A DNA stretch of 64,000 bases from Mobula hypostoma. Taxonomy: Eukaryota. This document shows positions 1 to 64,000 of the stretch, piece after piece (position 1 is the first letter of the stretch; each line of letters begins with the position of its first letter). Position numbers and translations under genes: made by a program. The stretch is taken from NCBI RefSeq assembly GCF_963921235.1, contig NC_086108.1, forward strand, positions 66,466,001-66,530,000, given 5' to 3'. The notes beneath the pieces are model-generated. The model saw only the letters and a list, made by a program, of their open reading frames with translations. It was not told where the DNA came from and did not search any database.

Positions 1-376
1 AGTTGAAACAGTTTATTAGTGTTGTTTATTGTTGCTATGTCTGTCAGAACACAGGTTGCATGGTACATTCTTCATGGAAAATACTGAGAAATTTGGGTAA
101 AGCATTCTCCACCAGAGCTCAGTGTTGCAGTATAGTTGAGATGTTTGTCACTTGAGCTTATACATACTGGCACTGAAATCCTGAGCTTAAATATAGTTAA
201 GAACTTTAACATCTGAATGTTCTGAACAAATCTGCCAGTTATTTACTGGAGATTACAGGTTATAAGGAAATAGTATATTTGTACATTTTATTATTTCAAA
301 ACAAACAAGGTGTTCATCCTTTATTCTTGAGATCAGGACCAATATAAAGTTTGCTTATAAGCTGCACTATATATTG

Positions 377-911
377 TACACTAAGTGGACACTTTATTAG
401 CTAAGTCCTGTACATAATAAAGTAGCCACTTAGTGTATGTTCATGATCTTTTGCTGCTGTAGCCCATCTTTCTTCAATATTCGATGTGTTTTCAGAGATG
501 CTTTTCTGCACACCACTGTTGTAACATGTGGTTATTTGAGTTACTGTTGCCTTCCTGTGAGCTTGCATCAATCTGGTCATTCTCCTCTGACTTCTCTCAT
601 TAACAAGGTGTTTTTGCCCACAGAACTGCCACTCATTAGATGTTTTCTGTTCCTCGCACCATACTCTGTAAACTCTGGAGACTGTTTTATGTGAAATTTC
701 CAGGAGATCATCAGATTTAAAGATATTTAAACAATCTTGCACCAACAACCAGTCCAGGGTCAAAGTCACTTAGGTCACATTTCTTCCCCATTCTAATGTT
801 TGATCTGAACAACTGTTATGCATTGAGTTGCTGCCACATGATTGGCAGATTTGATGCTTGCATTAATGAGCAAGTATAAAGGTGCACCTAATAAAGTAGC
901 CTCTGGGTCTA
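377..911 (-). mobile_element. Non-autonomous Tc1/mariner element (N-terminal HTH region of transposase only)
   Basis: ORF 401..769 (DLLEISHKTVSRVYR...QRRMTRLMQAHRKATVTQIT) resembles a Tc1 DNA-binding region. TIR-like ends TACACTAAGTGGACACTTTATTAG and CTAATAAAGTAGCCTCTGGGTCTA. No DDE domain. Second copy at 10815-12325. Confidence 0.85.
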
Positions 912-1186
912 AGTTGCACAGTACAGAAGTGAAATGCAGCAAGAAATGACAAATTCAGGAACTTGGAAATAAAAACAAACAATGAAGAAATTACTTTGCA
1001 GGTTAGGTGACGATTTTGGAGAAAGAGGAAGGTTAACATGTAAAGATAAAGACCTTTCATTAGAAGTAGGAAAACTTGTAAGTTGTGAGGAAATTGGTGA
1101 GAACAAAGGGAATGCCTGTCATAATGTAGAGTACAGGACTGACTGACAAAGGTGAATTTAGTGCCTGCTTTGGGAGGGTGTGTAAT

Positions 1187-1334
1187 ACTCACAACACGCT
1201 GGAGGAACTCAGCAGGTTTCGGGCCAAAACGTTGACTGTTCGTTTCCACGGATGCTGCCCAACCTGCTGGGTTCCTCCAGCGTGTTGTGAGTGTTGCTTT
1301 GACCCCAGCATCTGCAGAATATTTTGTGTTGAAT
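1187..1334. mobile_element. Short palindromic Penelope-derived element
   Basis: Inverted arms ACTCACAACACGCTGGAGGAACTCAGCAGGTT / AACCTGCTGGGTTCCTCCAGCGTGTTGTGAGT, flanked by direct repeat GTGTGTAAT (1178-1186, 1335-1343). Confidence 0.75.
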
Positions 1335-1526
1335 GTGTGTAATTACATCTGATCTATCTGGAAGTGTAGAAAGATAGGAAGATGACTGTGAATAGAGAAG
1401 AAAGAAGGTTAAAAGACAGTAATGTTGGAATTATGAGAAAAGGAGCACACCAGTTGCTAGAAATCTGAAGCAAATAAGAACGTGGAAATACCCATAAGAG
1501 TCACAAATATAGAGGACAATCAATGT

Positions 1527-1737
1527 AACACACAAAAAAATGCTGGAGGAACTCAGCAGGCCAGGCAGCGTCTATGAAAAAAAAGTGCAGTCGATGTTTT
1601 GGGCTGAAATGCTTCAGCAGGACTGGAGAAAAAAAGCTGAGGAGTAGAATTAAAATGTGGGGGAAGGGGTGAGAGAAACACCAGATGATAGGAAACCTGG
1701 AGGGGGAGGAATGAAGTAAAGAGCTGGGATGGTGATC
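1527..1737 (-). mobile_element. Penelope-like element 3' end fragment
   Basis: Reverse-complement match to the Penelope end at 10040-10235; degenerate hammerhead-like motif at 1589-1624. Confidence 0.75.
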
Positions 1738-2063
1738 AGTGATTTTTCCCCCCAGGGTGGAAACGGCAATTATGAGAGGCATAACTTTAAGGTGTTTGAA
1801 GCAATGTATAAGGGGGATGTCAGAGGTAATTTTTTTTTTACACAGGGAGTGGTAGGTGCATGGAACACATTGTCAGATGTAGTGCTAGAAATAGAATAAT
1901 TAGGGGCAATTAAGAGACTCATTGATAGGCATATGGCTGGAAGAAAAATGGAGGGTTATGTGGGAGGAAAGGGTTAGATTGATCTTGGAGTAGGTTAAAG
2001 GCTTGGCACAACTTCATGGGCCAAAGAGTCTATACTTTGCTATACTGTTCTATGTACTATGTT
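1738..2063 (+). mobile_element. CR1 LINE 3' fragment
   Basis: RGHNFKV...FFTQGVVGAWN-like coding remnant, 3' UTR and TTCTATGTACTATG tail. Confidence 0.8.
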
Positions 2064-2339
2064 TGGGCAACTTCTTTAGTGAGAGGCATACTGACTTCAT
2101 ATTACAAGCTGACGACTTTACATCAGTCCTGGCCCATTGTGATACAAACAGGAAAGGCTGATTATTTGAAAGTATCAGATCCCTAGAACAACATTGTCTC
2201 TCAGTGGAAGATGAGATACTCTTCATGAAGTTTATATGAAAGCCTAATTGAAATAATGAGGGGGAAAAGGCAGAGAAATCAGAGTGAAAGTGGAATGGAG
2301 AATTGAAGTAAAAGGCAACTAGAAGCTCAGGGCCTTCAC

Positions 2340-3980
2340 TCCTCAGTTTCCTTTATTACAGTCCCGCTGCCAAACAAAATACCCTTCCACATATTTCCCA
2401 TGAAGCACAAGCAATCCTGTCCTACCAGACCCATTGATTTTGCTTATTTTTGTCCCACAGAATTTATTTTTCCAAGCTTTATTCTTTTCTTGGTCCAGTC
2501 CCTTCCCACTTAAATCTGATACACTTACGATGTCCTCAATCACTTTGACTGTTTCCAATTTCCTGGTCCCAATCAGTTCACTTTCACCAAAATTCAAAGC
2601 CTTCATTCCACTTCAGAATGGTCTGACATTCCTCCTACTTCTTCCTTGAACAGATACAATCCAGTTCCCTCTGGCCCCACCCTCCCTTCACTTCCCCAAA
2701 ATGGTCATGGAACCAACATCTGGTGTTTCCTGTGGGATACATGGAACAGTCATTGTTTCAGTTCCACTCAGGAACCTTCCCTCATTTCCCTTCAGGTACA
2801 TCAATACTGTAATAGTCTTGTTCTGTCTTTTGCTCTTGGTCAAAACTGAGAAGGTTCACCATTTCCACCAAGCAATCTCTTTTGCATTGTCCATCTGCGG
2901 CTTTTCCTTTCCCTTACTCAACATTTCTATCATCATCACTGGGGATAAAGTACTGATTGATATCCTTGGCAAATGGGTGGACTCTCAAAACTCTCTCACC
3001 TGCAGCTGTTTCCAGCAAGGACTCCATTCCACTCTCCCAATTTCTCTGGCTCCATTGTATCTGTTTACAAACATAAATAATTGTAATTTATATTCTCTAC
3101 TGCTGCCACTAAACAAGACATTTCATGATTTATTGTATGTCAGTGATAATGAACCTGATTCTAATTCTGATTCTGAAATTAATTAAATTAACAAAATCTG
3201 GGTAATAATAATATAATGATAACAATGAAACAGCCAGTAAAACCATTTGTTTCAGGAAGGTCAACAAGGGTAGGAAATTTGCCACTTGTGCCCAGTTTGC
3301 CCTATATTTTAGTCCGGGCCCACCAATGTGATTGATTCTTAAATACCTCTGAAATAGCTAAACAAGCTAGTCAGTTCAAGTTCAGTTAGGAGTGGGTAAT
3401 AACTAGCTTGTCATTGGAATCTTGATCCTGAAAAATGGATTTTTAAAACATGCATTGGGTTCTCATGAAGTGTAGCTGTGCACCATCCTGGAGAAATTTC
3501 ATGCAGAATTGGTGACTACATTGCAGAACCTGTCCATTTAGAACACAAGGATGACCCTGTGCTTCCAGTTACCCATCACTTTAATCTCCATCCCATCTTA
3601 TATCCAACCTTTTTATCCATAATGTCCAACAAAATATATTATGGTCCCTGTACTGTAGGCAAGTTACATTCCCCAGGACTCAAAGCCTTCAACAATTTCA
3701 GATAACCAACATTGCCAGATTATCTTAGAACTGATCAGTTAGGTTATCAAAATTACTTGTAAAATTAACTTACTTTTTACCACTCTCTATTGCACATTTC
3801 CAGCATTTTCATTTATTTTGACTCTTCAGCAACTGCAGTGCTTTGTCTCAACATTATCCTCTTGTTTTCTAACTTTTCCTAGTTCTGAAGAAAGGATAAC
3901 AAACTGAAACATTAACTTGACTTCTCTCTCTGTGCAGTAGATGTTCCCTGACCTGCTAGGCATCTCTGGCATTTCTTCCC
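2340..3980 (+). mobile_element. Highly degraded Penelope-like element (RT and GIY-YIG remnants), interrupted
   Basis: 2732-2810 reads VGYMEQSLFQFHSGTFPHFPFRYIN (Penelope RT YIDD region). 3478-3600 reads GEISCRIGDYIAE...DPVLPVTHHFN (GIY-YIG region). Hammerhead-like motif at 3881-3917. Confidence 0.7.
3065..3178 (+). mobile_element. Rex1/Babar-type 3' tail fragment
   Basis: ...CAGTGATAATGAACCTGATTCTAATTCTGATTCTGA, same tail type as 31770-31811 and 43040-43081. Confidence 0.65.
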
Positions 3981-4189
3981 CATTACAGTAGAGAATTGGA
4001 CCAAAGTCAAAACTTCCTCTTGAGGTTTGACTGGGGATAGAGTTGATGCATAAAGTACACCCCATACCAGTAGTTTTTTCTGTGTTTTCCTGAGTTGTGG
4101 TTTGACATCATAACTGAATTAAGATTATCTGAAAATGGTATGTGGAACAATTTAATGGCAATGCATCTGATCTCCCTGGGTGGGAGGGA

Positions 4190-4410
4190 GGAAAAGGGCT
4201 TGCTTTGCTGTTGTTGTTTTGTTGCTTGTTGTGTTCTGTGTTGTTCTGCCGAGCATCGTGCTCATGCTAAATTGGCACTAGAATGTGTGGTAACACTTGC
4301 AGGCTGCCTCCAGCACATCCTTAGTTATATTGATTGTTAATGCAAATGGCTCATTTCACTGTACACTTCGATGTACATGTAAATAAACCTTAATCTGAAT
4401 TTGAATCTGA
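4190..4410 (+). repeat. Retroposon 3' fragment sharing its tail with the SINE at 6505-6815
   Basis: CATGCTA..TTGGCAC...CACTTGCAGGCTGCC...CATTTCACTGT...TCGATGTACATGT..AATAAA is similar to 6683-6810. Confidence 0.6.
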
Positions 4411-4689
4411 TCTTTTTTGCTGAGGGGAAAAAATGGAATTTTGAAGTAAACTAAAAAAGGAAACACTGGTTTGTAATTAGACACTACAATGGAAGACTGT
4501 AAAACTAGTAACACTACTTTAGTATTTCCTCAGCAAATGCAAAACAAATTAGAGGGATTTATTTAATGATATAGAAAACGTGTGTGAGTCATGGTAAACT
4601 TACACAGAACCCTGGTTATAACATCAAAAAATGTTCAAAAGATTTATGAAGGTGAGACCAGAAATGAGAGGATGTAACAATCATGAAAA

Positions 4690-5050
4690 TGAATAAACTG
4701 TGTCTCATTTCTCTGCAAGTGAGGAGACGAGAAGACTTTAAAGTTTTGAAGGCATTGAATGGAGTGGATGTGGAGAAATTGTTCTCACATGTGGTGGCTC
4801 CTGAACAAGGGTACGTAAGTACAGAATAGTCACTCATCCATCAAGCAGGAGATTTAGGTTTCTAGGTGTTGATTGGTATCAGAATGTGTAACCCTGCTGC
4901 TACCTGAAGTGTTGGAATCAAGCAGCATTATTTAAGGGGAAGCTTACCATGTGGGGGAGGTAGTAAGATCTAAGCAGAGCTGAGAAAGCTTGCGTAAGAT
5001 ATAATCACTGGCATTAAACAACTGGGCCAAATGGCCTACTTCAGCCCAGT
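4690..5050 (+). mobile_element. Old degraded CR1 3' fragment
   Basis: Remnant FKVLKALNGVDVEKLF-like translation and GGGCCAAATGGCCT 3' hairpin. Confidence 0.5.
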
Positions 5051-5124
5051 AATTAAATTAAGACAAGATAGATTTACAAAATGTATCCTGAGTCTTACTT
5101 GAGCTTCTTGTTGTTGTGATAACT

Positions 5125-5730
5125 CAAGTCAACTAAGATGTTCTCCTAAGGAGTTGTCTATTCGTGGGTCCTCAGGTGGCTGTAAAGGCTAATCCGGGAT
5201 CCAAATAGTATGGTGCCATGTGGGCAAGAGGAAGTGATGGCTGTGGTTAGTGGCTGGGTCTTTTTGTTGTTCAGTCTCTCCTTCTGCAGCTGCCGCCTGT
5301 TTTCTGGAGCACAGCGGAGGTCACCCTCACGTAGCACAGCTTCCTCTTCAACAAATTTCCTCCAGGTTATCTATTGAATGCAATGTCTTCCCAGTTTTTA
5401 GATGAAATGTTGCATTTCTTCAGGCTGATTTTGATGTTATCTTTGAAGCTTTTCCTTTTCCCAAGTGCTCACTGACCTTCCTTCAACTGGGAGTGTAAAG
5501 GATCTGTTTGGGGAGATGTGAGTTAGGCACCTGAATGACATTGCCTATCCATTGGAGTCGGTATTGCTTTATCATGGTGGAAATGCTGTCTACATTGGCC
5601 TCCTCCAATGTGCTGTGTTAGTATGTCTGTCCTGTCAGCTGATCCTCAAAATCTTTCATAAGGTTCTTTCGTGGTATTGTTCCAGGGCTTCAGGTGTCTG
5701 TGTAGGTTGTCCGTGATTCAGCTCCGTACC
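5125..5730 (-). mobile_element. RTE-clade LINE 3' fragment
   Basis: Minus strand gives YGAES...ALEQYHERTL.KILRIS...LEEANVDSISTMIKQYRLQWIGNVIQV...LPKQIL..QLKEGQ...KSFKDNIKISLKKCNI, typical of the post-RT region of RTE; frameshifted. Confidence 0.75.
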
Positions 5731-6504
5731 CAATATCATGCTGCAGTTAAGTACTGATTTCTGAAGTCACTTTCAAATCATGCTAATACACATTTTAAAT
5801 ACAAGTTCTACATGAAAGCAAACAACTTAAAATCTTTCCACCAATAGTCAAATCATCTATCCAGGTCAAGAAAGATTGAGCCAACCATAAATATATATGT
5901 AGAGGGTTCAAATAGAACTATTCAGATTAATGCTGGAAGCTGTTCTTGTTTAAATAAATTTCAGTAATTATTGACAAGTTGTAGGACTATTGGAATAATA
6001 ATTGCCTGTTCGTGAAACAAAGTCTAGTTCACCATTGGTACCGTCTCAGGCTCAATGATGAACATCTTTCCCATCAGTAATTCGTCTGTTTAATTTTGGT
6101 GGGATTGACTCATGCTGCCCTCTATCTACTTGTACAGTACTGTATTCCAGGGATGATTGCAAAAATACCTCATGATCTGCATTTGATAGTTAGAGATTTT
6201 GCTCTATTCAATTTGAAAGTGGATTTCAAAAAAAAGTTTAATGTTATGAGATTTATCCCAAAACAAGCTGCATGACTTTTGAAAAGAGAATTAATATACT
6301 GAAAAATCATTCTTGAAAAGGGTAACTTGGGAGGGAGCCACCACTGTGGCTGAAACATAACTACATCCTCAGCTCACCATTGTCAGCAATATTTAATTCT
6401 GTGAGTGAATTTATGAAATGAAACTCTTTCTCCAGTCCCGAAGAGATAACTTTTTCTTTTTTATGTTATTTCAGATGGGGCTTGTAAACCAATAGCAAAA
6501 CCCT

Positions 6505-6815
6505 GAAGTAACCATAGCAACTAACACAACACTTTTCAGCGCCAACATTCCGGATACTATTCCCACTGCTGTCTGGAGATTTTACATTCTGCCCATGACC
6601 ACATGGGATTCCTCTGGGTGCTCTGGTTTCCTCCCACATTCCAAAGACATACAGGTCAGGATTAGAGTGTATAAATTGTGGGCATGCTATCTTGGCACCA
6701 AAAGCATGGTGATACTTGTAGGCTGCCATGCTTGCATTGTGTTGGTCGTTGATGCAACCAATACATTTCACTGTTTGTTTCGATGTTCCAATGTACATGT
6801 GACAAATAAAGCTTC
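6505..6815 (+). mobile_element. tRNA-derived V-SINE (HE1-like)
   Basis: V-domain-like GGGATTCCTCTGGGTGCTCTGGTTTCCTCCCACATTCCAAAGAC. Confidence 0.75.
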
Positions 6816-7045
6816 TCCTTCGTTTATATAAAAATTAACGTGTTTCAATATAACGTACAAATGAAGAGGTTAAAATTTATTGTTGAACAATGGTCAGTTA
6901 ATTAATTCATTTGACTCTGCAGGCAACAACTTTATTTCCTTCAGTTTTCTAGCTATATTTTATCCACTCCTATCTCCTCTTGCGTATTACGTTGTGTCAC
7001 AACCAGTTAAGGTTTACAATATTAAAGCACTTGAGGAAAGTTATT

Positions 7046-7211
7046 TTAAAATGTAAACACGAGGAATTCTGCAGATGCTGGAAATTCAAGCAACACACAT
7101 CAAAGTTGCTGGTGAACACAGCAGGCCAGGCAGCATCTCTAGGAAGAGGACTGTACCTCTTCCTAGAGATGCTGCCTGGCCTGCTGCGTTCACCAGCAAC
7201 TTTGATGTGTG
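7046..7211. mobile_element. Short palindromic Penelope-derived element
   Basis: 59-bp inverted arms (7091-7149, 7156-7214) with one mismatch. Flanking repeat TTGAGGAAAGTTATT at 7031-7045 and 7212-7226. Arm matches the Penelope terminus at 48855-48906. Confidence 0.85.
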
Positions 7212-8071
7212 TTGAGGAAAGTTATTGTTCTTCTTATCTTAAATGGGTCTGATCTTAAATAACAGACACTAGTAATCTACTTGACAATGGGAGGTGTTTT
7301 TATCGTGCCTGATCTGTTTTCACCAATTATCCACAAGTATTTAGATGAAGATGTGAATTAGGGACAATGGCTGATTATGCACTTTCGGTTGTAAGCCTTG
7401 AAGCTGTGAAGGTAAGTGTGGCATTTCCTCCCTTGCTAATCATCTAATCACTCCACGATCAGCTAACTCAACATAGATTTAGTCAGTTATTTATTTCTCC
7501 TACCTTTTCACAGCATCAGTGCTATGATTTATTAGTAAATGAATCCATGATTCATTTTCTGTTTAAAACCCACACTTCCATGGAGTCTGATCCATTACTG
7601 AAATTAGAATAATGTCATTGGGTGGGCTCTGTCATGCAACAGCAATTTTGCTTTTATCCATAATAACAGGAAAAAGATGCCATGTCAACCTAAGCAGCTG
7701 AGAACAGATGATGGCAATTTAATAGAGGAAGTGAATAAGGTTATAAAGGCTTAGTTCCACCTTTGAAAACCAAATGCTGGTCACACATTATATTTCTCAT
7801 ATGAACTCTGTGGGTTGGACAAAGTGACTTTCATAAATGTACTCAAATAAGATAAAATACAGATAATTGTAAAAATATTTATCTTTTAACATATTAGCAG
7901 TAATTTACATGGTGTGCTTTTTCTTTGCAAAGCTAAACTTTACAATGTGTGTCCTTAAACTTGCAAGGGAGAATAAAATCTTCATGTTTAAAAGGATACC
8001 AACTAATTAGTTTTGGGGAGAATAAATAAAGACGAATTTACAATGAGAGTAATTTAAAAGAGTATGAGCAT

Positions 8072-8312
8072 TGGGGTGCAATGGTAGCATTAGCACAACG
8101 CTATTACAGCTTGGGGCATTGAAATTTGAAGTTCACTTCCATGCTCTTCCCATATGTGTATAGGTTTCCTCCGGGTGCTCCAGTTTCCTCCAACAGTCCA
8201 AAGAACTACCATTTACTAGGTTAACCGGTCATTGCAAATTGCCCTGTGATTAGGCGAGTGTTAAATCGATGGGTTGCTAAGCAACGCAGCCTATTTCATG
8301 GTGTATGTCTAA
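8072..8312 (+). mobile_element. V-SINE copy
   Basis: GGTTTCCTCCGGGTGCTCCAGTTTCCTCCAACAGTCCAAAGA V-domain with a degraded tRNA-like head. Confidence 0.7.
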
Positions 8313-8339
8313 GTCAGGAGTTCTAAGTAATTGAACTTT

Positions 8340-8550
8340 GAACAATTGCAGAGGGAGGTACAGAGGCTCAGGTTTTGGAGCTTGTTGATTGGTACTGAGG
8401 GTATGATGGTGTTGAATGCTCAGCTGTAACCAATAAACAGCAGCCTGGTTTAGGTATTACTACTGTCCTGGTGGTTCACGAACAAGAGGAGAGCCGGTGA
8501 GATTGCATCTGTTGTAGACCTACTGTGGTGATAAACAAATTGCAGCGTTC
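8340..8550 (-). mobile_element. Rex1/Babar RT fragment
   Basis: Minus strand LQFVYHHSRSTTDAISPAL...[29 protein letters not shown], homologous to ORF 19849..20391. Confidence 0.75.
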
Positions 8551-8611
8551 CTGATGGGGGCGTGTCAGTGGTCAAATGTGTTGGCTCCTCCAGTTCCACA
8601 AGCGATGTGGG

Positions 8612-8790
8612 GCAACACACACAAAATGCTGGAGGACCTCGGCAGGCCAGGCAGCATCTATAGAAAAGAGTAAACAGTCAACCTTTTGGGCTGAGACCCT
8701 TCATCATGGTCCTGACCTGCTGAGTTCCTTCAGCATTTTGTGTATGTTGCCTTGGATTTCTAGCATCTGCAGGTTTTCTCATGTCTGTGA
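8612..8790. mobile_element. Short palindromic Penelope-derived element
   Basis: Arms CAACACACACAAAATGCTGGAGGACCTCGGCAGG / CCTGCTGAGTTCCTTCAGCATTTTGTGTATGTTG; degenerate flanking repeat at 8595-8609 and 8792-8806. Confidence 0.75.
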
Positions 8791-9632
8791 CTCCACAGGT
8801 GATATGTTGGTGGTAGTTGGTCAGAGACTTCTTCAAGTCCTGGTTCAACTCCTGGGATTTTGTTTATGTTTACCAAGGGCTGAGAAACCCGGGCACTACA
8901 CCAGGATACGAGTTGGAATTTCAATGTAAATAGGGCTTGAAATTTCTTATTGAATCTGATGTTCAGGTTTTACTGCCAGTGGCTGAATCTCCGGTACTGG
9001 AGAGATACGATGGCTATAGGCCAGTAAAGAAAAGTGCAGGAAGAGGATCAATATCCTTAAGTCACTAGTAAGAGCAGAAGTGCTGCCTTCCAGCCTTCAC
9101 CATCCTTCACATCAGATTATCCTCAGACCCCCAGCTAAATGAACTTAGTGAAAATCAGTCTCAGATCCCCTAACCCCCAAGATCAGACCCACACTGATTC
9201 AGACCTCTCAGCTGTTGGGAACCAGACTTTCCCCATGTGATAGTGCTCCTTCTACACTCCGGATCTGTGGGTTAATATGACAAATCTTGCAGCTACCCTA
9301 TGGAGGTCCCATCTCAATGGAAATCAAGCCTGTCAGTCAAAGTAGCATCTGAGTGGGGAAACTACTCAGACCAAAGGACGAATGACATGAAATTAAAACG
9401 TATGTGGAAACACATACACCTGGGGGTTTTATTGGAAGCCAAGCTCTATATTCATTCTGGAACTATCCTGGGAACATACAAAACAAGATATTTAATTAGA
9501 CAGCTTGTTTCAGAAAGAAGAACCGAAGAACAGTGTTTTATTTATAATAAAAACAATCTATCAGTTGAAAACTGCAAAGACTTAGTTGGCCATAAAAAAC
9601 TGCCAAAACTACAGTCAAAACCAATCCACAAT

Positions 9633-10232
9633 GCATATCGGTGAGACATGACATAGATTGGGAGACCGTTTCGCTGAGCACCTATGATCTGTCCACCTGA
9701 AAAAGCGAGATCTCCCAGTGGCTACCCATTTTAATTCCACTTCCTATTCCCATTCCGATATGTCAATCCATGGCCTCCTCTACTCTCCCGATGAGGCCAC
9801 ACTTGGATTAGATGAACGACACTTCATATTCCGTTGGGTAACCTCCAACCTGATGGCATGAACATCAACTTCTCGAACTTCCGGTAATCGCCAAGCCCCC
9901 TCGCCGTTCCCCATCCTCTTCTCCCTCTCTCACCTTATCTCCTTGCCTGCCCATCGCCTCCCTCTGATACTCATCCCCCCTTTTCATGGCCTTCTGTTCC
10001 CTCCTGTCAGACTCCTCTTTCTCCAGCCCTGTATCTCTATCACCGATCAACTTCCCAACTCTGTATTTCGTCACTCCTCCTCCTGGTTTCATCTATTACC
10101 TTGTGCTTCTTTCTCCCCTCCCCCCACCTTTTAAAGCTACTCCTCAGCTTTTTTCTCCAGTTCTGCCGAAGGGCTCTGCCTGAAACGTTGACTGTACTTT
10201 TTTCCATAGCTGCTGTCTGGAATGCTGAGTTC
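9633..10232 (+). mobile_element. Penelope-like element 3' part (GIY-YIG C-terminus plus 3' UTR)
   Basis: HIGET*HRLGDRFAEHL...DLPVATHFNS remnant, pyrimidine-rich UTR, hammerhead-like motif at 10159-10193. Confidence 0.85.
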
Positions 10233-10590
10233 CTCCAGCATTTTGTGTGTATAGCTATGAGTTGATAGGTGAAAGAGATAAAGGACTGGAGAAGGGGAAA
10301 TCTGATAGAAGAGGGCAGAAGCCATGGAAGAAAGAGAAGTGGGAGAGGCAGAGGTGATGGGTGGGTAAGGAAGTAAGGGAAACAGGAATGGGGAGTGGTG
10401 AAGGAGTGGGAGGGGTGGCATTGCAGGAAGTTCAGGAAATCGATGTTCATTTCAACATGTTGGAGGCTACCCGAATGGAATGTAAGGTGTTGTTCCTCCA
10501 ACCTCATTGTGGCCTCATCGCGGCAGTAGAGGAGGCCATGGACTGACATGTCAGAATGTGAATGAAAAGCAGAATTGAAATGAGTGCCAA
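10233..10590 (-). mobile_element. Penelope-like 3' fragment, convergent with the previous copy
   Basis: ORF 10040..10663 contains THFNSAFHSHSDMSVHGLLYCRDEATMRLEEQHL, homologous to ORF 49245..49571. Confidence 0.85.
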
Positions 10591-10814
10591 TGATCAGCAG
10601 CCTCATTGTACCATTAAACTTCCAAAAGGAATTCCACCTTTGATGTATCTTGAAAATGGTCATTTACACAACCCATGACTTGCTTAACTAGCAAAAGGAA
10701 CTGCTGATAAGAATGGTACTAAAATGAACAATATACTGAGGAAAAAAAGCAAGTCATACTCAGTTAATAGTCACATTTGTCTGGTACTGCAAGTCTCTTC
10801 CCACTTAATAAACT

Positions 10815-12325
10815 TACTCTCAGTGACCACTTTATTAGGTACACCTGTACAACTACCCGTTAATGTGAATATCTAATCAGCTAATCATGCAGCAGCAACT
10901 CAATGAATAAAATTGAGATGAGGGAATTAAATGCAGCACCTCCAAGTCTGCGGATGACACGAAGCTGGGCGGCAGTGTTAGCTGTGAGGAGGATGCTAAG
11001 AGGATGCAGGGTGAATTGGATAGGTTAGGTGAGTGGGCAAATTCATGGCAGATGCAATTTAATGTGGATAAATGTGAGGTTATCCACTTTGATGGCAAAC
11101 ACAGGAAAACAGATTATTATCTGAATGGTGGCCGATTAGGAAAAGGGGAGGTGCAACGAGACCTGGGTGTCATTATACACCAGTCATTGAAAGTGGGCAT
11201 GCAGGTACAGCAGGCGGTGAAAAAGGCGAATGGTATGCTGACATTCATAGCAAGAGGATTCGAGTACAGGAGCAGGGAGGTACTACTGCAGTTGTACAAG
11301 GCCTTGGTGAGACCACACTTGGAGTATTGTGTGCAGTTTTGGTCCCCTAATCTGAGGAAAGACATTCTTGCCATAGAGGGAGTACAAAGAAGGTTCACCA
11401 GATTGATTCCTGGGATGGCAGGACTTTCATATGATGAAAGACTGGATCGGCTAGGCTTATACTCATTGGAATTTAGAAGATTGATGGGGGATCTTATTGA
11501 AATGTATAAAATTCTAAAGGGAATGGACAGGCTAGATGCTGGAAGATTCTTCCCTATGTTGGGGAAGTCCAGTACGAGGGGTCACAGTCTGAGGATAAAG
11601 GGAAAGCCTTTTAGGACCGAGATTAGAAAAAACTTCTTCACACAGAGAGTGGTGAATCTGTGGAATTCTCTGCCACAGGAAACAGTTGAGGCCAGTTCAT
11701 TAGCTATAATTAACAAGGAGTTAGATATGGCCCTTGTGGCTAAAGGGATCGGGGGTATGGAGGGAAGGCTGGTACAGGGTTCTGAGTTGGATGATCAGCC
11801 ATGATCATACTGAATGGCGGTGCAGGCTCGAAAGGCCGAATGGCCTACTCCTGCACCTATTTTCTATGTTTCTATGTTTAAAAGCATACAGACAAGACCA
11901 AGCAGTTCAGACCAAACTCAGAATGGTGAAAAAAAAATGTGATCTAAGTGACTTTGAGTGTGGAATAATTGTTGGTGCCAGATCGTTTGAGTATCTCAGA
12001 AACTGCTGATCTCCTGGGATTTTCACACATCTCAAGTTTACAGAGAATGGTGCGAAAAACAAAAAAAACAATGAGCAGCAGGTCTGTGCTGAAAATGTCT
12101 TGTTTATGAGAGAGGATATGGGATAATAGCCAGGCTGGTTCAAGCTGTAAAGAAAGCGACAGTAACTCAAATAGCCACATGTTGTAACAGTGGTATGCAG
12201 AAGAGTACCTCTGAATGCACAAATTGAATCTTGAAGTGGATGGCTACAGCAGCAGAAGACCACAAACATACACCCCATGACCACTTTATTTGATACAGGA
12301 GGCACCTAATAAAATGGGACCCATT
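10815..12325 (+). mobile_element. Non-autonomous Tc1 element split by a CR1 insertion
   Basis: TIR-like CTCAGTGACCACTTTATTAGGTACACC; body resumes at about 11879 with MVKKKCDLSDFECGIIVGAR; reverse complement of 377-911. Confidence 0.85.
10913..11878 (+). mobile_element. 5'-truncated young CR1 LINE
   Basis: ORF 11004..11804 (WQMQFNVDKCEVIHF...LYKALVRPHLEYCVQFWSP), (TTTCTATG)n tail, TAAAA duplicated at 10908-10912 and 11879-11883. Confidence 0.95.
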
Positions 12326-12329
12326 ATCA

Positions 12330-14570
12330 ACATGCCAGTCTTTTGAATCATACTCCCAAGTAGGGCCTTGTTGGAAGTTCATGTTAATCACATCTACTAC
12401 CCAAACATCATTTGTGCACTTTGTTACCTCTTCAAGGAATTTTATTAAGCTGCTCAGATGGGCCCTGCCCTAGACAAAGCCGTGTTGTCTCTTTGATTAG
12501 TCACAGCCTTTCCAAGTGATCATTAATCACTTCCCTTAGTATTTTTCAAATAGCTTCCCTCCCATTTATATTGGTTTAAAAATCTATAGTTACCAGCAAT
12601 GTTCCCTTTAATATTTTTTTATAGCTTGCTCTGAGCAAGAAACTTTTACGTAGCCTGAAAACTGTATGGCACTTTAAAAGTTTGTTTTGTAATATGCACA
12701 TCAAACAAACACAAACCACAATTCACAACACAAGTAAATGATGTCAGGCAGTCAAAACAACTGACAGGCACAATAGCAAAAGTGAAATGTTTTGACTAAA
12801 TGGTATTGGCATTCAGCATGATGCCCATTTATTAACAAGGAGCTGTTGACTTCCATTCTGTATTTATTGTTACAATTTGTAACAGTGTTGTAACTTGAAA
12901 CACTGACAATATAAATACCTTAAGCTCTTAAAATGTTTCAAAGTAAAGGTTGTGGTATATTTATTCTTCAGAAAATGTATAGATTATATATTCATTCATA
13001 TATAATTAATTACAGGGTTTTTCACAATTATGTTAACATATACAAACTGTATTTCAAAAATATATTAGCATAATATCAGAATTATATTAACATTATATAA
13101 AAGATAATTCCAGCTGCACGGCAACAAGGGCTATGCGCGCAGGACCATTTCTCCTGAGGCTGTGCACCCTCACAGCTCAGACGTTACCAGGTAATCCACT
13201 GTTTTCAATAGGAGAACCATGATTTTGCTGTCCTCCAGTCATCTAGTACCTCACTTGTGCTTAGTGAAGCTTTAAAAATCTCACTCATCCCGTTATAGCC
13301 AGGGATAAATACCATCTGGTCCTTGGGATTTATCCACTTTTAAGTCTGCAAAGAGTATCTCCTGTTTATTCAGAGGAATATGCACTAGATGTTCAACTAC
13401 CTCTTCACTGAATTCTGCAACTGCATAACCTGTTTCCTTGGTGAACATCAATCAAAAATGTTCATTTAGGACTTCACCTATGTCTCCTGGCTCCATGCAC
13501 AGATTTCCCATTTTGTCCCTATTAATACACCTTACTTTTTCCATTACTCTTTCCCCCTAATATACTTAGAGAATGCCTTCAGATTTATCTTAATTCTTCC
13601 CTTTTTTCCCAGACCTCACTATCCCTTAGCATCTAAGGTTCCTTCTATTTGTCCCCCTGGTTTTGACCCTTACAGGACATGTTGGCTTTGAACTCTTGTT
13701 ACTTCTCCTTTGAATGCATCCCAGTGTGCAAGTGTAGACATAGCCAATCTACCTTTGCAGATCCTCCATTATGTTAGTGAAAATGCCCTTCCGCCAATTT
13801 AATAACTGGTCTGTCCCTATGATTTCCTATAACCACTTTAAAATATATCATCAAAATGATCCCCACTGACACTTCCTTCACTAGACCAGTTACATTCCAC
13901 ATTAAAGGTCCAGTAATGTCCTTCCCTATTGTTCTACCTACAAAGTGTGTCAAAAAGCTCTCCGGCATATTTCAAAAATTCCATCCCTTCAGAGTCTTTA
14001 ACATGAAAGCAATCTCAATTAATAGTTTGGGAATATTTCACTGTACATTGGACACATATCGGTTTGTTATTGTCATGTGTACTGAAATGCAGTGAAAAGC
14101 TTTAGTTTCGTGTCCCATTAAAATAGATCATGCCATGCATAATTGTACAGAAGTTAAAAAGGAAACAAAATGCATTCACAAAGAAAGTGCAGTTCAAATA
14201 GACAAATAAACTGCAAGTCCCAGTACAATAGCCCTACTTTTATTGTACCTCTCTAATATCTGCCCACATATAATATCTGTTCCTCTCTCTCCTGTTGACA
14301 GTCCAGGGATCTGTAATACAGCCCCAGCCAGGTGACCACATACTTTTTGTTTCTATTCTCTTCCCATATTGCCTTATTTGAAGATCCTCTGAGGATATTC
14401 TCCGTCAGTACCGAAATAATGCAACATTTGGTTATCCTCCTCCCCTTTTACTAACCCCGCGGTCTCACCTGAAAACGGGATATCCTGGAATATTGAGTTA
14501 CTTATGCTTCCTATCCTTCAGCCATGTCTCAGTAATGGCAACAGTACTGAGGACACCCATGTTAATTAAA
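12330..14570 (-). mobile_element. Scattered degraded CR1 fragments mixed with other sequence
   Basis: Minus-strand QHGFV*GR at about 12465-12487 and LKVDKSQGPDGIYPW at about 13298-13343. Confidence 0.55.
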
Positions 14571-14669
14571 GCTTTGACAATATCCTAGACCACTGTGTAA
14601 ATTAAAGCTCAGAACTGTTTCTTTTTCCACAGATGCTGTGTTTTCCACAGCATATTCTGTTTTAAAGCA

Positions 14670-15250
14670 GATTCATTACCCAGTTCAATTTTGGCCCCAT
14701 ACTCTCTGATCCCGCTAATCCTAAGGGAAATATTAAACTGGTTTTCGAATGTATTTCATGACTTGGCTTCAACTGCTTTATATGGCAGAGGAATTCTACA
14801 GGTACATCAATCTCTGGGAGAAGAAATTTCTATTCATCTCAGTCATAAATAATTTGCTGTTATCCTTAGATTGTTATCTGTGATCCTGGACTCACTAGCC
14901 AAATGGAACATCTCTCTTAAATGTAATATGCCAGATTCTGTTAGAATTTTGCAGATTTATGTGAGATCCCTTTTCAGTCTTTTAAACTCTAATAAACATA
15001 TTTGGCCCAATTTTTCTTCATATTCTGAAGAATCATTCTGGTAAAACTTTGCTAAACCTCCAAAGGAAGAAGAACCTTTTTCAGATAGGAAGACCAAGCA
15101 CCCTGTCCTATGCTCGAATCCTCACACTTTGAAGGCTGGCATACGGTTTGCCTTAAGGAACTTTTACACCTGTACACTTCTCTTAGCAAATGATGTACAA
15201 GGACACCCAGATAACATTGCATCTCCCCCTTTCACAATCCATTTCCATGC
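14670..15250 (-). mobile_element. Degraded CR1 3' fragment
   Basis: Reverse complement gives LRI...TEMNRNFFSQR..YL*NS, a CR1 C-terminal remnant. Confidence 0.55.
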
Positions 15251-15261
15251 AGAGAGTAATG

Positions 15262-15664
15262 TGTTAGCGTCGTGGATTATGACCAAAGAAAAAAATGGCT
15301 GGAGTTGCCTACCACTTTAGTGCAAGAGTGTTTATTGGGTATGTCAAAAATCAAACACAATAGTAAGTAAAATAGTGAAATGAAAAGTACCAATATTTAT
15401 GAAATGACATTTACATGGAAACACAATAATAGCTCCGTACATATTCTTATCCAGTGTGAACTCCTGGCAGTTTCTATATCTCTATCCTACTGAGGGCAAA
15501 GAGCCCTATTTATTTAAGACTAGGACATAACATCTTTAATTATCAACAAAGTTAACATAAAACTACACATAAATTAGAATATGATGCACCCCACAATGTA
15601 GATACAAAATAAACAGAATTACCTAACTTAAATACAGTATGCAAACAACATTTACACATTTACA
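15262..15664 (-). repeat. Possible LTR-like segment
   Basis: Minus strand runs TGTAAATG...GCTAACA (TG..CA), preceded by purine-rich GGGGATA, with AATAAA near its 3' end. No partner LTR or coding match. Confidence 0.25.
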
Positions 15665-16379
15665 TATCCCCATTATGAAAGAAATGGAATATCCACCATG
15701 TGGCAGGGGGGCGGGGGGAAGGCACCATAAAGCCGACCCAAGTGCATCAGCTCAGTTTAGAAGCCATCGGATGCCAAATAACTGCCAGAAAACAACAGCA
15801 CGAAACAGCAGAACACTCGACACAATCGCACACTTACAGTCAAGTGCAAATAAAAAAAGAAATCAAACCAACCCTTCGTGCCTGACAGTTAGTGTATGCA
15901 GCAACTCGGTGGGGAAACAGGGGGTTAATTATGAGAATATACCGGGGAAGACGTTGAAGTGCGTACACTCACTACAATGTCAGTGGAATGGCAAAGCAAT
16001 GTTTCTGTGTGAGTGAATGAATGTGCTTCTGAAAGGAATGTATTTACTGAGTGACCTCCGGCACATAATGTGCCTTCCTTTTAAGACAATCAGAGTGGAT
16101 AACATCACATTATACACATTGTACTGCACTAATTCAAGTACCTGTCCATTGCTTCAACCTGTTGAAATCAATTTATAGTTCTCTTCATCTTGCTGAGAGG
16201 AAAATTCGATTAGCCATGATGAAATGGCGGAGCAGACACGATGGGCCAAATAGCCTAATTCTGTTACAATATCCTATGGTCTTATGCCAATTCTATCAAT
16301 ATCAATGCAAGAAATAATTTCCATTGTCAGGTATAATGCACTGACAATTATTTCTACAAAAACAAAATGGCTCACCTGA

Positions 16380-18240
16380 GGACTGGGAGAAATTCAGAGT
16401 TCAGCAGAGGAGGACAAAGGGCAAAAAAGATTATGAGAGAAAACTGGAAGGGAACATAAAAACTGACTGTAAAAGCTTTTATAAATATGTAAAAAGGAAA
16501 AGACTGGTAAAGACAAATGTTGGTCCCCTACAGACAGAAACAGGTGAATTGATTATGGGGAGCAAGGACATGGCAGACCAATTGAATAATTACTTTGGTT
16601 CTGTCTTCACTAAGGAGGACATAAATAATCTTCCAGAAATAGTAGGGGACAGAGGGTCCAGTGAGATGGAGGAACTGAGGGAAATACATGTTAGTAGGGA
16701 AGTGGTGTTAGGTAATTTGAAGGGATTAAAGGCAGATAAATCCCCAGGGCCAGATGGTCTGTATCCCAGAGTGCTTAAGGAAGTAGCCCAAGAAATAGTG
16801 GATGCATTAGTGATAATTTTTCAAAATTCGTTAGATTCTGGACTAGTTCCTGAGGATTGGAGGGTGGCTAATGTAACCCCACTTTTTAAAAAAGGAGGGA
16901 GAGAGAAACCGGGGAATTATAGACCGGTTAGCCTAACGTTGGTGGTGGGGAAACTGCTGGAGTCAGTTATCAAAGATGTGATAACAGCACATTTGGAAAG
17001 TGGTGAAATCATCGGACAAAGTCAGCATGGATTTGTGAAAGGAAAATCATGTCTGACGAATCTCATAGAATTTTTTGAGGATGTAACCAGTAGAGTGGAT
17101 AGGGGAGAACCAGTGGATGTGGTATATCTGGATTTTCAAAGGGATTTTGATAAGGTTCCACACAGGAGATTAGTGTGCAAACTTAAAGCACACAGTATTG
17201 GGGTAAGGTATTGATGTGGATAGAGAATTGGTTAGCAGACAGGAAGCAAAGAGTGGGAATAAACGGGACCTTTTCAGAATGGCAGGCAGTGACTAGTGGG
17301 GTACCGCAAAGCTCAGTGCTGGGACCCCAGTTGTTTACTATATATATTAATGACTTGGATGAGGGAATTAAATGCAGCATCTCCAAGTTTGCGGATGACA
17401 CGAAGCTGGGTGGCAGTGTTAGCTGTGAGGAGGATGCTAAGAGGATGCAGGGTGACTTGGATAGGTTGGGTGAGTGGGCAAATTCATGGCAGATGCAATT
17501 TAATGTGGATAAATGTGAAGTTATCCACTTTGGTGGCAAAAATAGGAAAACAGATTATTATCTGAATGGTGGCTGATTAGGAAAAGGGGAGGTGCAACGA
17601 GACCTGGGTGTCATTATACACCAGTCATTGAAAGTGGGCATGCAGGTACAGCAGGGGGTGAAAAAGGCGAATGGTATGCTGGCATTTATAGCGAGAGGAT
17701 TCGAGTACAGGAGCAGGGAGGTACTACTGCAGTTGTACAAGGCCTTGGTGAGACCACACCTGGAGTATTGTGTGCAGTTTTGGTCCTCTAATCTGAGGAA
17801 AGACATCCTTGCCATAGAGGGAGTACAAAGAAGGTTCACCAGATTGATTCCTGGGATGGCAGGACTTTCATATGAAGAAAGACTGGATGAACTAGGCTTG
17901 TACTCGTTGGAATTTAGAAGATTGAGGGGGGATCTGATTGAAAGGTATAAAATCCTAAAGGGATTGGACAGGCTAGATGCAGGAAGATTGTTCCCAATGT
18001 TGGGGAAGTCCAGAACGAGGGGTCACGGTTTGAGGATAAAGGCGAAGCCTTTTAGGACTGAGATTAGGAAAAACTTCTTCACACACCCTTGTGGCTACGG
18101 GGCTCAGGGGGTATGGAGGGAAGGCTGGTACAGGGTTCTGAGTTGGATGATCAGCCATGATCATAATAAATGGCGGTGCAGGCTCGAAGGGCCGAATGGC
18201 CTACTCCTGCACCTATTTTCTATGTTTCTATGTTTCTATG
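16380..18240 (+). mobile_element. CR1 LINE ORF2 (RT) remnant, same subfamily as 10913-11878
   Basis: ORFs 16549..17214, 17211..17576 and 17592..18275 (KSPGPDG, NYRPVSLT, QHGFVKGKSCLTNL, GVPQ, FADDTKL); frameshift and stop; (TTTCTATG)3 tail. Confidence 0.95.
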
Positions 18241-18524
18241 TAACATCTGACAAGCGATTCACATTGTGTAAATGAGAAAGATGTTAGATGTTTCAGAGCT
18301 TGGGACATCTCTGGCCTAAACACTGAATGAGAAAGGGAGGGTCCAAGGAAGTATAAAGGGTCTTGGCTTGTACTTCTGAAAAAAATGGAGCAAGATAAAA
18401 GTGCGTTCGATCTTTTGTATCAAAACTATCCACGTAGTTAGAGTATCCTGGAAAACTGATTGAAATGATAAAATTGATACCTTGTGATTAGGACCTCCAG
18501 CAGTCACGTTCAGTGGAGCTATAG

Positions 18525-18910
18525 GGCCATTGAGCACTACAACACAGAAAAAGGCCGTCAGCCTATCTAGTTCATGCTGTGCTATTATCCTACTCAGAGC
18601 TATCAACCCACACCTGGACCATAGCCCTCCATACCCCTCATATACTGTATATGTACTTCTCCCAATCTCCCTTAAATGTTGAAATCGAACCACTTTGGTT
18701 GGCAGTTTGTTCCACCTTCTGAATGAAGAAGTTCCTCTCAGGTTCCCCTTAAATATATCATTTTTCATCTCAACCTATGACCTCTAGATCTAGTGTCACT
18801 TTACCTCAGTTGAAAAAGCCAGTGTGCATTTACTGTATACCTCTATCAAATCTCACCTTGTTCTCCTACACTCCAGAGAGTGAAGTCCTAACCTATAACT
18901 CTGGTCCCTC
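18525..18910 (-). mobile_element. CR1 3' fragment
   Basis: ORF 18316..18768 begins KNDIFKGNLRG; similar to 41525-42030. Confidence 0.7.
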
Positions 18911-19146
18911 CTTGTTGCCAAGACTTGAGATTGAGCGGGTATAATACTGGAATAAATAATCCAATTGAATATGATAGTACTTCTATAACTTTGCAAACAT
19001 CCCGAACAATATAATCACAAAATCACTGGATGTGTTAACATGACTTCAATAAGAAAACACATTATTTCCAAATTTTTGTTTTTTGCTCCACCTGAATAAT
19101 TTCTTTGACATATTCGGAGCAACTGGATGACGAAGTCAGTCAATAC

Positions 19147-22100
19147 TGTTGTGTATTTAATATTTCAGTAATATTGTAAATATCTTACATGATTACAGGA
19201 TTGTCTTGAGTTAGTAGACAGGGCCTTATTCAATAACTCATCTGAGGACCTGTATAACTACACCAGGGTCATAACAGACTTTATTAAAACAGCTGTTGAT
19301 GAGTGTGTCCCCACAGAATTGTTTAGGTTTTACCCTGATCAGAAACCCTGGATGAACCATGAAATCCAGAATTTGCTAACAGCCTGATCAGAAGCATTCA
19401 AGTCTGGATCAAGAATGCTCCAAGAGGTACAGGTATGATCTCTGGAAAGCCATCTCTTGGGCAAAGTGGAGATTTCAGACAAGACTGGAATCAACAAGGG
19501 ATGTTTGACAATTCTGGCAGGGTTTGAATGCCATAAACTCCTACAAAGTTAAATCTTGTGACAAGGGGGATTGCAGAGCTTCACTTCCAGATGAACTCAA
19601 TTCCTTCTATGCTCAATTTGGCCACAAGAACAGGAAGGACCCATAGTGCATCCCTATATCTCCAGATGATTCTTTGTTCTCAGTATCGGAAGATGTCTTC
19701 AAGAGAGTGAATTTAAAGAAAACATCCAGTCCAGACGGAGTACCTGGCCGAGTACTGAAGACCTGTGCTGACCAAATGGCTGGTGTATTCATAGATAGCT
19801 TCAACCTCTCACTCTGGCAGTATGTGGTACATCACAGCTCCTGGCTGAGTGGCAATTTGGATCTGCTCCGATTTGTCTACTGAAGCAACAGGTCCACAAC
19901 AGATGTTGTCTCAGTGGCTCCTCACACAAAATTCGAAACATCTGGACAGCAAAAATACATGCATCAGGATGCTCTTTATCAATTACAGCTCAGCATTTAA
20001 TACCATCATCCCCTCAAAACCAATCAGTAAACTCTATTATTCCTTGTGCAATTGGATCCTGGATTTACTCACTTACAGATCCCAGTCAGTTCAGATTGGC
20101 AAAAACACCTCCTCCACAATCTCCATCAGCACAGGAGCACCACAGGGATGTGTACTTAGCCCACGCTCTACTCGCTTTACACCTGTGACTGTGGCTAAGT
20201 TCAGCTCCAACACCATGCACAAGTTTGCTGATGACACCATTCTTTTGGGCTGTATCAAAGGGGGTGATGAATCAGCATACAGGAGGAAGATTAATAACAA
20301 CAATCTCTCACTCAATATCAATAAAACCAAGGAACTGATTATGGACTTCAGGAGAGGGAAACCAGAGATCCACGAGCCAGTAATCATTTGAGGATCAGAG
20401 ATGGAGAGGGTCAGTAACTTTAAATTCCTGGTGTCACTATTTCTGAGACCCTGTCCTGGACGTATCATATAAATATAATTGTAAAGAAAGCATGACAGCA
20501 CCTCTACTTCCTTAAGAGTCTGCAGAGATTCAAGATGTCATCAAAAACCTTGGCAAACTTCTATAGATGTGTAGTGGAGAGTGTGCTGACTGGCTGCATT
20601 ATGACTGTTTTGGAATGAGTGAAAGATCCTACAAAAGGTAGTGGATTCAGCCCTTCCATGAGTAAAGCCCTTCCAACCATTGAACACATCTACATGTTAT
20701 GTTGCCATGGAAAAGCAGCATCCATCATCAAAGATCCTCACCAGCAAAGCCATGCTCTTTTCTCACTGCTGCCATCAGGTGGAAGGAACAAGTGCCTCAG
20801 GACTTGCATCACAAAGTTCAAGAACAGTTACTACCCCTCAACCATCAAGCTCTTGAACAAAAGGGGATAACTATACTCATTCAATTTCTGTTGTTCCCAC
20901 AACCGCTGGTCTCACTTTAAGAACTCTTTATCTTGTTATTTCATTCTTGTTATTTACTGCTCTTCATTTCTAGTTTCACATGCACAGTTTGTTGTTCATT
21001 GATCTTGTTTACAGTTTACTGTTCTATGGATTTGCTGAGTATGGATGCAGGAAAAAGAACCTTAGGGTTGTATGTGGTGACATTTATGTACTTTGATAAT
21101 ACATTTTACTTTGAACTTTTGAACCTTGATATTGTTTGATTAAGCTATCTTTGTTGTTTACATAATTCGTGGAATTGCAGAATGTAACAGTGGTGACAAG
21201 GAAGTTTTAAGGTGAACCCAAGATGACTGCCTACCTGTTGAAGTGCAGTGAGATGTTTGAGTAAACAAAAGCACAATGAAACACTGGAGTTTAAAAAAAA
21301 TACAGCATGCTTTCATTGCAAGAGGAGAAAAATGGTCATGTTAAAAAAGGCAGAAAACAGACAAATTTATGGGTTCTTAAACGTTGAGTACTGGTGATAA
21401 TAAGCATAAGTTTAAAATAAAGTTGGATATATCGATAGATGCGTTTGATTGTACAAAAGGTAACCAGAATTTGCATACTGAGTGAATTGAACTGTACTTT
21501 GAAGCAAATGAAACCAACAATGAGAAGCAAGTGCCAGTTTTGTTGAGTGCATTCACTGGAAGAGCACACAGTTTGCTTAGAAGTTTGATTGTTTCAATCA
21601 AACCAGCCGAAATGAGCTTTGCTGATATCTTGAAAGTAAAACTGGAACATTCAGAAATGAAAGCATTCTTTGTGCTTTAGGTTTTATAAGCAGAATCAAA
21701 AGGAAGAGGAGTCCATTTCAGCATATGTGTATGAGTTGAAAAAGTTGTCTGACCATCGTCAGTTCAGTGATGGGCTTAATGATGCATCGCCAGATCATTA
21801 AATTTGGTGAATCTTACAGGAAAGCATTCAAACATGGCTCCTACCTGAAGCACAACTCACAGTTTAAAGAGTAATTGGAATCGCTGTATCAATGGGGACA
21901 GCAGCCAGAGATGAAAATGAGTTGCAGTCAGGAGTGAAAGTGAGTGTGAACAAAATTGTAACATCTAAACAGAGGATATCTTTTTTCAAACCTTTCTGTA
22001 GTAAAACATTTCTGCAAAGTGGGCTTAGCTGAGGCTTACTTATCGATGGATATGGAAGAAGAGTCCAAAGTATTTCTCACTATAAACATAAACAAAGGGC

Positions 22101-22750
22101 TTTATTACTATAATACTTATTTTTGGAATAGCATCTGCACCTGCACACTTGCAGAAAGCTATGGACCAGGTGATGCAAGGCTGACTAGGCACTCAGTGTT
22201 ATATGGATGACATCATTGTTACCAGTAAGGATGACAAGGAGCATCTCCAAAATCTCAAGACAGATTAAAACATTATAGACTCAGAGCATGATGCAACAAA
22301 TGTGAATTCTTTAAATGAATAATCACTTACTGTGGTCACACCATTGACACACAAGTATTACATAAGTGTGCTGAAAAAAATTCAAGCAATGGTGGATGCC
22401 CAAAGCCCAAAGGACATGTCACAGTTGTGGTCCTTTTAGGACTAATCAATTTCTATAACAGCTTCCTGCCAAACCTGTCTACTGTGTTCCATCCCTTGAA
22501 CACATTACTACAGAACGGAAAGAAATGCCAATAGACAAAGCAGTGTGAGGTGGCTTTCAAAAAGCTAAAGAAAATGGTGATGTCAGTCACTGTATTCACA
22601 CATTACGATCCACATCATCCATTGAAGCTTGCCTGTGATGCCTCATCATCTGGTATAGGTGCAGTCATGTCACATGTTATAAGTGATGGATGTGAACACC
22701 CCATAACCTTTGCATCACAATCCCCACCTTGCTGCAGCACAGAAACATTG
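19147..22750 (+). mobile_element. Degraded Gypsy/Ty3 LTR retrotransposon (5' LTR interrupted by Rex LINE; gag, RT and RNase H remnants)
   Basis: LTR-like TGTTGTG...(insertion)...AATGTAACA followed by PBS-like GTGGTGACAAGG at 21190. gag remnant IELYFEANE..NEKQVPVLLSA at about 21486-21552. RT LAEAYL...FLTIN..KGLY and CYMDDIIVT at about 22197. RNase H LKLACDASSSGIGAVMSHV (ORF 22550..22783). Confidence 0.85.
19191..21129 (+). mobile_element. Rex1/Babar LINE remnant
   Basis: [58 protein letters not shown]-type repeated tail. Confidence 0.92.
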
Positions 22751-25435
22751 CACACATTAACAATTCCCCTTTCTCTTTCTTGACTATATATCTCTTCCCC
22801 AGGTGTGACAAAAGCTATTTAGGCTTTTTTTGCTCTAGAAATTGGATAAGGCAAACATGTAATCACTGAAAATCACTGAATTGAATTTCCTCTAACCAAC
22901 AATGCACCTTGTAATGGCTTAAGATAATATTTGAACCTCCTGTCCACTTTTATCCCATAAATTTAAATCATTTTGCATTTATGTAAAGAGAAAAAATGCA
23001 CTTAATGACTAGGTTATAAGCAAACCCTTTAACAACTGTTGGAATTCTGTTTTATGTGAGTTTATGAGTTCATTTTGATTCCCTCTGTAGCATTCATTTA
23101 TTAGATTATCTACAACTCCTGAGTTTGCAGGTTCCAGGATTTTCCTTTGTGGCTTCATCTGCATAATAACAATCTCATCTAGTGACCTCAGTGGTTACCT
23201 TGATTAGTGTGCACAGTGCTTGGTTGTCTAAACATTCAATTTTGCCCACTCCAATGAATAATCAGCAACAGCCTGTTTCATACTGGGTAATTGAGGATAA
23301 GCAGGTCAATTAAAGGACAGGAGGTCGAGTCTTTCATTTTGTCTGTATACCTTACTATACCACTGGCAGAATCCATTACTATTGGTGAATCTACTGTACT
23401 TTATTGTAGAAGGGGTTTAATATATTTGTCTATCTGCAGAGAAACATAAGAAGGAATTGACTTTACATATCATCTCAGAAAATGTAAGGAACTGCAAAAT
23501 GATTGAGAAAGTTGGTCCATACATAAAGCGTCAAAGTCCAAGAATATTGTAGTTAGTTTTACATGCAGTATTTTAAAATGGATATCCAAGTATCATCTAT
23601 AAGTCAATCAGGCAATATTTTAACTGCTTTATACAAAGTCTATGTGAGTTATGGATGCTTCTGCATAATTGAATATCAATCATTATTTTTATTGAAGAAA
23701 AATATTCAAACCAAGGCACCACGTACTTCAGGTACAAGGATGTTTGGGATCATGAGTGAGAGCGTGATGAAGAATACATACAAAAGAATTTGGTAAATGA
23801 TGATGTTCTTTATGAAAAGAGGAAGTTGAATATTTTGAATTGTTTGACAGGATTTACATTATGGTTTTTATTTAGACTTTATAATGAGTGAATTCCACCT
23901 GGGATGGGATATGTGTGTTATTCTTACTTTCACAAATTTGTATTATTTCCTTTAAATTTTGTATTTGTTATACAAAACCTACATGACAAATTGAAATCCC
24001 CAAAACTCACAAGTGGGATCATTAGCATGCAATATTATTATCTAACGTTGAGTAGCATTTGGAGTTTATTACCATAAGCCCATTGTCCATGCTCACTGAT
24101 CGGGGTCACCTCCCTCCCAAATTACCTCATATAAATCTGAAAAGCAGACCTGCTTTGCCAAACATTTCAAGAATTGGCTAATTAGGGCCTCAGAAGTGGA
24201 AAGGCCTCAATGCCTCTGACATTCTAAGGTACATAACATAGTGCTAAAAATTAAATAAAATCTTAAGTCCATATTAAGCCATTATAAATTACTTCAAATA
24301 GAAATAAAATTAAAAATAATTCTATGTAATTAAAAACGCTAAAGGAAAAAAAAAGGAAAAGAATTTGCCTTATTCCTCTGCTTCTACAATCTTACAAACT
24401 ATTGAAATCCATGAACTTGCAGAGCCTATAGTAATGAATTTAAAACATGCAGTCTGGCCATTAAATAACGGCTTTGCATCATTCACTGAAGTTTGTCGCT
24501 AGAAGATGATATCAAGAGCTTGTTTGTTGCTGATAATTAAATGTGAAGCTAAATGTCACTCTAGACAAGCTTATTATGAAGAGAGTTTTAATAAAATGTG
24601 TTATTAATCAGAAGTGTATTCCTTTGTGTGAGGTGCAAATACACATCAAAGATTTAGATGTCCTCATTGTTCAGCCAACAACTAACCCCTGACATCATCA
24701 TTACATTTGATGTCAAAAGGCTGCTAACAATCTCTCAAAAGCAGGTAATAGCTTCAGGTCACAACTTAGATCAGCAGCTGGATGTTCACTAATGCAGTGG
24801 ACTTTGACATAATTTAATCTGTAGCTAAACTACCACAGAAAGATCCACCAAAGATCCATAAAGATCCATACATGCAGAACTTCTCGATTTGTTGTAATTT
24901 TATAACATATTAATGTCCTAATTTATTCATAAGCAAAACACAAAAATATAAATGCTGAAGGAGAGGTGACTGTTTCCGAGTTTTTCTGAAAGTGTGGAGG
25001 AGCCTAGAATTTGTTGATTGCTGTCAATGTATCTTTGAAACTTATCCTATTGTTGGCCAGACTATTTATTCGTAACAATTATACATTATGGGATTTAATT
25101 ATACATGTAAAATTTTGTGTCTATTGCACATAGTAACCAGTGAACTATCAAATATACAATACGGATTCGTAGTATTGTTATTATACAGACAACAGACATT
25201 CAACCCATCCAAGTAGAGAAATACAAGTAGAATGGATGAGTGTGTGCCTACAAGGACTTACAGTACATTCACAAACCAAAAGCCATGGATGAACCAGGAG
25301 ATATGTCATCTGCTGAAAGCTGGAGCTGTGGCATTGAAGTCTGGTGACCCAGGCCTGTACTAGAAAAACAGATATGATTTGTAGAGGGCTATTTCAAGGG
25401 CAAAGAGACAATTTTGAATGAGGTTGGAGGCAGTG

Positions 25436-28400
25436 TGAGAGGGAGGATAGGCAAGTGAAAGAGAAGGGATGTGCTGAGACAGATGGTTTGAGATGTGTCT
25501 ATTTTAATGCAAGAAGCGTCATGAACTAAGCAGATGAGATTAGAGCATGAATCAGTACTTGGAGATATGATGTGGTGGTCATTACTGAAACTTGGATGGC
25601 TCAGAAGCAGGAATGGTTACTTAGAGTGCCAGGCTCACATGTTTCAGAAAAGTCAGGAAGGGGGGCAAAAGAGGCAGGGGCGTGGCATTGCTAATCAGAG
25701 ATAGTGTCACGGCTGCAGAAAAGAAGGAAGTCAGGGAGGGATCGTCTACTGAGTCTCTGTAGGTGCAAGTTTGAAACAGGAAGGGGTCAATAACTCTACC
25801 GAATCTTTTTTATAGACCACCCAATAGTAACAGGGACAGCGAGGAGCAGATAAGAAGACAGATTCTGGAAAGGTGTAATAATAACAGGGTTGCCTTAGTG
25901 GGAGATTTTAATTTCCCAAATATTGATTGGCATCTTCCTCGAGCAAGGGGTTTAGATGAGGTGGAGTTTGTTAAGTGTGTTCAGGAAGGATTCCTGACAC
26001 AATAGGTGGATAAGCCTACAAGAGGAGAGGCTGCACTTGAACTGGTATTGGGAAATGAACCTGGTCAGTTGTCAGATCTCTCAGTGGGAAAGCATTTTGG
26101 AGATAGTGATCACAATTCCATCTCCTTTGCCATAGCATTGGAGAGGGACAGGAACAGACAAGTTAGGAAAGCACTTAATTGGAGTAAGGGGAAATATGAG
26201 GCTAGCAGGCAAGAACTTGGAAGCATAAATTGGGAAATTTGTTCTCAGGGAAATGTATGGGAGAAATGTGGCAAATGTTCAGGGGATATTTGCGTGGAGT
26301 TCTACATAGGTACATTCCAATGAGACAGGAAAAGTACGGTAGGGTACAGCAACTGTGGTGTACAAAGGCTGTTGTAAATCTAGTCAAGAAGAAAAGAAGA
26401 GCTTACGAAAGGTTCAAAAAACTAGGTAATGATAGAGATCTAGAATATTATAAGGCTAGCAGGAAGGAGCTTAAGAAAGAAATTAGGAGAGCTAGATAGG
26501 GCCATGAGAAAGCCTTGGCGAGCTGGATTGAGGAAAATCCCAAGGCATTCTATAGGTATGCGAAGAGCAAGAGGATAAGACGTGAGAGAATAGGACCGAT
26601 CCAGTGTGACAGTGGAAAAGTGTGTAGGGATCCAAAGGAGATAGCAGGCATATTTAATGAACACTTTGCTTCAGTTTTCACTGCGGAAAAAGACCTTGGC
26701 GATTGTAGGGATAACTTACAGTAGATTGAAAAGCTTGATCATATAGATATTAAGAAAGAGGATATGCTGAAGCTTTTGGACCAGATGATATCTACCCCAG
26801 GCTACTGTGGGAGGTGAGGGAGGAGATTGCTGAGCCTCTGACAATGATCTTTGCATCATCAATGGGGACGGGAGAGGTTCTGGAGGATTAGAGAGTTGCA
26901 GATGTTGTTCCCTTATTCAAAAAAGGGAGTAGAGATAGCCCAGGAAATTATAGACTAGTGAGTCTTACTTCAGTGGTTGCTAAGTTGATGGAAAAGATCC
27001 TGAGAGGCAAGATTTATGAACATTTGGAGTGGAATTTATGAACATTATGTCAGCATGGCTTTGTTAAAGTCAGGTTGTGTCTTACGAGCCTGATTGAATT
27101 TTTTGAGGATGTGATTGAACACATTGATGAAGGTAGAGCAGTAGATGTAGTGTATATGGATTTCAGCAAGGCATTTGATAAGGTACCCCATGCAAGGCTT
27201 ACTGAGAAAGTAAGGAGGCATGAGATCCAAGGGGACCTTGCTTTGTGGATCCAGAAATGGCTTGCTCACAGAAGGCAAAGAGTGGTTGTAGGTAGGTCAT
27301 ATAATTCATGGAGGCCGGTGACCAGTGGTGTGCCTCAGGGATCTGTTCTGGGACCCCTACTCTTCATGATTTTTATAAATGACCTGGATGAGGAAGTGGA
27401 GAGATGGGTTAGTAAATTTGCTGATGTACTAAGGTTGGGGGTGCCCTGCATAGAGTTGAGGGCTGTCAGAGGTTACAGTGGGACTTCGATAGAATGCAAA
27501 ACTGGGCTGAGAAGTGGCAGATGGAGTTCAACCCAGATAAGTGTGAAGTGGTTCATTTTGGTAGGTCAAGTATGATGGCGGAATATAGTATTAATGGTAA
27601 AACTTTTGGCAGTGTGGAGGATCAGAGGGATATTGGGATCTGAGTCCATAGGACACTCAAAGCTGCTGTGCAGGTTGAATCTGTTGTTAAAAAGGCATAC
27701 GGTGCATTAGCCTTCATCAACCATGGGATTGAGTTTAAGAGCCGAGAGGTAATGTTGCAGCTATAGAGGGCCCTGGTCAGGCCCGCTTGGAGTACTGTGC
27801 TCAGTTCTGGTCACCTCACTACAGGAAGGATGTGGAAACTATAGAAAGGGTGCAGAGGATATTTAAAAGGATGCTGCCTGGATTGGGCGGCATGCCTTAT
27901 GAGAATATGTTGAGTGAACTTGGCCTTTTCTCCTTGGAGCAGTGGAGAATGAGAGGTGACCTGATACAGTTGTATAAGATAATGAGAGGCATTGATCGTG
28001 TGGATGGTCAGAGGATTTTTCCTAGGGCTGAAATGACTAAAACAAGAGGGCACAGTTTTCAGGTGCTTGCAAGTAGGTACAGAGGAGATGTCATAGAAAC
28101 CACAGAAAAACTACAACACAGAAACAGGCCTTTTGGCCCTTCTTGGCTATGCCAAACTATTTTCTGCCTAGTCCCACTGACCTGCACACGGACCATATCC
28201 CTCCATATACCTCCCATCCATGTATCTGTCCAATTTATTCTTAAATGTTAAAAAAGAACCTGCATTTACCACCTTGTCTGGCAGCTCACTCCATACTCCC
28301 ACTGCTCTCTGTGTGAAGAAGCCCCCCCTAATGTTCCCTTTAAACTTTTCCCCCCTCACCCTTAACCCACGTCCTCTGGTTTTTTTCTCCCCTTTCCTCA

Positions 28401-29695
28401 GTGGAAAAAGCCTGCTTGCATTCACTGTATCTATACCCATCATAATTTTATATACCTCTATCAAATCTCCCCTCATTCTTCTACGCTCCAGGGAATAAAG
28501 TCCTAACCTATTCAACCTTTCTCTGTAACTGAGTTTCTCAAGTCCTGGCAAAATCCTTGTAAACCTTCTCTGCACTCTTTCAACCTTATTAATATCCTTC
28601 CTGTAATCTGGTGACCAAAACTGAACCTAATACTCCAGATTCAGCCTCACCAATGCCTTATACAACTTCATCATAACATTCCAGCTCCTATACTCAATAC
28701 TTCGATTAATAAAGGCCAATGTACCAAAAGCTGTCTTTACGACCCTATCTACTTGTGATGCCACTTTTAGGGAATTTTGTATCTGTATTCCCAGATCCCT
28801 CTGTTCTACTGCACTCCTCAGTGCCTTACCATTTACCCTGTATGTTCTACCTTGGTTTGTCCTTCCAAAGAGCAACACCTCACACTTGTCTGAATTAAAC
28901 TCCATCTGCCATTTTTCAGCCCATTTTTCCAGCTGGTCCAAGTCCCTCTGCAGGCTCTGAAAACCTTCCTCACTGTCCACTACACCTCCAATCTTTGTAT
29001 CATCAGCAAATTTGCTGATCCAATTTACCACATTATCATCCAGATCATTGATACAGATGACAAATAACAACGGACCCAGCACTGATCCCTGTAGCACACC
29101 ACCAGTCACAGGCCTCCACTCTGAGAAGCAATCCTCTACTACCACTCTTTGGCTTATTCCATTGAGCCAATGTCTAATCCAATTTACCACCTCTCCATGT
29201 ATACCTAGTGACTGAATTTTCCTAACTAACCTCCCATGCGGGACCTTGTCAAAGGCCTTACTGAAGTCCATGTAGACAACATCCACTGCCTTCCCTTCAT
29301 CCACTTTCCTGGTAACCTCCTCGAAAAACTCCAATAGATTGGTCAAACATGACCTACCATGCACAAAGCCATGTTGACTCTCCCTAATAAGGCCCTGTCT
29401 ATCCAAATGCTTGTAGATTCTGTCTCTTAGTACTCCCTCCAATAACTTACCCACTACCGACGTCAGGGGTAAGATTTTTACTCAGAGAGTGGTGTGTGCA
29501 TGGAATGGGCTGCCAGCAACAGTGGTGGAGGCGGATATGATAGGGTCTTTTAAGGGACTCCTCGATAGGTACATGGAGCTTAGAAAAATAGAGGGTTATG
29601 GGTAACCTTAGGTAATTTCTAAGTAAGTACATGCTCAGCACAGCATTGTGGGCCGTAGGGCCCATATTGTGCTGTAGATTTTCTATGTTTCTATG
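25436..29695 (+). mobile_element. Near-complete CR1 ORF2 (APE endonuclease plus RT), disrupted and split by an antisense CR1
   Basis: LRCVYFNARS, ITETW, YRPPNS, GDFNFP, GDSDHN endonuclease motifs; RT ORF 27075..27575; resumes at about 29459 to a TTCTATGTTTCTATG tail. Confidence 0.92.
28093..29458 (-). mobile_element. Younger 5'-truncated CR1 inserted antisense into the previous CR1
   Basis: ORFs 28627..29454 and 28168..28575 on the minus strand (QHGFVHGRSCLTNL, FADDTKIGG, RGDLIEVYKIM). Confidence 0.95.
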
Positions 29696-30329
29696 ACTTT
29701 GGATGCACGGCAACTCTGACAGGGTCTGCAAGACATTACTTCCTACAAAGCGAAACCCAATAGCATGAATGGCAATGTTGCTTCACTACCAGATGAACTC
29801 AACACCTTCTATGCCCGCTTTGAAAGGGAGAACAGAACTACAGCTGTGAACATCCCTGCTGCACCTGATGACCCTGTGATCTATGTCTCAGAGGCCGATG
29901 ATAGGCTGTCTTTAAAGAGAGTGAACCCTTGCGAGGCTGAAGGTCCCGATGGAGTACCTGGTAAGGGTCTGAAAATCTGTGCCAACCAACTAGCGGGAGT
30001 ATTCAAGGTATTTTCAACCTCTCTCTGCCTCAGGCGAAAGATCCCACTTCCTTCAAAAAGGCAACAGTTATACCAGTGCCTAGGAAGAATAATGTGGGCT
30101 GCCTTAATGATTATCACTCGGTAGTACACACATTGACAGTGATGAAATGCTTTGAGAGGTTGGTCATGACTAGACCGAACTCCTGCCTCAGCAATGACCT
30201 GTTGACCCACTGCAATTTCCCAATCGCCACAATAGGTTAACGGCAGATGCAATCTCAGTGGCTCTCTACACGGCTTTTGACCACCTGGACAATACGATCA
30301 CCTATGTCAGGATGCTGTTCATCGACTAT

Positions 30330-30622
30330 GATGTTCGTGCATCGCCATCGTCGATGAAGACCTCGACACCATTGGTCACTTTGAGACTGTATGCGGTGTG
30401 TCCAAAGATAACTGGTCAGGCCAATTCGGGCACGAACAGTCCTGGCACATGGGTAAACATGTGTAGGTACTGCAGTTGTTGCACAGGTGGCTCTGGACTT
30501 GCACAGCTCGCACTTATGTTGTGCTTCAGCAATGTACCTTGCTTCGAAAGCTTGACAGCCCTTGTGGATAAGGCCGCGCCAGGTAGGGCAGTTTTGTGCC
30601 AGTATTTCCCTGGTGGTCGTCA
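30330..30622 (-). mobile_element. RTE LINE 3' end with 11-bp target site duplication
   Basis: ORF 30255..30626 contains [13 protein letters not shown]...[22 protein letters not shown] (degenerate C-terminal zinc finger). TCATCGACTAT at 30319-30329 and 30623-30633. Confidence 0.85.
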
Positions 30623-31814
30623 TCATCGACTATAGCTCAGCATTTAAGACCATTACTCCCGCAATCCTGATTGAGAAGTTGCAGAACCTGGGCCTCTGTA
30701 CCTTCCTCTGCCATTGGATCCTGGACTTCTTAAGCGGAAGACCACAATCTGTGTGAGCTGGTGAAAACATATCCTCCTCGCTGACGATCAATACTGGCAC
30801 ACCTCAGGGGTGTGTGCTTCGCCCACTGCTCTACTCTCTATATACACATGACTGTGTGGCTCAGCACAGCTCATTTGCTGATGATACAACCATTGTTGGT
30901 AGAATCTCAGATGGTGATGAGAGGGCGTACAGGAGTGAGATATGCCAACTAGTAGAGTGGTGCCACAGCAGCAACCTGGCACTCGACATCAGTAAGATGG
31001 AAGGGGTGATTGTGGACTTCAAGAAGGGTAAAACAAAGGAACACATACCAATCCTCATGGAGGGAATCAGAAGTGGAGAGAGTAAGCAGTTTCAAGTTCC
31101 TCGGTGTCAAGATCTCTGCAGATCTAACCTGGTCCCAACATATTGATGCAGTTATAAAGAAGGCAAGGCAGTGACTATACCTCATTAGGAGTTTGAAGAG
31201 ATCTGGCATGTCAACACATACACTCAAAAACTTCTATAGTTGTACCCTGGAGAGCATTCTGACAGGCTGCATCACTGTCTGGTATGGAGGGGTTACTGCA
31301 CAGGACTGAGAGAAGCTGCAGAGGGTTGTAAATCTAGTCAGCTCTATCGTGGGTATTAGCCTACAAAGTACCCAAGACATCTTCAAGGAGCGGTGTCTCA
31401 GAAAGGCAGCATTCATTATTAAGGACCTCCAGCACCCAGGGCATGCCCTTTTCTCACTGTTACCATCAGGTAGGTGACACAGAACCTGAAGGCACACACT
31501 CAACGATTCAGGAACAGCTTCTTCCCCTCTGCCATCCAATTACTAAATGGACATTGATTCCTTGGACACTACCTCACTTTTTTAAATATACAGTATTTCT
31601 TTTTTTTGCATGTTTTTAAAAAAAAATCTATTCAATATACATATTCTCTAATTGATTTACTTGTTTATATAGTATTTTTAAAATTTTACTTATTTTTTAT
31701 TCTCTCTCTGCTAGATTGTGTATTGCATTGAACTGCTGCTGCTGAGTTAACAAATTTCATGTCACATGCCAGTGATAATAAACCTGGTTCTGATTCTAAT
31801 TCTGATTCTGATAT

Positions 31815-32500
31815 CATCAATGCTATTCCATCAATCCTTCTCCATGGTCTTTCAGACTATTCTCTCTCAAATGCTTATCCAATTATTGGATCTGCTTCCA
31901 ACACTTCTGCAGGCAAAGAATTCCAGATTAGGACTACATTGTGCCTAACATGTTTCTCCTTACGTTCCCTTATTTCTTTTGTCTCAATGTTTTATTCAGT
32001 GCACCAGATCCCTGATAGGATACATGGAAGCAAACTGCTTCCCTCTATTTACCTCACCTACCTCTGCATGATTTAATGTATTAGCATCAAATATCCTTCT
32101 AAACTTGTTTTCTCCAAGGAGAACACTCCCAAATTCTTTCTATTAATATGGCTCATCCTGGGAATGATTATGGTAGATCTGCTCTGCATTCTTTGAGAAT
32201 GTTCTCATCCTTTCTAAGATTAATACGAGAATTGGTTAGAATATTCCATTTATGGTCTATCTTACTTCATGTCTATCATAACATTTTTTGATTTTAATTT
32301 TATTCCTCAATTAATGAACTTTAGAATTCAAAGTTCCCTTAAGATGTCCTGCTACTTACAAGGATTTAACAATATGCGTATCCATATTTTTCAGTTCCTG
32401 CACATCCAATTGGACAATATCAATGAATCTTTATTGTCTCCCTTTATTCTTTGTGCCAATGTGTATCATTTGACAATTTCTTGTATCATTAGTACATTGA
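31815..32500 (-). mobile_element. Very old CR1 3' remnant
   Basis: Reverse complement retains RKHVRHNVVLIWNSLPAEVLEA and MEYSNQFS-like traces. Confidence 0.45.
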
Positions 32501-32839
32501 ATGTCTTTATCTAACAGAGTACCCTTCAATTTACCAGGACCTAAAGGACAATAGTAAAATAAATTTCCTCTTCTCTTAACTTCCAGTATTGTTAAAGAGC
32601 TCCATCCTCGAATACGGACAGAGCCACTCTTCTATCTCTCCCAACAGTATCCCCTTCCTCCTATGCCCCTTTCATATGCAAACATAGAAAATCTATTTTC
32701 TCTTTTATCTCCCAACTTTAAAACGCATAGAGCCCCAAGCACTTCTTGTTGTGACAACAATCATCTGCACTTCTTTCTTTCTGGTATATTGTATAATCTG
32801 ACAATATAACAAAGTGGTCTTAAAGAGACAGTAAATAGT

Positions 32840-33080
32840 CATATTCATACTTTATCGATCCTAGGGGAAATTGACTTTCATTACAGTTGCACCATAAATA
32901 ATTAAATAGTAATAAAACTATAAATAGTTAAATAGTAATATATAAATAATGCCAGGAAATAAGTCCAGGACCAGCCTATTGGCTCAGGGTGTCTGACCCT
33001 CCAAGGGAGGAGTTGTAAAGTTTGATGGCCACAGGCAGGAATGACCTCCTATGATGCTCTGTGTTGCATCTTGGTGGATG
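32840..33080 (-). mobile_element. 3' end of another Rex-type LINE family
   Basis: Minus strand PPRCNTEHHRRSFLPVAIKLYNSS followed by an AT-rich UTR. Confidence 0.7.
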
Positions 33081-33879
33081 CTAGAAACAAGCAAAAAAAG
33101 AAATGGCTGGAAGAACTCAGCAGGCCAATTAGCATCTTTGAAGACAAAGGGATAATGCTGATTTAGGTCCAGATGCTGTATCATGTCTCATGCTTCCATC
33201 GTGATCTACTCTATATGGAGCCCAAATGTGGATTCAATTACTGTTTTGTGGAATATGCCTGGTGAACATAAGCATAATTCCAAGCAGCTACTAAACTGTC
33301 ATTTAAATCTCCACCCTACTCTACTTGCACATCACTGTTTTAGCATTGAAGATTATTCCAATAAATCTCAAATAACCTGGACAAGTAGGGCCTTGTATTT
33401 AGATGATAGACATTACTGGTTCCTGCACTGAACATTGAGTTCAAGGAAATGAGTAAAGTTGTTCAACATAAAGAAAAAAGCATCTTTTAAAGTTCAGTGC
33501 TGTAAGTCCAATGCAATTAATATGAAACCAATAAGTCTACTCAAAATGTGAAGTAAATAGGAAAAATTAAGTGCCCACATTATCCATGAAACTGAAATGA
33601 ATATGAAATAGAGCAGAAACATTTTCAGAAAATCATCATTAAGATCTTTAAAAGCACAATTTCTGAAATTAAATTCAACATTTAATAACATCACCAGCAG
33701 TAAGAAGTCTGGCAAACAAGTATGAAAATGATGAAATATGAAATGAAGAATACAGCTGTGAATGGGCAAGATTATTCTTACCACTCATCCCACAGAGGCA
33801 ACCTCTCAAACAAAGATATTTCGAGGAAAATCAATGACATTTTCATAAATTAGATGGGTCAGAGACAAGCTAATTAGGC

Positions 33880-36800
33880 TCAAAATCAATAATCCCTTAG
33901 GGAAAGGTAGTATTTGTACCAGACTGCTGAAAGACACAAGGGAAGTGATTTGCGAAGCACTGACAATCATTATTAGGGAGTATTGGACACTAGGGAGGTT
34001 CCAGATTAATGGAATCAGGCAAGTGTGGTGCCTTTTTTTGAAGGAGCAGCAAAACGGATACATTTAGATACAGGCCCATTAGTGCTTATTACTGCTCCAG
34101 GTAAAATAACAAAATCAATTATCTGAATGTATTTGATAATTACCTGTATAACTTTAACAAGCTAGTTAAAAGCAGACAATGTATTTCAGAAAGGTTTTGG
34201 GGCCAACAAGATGTAACGTGCTGAATAGATTGTAGGAAGCACAATAAAGTGATATGCTTTGATGTCAGAATACATTTGACAAAGTTACATGAAAAGAAGT
34301 TATTAATTAAACTCAAACTTCAGGAATTTGGGGTAAGTTCTTTCACAAATACATAAGAGTTTGAAATATAGAATGTAAACTATATTCTTTAGGGAAGTCA
34401 TATGAACATGTGGTAACCATTATGGAAAATATCTCCGAGCTTTGTATTGGAAACATTGTTACTAATTATAACATTAACCTGGATTTAGAAATTCAATGAA
34501 AAGTTTCTTTTTTTTCATTATGCAATGGAGTACAAAGAGGCCCTTCAAAATTGCTCAACAAACTATAAAGGTGGTGAGAACAATGACAGATGAAATTTAA
34601 GCAAGAAGAAACTGTATCATACTTGGGAAAGAAATATGTCTCCTCTGGGTTGCATTAAATTTAAATATATTGTGGCTTTATATTTCAGAAGTAGAGTATA
34701 AAACCCACCCACCCCTATGTATATGGCTTTAGTGTACATGAGGAACCCAGTAATGACATTAAGAAGAGAATGCAGATACCTGAGTTGACTGCGTAGCAGA
34801 GACTGGCTGTGCTGCTCTGTACAGGCAGATGTGCAAAGAGGATGGTTCACCTTGGCTTTTTCCTGAGATCCCCACATGTTAATTAAATCTATTCCACATT
34901 ATATTGAAAAAAAAAGGTTGAGAACACTTGCAAAGCAGTAACCAAGAAAATACCAGCTTTGAGCTAGCCAAGTGGTCTCAGGACTGTTGAACAGGCAATA
35001 TCATGCAATACCTAGGTGTATCCTGTCTAAAGGAAAATTAAGTGAACAAACCTGACTAACCACTCAATCAATTTACTCTCAATCATCAGCAAAGAGATGG
35101 ATAGCATCGTCAATGTGAAGCTTGACATTCTTACTAATCAGTGCACAGTATGGGATTTTCAAGCCTTATGATACTGTGATCCAAACATGGACCAATGTGC
35201 TGAATTCCAGGGGTGAGGTGAGAGCACACATGATAAAATCAAAAGTTAATAAACATAAAGGCTGAAGCCAGACAGATCTTGTACAAAGTTGCAATGGTTG
35301 TGGATAGTGGAAGCAAATCATCCCAGCTTCAGAATATTACTGCAGATGGTCCAACCAACTTCAGTAATTTCATCAATGATTTTCCTTACATTGCAGGATC
35401 AGAGATGGAGATAATTTGCTGATGATTTTGCAAAGTCTGCTCCCAGCAAATAAAGCATCGAAGTGTGCAAACAGCAAGGCTTAGGCAACATTTGGGATGG
35501 TAGATAAGGACCCAGTAATATTTTTACCACATGTGCTGGGCAATGTCTATCTCCAGTAAGAACCTAACCATCTTCCCTTCACATTTTAATGCCTTTACAT
35601 TACGGACTCCATGTTGGGAGTCACCATGGACCAGAAACTCGACTGTACCAGCCACATAAATGATGTGGCTACAAAAACAAGTCAGAGATTGGGTATCCTC
35701 CACTGAGTCACTCAAGTCTTGACACCCCAAAATTTTATTACCATCTATGAAGTACCAGTCAAAAATGGATTACTCCTGTATAGTGGGTAAGAAAAGTATG
35801 TTTTGGACTATGAGGGCGTAAAGACTGGAAAAGCATGGAAAATCAGATAAGACAAAACTTGGAAGCTTATATTTGACACCAAAAGCTACTACATAGGAAG
35901 ACAAAAATGATATATGGAAGGTGAAAGTGAAAATTAAAAAATAAGAAATGTTGGCAAGGGAAGTCAAGGAAAACCAAATATATTTCTGACTGAGTAAAGA
36001 ACAAGAAAGAAGATGAAGAAAAGTGTGGGGCCTATTAGGGACAAAAATGTAATGTGTATTTGGAAGCAGAAGATAGGGTTGAAATTTTAATGAGTTTTTG
36101 AAAAATGATCTTCACAAGATAGGGGGATGGTACTGATAAAGAGGTAACAGTGAATGAGTGGAATTAATATAAAATGCTGGATGGAATAAATGCTCTGAAG
36201 AGGATTTATTAAGCGATTTATCATTTTGACCATTGAAAAATGATCAGGCCCAAGTGAAATATAACTAAGGCTTTTAACTGAAGCAAAGGAGTCCACTGCA
36301 ACTACAAGTATTCATTCTCCCTTTATGGAAGTGATACCAGAGGATTAGAAATCTATTAATATTGTACCGTTGTTTAGAAAAAAAAGCAGACAGGAACTAA
36401 GTAATTACAGGTCAGTTGGTTGAATGTCAGTGGTTGGAAAATTATTGGAATACATTTAAAGGTTGAGTATATACTTCACTTCGAAAGGAACAAATTGATC
36501 TATGCCATTCTTCAGGGATGTATTGAAGGAAGGTTATTCTTGACCAAATTGATTGAGTTTCTTGAGGAAGCAACAATGAGAGTCAATGAAGAAAGCGGAT
36601 TTCAACAAGACTTCTGAGAATGTTCTGTAAGAAAAATATTTAGACCTAAGCATATGGGGGCATGATAAAATAGTTTGCAACTGATACAAAAATTGTCCTT
36701 GAGATTGTTATTGAAGTGGAATGTTTCTGACTGCAGGATGATGTAAAAGATAACAGTTATGTAGTAATGTATTTGGGAAACTGTAAGAAGACAAGCAAAT

Positions 36801-36900
36801 GCATAATAAATTGATGATATTAAGAAGTTAAAGGAACAGAGGAACATCAGATTGTTTATAAACAAATCGATTAGAGGTAGCAGGATAATCATTGGGTGAC
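33880..36900 (+). mobile_element. Cluster of ancient, heavily decayed CR1/L2-like fragments
   Basis: Traces of YRPIS (about 34068), FADD (about 35415), LGVTMDQKL (about 35613), VPLFRK...NYRSV (about 36363-36418) and LTKLIEFLEE (about 36539). Confidence 0.55.
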
Positions 36901-37479
36901 TAAAAGGGCTTCTAAGATGTTACAATAAAAAACAGAAAATGTAGGACAGCAGTAGTCATATACTAAACTTTCAGTCTTGTTGTCAGAACTAGAAAGAGAA
37001 AGTAAACAAGTTATATTTTAGCAACGAAGAAGGTTGGGGATGGATACATCAAACTATGGTAATATTTCTGATAGGGTGAAACAAAATAAGTTAATGAGCC
37101 ATTAGAGTAGAAAAGAAGAAATGTAGCTGGGGAAGCAAGTTTTAATCAAAACTTTATTAAAGACCTGAAGGGAAAGTAAAAAACACTGAGGTCAAGGAAG
37201 AGTTGAAGTTGGTGGTAACTTGTTAACAGAGTGGTCAAAAAGCAAGCTAGAGGGATTAAAGGGAAATAGAGAAAATATTTGCACATGGGGTAGTAGGTCC
37301 CTGGAACTCAGTTGGTGTAAAGGCAGAACCCTTAATCACATTTATACATTTAATAAAATTGTTAATTTTTTTTCTGTTTCGTGGATGTCTGTGAAGAGTA
37401 AGAATTTCGGGCTGCATTCTATATACATCCTCTGATATTAAATTGAACCATTAAATACCTAACCAATATGTATGACAAA

Positions 37480-38330
37480 ATGAACATTCTAATTATGAAA
37501 CTGCAGGGTGAGAATTTCAATTTAATCTAGGCAGAAAGTGCAGTGTCCATTTATATCGGAAAATTGGAAATATGTAAGCAAAACATTGGGAGAAAAATGT
37601 TCTCACAGTTTCCCTGCATGGAAAGTATGGCACTTTTCTCACAGATGGTGATTTGTAAGAGTACTGCTTACACTTGTTGCTACTGAAGAAGGATTTTCAG
37701 AATCAATTCAAGGATTTGAACAATCTGGAAATTCTGGACTGAGTAATTAACCCATTTCTTTGCAAGGTGGAAGAACAGGAAGAGAGCTTGCAAGAAGAAG
37801 TGATCAAAATTCAGAATGATGAAAAAGCAAAAATGCTTTTCAAAAATGTTAGGTACGTGGCTACACTGTCATACAAAGTTTCCTGGTCTTTGTAGAAGAG
37901 CCAACCCCCGTTCTTCATTGCATTTCTATCTTCCTATCTTGAAAGAGGCTTCAGTGCAGTGAACCACATACTCCCAAAAAACAGAAACCACTTGGAATTG
38001 TTATGCATGGGGGCTTAAGGCCTTTGTCTCAACTTTACCAGCTATTTCAACTCCTGCAAAAACCATCAATCTCAAGGATCACATTGATACCAAATTGTTG
38101 TACAGCACACAAGTAGTGTGTAAGCTAGATTTAAAGAGAAATAAAAATTTAAAGTAGCATAACTTTTCTCATTTCAGCATATGGTAGACATGTTTTTATA
38201 TTATGGGGGCACCAGAAAATATATTGTGCATAAGAGGGGAGTTGACAAGTATGAAGGTGCTTTAGGGTATGTTGACAAGTACGAAAGTGCTTGAGGGGGG
38301 TGTTGGACTAAAACAGGGTCGGAAACACTG
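37480..38330 (+). mobile_element. hAT (Charlie/Buster-like) transposon 3' part with right TIR
   Basis: LQGENFNLI...FSQFPCM...FKDLNNLEI..VINPF...LQEEVIKIQNDE...SSYL.ERGFSAVNHIL dimerisation-domain remnant. Ends GGTCGGAAACACTG followed by CTTTAAGA (central TA, as in Charlie target sites). Confidence 0.8.
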
Positions 38331-40327
38331 CTTTAAGACAATGGGGATGCAATTTAATCACTGGGTGCTTCATACCTGTTGTTGTTCTATGAAAACAGCA
38401 AACCAGAGGGAATCTGTTAAAATTCTGGAAACTGATAAGCTTGTAAGGACAATAAATGCTGCAGAGTTCATTTTAAAGCCTAAAATATACTTGTTTGACA
38501 AAACAGGAGGATTATACATTAAAAATTTGAAAGTGATCATATCAACTTCTAGAGTTAATGCAGAACAATGTGGGGAGCTGGTTGTTGGAATCTTTGAAGG
38601 AAGATGAATATTTTTATTTTTAATCTGGATTTTCAATCTGCAGGTAGTGCAATGAATAAAAAGAGTCAAAAAGAGAAACAGCCATCTTAGTAAATCCCAT
38701 CAATTGTGTACCTTTTTATATCTCTCCTCACCAGGCCTACAACTGCAAAATCAACTGGCATTGCCAACCGAGCTGAGCACATAACCCAAGCCTCAACTTC
38801 TCCCAAACACACCCTTCATCACTACTCCTGAAACAACTGATCCTATCCTGCAGGGAGATATCCTGTAAACTTTCAGGTATTTGGACTTGGAATCACTTTA
38901 AATGAAAATGCAACTCAGTTTGTGTATGTGAGATACTTCATTATGTCCCATCCCTGCAGCCCACCAACCTGAGTTGAAAACTCTTAACACATGAATGCTC
39001 AGAATGTCAAAGGCTGCTATAACCATCACTGTTTGCCAATTATATTCTAACCTCTCATGTGCATGTATGTAAAAATTAGAACTGACAGGTAATCTTTAGG
39101 TATGTTACTGTGTCTTGTGAATAAGTGAATACCCAGTTTTATGGCCTTGCCTGTGTCTGCAATAACGTTCTGTGCTCGTCCATTTATGGGATATTGCACT
39201 TCCCTGATTTAAAAGCTTCAACATTAGGGGAAAAAACCTTCAACTTTCTGATTCTTAAACTTTGAAATTCCCTTCCTTACCCTTTTTGCTATTATGTTTT
39301 AATACCTTCTTATGTAGTTTGGGGGCCATTTTGTTCAATAATTCTGCAAAACACTTTGGGATATTTTGAAGTAACCATTTGTTATTGTTGCTGTGATAGA
39401 ATTATTAAAACATATTATAATATGGTGCAGAATAAGGAGAGCAATGAACATTACTCTCCTAATGCACACAATGGACACAGAAAAAAATGAATGTGCATGT
39501 GTGTTTATGTGAGTGCATGTATGTATGTGAACATGCCCACTGTGGATGCTGTTTGCTGTCTACTCATATTCCATGCACAGGAAATGTGTACTGAGAAGAA
39601 GAATTTTTTTATGGTGCCATGTGTTAGTGCAATTGTAAATATTGCTAACAGATTTCCTTAAATCCCTATGTGTGCAAAATCAAACATTCCATTTTAAAGA
39701 GTCACAGAACAATTCAGGACAAAAGGCAACTCAAAGTCATCAACCTATCAAAATACAACACAGTCATTTCCCCTGCCCCATTACCACAGTTTCTCAGATT
39801 TTATCTCCTTGAAGTATTTATCCAATTCCTTGTTGAGGGCTCCCACTGAATCTTAATCCACAACCCAATCAGTAGTGAGCAAATGCAAACTAAATGTATT
39901 GTGTAAAACTATTTTCTTTGGATTGTCTCTACTCTTTTCGTCATTTACTCTAAATTGGAGCAGTTTTTCCTTTAATTGGGTTCTTTAGAATTTTAAATAT
40001 CTGTCAAAGCTTCTATGATACCAGAATAATTCAAAATGCTCCAAACAATTGACATTAGCATAAACCATCATCTCTCAACTATACTTATAAATCATGTTTG
40101 GTTCACCAAAGTATTAAATCCCCTTCCTAAAGGGAACATATTACTCCATTAAGATCTGATTTTAGTGTTTGACATATTTTCTTAGTTTTTCTTCCATCTG
40201 TCTTTATTCATAAAGCCCAGATATCATCTTGCTATATTCGCGATCTTGTTAAGTGATCCTACTGCAATTAAAGATTTGTACATCAACTCCCATGGGTCTA
40301 TCTTAACTGGTCATATGAAGCTGATAA

Positions 40328-41045
40328 TTTAAAGTTCAAATGTCGAAGTAAATTTATTTATCAAAGTACATATAAGTCACCATATACTACCCTGAGATTC
40401 ATTTTCTTGTGGGCATACACAGTAAATCTAAGTAACACAGTACTGTACAATCAAAGGCCGCACCCAACAGAATGAACAGCAACCAATGTGCACAAGGCAA
40501 CAAATGTGCAAATACAAAAGAAAAAAATACTATTAATAATAAGTAAATAAATAAATAAGCCATAAATGTTGAGAACATGAGATGACAAGTCCTTGAAAGT
40601 GAGTCCATAGGTTGTGAGAACAGTTCAGTGATGGAGGCGAGTGAAGTTGAGTGAAGATATCCCCTCGGGTTCAAGAGGCTGATGGTTGAGGAGTAATAAC
40701 TGTTCCTGAACCTGGTGGTGTGGTTTCTGAGGCTCCTGTATTTTCTTCTTGATGACAGCAGCGAGAAAAGAGCATGGCCTGGGTGATGAGGGCCCTAGAT
40801 AATGGTTGCTACTTCCCTGCAACAGAACTCCAAGTAGATGTGACCGTTGGTGGGGAGGCTCTACCCATGATGGACTGGGTCATTTCCAGTACTTTTTGTA
40901 GGATTTTCCATTAAAGGGCATTGGTATTTCCATAATAGGCCGTGATGCAACCTGTCAATATACTCTCCATCACAGATCTGTAGAAGCTTGTCAAAGTTTT
41001 AGACGTTATGTTGAATCTTCACAAACTTGTAAGGAAATAGAGTTA
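40328..41045 (-). mobile_element. Rex1/Babar 3' fragment
   Basis: Reverse complement homologous to 20500-21129, with TTGAAC-type tail. Confidence 0.8.
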
Positions 41046-41539
41046 GTATCATCTCTTCTCATTCTCCCTACTAAAATATATCTCTCATCCTCTGCAGCAC
41101 AGAATTTCAGCTGTCAGATTAAATTCGAGAAGGCTCTTAAGAATTCACTGGAAATGGACACAATAGATTTTTGAAAGGTGGCAACTTTTCTAAACTTTCG
41201 GTGCCAGAATTTCAGCCCTTCACTTCCAATAGGAAAATTCCAATGAGTCATGATTGTGTTTATCATTCCCAAAGAGAGTGCTGGGCCTCCAATTTTCAGA
41301 GAAAAATCCTCATTCTCTTCTTCCAAGCAATCCATTTCACATCACTAATCCAGCACAAATCACCATCACCCCTGTTACACCAACTCTTCATCCACCTCAC
41401 CCATTCCAATTCAAGCTTATCACCACTGTCCCCCAATACCTAGCCTCGACCCGTTCCAGCACAAGCACTCCAGCTTGGCACACCCTGCCTAGCCTGATTC
41501 CAACAACCATAACACCCATACTTCTTGCTCCTGCTTCAT

Positions 41540-42030
41540 CCAAGTTACCCATAGAGTATTTTACAGCACAGAAACATGCCATTTGCCCCATCTAGTTCAT
41601 ACCAACCTGAACTTCTGCTAGTTTCAAGTACTGCCCCAGGACAATATCCATCCAAACCCTTCTCATCCATGGACCTATCCAAACATCTTAACCTGTTACA
41701 ATTGAACCAACATCTACCACTTTTTGCTGGCATCTGGTTCCACACTTGCATCATCCTCTGAGTGAAGAAGTTTCCCCTCAGGTTTCCCTTAAATATTTTA
41801 CTTTTCACCCTAAAGCAATGACTTCTAGTTCTAGTCTCACTCAACCTGAGGGGGAAAAGCCTGTATCCAGTACATTCGCCATATCTATATCCTTCATCAT
41901 TTTCCATATCTCTATTAGATTTCTCCTCATTCTCTCAGCTCTAAGGAATAAAGTGCTAATCTGTTCAACCTTTTCCTATAACTCACGTCCACAAGTCCTA
42001 CCAACATCCCTGTAAATTTTCTCCTTACTA
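41540..42030 (-). mobile_element. CR1 3' fragment
   Basis: ORF 41545..41907 RLFPLRLSETRTRSH...FKGNLRGNFFTQRMMQVWN. Confidence 0.85.
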
Positions 42031-42697
42031 ATCAAAATGCTTCTGTATGTTATCGTTTGGATCAAAGCAATGGTGGTAGAGGTCGGGGTAATTGATATTT
42101 TAGATATTTATATGGTAAATGCAGGATTCAGGTTCTGCTGGCCGTCTGTAATTTCCAGTGGGATCTGACACTCCGGTGCCGATCGGTCTGACTAAGATCA
42201 ATACAATCGATCATATGATTAGTGTAACCTATTCAATGCTCAGTAGTAGGTACACAGCAAGAATGCCAATCAAGGAGCTGAAGAATTCGGAGTTGGACTG
42301 GGCTCGTTCTCGTGTGGAACCAGCCGACCGACCTTCCCGAGTATCTGGATGACGAACACTCAGAAGCCAAAGGGGTGTAAAAATAACACTCAGTTACTTG
42401 AAACCGGTAGCACTTGTAAATAAAAGCAGCATCTCGACAATAATACTTTGTTATTTGATCTCGAAGGGAGGTGAATACAATGCAGTATTCTTTAGGAACG
42501 AAGTTATCGGGCATGGAGCTATATGAATTCAACCAACAAAACACACAACTATATTAATTGATCTTATCAGATTCGGTCACATTTCTTTTTCAAAGAAATT
42601 GAAGCTACCTAGCCATTGTTTTTGTTTTCTGAAATGATACATTGTGTCCAACTGGGCTGTTGTGCCACATTTTGTAAAGTGTTAATTACACTATTCT

Positions 42698-43081
42698 GAA
42701 GGACCTCGAATGGCACCCAGGGCATGCCCTTTTCTCACTGTTACCATCTGGTAGGAGGTACTGAAGCCTGAAGGCACACACTCAACGATTCAGGAACAGC
42801 TTCTTCCCCTCTGCCATCCGATTCCTAAATGGACATTAAGCCCTTGGACACTACCTCACTTTTTTTTAATATGTATTATTTTTGTTTTTTGCACGATATT
42901 AATCTATTCACTGTACGCATACTGTATAAAGTATACTGAATAAGATTTGTTTATTATTAGTACTATTTATTTTTTTCTTCTATATTATGTATTGTACTGA
43001 ACTGCTGCTATTAAATTAACAAATTCCACGTCACATGCCCCTGATAATAAGTCGGATTCTGATTATCATTCTGATTCTGAT
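42698..43081 (+). mobile_element. Rex1/Babar 3' end, same subfamily as 31420-31811
   Basis: Near-identical GCACCCAGGGCATGCCCTTTTCTCACTGTTACCATC...; (ATTCTG)n tail. Confidence 0.9.
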
Positions 43082-43685
43082 GTCATTATAATTTCAAAGC
43101 TGTCAGTCACTGGCTTTTAATATTGAGATATAATTTTGAAATCTGTGCCGCATCTTTACATGGGGTGAGTTCGGACATTTCCTAGATTAAACTCCTGTTC
43201 GCTCTGTCCTAGTTTACAGTCAAGTTTACAACACGGCATCTTGGAGGCTGGTGATCAAGTCAAAGTGCATCGATGGCTGGAAATGTCTTATAAAGGCAAA
43301 GTTATAGAAGTTGGTTAGTTTTGCTGTAAGTACGGGCGCTAGCAGTCAAACGGGCACCAATGTCTCAGCGGAGAAAAGGGAACTGCCCTTCTCTACTGTA
43401 GTGTTCTGCAAAGTAAACCAAAACTACCAGCCGATATTAAAAGTGGAAAGCAATCCAAAGTAAGTTTGCATTTAGTTACTGACCATCGGCGAATGCTTGT
43501 TTTCGGTCACATTTCTTGTATTATACCTTCAATATAGATTACACTGTGTAGCAATAAGTTGGATCAATGTTTAACGTGAATAACGCACACCCGTTTTTCC
43601 CCCGGGCATTGGCCAGGGGAAAATGCAATTAGGTGCATCAACATTAGAAGCATTAGCTATATTAGACTATGGGTCATGCTCGACC

Positions 43686-43686
<1 letters not shown>

Positions 43687-43716
<30 letters not shown>

Positions 43717-43758
43717 AGTCGAGTTAATTTTTACATATATACATACATATATATATTA
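43687..43758. repeat. (TA)n/(TG)n microsatellite
   Basis: Direct reading of the sequence. Confidence 0.85.
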
Positions 43759-44510
43759 AGTTACAACCTTGGGGAGATCGTGGCATGTTATTTTGATTAT
43801 GTTTTCATCAACCGAAAAGGGAGTGACGCGGGTTCAACAAGGTAGATTGAGAATAGGTTTCAAAGTATAGCTAGTAACTGATTTATGTCAGCGCATCCGA
43901 CACATTCTCTTAAAAATCTCAGATGCGCAGGACTTTTGCCAGTCAATGCCTCGTGATAATGATTCGATGCTGTGCACTTGCAAAACAGAAAGCAGATCTT
44001 CCTTTCCGTGAGTTCATTTTAACCTGCTTCGTGCTATTGTAAAATTCCTAAGGACTCCGAGATTTAAAACAGCTCCTGCAGAAAAAAAGACAACAAAGTC
44101 GTTGTCACCACTATTTGAAATCGCTGCTAATGTGAGTCCTGTGATGCTCAAATCTTTGAAAGAGTACGCGATACTGGGCGGAGAAATAACGTTCGTGTTC
44201 GCTTATCTTGCTTGCAAAAACAACTTGGCTGAGCGAGATAAGCACTTCGCAGCTTTCCTTGTCACTCATCTTTTGAGGCTCTTTCGTCTTCACAGCATGC
44301 AGGGCAGCAATTGAATACCTCGTAAAATACATCTGAAACAAATTAGGTCGCTAGAATACTCACCGAGAGCTGGCTGATAAATAGGAGTCTATATTTGTAG
44401 CAAAACTGTTTGCCGGCGTGCACGGACGCATCGCTGCATGCTATCGAACAAACCTGATAGTAAGTGATATTCCTAGTTTACACATTAGATAAGGGACTCT
44501 TCTGTTTTGG

Positions 44511-44555
44511 CAGCGCCTATATAAATAGACGTCTGTTCATCTGTATTTCAGCACA
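44511..44555 (+). promoter_or_regulatory. Candidate Pol II core promoter (BREu-like, TATA, Inr-like)
   Basis: CAGCGCC immediately before TATATAAA (44518-44525), TTCA about 30 nt downstream, in CpG-rich unique DNA. Motif evidence only. Confidence 0.25.
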
Positions 44556-45989
44556 ATCTGTTTACGAGAAAAAGGGAGCCCCGAGGATATGCATTCAGTC
44601 TACATATAAATCACATTTGTAGTCATTACCTTCATCTGGTTCTTGTTGCTTCCGGTATGGTGTTGTTCCTACCTCAACCTCCCTCACCTTCGTCATTCCA
44701 CCAACCACCACCACCCCCCCCCCACCCCTAAGTACTACGCATTTCAACCCTTTTGCGCATTTCTCGCTTAAAAGAACTCCCGCCAAGCTTTTGGCTCTAT
44801 GGTCATCGGCAACTGATAAATTTGCAGATGAACGCCCTTAACGTGTAACCCCGAAGTGTGGCTGGATTCACATCATGTTTCCGCCTTCTCTGACACTGCT
44901 CTCTGACTAAGTGCAGTAGGGGCTCGACTTCATCTGCGAAGGATTTAATTTAAAATCATTTGCCTTTACAAACAAGAATTGTTTATTGACAGAGGAACTG
45001 CTAGATTTTTACCGGACACCGGGGCCATTGCAGTCAGCTGTTCTTCCCTTTAGCTCACACTGACTCACAGGGCCTCACGCCTAAACTTAAACCCGAGGGC
45101 TCACCCTCCTTTTAGCCTCGCCCAATACACTAGTCTCCCCTGTGCTCACGGCACTACTTTGGCTCTCAGGTACCTATATACTGGAACTCTTTACTTTATG
45201 AAAAATCCTACCTTCAGAGAGCCATCTTAAAGCTCATTTTTAGAACGTTTTTGGTAATTTTTATCATATTCTTTGTTTCTTTTTCTCTCTCTCTGATAAG
45301 TGCTAGTCTCCTGCCTTTAAGAGTATATTGTCTTTGCCTCCCTGTACATAATCAACACTACTACGCAATCGGGTCCTCGATGAGGAAGCCCCCTGGCTTG
45401 CGAGTCCCCTTCTCCCAGTCGCCTACTCTCTGACGTCGTTTTGAGTGGACAGAACATATCAGAGTAAGTTTCCCCTTTCAGTGACCAGACTTGTGATGGA
45501 CACAAAATAGAAGGAGCACCTTTTTTGCGTCCATGTCTTTTTTTTTAAGGTCAAGCTTTCTGTCCCGTAATTTGAAGCAAGCCTGCCCTTAAAATGATTA
45601 ATGTAGGCATCCAATCCGAACTGTAATATTTTTGTGGCCGACTGTCTGCAGGAGGAATCTGTTGCAGTGGCATTCAGATTTGCAGATTTTGACCTGTAGT
45701 CTGCAAAGTGATAGATCTCCTTACAACAGAAGCAGATTCTTACATTAAAAAAACCTTTACTAAATCAGTTGTCCAACATTCACTTGCATTTCCATTAGTT
45801 TATTATTAATGAAATTATTGAGTAGCAATTCCGTGGGTGTGTTTTATTTTAAATGCAGGTAACATCTGATGTGTTATTTGAGATTATAGGTCTGGATTTA
45901 GTTGAACTTCTTTTGAGATTCCTTACATCCCCTTTTTTATGATGATCCAGGTAACTGAATATGATTGCTTCAACTCAGGTTGCTTTGGA

Positions 45990-47290
45990 TTCATAGAACA
46001 TAGAAAATAGAAATCTGCAGCACAGTAAAGGCCCTTCAGCCCATGATGTTGTACTGACATTTTAACCTACTCTGTCAGTCTAATCCTTCCCTCCCACAGA
46101 GCCCTGCATTTTTCTTTTATCCTTATGTCTATCTAAATGTTTCTCAAATGCACCTAATGTATCTGCCTCTACCACCACTGCTGGTAGGGTGTTTCATGCA
46201 CCCACCACTCTTCCATGTAAAAAAAAATCTTCTGATATCCCCCCTCCCCCCCAGTATACTTTCCTCCAATCATCTTAAAATTGTCCCTTTTCAAATTAGC
46301 CATTTCAACCCTAGGAAATATTTTCTAGCTACTCACTCAATCTGCGCCTTTTATTACTGTGTACATCTCTATCAAGTCATCTCTCATTCTCCTTCACTCC
46401 AAAGAGAAAAGTCCCAGCTCACTCAAACTATTCAAAGATTCAGAAAGATTCAAAACACATTTATTATCTAAGAATGTATACATTAATAAACCTTGAGATT
46501 TGAGATTCTCCTAAAACATGCTCTTTAATCCAGGCAGCATCCTGGTAAATCTACCCTGCACCTCTCCAAAGCTTCCATATCCTCCCTATAAAGAAAGAAC
46601 CAGAATGGAACACAACATTCAAAGTGGACCTAAGCTGGATATTATTGAGCTGCAGATCTTAAACTCAATCCCCTGACTAATGAAAGACAATACACCATAC
46701 GCCTTTTTAACCACCCTCTGTTTGCGCGGCAACTTTGAGTTATCTCTGTTACTCCACATTGCTAAGAACCCTGCGATTAAACCTGTATTCTTCCTTCAGA
46801 TCTGACCTTCCAAAGTGAATCACTTACATAAACACAAGAGATGCTGCAGATGCAGGAAATCCAGAGCAACACATACAAGATGCTGGAGGAGCTCTGCAAG
46901 TCAGATATCATCTAAGGAAATGAATAAGCAGTCAACGTTTTGTCCCAAAACGTCGACTATTTGTTCATTTCCATAGATGCTGCCTGACCTGCTGAGTTCC
47001 TCCAGCATTTTGAAAATGACTCACTTTTCCAGGTTAAATTCCAACCACCACTTCTCAGCCCAGCACTGTATCTTGTCAATGCCCTATTGTAATCTATGAC
47101 AAATTTATACACTATCCACAACCCCAACAAACTTCACATCATCTGCAAATTTACTAATTCACTCATTCGTTTCATCATCCAAGTTACTTATTAAAAATCA
47201 CAATAAGCAGAGGTCCCAGAACAGATCACTGCTGAACACCACTGGTCACTGAACTCTAGGCAGCAAAATCCTCCATCTGCAGACACTGTC
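45990..47290 (-). mobile_element. Degraded CR1 3' portion with small nested insertions
   Basis: CATAGAACATAGAAA tail, antisense FADD at about 47137-47148, palindromic element at about 46828-47013. Confidence 0.8.
46828..47013. mobile_element. Short palindromic Penelope-derived element
   Basis: Leader AAACACAAGAGATGCTGCAGATGCAGGAAATCC, then arms ATGCTGGAGGAGCTC / GAGTTCCTCCAGCAT; centre deleted. Confidence 0.75.
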
Positions 47291-47689
47291 ATTTGGTTTT
47301 TCTTCAATAGTTTTTCAAATCATGCTCTGAAACATTTCACCTCCTGAAGTGATGATGTTACTGATATGATAAAATCCAGTTGCCATAGTGCTATCATCCA
47401 TAAGTCATCCTTACTTAATTCTTTTGATTTTTGCTTCTATATCAAGAAAAAAATATATCTTGATTGAAACCAATGATTTTGACGAAGATTAAGTAGAAGG
47501 AGATAATTCAAGTTAATAGGTTAGTCATATATTCATTCACACTGAACTGAAAATGATTTAACTGCAAGACAGTTTTGACTTAGTACTAGAGGAGTAATTC
47601 TATACTGAATGGAGATAACTGTATTTGTATGTGGCAGAATTCCAATGTTAGAAATAAGTTATCATTGTTCATATTCCCCATGTTTCCTT

Positions 47690-47960
47690 ACATCATAAAA
47701 GGAGACAATTCAGTCCATCAAATCCATGTCAGTAGTCAGAGCCTTCTACACAGCTTGATCCCCCCACATATTTTCCTGTTATCTATTTTTTCTCAAATGC
47801 CTTCAGTTCCCCTGGTATTCTTCTTCAACCCATCTATAAATAGGGAAACTTAATATAGTTAATTAACATAGCTATGGATTTTGGGGTGTGGGCTGAAAGC
47901 AAAGCACCAAAGGATACCCACATGATCACAGAGAGAACATACAAACTCCAGTCTTGATCC
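47690..47960 (-). mobile_element. Degraded V-SINE
   Basis: Reverse complement GGAGTTTGTATGTTCTCTCTGTGATCATGTGGGTATCCTTTGGTGCTTTGCTTTC. Confidence 0.55.
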
Positions 47961-48854
47961 AACACTCAACTGCTCGGTCAAGACCAGGTCAGTCACTTGT
48001 GCAGTAGTGCTTCCCCAGCGCCAATGAACAGGCTCAATGATAAGCTTGTCTCTTGGAAGGAATATTTCAACACTTTCAGATAAAATAGCTACTTGTAGTA
48101 GATAAAATAACATGCTTGAACATCCATGCATTGGTTCCTGCACAATTATCTCTGAATCTTTCTCTTGTTCTGTATCCTTGCCTCTTTGTAAACTTATGTG
48201 CAATTCCATTCCTCTACCTTTTTCCCTTTAATTTCTGTGTGCATCTCTATTTCAAAATTTTCACTCTAATTTTGTTCCGTATGTTACGCAGCTCAAAGTG
48301 TATGTAAGTCTTCTGATAACTAACTTGCTAAGAAGTTTATTTTTGTTTCAAAATTTATTCAATATTTAATATTAAAAATACATAAAGTATCAATTCACTG
48401 GGAGCAGTATCATTGAGTTCAGACTAAAGTTCCTGGTTTCATTGCTCACTGATGCCCTTATGTTACTGTCCTTTCTTCTGAAATAAACAAAAAGAAGAAT
48501 CATATGTAATCTATAATATTATGTAATTGTAGTTGAACTAAAATGATTATCTTTAGTAGTGCTCTATACAGAGACATTCATACAGCTAGTAGTGCTCGCT
48601 TCACAGTTCCAGTAACCCAAATTCAATGCTAACCTCTGGTACAGTTTATGTGGAGTTTGGCTCTTTGCCCAGTGATTTCCGCATACCAAAGACTTGTGGG
48701 TTGGTCAGTTGTTAATTGACCAATGTAAATTTCCCCTGGCGTGTAGGTGAGTGGTAGCATTTGGGGAGAATTGATGGGAATATGGGAAGAATGGAATAGG
48801 ATAAGTATTAAGGTACTTGATGATTTGCATGGAGTTCCTGCACCAAAGAAACTA

Positions 48855-49953
48855 CATCAAAGTTGCTGGTGAACGCAGCAGGCCAGGCAACATCTATAGG
48901 AAGAGGTACAGTCGACGTTTCGGGCCGAGACGCTTTGTCAGGACTAACTGAAAGAAGAGCTAGTAAGAGATTTGAAAGTGGGAGGGGGAGGGGAGATCCG
49001 AAATGATAGGAGAAGACAGGAGGGGGAGGAATGGAGCCAAGAGCTGGACAGGTGATTGGCAAAAGGGATGTGAGAGGATCATGGGACAGGAGGCCCAGGG
49101 AGAAAGAAAAGGGGGAGAGGGGGAAAATCCCAGAGGATGGGCAAGGGGTATAGTGAGAAGGACAGAGGGAGAAAAAGGAGAAAGAGAGAAAGAATGTGTG
49201 TATATGAATAAATAACGGATGGGGTACGAGGGGGAGGTGGGGCATTAGCGGAGGTTTGAGAAGTCAATGTTCATGCCATCAGGTTGGAGGCTACCCAGAT
49301 GGAATATAAGGTGTTGTTCCTCCAACCTGAGTGTGGTTTCATCTTTACAGTAGAAGAGGCCGTGGATAGACATATCAGAATGGGAATGGGACGTGGAATT
49401 AAAATGTGTGGCCACTGGGAGATCCTGCTTTCTCTGGCGGACAGAGCGTAGGTATTCAGAGAAATGATCTCCCAGTCTGCATCGGGTCTCACCAATATCT
49501 AGAAGGCCACATCGGGAGCTCCGGACGCAGTATATCACCCCAGCTGACTCACAGGTGAAGTGTCGCCTCACCTGGAAGGACTGTCTGGGGCCCTGAATGG
49601 TGGTAAGGGAGGAAGTGTAAGGGCATGTGTAGCACTTGTTCCACTTACAAGGATAAGTGCCAGGAGGGAGATCAGTGGGGAGGGATGGGGGGGACGAATG
49701 GACAAGGAAGTCACGTAGGGAGCGATCCCTGCGGAAAGCAGAGAAGGGGGGGAGGGAAAGATGTGCTTAGTGGTGGGATCCCGTTGGAAGTGGTGGAAGT
49801 TACGGAGAATAATATGTTGGACCCGGAGGCTGGTGGGGTGGTAGGTGAGGACAAGGGGAACCCTATTCCTAGTGGGGTGGCGGGAGGATGGAGTGAGAGC
49901 AGATATGCGTGAAATGGGGGAGATACATTTGAGCGCAGAATTGATGGTCTTCG
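48855..49953 (-). mobile_element. 5'-truncated Penelope-like element with GIY-YIG endonuclease remnant
   Basis: ORF 49245..49571 FTCESAGVIYCVRSSRCGLLDIGETRCRLGDHFSEY; AAGAAACTA duplicated at 48846-48854 and 49954-49962. Confidence 0.92.
48910..48945 (-). ncRNA. Minimal type I hammerhead-like motif (decayed) in the Penelope end
   Basis: AGTC-CTGACAA-A-GCG-TCTCGG-CCC-GAAAC-GTC-GACT; core G8 and one helix II pair are mutated. Confidence 0.6.
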
Positions 49954-50634
49954 AAGAAACTATGTCTGTGCTGCATAACTCAATGGTATTCTATTACGTG
50001 ATGAGACATGAAAAAGAAATCGCGAAAAGGGAGAATTGGACATAATGCAGAAAGGGTGGAAGGTGACAAAAGGAAAAAACCTTCCTGAGCTTATTCAGTT
50101 TTGTCAAATGTGGGTACTGGCAGCTGACACGTGTACAGTAAGTTTACGTGAACACTAAATAAGAGCAAATTGTGCGAAATTTTTAATGCAGCCAAAAATT
50201 CCTTCTTTTCTTTAATCAGTGATTTGGTGAAAGAAAATGTAAGAATTCCAATTCCTATTAAATGGATAAAGAAGTCAGAGGTGAGCTGAAGCAATGATGA
50301 GTCAATCACTTTTGACCCAGAATCTGATTCAAGCTCATTCCAGAGAATTGTACAAATAGTCTCTGTGAGTATTTCTGTGTATCACCAAGAGAGGATCATG
50401 TTTTCAAAGGTGCTATAATTTGGAATATACAGTAAATATTGGCCTCAGCTATGTTCACAGATTCTGCAGCAAATATGAGGAGCAATGGGGGAGTTCTCTT
50501 TAGATTTGGAAAATAAATTCTCACTCATCGAAAATATAAACTGAATGACCTGGTGATTTGTTTCCTTGATATTTGTGACAGCATCTTATAGACAATTAGG
50601 CAATTGATTAAAATATTGTCTGCAATAAAAAAAT

Positions 50635-51010
50635 GGGTGGCGGGCTGGAGATAAGTCTCTACCAAAGGAGGTTTAAGGAGCTCCTTCCCTCCACTAGCCT
50701 GTAGATCACCGTTGGGCAGTACCTGCTTAGTAACCCAATCAGGGTCACGTGAAGCCATGGGAACAGGTGGCGAATGGTCGTATGAGCAGCTGGTGCATCT
50801 CACAAGCCCTGGTTATGCAACCACTGATGCCAAGCAGACAATCTCTGAAGAGTATTTATAAAGGCTGGGATCACCTGTCTTGCAGATACACTGTCCAGAA
50901 AAAGATACCGGCAAACCACTTCTGTAGAATAATTTCCCAGAAACAATTATGGCCATGGAGACTATGATCACTCACATCATTTGACCTGGCACACACAATA
51001 ATGATTATGA
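50635..51010 (+). mobile_element. Non-autonomous RTE-related short retroposon
   Basis: GGCAAACCACTTCTGTAG motif resembles Bov-A/BovB-type sequence; ATGAT tail; 12-bp flanking repeat CAATAAA(A/G)AAAT. Confidence 0.65.
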
Positions 51011-54000
51011 CAATAAAGAAATTGATTAGACTTCCAAAAGACTTCAGTGATTGAAAAGTACAACAGCATTCTCAGAGGTTCATAAAAGCCAGAATATGAA
51101 TTCATTGCTCTTCCTCCTATTTTGGCTGTCAGCTCCTTTTGCAATTTTCACTGTTAGGAGAGCTGAGCATATGAATGGTCACTAGTCTTAGTCCATTGAG
51201 GAATCAAAGAGGTTAACCTAGCAGAAAACCTTTAGTTTTGCATTTTAATTTAGTTTTTATGTGACACCTACACTCCTTCTTGCCTGACAGAAATCTTTTG
51301 TTTTGCAACTCTTCAAAATGACCTCTACCCACCCAGCAACCGCGTCAAAGTGTTGGTTATTTTCTTACATACCAAACCATAAAGGTGCAAACAGAAGTCA
51401 TTTCATAACTGCAGCTTGTTAAGGTTGCTGTCTTAAAAGTTTGAACCTAACCTTTGGACTTGACACATGGGTGCACTTTTTGGCAATACATTGATTTTTA
51501 ATCCCCTCTGACTGGACATAAAAATTGTTCCCATTCATTCTTGGCTACTTTTAAAAACTAAAAATATAAAAAAAGTTTTGACAATTACAGTATATAACCA
51601 CTGTTTTCTTCTTTTCTATCACGTAACAGAAAAACGTGCACACTGTTTTTTGAAAATGCACTAAAAACAAACCTCATCTAAAGAAAGACTTTAAAAATTT
51701 CCTTCTAAGTTTCCATTGATATTTTAGAAGAAGAGCTGCTAGCAGCAAAAAAATAGCTATTGACTTACTACATTGTCAAATAATACATGGCATAGATTTA
51801 AACTGTACAGGCTATCTTTAGCAAGAAGTCAAAACTTTGGGCTGAAATATTAACTCAAGGCACAGCTTTGGGAAGTAAATAAGGCCTATAAGTCAAAGCT
51901 TTAATAAAATGTTTATCTTTTCTTTTAAAAGCTATTAGAATCCCACAGGCACCATTGTTTCTGATGGGACCTTCTCAAGCTTACGACTCTGAAAAATAAT
52001 CTCCCAGACTCTCCAGTTATTCTTTTCATGATAGTGTTAAAGTAACTTATTCAAATAATACGCCAAACCATGTGGAAATAATTCTTTTCTTTATATATTC
52101 TATGAAACCCTTCATACCATTTGCTATAAGTTTTGACCTATGTTGGCTCATAGCCCAACAACTATCTCAAAGCCTTCCACAGGTCCATAATGTACCTTTA
52201 CCTCTCTCAGACTTACTCTGCTTCAACAGTCTTCTGAGACCTCAGTACTGTGTAGTTTGTTTTCATGTGAATCCATAATTTGCAACACTACTCCGTTACT
52301 GTCTATGTCTCCAGCTACATCTTATGCACAGGAATTCTTAGTCTGTTTCCCACTCCTCTTTTGATGTTGATGTTTCCCTTTGATCAAGCTTTTGGTTACC
52401 TTACCTATAATCACCATATGAAGTACGGTGTCAAATTAAATTTGCAACACTCTTGTCATTTGGGACAATTTGCTGCTTTAAAGATTGCATATAAATGCAC
52501 ATTGTGTTGTTTAATGTTGCAGTTCATTTCCCCAAAATGTAGTAATTTAAATCATCAAAATCAGAAAATGTTCAGGATTTGCAGCAGTTCAGGTAGCATC
52601 TGTGGAGAGAGAAACAAAGTGTATAATTTACATCAGGACAGGAATACCCTACATATTTCATTAACCGTTTGATTAATTAATGCACTTTATTAACATGTTT
52701 GGGTACATGTGTTTTGAATAGTAATTGAAGAGCTAAAGGACCCCTCAGACTACTTGTCTGTATCTTTAAGGTCATTATCAGCGCCTTGAGATCAATGGGA
52801 TAACGGGAACCACTGTGTTTCATTTAGCAAGAATTGGTTGGGTTGTGCTTCAGGCACCCAGAGAATTGCAATTAAATTTAAACACTTCAGATTTGTTCTC
52901 TGTTGCTTATAGTGCCTGAGTAGAATGCCACGTAATATGTTGGTGCATGTTATGAATACCATACGCCACCTGTGCAGGAAGAAATGTTTTGCAAAAGGAT
53001 TAATGCAGACACCAGGTATGAAATAGTTCTAGAAGGAATTAAAGCTGAAATGAAATTGGATAGACAGTAAACAGAAGGGTGGAAAAAAATCAATGGAAAG
53101 TGATCCAGTGATTCCTTGATGACAGAGAGGCAAGCTAGATAATTTATTAAAAACATCACCCAGTGATTACCAATGATGTCACAGAGCATATCAGGAATAT
53201 GGACAAAAGAAAATCTGAAACATCTTAAAAATTATTACATCTGATCCGTTTATAAACAACCACCAAAATCTAAGCAGCAACTTAGGTACAGACAGGTAAT
53301 TATCATTTTGGTTAATCAAGCTATCCCTTCAATAGTCCCATTTATCATAGAGCCTTCATTCCAAAGGCATATCTATCTATTGATGCTTATTAATAACAAG
53401 TGCGTGTGTGGAATTGTTTTAATTTTGTTGAAATTCACTTCCGTTATATCTTTTTTTTCTCAACTGCAAGAAACCATGTAATATTCACCTAACTTGAAGT
53501 AATAACTAATGTTGCTCCAAACAGATGGGAATCTTTGCGTGTGGGCTTTCCTATATAGGCTACATGAAAATTGATATATTTTTAAACACGTGCTAAATAT
53601 TACCATATTTACATTTTCCTGTTTTCATTTTGAGCTCCAAATGTCCCTGTCTATGTTAGACACCATTTGAAACCCAAAACCACGTCATGCCTATTTATTT
53701 TTATTATCCCGTGTTTACAGTGAAAGTGGCACATCTGGATTAGATAATTTGTTATTAATTAAGAAGGGTTCGATGGTTATCATGTTTTGTGTGATTAAAT
53801 CATCTTAGATGTATAATTTTCGTAGGAAAATTTGCAGTCGAACAGTTAACAGAAAATCTACGAGGACCTCTCCCCCCGTATCTTTTCAACTCTGCCTATG
53901 TACATTGTATGGGATCACAATTCCCTGCTTGAGATTTTCAATGGTTATATCAAATGGATCAGACGAGGAAAAAAATGTATCTCAGTAATCGATTTGAGGA

Positions 54001-54334
54001 GCGGGCGCACTCATTACTTCAAACAGCGTCGACTTAAAACGGACATTTTACAGGTCTTTCAAAATCTTTGGGAAGGTAACTATAATATTGTAGAGGAGGA
54101 CTCCTTCCGAGTAATATGCACCTGTGATTTATCTTGTCATCCAGCTGCTCTTAATTAAATGCATTTAAATTTAGACTCGCTGAGAATCAGGGTTGAAATG
54201 CGACCATTTTTTTTTTGGCTGAATTGCGAAAATAACTAATTTAGTTTTTAATATAATGCTCAATATGGACGTTGCAAATCACCTCTTGAGCCCATTTTTC
54301 ATTGAGATGGCATCTTATCCACATCCTAAAGCTT

Positions 54335-54745
54335 AAAGTTCAAAGTCAATTTGTGATCAAAGCATATATATGTCACCAGGTACAACCCTAAGATTCGTTT
54401 TCTTGCAGGCATACTCAGTAAATCCAAGAAGCGCTGTAGAATCTATGAAAGACCGCACCCAACAGAACGGACAAACAGCCAAAGTGCTAAACATAACAAG
54501 CTGTGCAAATACAAAGTAATAATAATAATAGTAATAATAAATAAGCAATGAATATCGAAAACATGAGATGAAGAGTCATTGAAAGTGAGTCTATAGGATG
54601 CAGGAACGGTGCAGTGATGGAGCAAGTGAAACTGAGTCAGACTCTCAGGTTGAGAGTCCGATGGTTGAGGGGTAATAACTGTTCTTAATGGTGTGGGTCC
54701 TAAGACTCCTGTACTTTCTTCCTGATGGAAACTGCGAGAAGAGAA
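54335..54745 (-). mobile_element. Rex1/Babar 3' end
   Basis: Homologous to 40330-40770. Confidence 0.8.
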
Positions 54746-57700
54746 ACTCCTAACTCCATTCAACTGTTTTAGTTTGATATCCTTTGCCAACAAAAACCTT
54801 TAAATTCAGATTTAAGATTAGTGAGACCCTTTGTGATGGTGGTGTGGGGGAGGGGCTCCGTGATACCATCGAAGAAGCATTAACCAACTTTTCTCCTGAA
54901 ATGAACTGACATGCTCCATTTTGAAATATGTAAACACATATTTACTTCAAATGGTTTAGGTTTCGAACTGCACACGAGAGGAATTAGATCCACTGCATTA
55001 TTTTCAAACTACTGCGACGTTTTCAATTTTGTGACGTTATTTCTTTCTGTTTTACTGGCAACGCTGTTTTGATTATAAGATTCAAAGTAGAAGTATTTAA
55101 ATTGCTTACTAATCAGGTTACTTGGAGGAAAAGAAATGTTTGTTAAACATAATAGAGTTTTTTTTTCCATTGACGAAACATAATCCGCTACCCAGGTTGG
55201 ACAATGATCTTCAATGACGCAGTCGGACATTTCTGCAGTTTTAAAATTTTCCCATTTTTGGATCCACATAAAACCAATAGCCTTCACTTAAGTTCAATGC
55301 TAACCCTTGTGAGTAAGAATGATGTTTTATGAATACAAGGTTTTCCGTGTATTGCCAAGATAATTTGAATACAAAAGATGGCTACCAAGAAAGGTTTAGA
55401 AGATTTGGTTTATTCATAATAAGAGATGTGCCGACTAAGAGGTTCGATAAAGGTAAAAAAAACACGGTTGAATATATTTCTGTTGATATTTTCCATCGGA
55501 CAGTGTGAAGATGACCCGGGTTGTGCGAATAAGTTGAACAATGATAGATCGAAGTGGTTTGGGTATTTTCAGGGCCATTTTCAGGGGAACTTTAGAATTG
55601 CTTTCTCACTGCTGCTTTGGGGTTCATTTTCTGCAACTCTTCAAACGCAATGGTGCCGGCTGCAGTTGAAATTGCAATGTATGGAAAAGTGGACGAAATA
55701 CAAGGTAATGTGAACAGCAAGAATTCTATCCGTTTGATCGGCCTTACGCCATTTTTAAAAAACCGATGGATTGTCCCATACTCTCTCCTCCGTCCCTCCC
55801 CCCCCCCCCACCCCATTGCCTTTAGATTTGAACTGTTTTGTATGTCTCCCTTCATATACGTGGCTGCTGGTCAGTTGAGGGTGACTAAATATGTTTCAAG
55901 TTGTAGAACTTCCGCGTTTGGATCAGAAGGTCTTACCCACCGACATTTGAACTGAATTCTCATTACTGATATGAAATAGTATTCATAATTTTTATAGAAG
56001 TTCCAGCTGCAGGTTGAACGTTATAATACCGCAGGTCTCCATCAGTATCATTTGGGATCTGTTAACTAAAACAAGGAGAATAGCATACTTCATACATAAA
56101 AGCGAACAGAAAGTAAAGGCAGTGATACAGGCTACTTTCCGTTTATTACCGTTACCAGTGTAAGATGACGAAGAGGTTAATAACTTTATAAGTTCTCTGG
56201 AAAGTTTGATGTTGTTATAACATAAGGAACTTTACAAATCTTGTTACATTCCTGGTCAGGTAACACGGTATAATTTTCTCGATATAAGTGCATTTGGAAA
56301 TGTTATCAGGATATCCCAGCAGCCACTCTGCGTTTATGGGATCAAATTGTAATTAGGTTAAAGTTTGTAATTTGACAACATGATCAATTGAACGCATTCT
56401 ATTTTTCAAGTGATTGGGAACAACATCATTCTGAGATGAGGCAAGTGTGTTTGAGGCCTCTTGTGATTAAATATCCTTTATTAATAATAAACTATTATTT
56501 TCAAATGGAAAAGTAGATTTATTCCACCGATTCTGATCTTGTGAACTATAATAGTTCTTATTCTATCTATATTTAAATTCGAAATGAACTCTAAATCTAT
56601 TTACTTAACATGACACGGGATTTGACTACTTTTCTTATATCTGTGTTGGGACAAAAAATAACCGTTTGATTTAGCAGTCAATTTCGAACATTTTTTTTCG
56701 GTAAGCAACATGGTCTAATTAATCCTTTTATACACGCTTGGTTGTTCTTTCCTCCCTTTTGCTCACATCTTTTTAAATAAAACTACCCTTGTGGGTGTAT
56801 ATGTGTGTGGTCTTAGGACAACATCAGAAACGGCGTTTTGAATAGGAGGAGTTGATTTTTGGCCAGCCTCTGTAGTGTGTAATTGTGTACTAGTTCAATT
56901 AGAACTTCAGGCCTGGGACCGCACACATTTCTGCTGAAGCTGCCATTGTTAGCTGGCAATTGTGCGCCTCACTCCCGAATGAGTGCACCGACCCCGTGGC
57001 AAAGGGGTCATGCCGCACTGCAGACACAGAGCGCTCCAGTAAACAGCAGGCCACGAGTTCCCAACTAAAACTTGCAAATCGACTCTCCTTATAACCAGAA
57101 AGATTCACCCAGCCAACATATGTTTCATTGAATGGTGGTATAATAAATCAATTTAAAATACATCTTGGGTCAATGAATACTATTTCGATGTAGGCTACCT
57201 CACTTTATTTCATTGACTCTTTTTAAATGCACAGTTTGGCGGTCATGTTCGTCCATGTCCGAACATGATTTAGGAGTAGAAACAGCAACACTGGACTAAA
57301 GAATACGTGCACATGAAGGGAATCTGCACTTGGTTTGCTAAAGTTAACATTGCAATGTACTTCCCTCTGCTCATCATACATATTTCAAACCTTTCCTCGA
57401 TTGGAACGGCCCACCTGGATCTTGTGAAATAAAATCAGCGAGATAAGTCACCTTTCTGAGGGGAACCGAGTCTTGGGGCATATTGCAAGATAATGCTTGT
57501 GACTTATTTAAATTTTGTTAAATTGTATCATTGATTGGGGCGTGTTTTGTTATAATTTTCGGTCACCTTTAATATTCCGACGTGCCCAGCCTGACATATT
57601 GTTGCATCCCATTCCTCCTGAATACAAAAAAAATCCAAATTCAAATGTTGTTATAGCCGAATTTGCGGTATGTCCATTTGTTCCCCCCCCCCACACACAC

Positions 57701-60039
57701 ACTTAAAATCAAGTCATGTGTGGCTCTTTACATCTGAAAATAATTTTACGCCCCTTAACTCTCCCCCCGCCATTAAGTATTCGGTCTCAATAGTATACAC
57801 TCCATCTGTACTTTGTATATATGTCCCTTTGAAAAGAAAACACAGCCTAGAAAACGCCATAAATACTGAGGACCATATTGTGCCTTACCATTTCTTAAGA
57901 ACAAAAAACAGTGCGAGAGAGGGACGCTTCAATGCCAGAAGAAGCATGTTCACTCGAATGCGTTTCCGTCCCCCCTACACAGCCTCCACCACAAACTAAC
58001 ACTCCCCCCCCCACTCGACTTCGTTCAGCTTTTTGCAAGACTCTCCAAGTTGGGCAAACTGAAAAGAAAAACAATAATTAGAGATAATTGCTTGTGTCCA
58101 AACATAAGCATCAAAGCATTTTCGATTCGTTTGTAATGTGCTATGGTGTGTGATCCAAAAGGATGACCCCTATTTTGCTTATTGAGTGGGAGCACATACT
58201 GAGTGACAGATGGAGTGGACCCAAAGCACTCGTCACCGACTCAGACGGGGCACGGATTGTATCGGAGAGAGTCCGCGAATAAAGAATCGGAGAAAGGTAC
58301 AAAACAAGGGTCAGAAGAGGGTGCATAATTACCAGGGGTGGCTGAAGGCAGCATAACAAAGAACGCCACACTCGATTTTAACAAATCGTGCCCGCACTGG
58401 ATTTATTTTCCTGAAAACATATTGAAATGTACACAGTGTACGAATGGAGCTGCTGAAAAAGAAACAGCATTGCATTGTAGCTGGATGTCTGTTGGGATAG
58501 TATAGACGAGTCACTATTAAAAATGAATACGTGTCTATGTGAAAGAGAGAGAGGGAGCTAGAGAACCGGACTTCTGTTCCTTTTACAAACGTGTTTACCA
58601 TTTTACCTAATAAATGTAATTCTCATTTTATTTCGTGAATATTGAATTACATGTTTACTTGTTTAAGTCTATTGAATACTCATTGTAAGACTACATCTCA
58701 GCTGCAGTAGAAGAAAATAGAGGTTTATCTCAACTGCCATCAAATTATAATCTTAAGAACGAGGGGTTTTATTTTAGAGTATTAAAGTTAGTTGGGGGGC
58801 AACTTTGAGTGCAACACCGTAAACTAAATGAAAGAAAGTGGGGAAGAGAACAGCAAACTCGAGAATGCCACCCAGTATCTTCATCAGAAGGAATATTTGG
58901 GTAGTTGAAGTGATTTACTAGTGAATGGACAGACCAGGACAAAGGCTCGAACAACAGGGCTTCTCGTTGGAGTATTTCAAAAGCAGTGGTTCGTGTGATA
59001 AGATAAAGTGCAGTTGTTTTGGACTCGTAGTCCATTACACAGTAATAGGTTTTGAATGACCTAAACGATTTGTTGATCGGGACAATACACCCATTGTCCA
59101 AAATTGCATTTTTATAGAAATGTATGGACAAAAGACCGTGTATCCTAACAAAACTACAAAGGCTGTTTTATTGGGCTAGTGTGTACCATGAGCCCAGCTT
59201 TGAATGGAGCCTACAACCAGGTGAACAATTTTCAAGATCCCATTTATACCTTCGCGAAACCAGCACCATTTCAAAAGATTTTCCAGCCTAGTATGTGAAG
59301 TAGAAACTTAATTGAAGTTCAATAAACAAAATAGCTGGTCCCAGTTGAAGCATGATGCTCTCCCCAAAGCATTAATAACAATCAATTATTAACTTACTGA
59401 TTGTAAAACTTGCACGCTATTTCAATTATTTATGTACAGATGCTTCCCACGGCTTGCGAGGAGATTCTGTCACTCTCGCTTTTCCTTTCATCGGTATGGT
59501 AATATGAAACGAGTGGAGCTCCTGTATTTTACCAAAATAGTTCAACACTAATTATCTGCTGTCACCGAACTATCTGTACTATAGGATGGATCTGTCGGGG
59601 AAGTGTGTGAACGCGTTGTATATAACAGCTGGACGGCAGATCGTACTGCTTGTTTAAGAACTTCCCTTCGTTTTTGTGCCTGGTTGCGTTAATTTCTTCG
59701 GATGTTCAACCACTTCAGATCTGATCTCACTGCTCCTCCAACACGCTAAAGATGGCATTACACTTTTAAAAAGCGAAAAAGACATAAACCGTGTAATCGT
59801 ATCTTTCTCCAGGGAAATAACTTGATTTTTGATCCATTAAATTCTTTGATAAAATTATAACGTTAATGTGATATTGTTTTCGAAAGTAACGACTCTGAAA
59901 CACATACATTTGATTAGCTCTTATAATGTTACGAAAATCAAACTCTGGGTTAACCCTCAGAATGATGTGCTTGGCTAATGTTTATGTTATTGCACAAGAA
60001 AATTATCGTAGTTTAACACACGTACAAATGATGGAAATA

Positions 60040-60720
60040 CGGATGACAGAAAATGGTGGAAATATTCTCCAGATCTAACAGCACTAGTAGAATGTGAAAC
60101 AGTGCTAACATTTTGGGTCGAAGACCCTTCGTCAAAACTGGGAAAGAGTAAAAGCAAGTTGCTATTAATTTGGAGACAGAGTGTGTGGTGGAATTTCAAA
60201 GGAAATGACTGACAGGGTGAATCTGGGATAAGCTGTAAATAAGATCACCTGGTCAGTCGGTTATTAGGGGCAGTGAGAGAGGAGGAGTATGGTCCTTCGC
60301 TGTGGAACACCTGCGTTCATTTGGCAGGGGTGACTCGGAGCTTCTGGTTGCTTGACGCTGTAATTCTCCAAGCCACTCCCACTCCCACCCATCTTTCTAT
60401 GGCCACCTACATTGCTAAAACTTGAGGAACAAAGCGTTATCGTCCATCTGAGCTTCCAGACTCAACATGAAATTCTACATAGATAACTTACTTTCTCTGT
60501 TTGCATTAGAATGGTGCGCATCATCTGTGATACTGGCTCAGTTTTTGTCTCTCCATTAGCACAACCTGGCCTAACTGGTATGTCCTGTATCCTGCATTTC
60601 ACAACTTCAGTGCATAGAAAAGGGAAGCAAAGGGATAGTCGAGACCCTACATCTAGATCGCCTCCGACCTGAACTGTTGATTTCTCATCCCGCTAAGTAG
60701 TTCCAGCATTTCGTCGTTTT
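60040..60720. mobile_element. Degraded Penelope-derived fragments in both orientations
   Basis: Antisense hammerhead-like TTTTGGGTCGAAGACCCTTCGTCAAAACT at about 60111-60139; plus-strand LLVA*RCNSPSHSH...KLEEQSVIVHL remnant. Confidence 0.55.
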
Positions 60721-61404
60721 TGATTCAAACCAAAATCCGAAGATATACAGACGCAACGTCTTCCGAATGCCAGAAATCTGAAGTTAAAAATAGAAAATAA
60801 TGGAATTTTTTTATTAGTTAGGGCAGTATCCAAAGAATGGGACGGAGAGTAGATATTCCACACTAGTGTCCTTGCACAAAGCCTAAGCAAAGTTAGACAC
60901 TTTATACCGAAATCTGCAGATTAAAAAGCGTGGATGGGTGGTAGGTAAATACAAGAATGAAGCTCAGCGCGACGGTTGAACGCGGGAGAGATTAGATGAT
61001 AAATTGAATGAAAGTCCAAGAGTACGATGATGGTGGTGTGGGGGTGTGGGGGCGAATGAAGTAAAAAGAATCGGGCAACAGCAGATGTGAACGAAAGAAG
61101 GGAACCATCTAAAATTGCAAATGCAAACTATGGTGGATGCTGGAAATTAGAAATAAACCCCGCAGAGCTTCATGGTTCCGAACGACTTAAGCCTTGTGAG
61201 AATTGTGGCCAGCGCTTGGACAAGTTATCCTCCATAGGCGCTATCCTTCCCGTTAAGTTTCATAAACATTTCCTCTTTACGTCTGCTTTTCATTCACAGT
61301 CAATAGACTGCATCCTCGTCGAATTGAATGGTTCAATGGTTCCGTTTAATATCAGAGAATGTATACAGTACACAACCTGAAATACTTACAATACGGTCAT
61401 TTAC

Positions 61405-61559
61405 AGATACAATAGAGTCTTTTAAGAGACTCTTCGATAGGTACATGGAGCTTAGAAAAATAGAGGGCTATGCGGCTGGGAAATTCTAGGCAATTTCTAG
61501 AGTAGGTTACATGGTCGGCACAACCAAGGGCCTATAATGTGCTGTAGATTTCTATGTTC
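61405..61559 (+). mobile_element. Short CR1 3' end inside an antisense LINE tail (about 61325-61760)
   Basis: Matches 29535-29695 (GATAGGTACATGGAGCTTAGAAAAATAGAGGG). Confidence 0.8.
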
Positions 61560-61802
61560 ACCAAGAATGAATGACAGAAAAATGTTAGAGCCCCGAATCC
61601 ACCCCCCACCCTTTTTCATGCGTAAGCGGCAGCAAATCATCAACCCTCTCCTCCCCCCCCCCCCACCGCATTTGTTCTAGCAGGAAGCGTCAACGCCACC
61701 ACCCACCAAGCAAGGAATAGCAAGTGCCACTTCCCCCACCGGAGAGAGACTATGATCTACACTCCAACAAAAACTATTGTTCACCCGACAATTCGACACG
61801 CC

Positions 61803-62032
61803 CAATCACAAACAAGAGATATCTGCAGATGCTGGAAATCCGAGCAACACACACAAAATGCTGAAGGAACTCAGCAGGCCAGGCAACATCTATGGACAAG
61901 AGTGCAGTCGACGTTTCGGACCGAAACCCGCAGAGAGTCCTGCCGAAGGGTTTCGGCCCGAAACGTCGTCTGTACATCTTTCCTAGATACTGCCTGGCCT
62001 CCTGAGTTCCTCCAGCATTTTGTAGCTGTAAA
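61803..62032. mobile_element. Palindromic Penelope-derived element retaining the hammerhead-like centre
   Basis: Arms about 61852-61929 and 61948-62023; TCGACACGCC direct repeat at 61793-61802 and 62033-62042. Confidence 0.85.
61936..61971 (+). ncRNA. Minimal hammerhead-like motif with CUGCCGA core variant
   Basis: AGTC-CTGCCGA-A-GGG-TTTCGG-CCC-GAAAC-GTC-GTCT. Confidence 0.6.
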
Positions 62033-62427
62033 TCGACACGCCATAGGCTCTCGAAAGTCATGTAAATGAGTCTAGAGCCTCATTTTCATACTTTTGGCAA
62101 CACAACGACTTAGTCAATGTAAAATGAAGATATAAGCTTGGTAATAAAACGAGGCCTATCATTAGGTGGATAGTTTTCTTTTGTAAATTAGATATAAAAT
62201 AATATTTGCAAACCTGGAATTGGTTATAACTTTCATAATCCTTATATATTTTTAGGATTTTTACACCTAATCTACTCAAGCTATAGAATACAAATATTTC
62301 TCAATAAGTACTACGCATTAGATGTTACCCACTGGGCACAAAGATGTCCTGGTTTGTATCAACACGACGTAAATACGGTGTTATTTTACAGCATTAACGT
62401 AAGAAATGAATGGTGCTGAATTCTAAC

Positions 62428-62728
62428 AGTCAAGATGGATAACTTCACCCACCCCAGCACTGATCCGATTCCACAACCTATGGACTCACTTTAATGGACT
62501 CTACACTCATGTTCTAGATACTTATTGTTTTTTTTCTTTTTCTATTTGCATAGTCTGTTGTATTTTGCACATTGTTTTTTTTGTCGGTCTCTGTCGTAAG
62601 CGGGTTTTCACTGATTCTATTGTGATTCTTTCTATTTACTATGAATGTCCACAAGAAAATAAATGTTAGGGTAGTATGTGGTGACGTATATGTACTTTGA
62701 TAATAAATTTAATTGAACTTTGAACTTA
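62428..62728 (+). mobile_element. Rex1/Babar 3' UTR and tail
   Basis: Homologous to 20865-21129; TTGAACTTTGAACTT tail. Confidence 0.8.
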
Positions 62729-64000
62729 GTGATTGTTATCGCGTTGCACACTTAATTAGATTTGGAGATGCAATAGATTACCAATGCTCGAGTCCGAAGC
62801 AACAAACAATCTGATGCAAAGTTTCTACCTGAAAAGTTGACATTTCCTACCCCCCCCCCCACCCCCGTCGAGTAAATTTTGTCCATTTTACTCTGGTATT
62901 CTGATTCCATTTCTCGATTGCCAACGTTTGGGTCGTCTACATTTTAAAGATATCCAAACTGCGCATCAAACATGATCTTGTTTTCGGAAATTTCTTTCCG
63001 CAAGGAAACTACGCTCAGCCCGCGTTTTGGTTGTCAATTAAAATTCTTTCCTTCCCTTAAAGCATTCAGTGTGCCCAGTGGCACCGAATTTTTAGCTCGG
63101 CATCACCTCGTATGTTAGTACTTTGTAGCTCATTACTCATGTTGACTTATTGTTCTATGATTTCATTTTTATCAGGTCATGCCAAATATCATAACTTCCG
63201 TATCATTTTGCAGAATTCGTTAATCTGTACTAAGAACCATAAGCGCTACTTCTAAAATTTATGAATTAACCCGTCATTGAGTGTGCAAGGAGTTTTAATT
63301 CTGCATTCTGAGTTTACTGTATGTTGTTCTGTCGAATCCATCAATGAAAATCTATTAACTTCAGAAAAAAAGCTTGGATGTGCGCCATGTCTCATATATT
63401 GCAGCACATAATTTTTCAATATAGAAATCTGTTTTGACCTCCGAAACAATTATGACAAATGATTAATATGCTTTCCACTAGCAAGCCGCCTCAAATACCA
63501 GTTTCAGGGTGGCGAGTTCCCTGCCACAAACACGTACACTTCCATATGCTTGTGGTTAAACTAACCAGCCGTACTAGATCTGGTAAGCGGCTACATATCA
63601 CGTAACGTTGATATATACAAGGAAACGAAAGTGTTTTAAGTATTTCAGACTCATTAGTTAGTGTTCTGCCGGTGTTTTGGGACTCTGGGCGAATTAGACA
63701 ATGTGACGTGCTTAGAAGGGACTTTATTACCCTTCCAGCTAATCGCCTTGACTGGAATTTTATTAGCCGCACAACCTTGACGTTACCTGGTAACAGTTGA
63801 GTTCAGGTGATAAGATGGAAGGGCTAATGGGTTTTGTACGTCAGTCAGGGCTATTGAAACGGATTATACAGCAGATCTGTAAATCCAGGGCGGAGAACAA
63901 AAATTACAATTTTCCATTGATTCTGGAGATGAGAGCCAAGGCATACATTAGAAGATCCTTCAGCAGAGAGAATATTATAATTAAAGGTGGCCTCTGTGCG

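Follow-up and report, generated by a model that had tools for sequence, protein, structure and literature searches.

Minimal hammerhead motifs at the 3' ends of Penelope-like insertions in the ray Mobula hypostoma

The insertion and the motif copies

The locus is a 5'-truncated Penelope-like insertion within a window (the whole stretch of DNA analysed) of 64,000 nucleotides (Table 1). It is bracketed by a perfect 9-bp target-site duplication (TSD; 48846-48854 and 49954-49962) and was truncated before the core of the reverse transcriptase (RT). The remaining open reading frame is damaged: there is a frameshift near 49745-49760, YIG is read as DIG and one Cys is lost. A hammerhead motif lies in sense orientation 300 nt behind the stop codon of this endonuclease remnant.

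Table 1. Coordinates of the insertion, its motif and the related copies in the window
Feature	Position	Strand	Remarks
Two-armed head-to-head insertion	1187..1334		Tail on one arm; 9-bp TSD
Motif copy	1589..1624	-	A6>C, G12>A, broken helix II
Divergent motif copy	3881..3917	+	Whole core; palindrome and helix II broken
Two-armed insertion	7046..7211		Perfect 15-bp TSD
Two-armed insertion	8610..8791		TSD 12/15
Additional copy, beyond the six listed earlier	8675..8712	-	Inversion junction cuts helix I
Motif copy	10159..10193	+	A6>C, U2.1.G1.1 and G10.1.U11.1 wobbles, 1-nt deletion
Additional, heavily decayed copy, beyond the six	33152..33189	-
Two-armed insertion	46826..47012		Turns within helix II; TSD 12/14
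5'-truncated Penelope-like insertion holding the 48945 motif	48855..49953	-	1,099 bp
Minimal hammerhead motif	48910..48945	-	Departures: G8>A, G10.2>C
Helix I of the 48945 motif	48945-48942/48913-48910	-
Core C3-A9 of the 48945 motif	48941-48935	-
Helix II of the 48945 motif	48933-48922	-
G12-A15.1 of the 48945 motif	48921-48918	-
Predicted cut of the 48945 motif	between 48914 and 48913	-
Pyrimidine-rich 3' UTR, stop codon to hammerhead	48946..49244	-
End of the element's open reading frame	49245..49957	-	RT thumb/linker, CX4CxxC zinc-finger linker, GIY-YIG endonuclease
Divergent motif copy	60103..60139	-	C3>U, G12>A, helix I shifted
Two-armed insertion	61803..62029		TSD 12/13
Motif copy	61936..61971	+	A6>C, one helix I mismatch; in one arm of a two-armed insertion
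Marginal additional copy of complete length	62806-62843	+

The endonuclease remnant has 85% identity to a protein of Mobula and 67-85% to nine other ray and skate proteins, resembles proteins of Hypanus, and matches 3,571 representative proteins at E ≤ 0.001. Among seven long relatives scanned, six have an RT followed by a C-terminal GIY-YIG domain and one has GIY-YIG only, with all but one of these GIY-YIG matches falling under Pfam's GIY-YIG cut-off. The CX2-5CxxC linker is likewise present in full-length relatives. Protein-guided locus searches in three collections confirmed no locus. The endonuclease was also found inside the ray and skate gene models P0003, P0004, P0007 and P0011, named as a kinase-domain protein, mucin-2, a chitinase-domain protein and a neuromedin-U receptor, which is likely annotation spill-over from intronic copies.

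The first-pass annotation had listed six hammerhead-like motifs with a common layout, and all six are present at the positions and on the strands given in Table 1 (48945, 61936, 10159, 1624, 3881 and 60139), laid out as described. It had also taken all six to be Penelope ends. For 48945 and 10159 this holds directly through their endonuclease remnants, as the 10159 motif lies 270 nt behind a second remnant (9628-9890); the two copies thus have the sense-strand pseudo-LTR location, 270-300 nt behind the endonuclease. The 1624 and 61936 copies are tied to the element by a shared 3' UTR or terminus; the 3' UTR of 1624 is 82% identical to that of 10159, and both are 68-75% identical to that of the 48945 copy. 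For 3881 and 60139, the sole evidence is 57-75% identity of the 3' terminus.

Two further remnants lie near these copies. At 9635-10597 two endonuclease-bearing copies stand tail to tail, the minus copy ending in the 3' UTR at about 10260 and lacking the motif. A Penelope-type RT remnant (2274-2612, plus strand, E 1e-8) is found on the same strand 1.3 kb upstream of the 3881 motif and is a candidate for part of the same insertion.

The window was scanned with a descriptor consisting of the core, a 4-bp helix I, a 3-bp helix II, one extra base after A9 and two bases between A15.1 and U16.1. No perfect site was found in the 64 kb, in agreement with the earlier statement that every copy departs from the canonical motif (Table 1), and 3881 is the only one of the six with a whole core. 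When at most one core mismatch and at most one unpaired helix cell were allowed, four sites were found, all within the six, where 12 dinucleotide shuffles averaged 0.42. Two core mismatches gave 11 sites versus 4.4 in shuffles, and with two unpaired cells in addition the excess was gone (26 versus 24).

The count of 'at least six' copies holds as a minimum but is too low, since an iterated nucleotide profile of the motif and 3' terminus gave 21 matches in the window, 15 of them at E < 1e-4 (the profile includes its own matches; the best score over 20 shuffles was 8.1 bits). At E < 0.3 covariance model R1 returned nothing but the nine copies it was trained on, among them 8675-8712, 33152-33189 and 62806-62843, so that the window gave no second hammerhead family unrelated to this one. 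The proposed check against the Rfam hammerhead models came back negative, with no hammerhead family among 26 matches to the window at E ≤ 10. As Rfam hammerhead models include helix III, this absence is expected. Exact-pattern scans for the motif or terminus gave 0 matches in viral contigs, 0 in metagenome contigs and none in plasmids; a 21-mer match in one bacterial contig was dismissed as chance.

Family majority, helices and core variants

Public contig records were aligned on 48850-48975 at 80% likeness (35,297 in X1, which may be the window's own organism, and 2,941 in X15); none aligned from X21 or X22. The resulting percentages are depth summed over contigs, not copy counts, and are biased to the subfamily of the reference. 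G8 was restored in 78% (X1) and 97% (X15) of depth and G10.2 in 94% (X1) and 99.5% (X15). Fourteen variant rows fall within the motif: nine CpG transitions, these two reversions and three minor ones (4-5%). No variant row of ≥ 4% occurred at C3, U4, G5, A6, A9, A13, A14, A15.1 or U16.1. As both departures revert and the core sites are quiet, the majority has a complete canonical core, as implied by the earlier proposal that the family consensus is a putatively active ribozyme. Its letters give the full CUGANGA/GAAA/UH core, G10.1-C11.1, the extra A, the ACGU palindrome and the GUC cut site. The quiet core sites reflect the source sequence rather than selection on the copies, given that non-CpG sites beyond the motif are for the most part just as quiet.

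Helix III had been described as a bare ACGT with no loop. The palindrome without loop III is present in the majority and in three of the six window copies; in the other three it is not ACGT. Across nine aligned window copies, 76% of helix cells are paired, versus 20-43% in slid controls, under a structure derived from the same nine sequences. Helix I had been said to covary, and C2.1-G1.1 is indeed replaced by U-A in two of the nine aligned copies (3881 and 60139, the two most divergent). This may be a real subfamily change, one side of which is a CpG site; G1.1>A is also a product of CpG decay (11.5% in X1). Covariation on the nine window copies did not rise above shuffles: of 500, 52 reached its score and 253 the number of pairs changed on both sides. 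Helix II differs in sequence between copies, as had been noted, and the variants amount to one wobble-to-Watson-Crick change and one length difference.

With two majority letters set, helices I and II form in folding at pair probabilities of 0.66-1.0; both helices, G10.1-C11.1 and the extra base after A9, all traits of minimal hammerheads, were found. In nearest-neighbour folding of the majority 38-mer monomer, G5-G8 prefer to pair off-pathway with C15.2-C17 (P 0.98-1.0). The cofold minimum is -34.1 kcal/mol, and at -16.7 the catalytic dimer lies far above it. These models take no account of tertiary contacts. Such folding agrees with a dimer whose cleavage would need help.

A6>C, a transversion outside CpG, is found in three (61936, 10159 and 1624) of the eight copies whose core can be read. 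For this one site to have changed three times independently, the chance would be approximately 0.0004-0.006 at an assumed rate of 2-5%. The C6 letters are also the loose-end consensus of 10 X15 contigs at 48935. The presence of C6 in three copies, the shared 3' UTR and the X15 loose end point to a C6 source subfamily, from which, to judge by these sequences, the letter was likely inherited. C6 makes up < 4% of X1 and X15 records aligned through that site, where a C6 record differs from the mutated reference at three of seven bases and clipping may hide it. The type of 3' terminus failed to separate C6 from A6 copies, and translated motif frames in mis-called proteins, used as an A6 versus C6 readout, gave nothing.

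In silico, C6 abolishes the blocking G5-G8/C15.2-C17 pairing (P from ~1.0 to ≤ 0.14). In other hammerheads A6C is reported to reduce Mg2+ cleavage by orders of magnitude and to favour Mn2+ (PMC7151607, PMC3088659). The hammerhead of phage Bcep176 shares its core A6>C with the three window copies (PMC3088659, PMC7151607); it is described there as a single phage ribozyme with full helices, whereas here C6 is a variant of a motif putatively of the dimer type, carried by a retroelement of a vertebrate. Fig. S3 of PMC4209133 lists 56 motifs, all without C6, nor was C6 found in the literature searched for Penelope hammerhead core variants; supplements to a bioRxiv preprint may bear on chondrichthyan motifs. 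That a ray Penelope sublineage spread with a C6 core, losing the self-blocking pairing while Mg2+ catalysis was weakened, is a speculative and quite unlikely reading. If true, two ribozyme states (A6 and C6), both natural and massively amplified, would coexist in the genome, and comparison of A6 and C6 copies for copy success, insertion shapes and cleavage would be a direct test of the need of Penelope for the ribozyme.

A further core variant, C11.1>U (48922), was seen in 26% (X1) and 40% (X15) of depth, with its CpG partner G12>A at 10% and 4%. It likely marks a subfamily with a G10.1.U11.1 wobble.

Two-armed insertions and 5' ends

Five short insertions are each made of two element 3' ends joined head to head, and only one arm of each bears a tail, of 35-45 nt (Table 1). 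TSDs of 9-15 bp were found around all six insertions tested. Insertions of this two-armed kind, with a TSD and a tail on one side, are known for Penelope-like elements (PMC3846280, PMC8557442, PMC11167929), and the inverted truncated partner, tail and TSD of endonuclease-bearing Penelope-like elements are all present here. No more than about 60-95 nt separate the motif from the main 3' end. Because a motif so near the 3' end would enter most truncated insertions, even very short ones, its abundance calls for no selection on the copies.

Cleavage by the ribozyme as the event that sets 5' ends is unsupported, as only one of ten arms starts at the cut site; the others start from about -37 to +31, with three start positions made uncertain by the palindrome. 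Nor was there support for a conserved stem-loop in the tail (z -0.31, with a positive covariation term).

The plus arm of the young insertion at 7046..7211 begins at the predicted cut site (7149), with a 1-nt ambiguity, in what is a single case. Rfam microRNA matches at 7091-7214 correspond to this palindromic insertion and are all under the gathering score. In practice, short palindromic insertions produce false microRNA-precursor matches.

Known elements, proposed mechanism and alternatives

Minimal hammerheads (min-HHR) of metazoan Penelope-like elements were described by Cervera & De la Pena (2014; PMC4209133). Shared with them are the type I form, the lack of loop III, the palindromic 15.2-16.2, the extra base between 9 and 10.1, G10.1-C11.1, a short helix I, a U-rich 5' flank and a place in a pseudo-LTR, mostly on truncated copies. 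The majority layout fits the > 80% consensus of Fig. S3 in that paper (U-rich flank, CUGANGAH, G10.1-C11.1 and palindrome), and its Acropora Neptune and Ixodes entries have an identical CUGACGAA core with C-G-U-C. Helix II is 4 bp here, compared with 5-8 bp in many members listed there. Cartilaginous fish are absent from the 56 motifs of Fig. S3, and the listed examples of a class known across animals since 2014 (PMC4209133) are now extended to them. Literature searches on Penelope in Hypanus and, judged by title or passage, on hammerhead ribozymes in shark retrotransposons found nothing on this motif.

A CX2-5CxxC linker before the endonuclease is a mark of Neptune and Nematis, and Neptune elements have a C-terminal GIY-YIG after this linker together with an inverted truncated partner, tail and TSD (PMC8557442), all as seen here. 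Neptune-type placement of the ray element is likely, the one basis being the linker motif, which Nematis shares. In the Anolis carolinensis Poseidon element PAc, the motif is also just upstream of two alternative ends with a 30-40 nt tail between them. PAc belongs to the Penelope/Poseidon clade, whereas the ray element has the Neptune/Nematis zinc-finger linker (Frangieh et al. 2024, PMC11167929). Protein-assisted cleavage is a feature of PAc (PMC11167929); the ray motif is known from sequence. Non-LTR retrozymes, reported in one chondrichthyan genome too, similarly carry type I hammerheads from Penelope pseudo-LTRs (bioRxiv 10.64898/2026.07.22.740005). They are head-to-tail tandem arrays there, whereas the window copies are single or head to head; self-comparison of the window showed dispersed and head-to-head copies only, with no head-to-tail tandem hammerhead units.

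Very probably, the motif belongs to the minimal type I hammerheads and sits in the 3' pseudo-LTR of a Penelope-like retrotransposon that bears an endonuclease and is likely of Neptune type. On this reading the copies in the window are by-products of retrotransposition, mutated and likely dead. The sense position behind the endonuclease, the TSDs and the canonical majority core bear out the earlier identification as a Penelope-type minimal type I hammerhead and, together with the CpG-dominated variation, count for this explanation. The folding minima, the single arm in ten at the cut site, C6 in three copies and the non-significant covariation count against it.

In tandem RNA of the source element, each of two tandem pseudo-LTRs would bring one motif, and strand exchange between the two motifs by way of the ACGU palindrome would build helix III. 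The dimer would cut after GUC, between C17 and G1.1. The cut would be slow, probably taking place only once the element's own protein refolds the RNA. Minimal motifs are reported to show no monomer cleavage and low dimer or trimer cleavage (PMC4209133), and the Anolis motif is described as cleaving only with its protein and as dispensable for insertion in vitro (PMC11167929). Reverse transcription would likely begin about 60 or 100 nt downstream of the cut site, two 3' ends having been seen; in the Anolis element it starts at two internal sites, which define the tail (PMC11167929).

Alternatively, the motif may derive from a hammerhead and no longer need to cut, being kept as a protein-bound RNA handle or carried as a passenger. 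C6 in three of the eight readable copies, two with a shared 3' UTR type, implies that a source spread with a weakened core. In addition, insertion in vitro by Anolis ribozyme mutants is reported to be unaffected, with no reads ending at the cut site (PMC11167929), and whole clades lacking the motif still proliferate (PMC8557442). However, the majority has a complete core. This core recurs in all 56 representatives of Fig. S3 in PMC4209133, except for C3>U in three, which is hard to explain without catalysis in the cycle. A motif freed from cutting is rather unlikely.

It is very improbable that individual dispersed copies are working ribozymes in host transcripts, acting in cis between neighbours or in trans. 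The family is very dense and present in X15 (2,941 records), a run guessed to be RNA, but X15 may be DNA. The window also contains no perfect motif, copies that neighbour each other closely are on opposite strands, head to head, and no host exon was recognised among 130 ORFs scanned against Pfam. Chance resemblance of one repeat consensus to a hammerhead is barely credible: all copies are homologous and so represent one event, there is no Rfam match and covariation is not significant, but eleven core letters are fixed, and these, the two helices, the base added after A9, G10.1-C11.1 and the palindrome are all placed as in PMC4209133, in the pseudo-LTR of an element class known to carry such hammerheads. 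With its very high copy number and its core variants (C6, U11.1), the family lends itself to the study of what the ribozyme does in the Penelope cycle.

Other repeats were also found in the window. Remnants of LINE-type RT and endonuclease lie at 16345-17576, 19849-20391, 25775-26002, 27042-27575 and 30757-31146 on the plus strand and at 28627-29481 on the minus strand, and 10917-11879 is a 95% copy of 17358-18235. A short remnant of the RNase H-like domain of an LTR-type reverse transcriptase is present at 22535-22780 (plus strand). A separate 67-bp inverted repeat (374-440) scores as a false microRNA precursor and starts a repeat with a second copy (390-810 versus 11905-12316, 75% identity).
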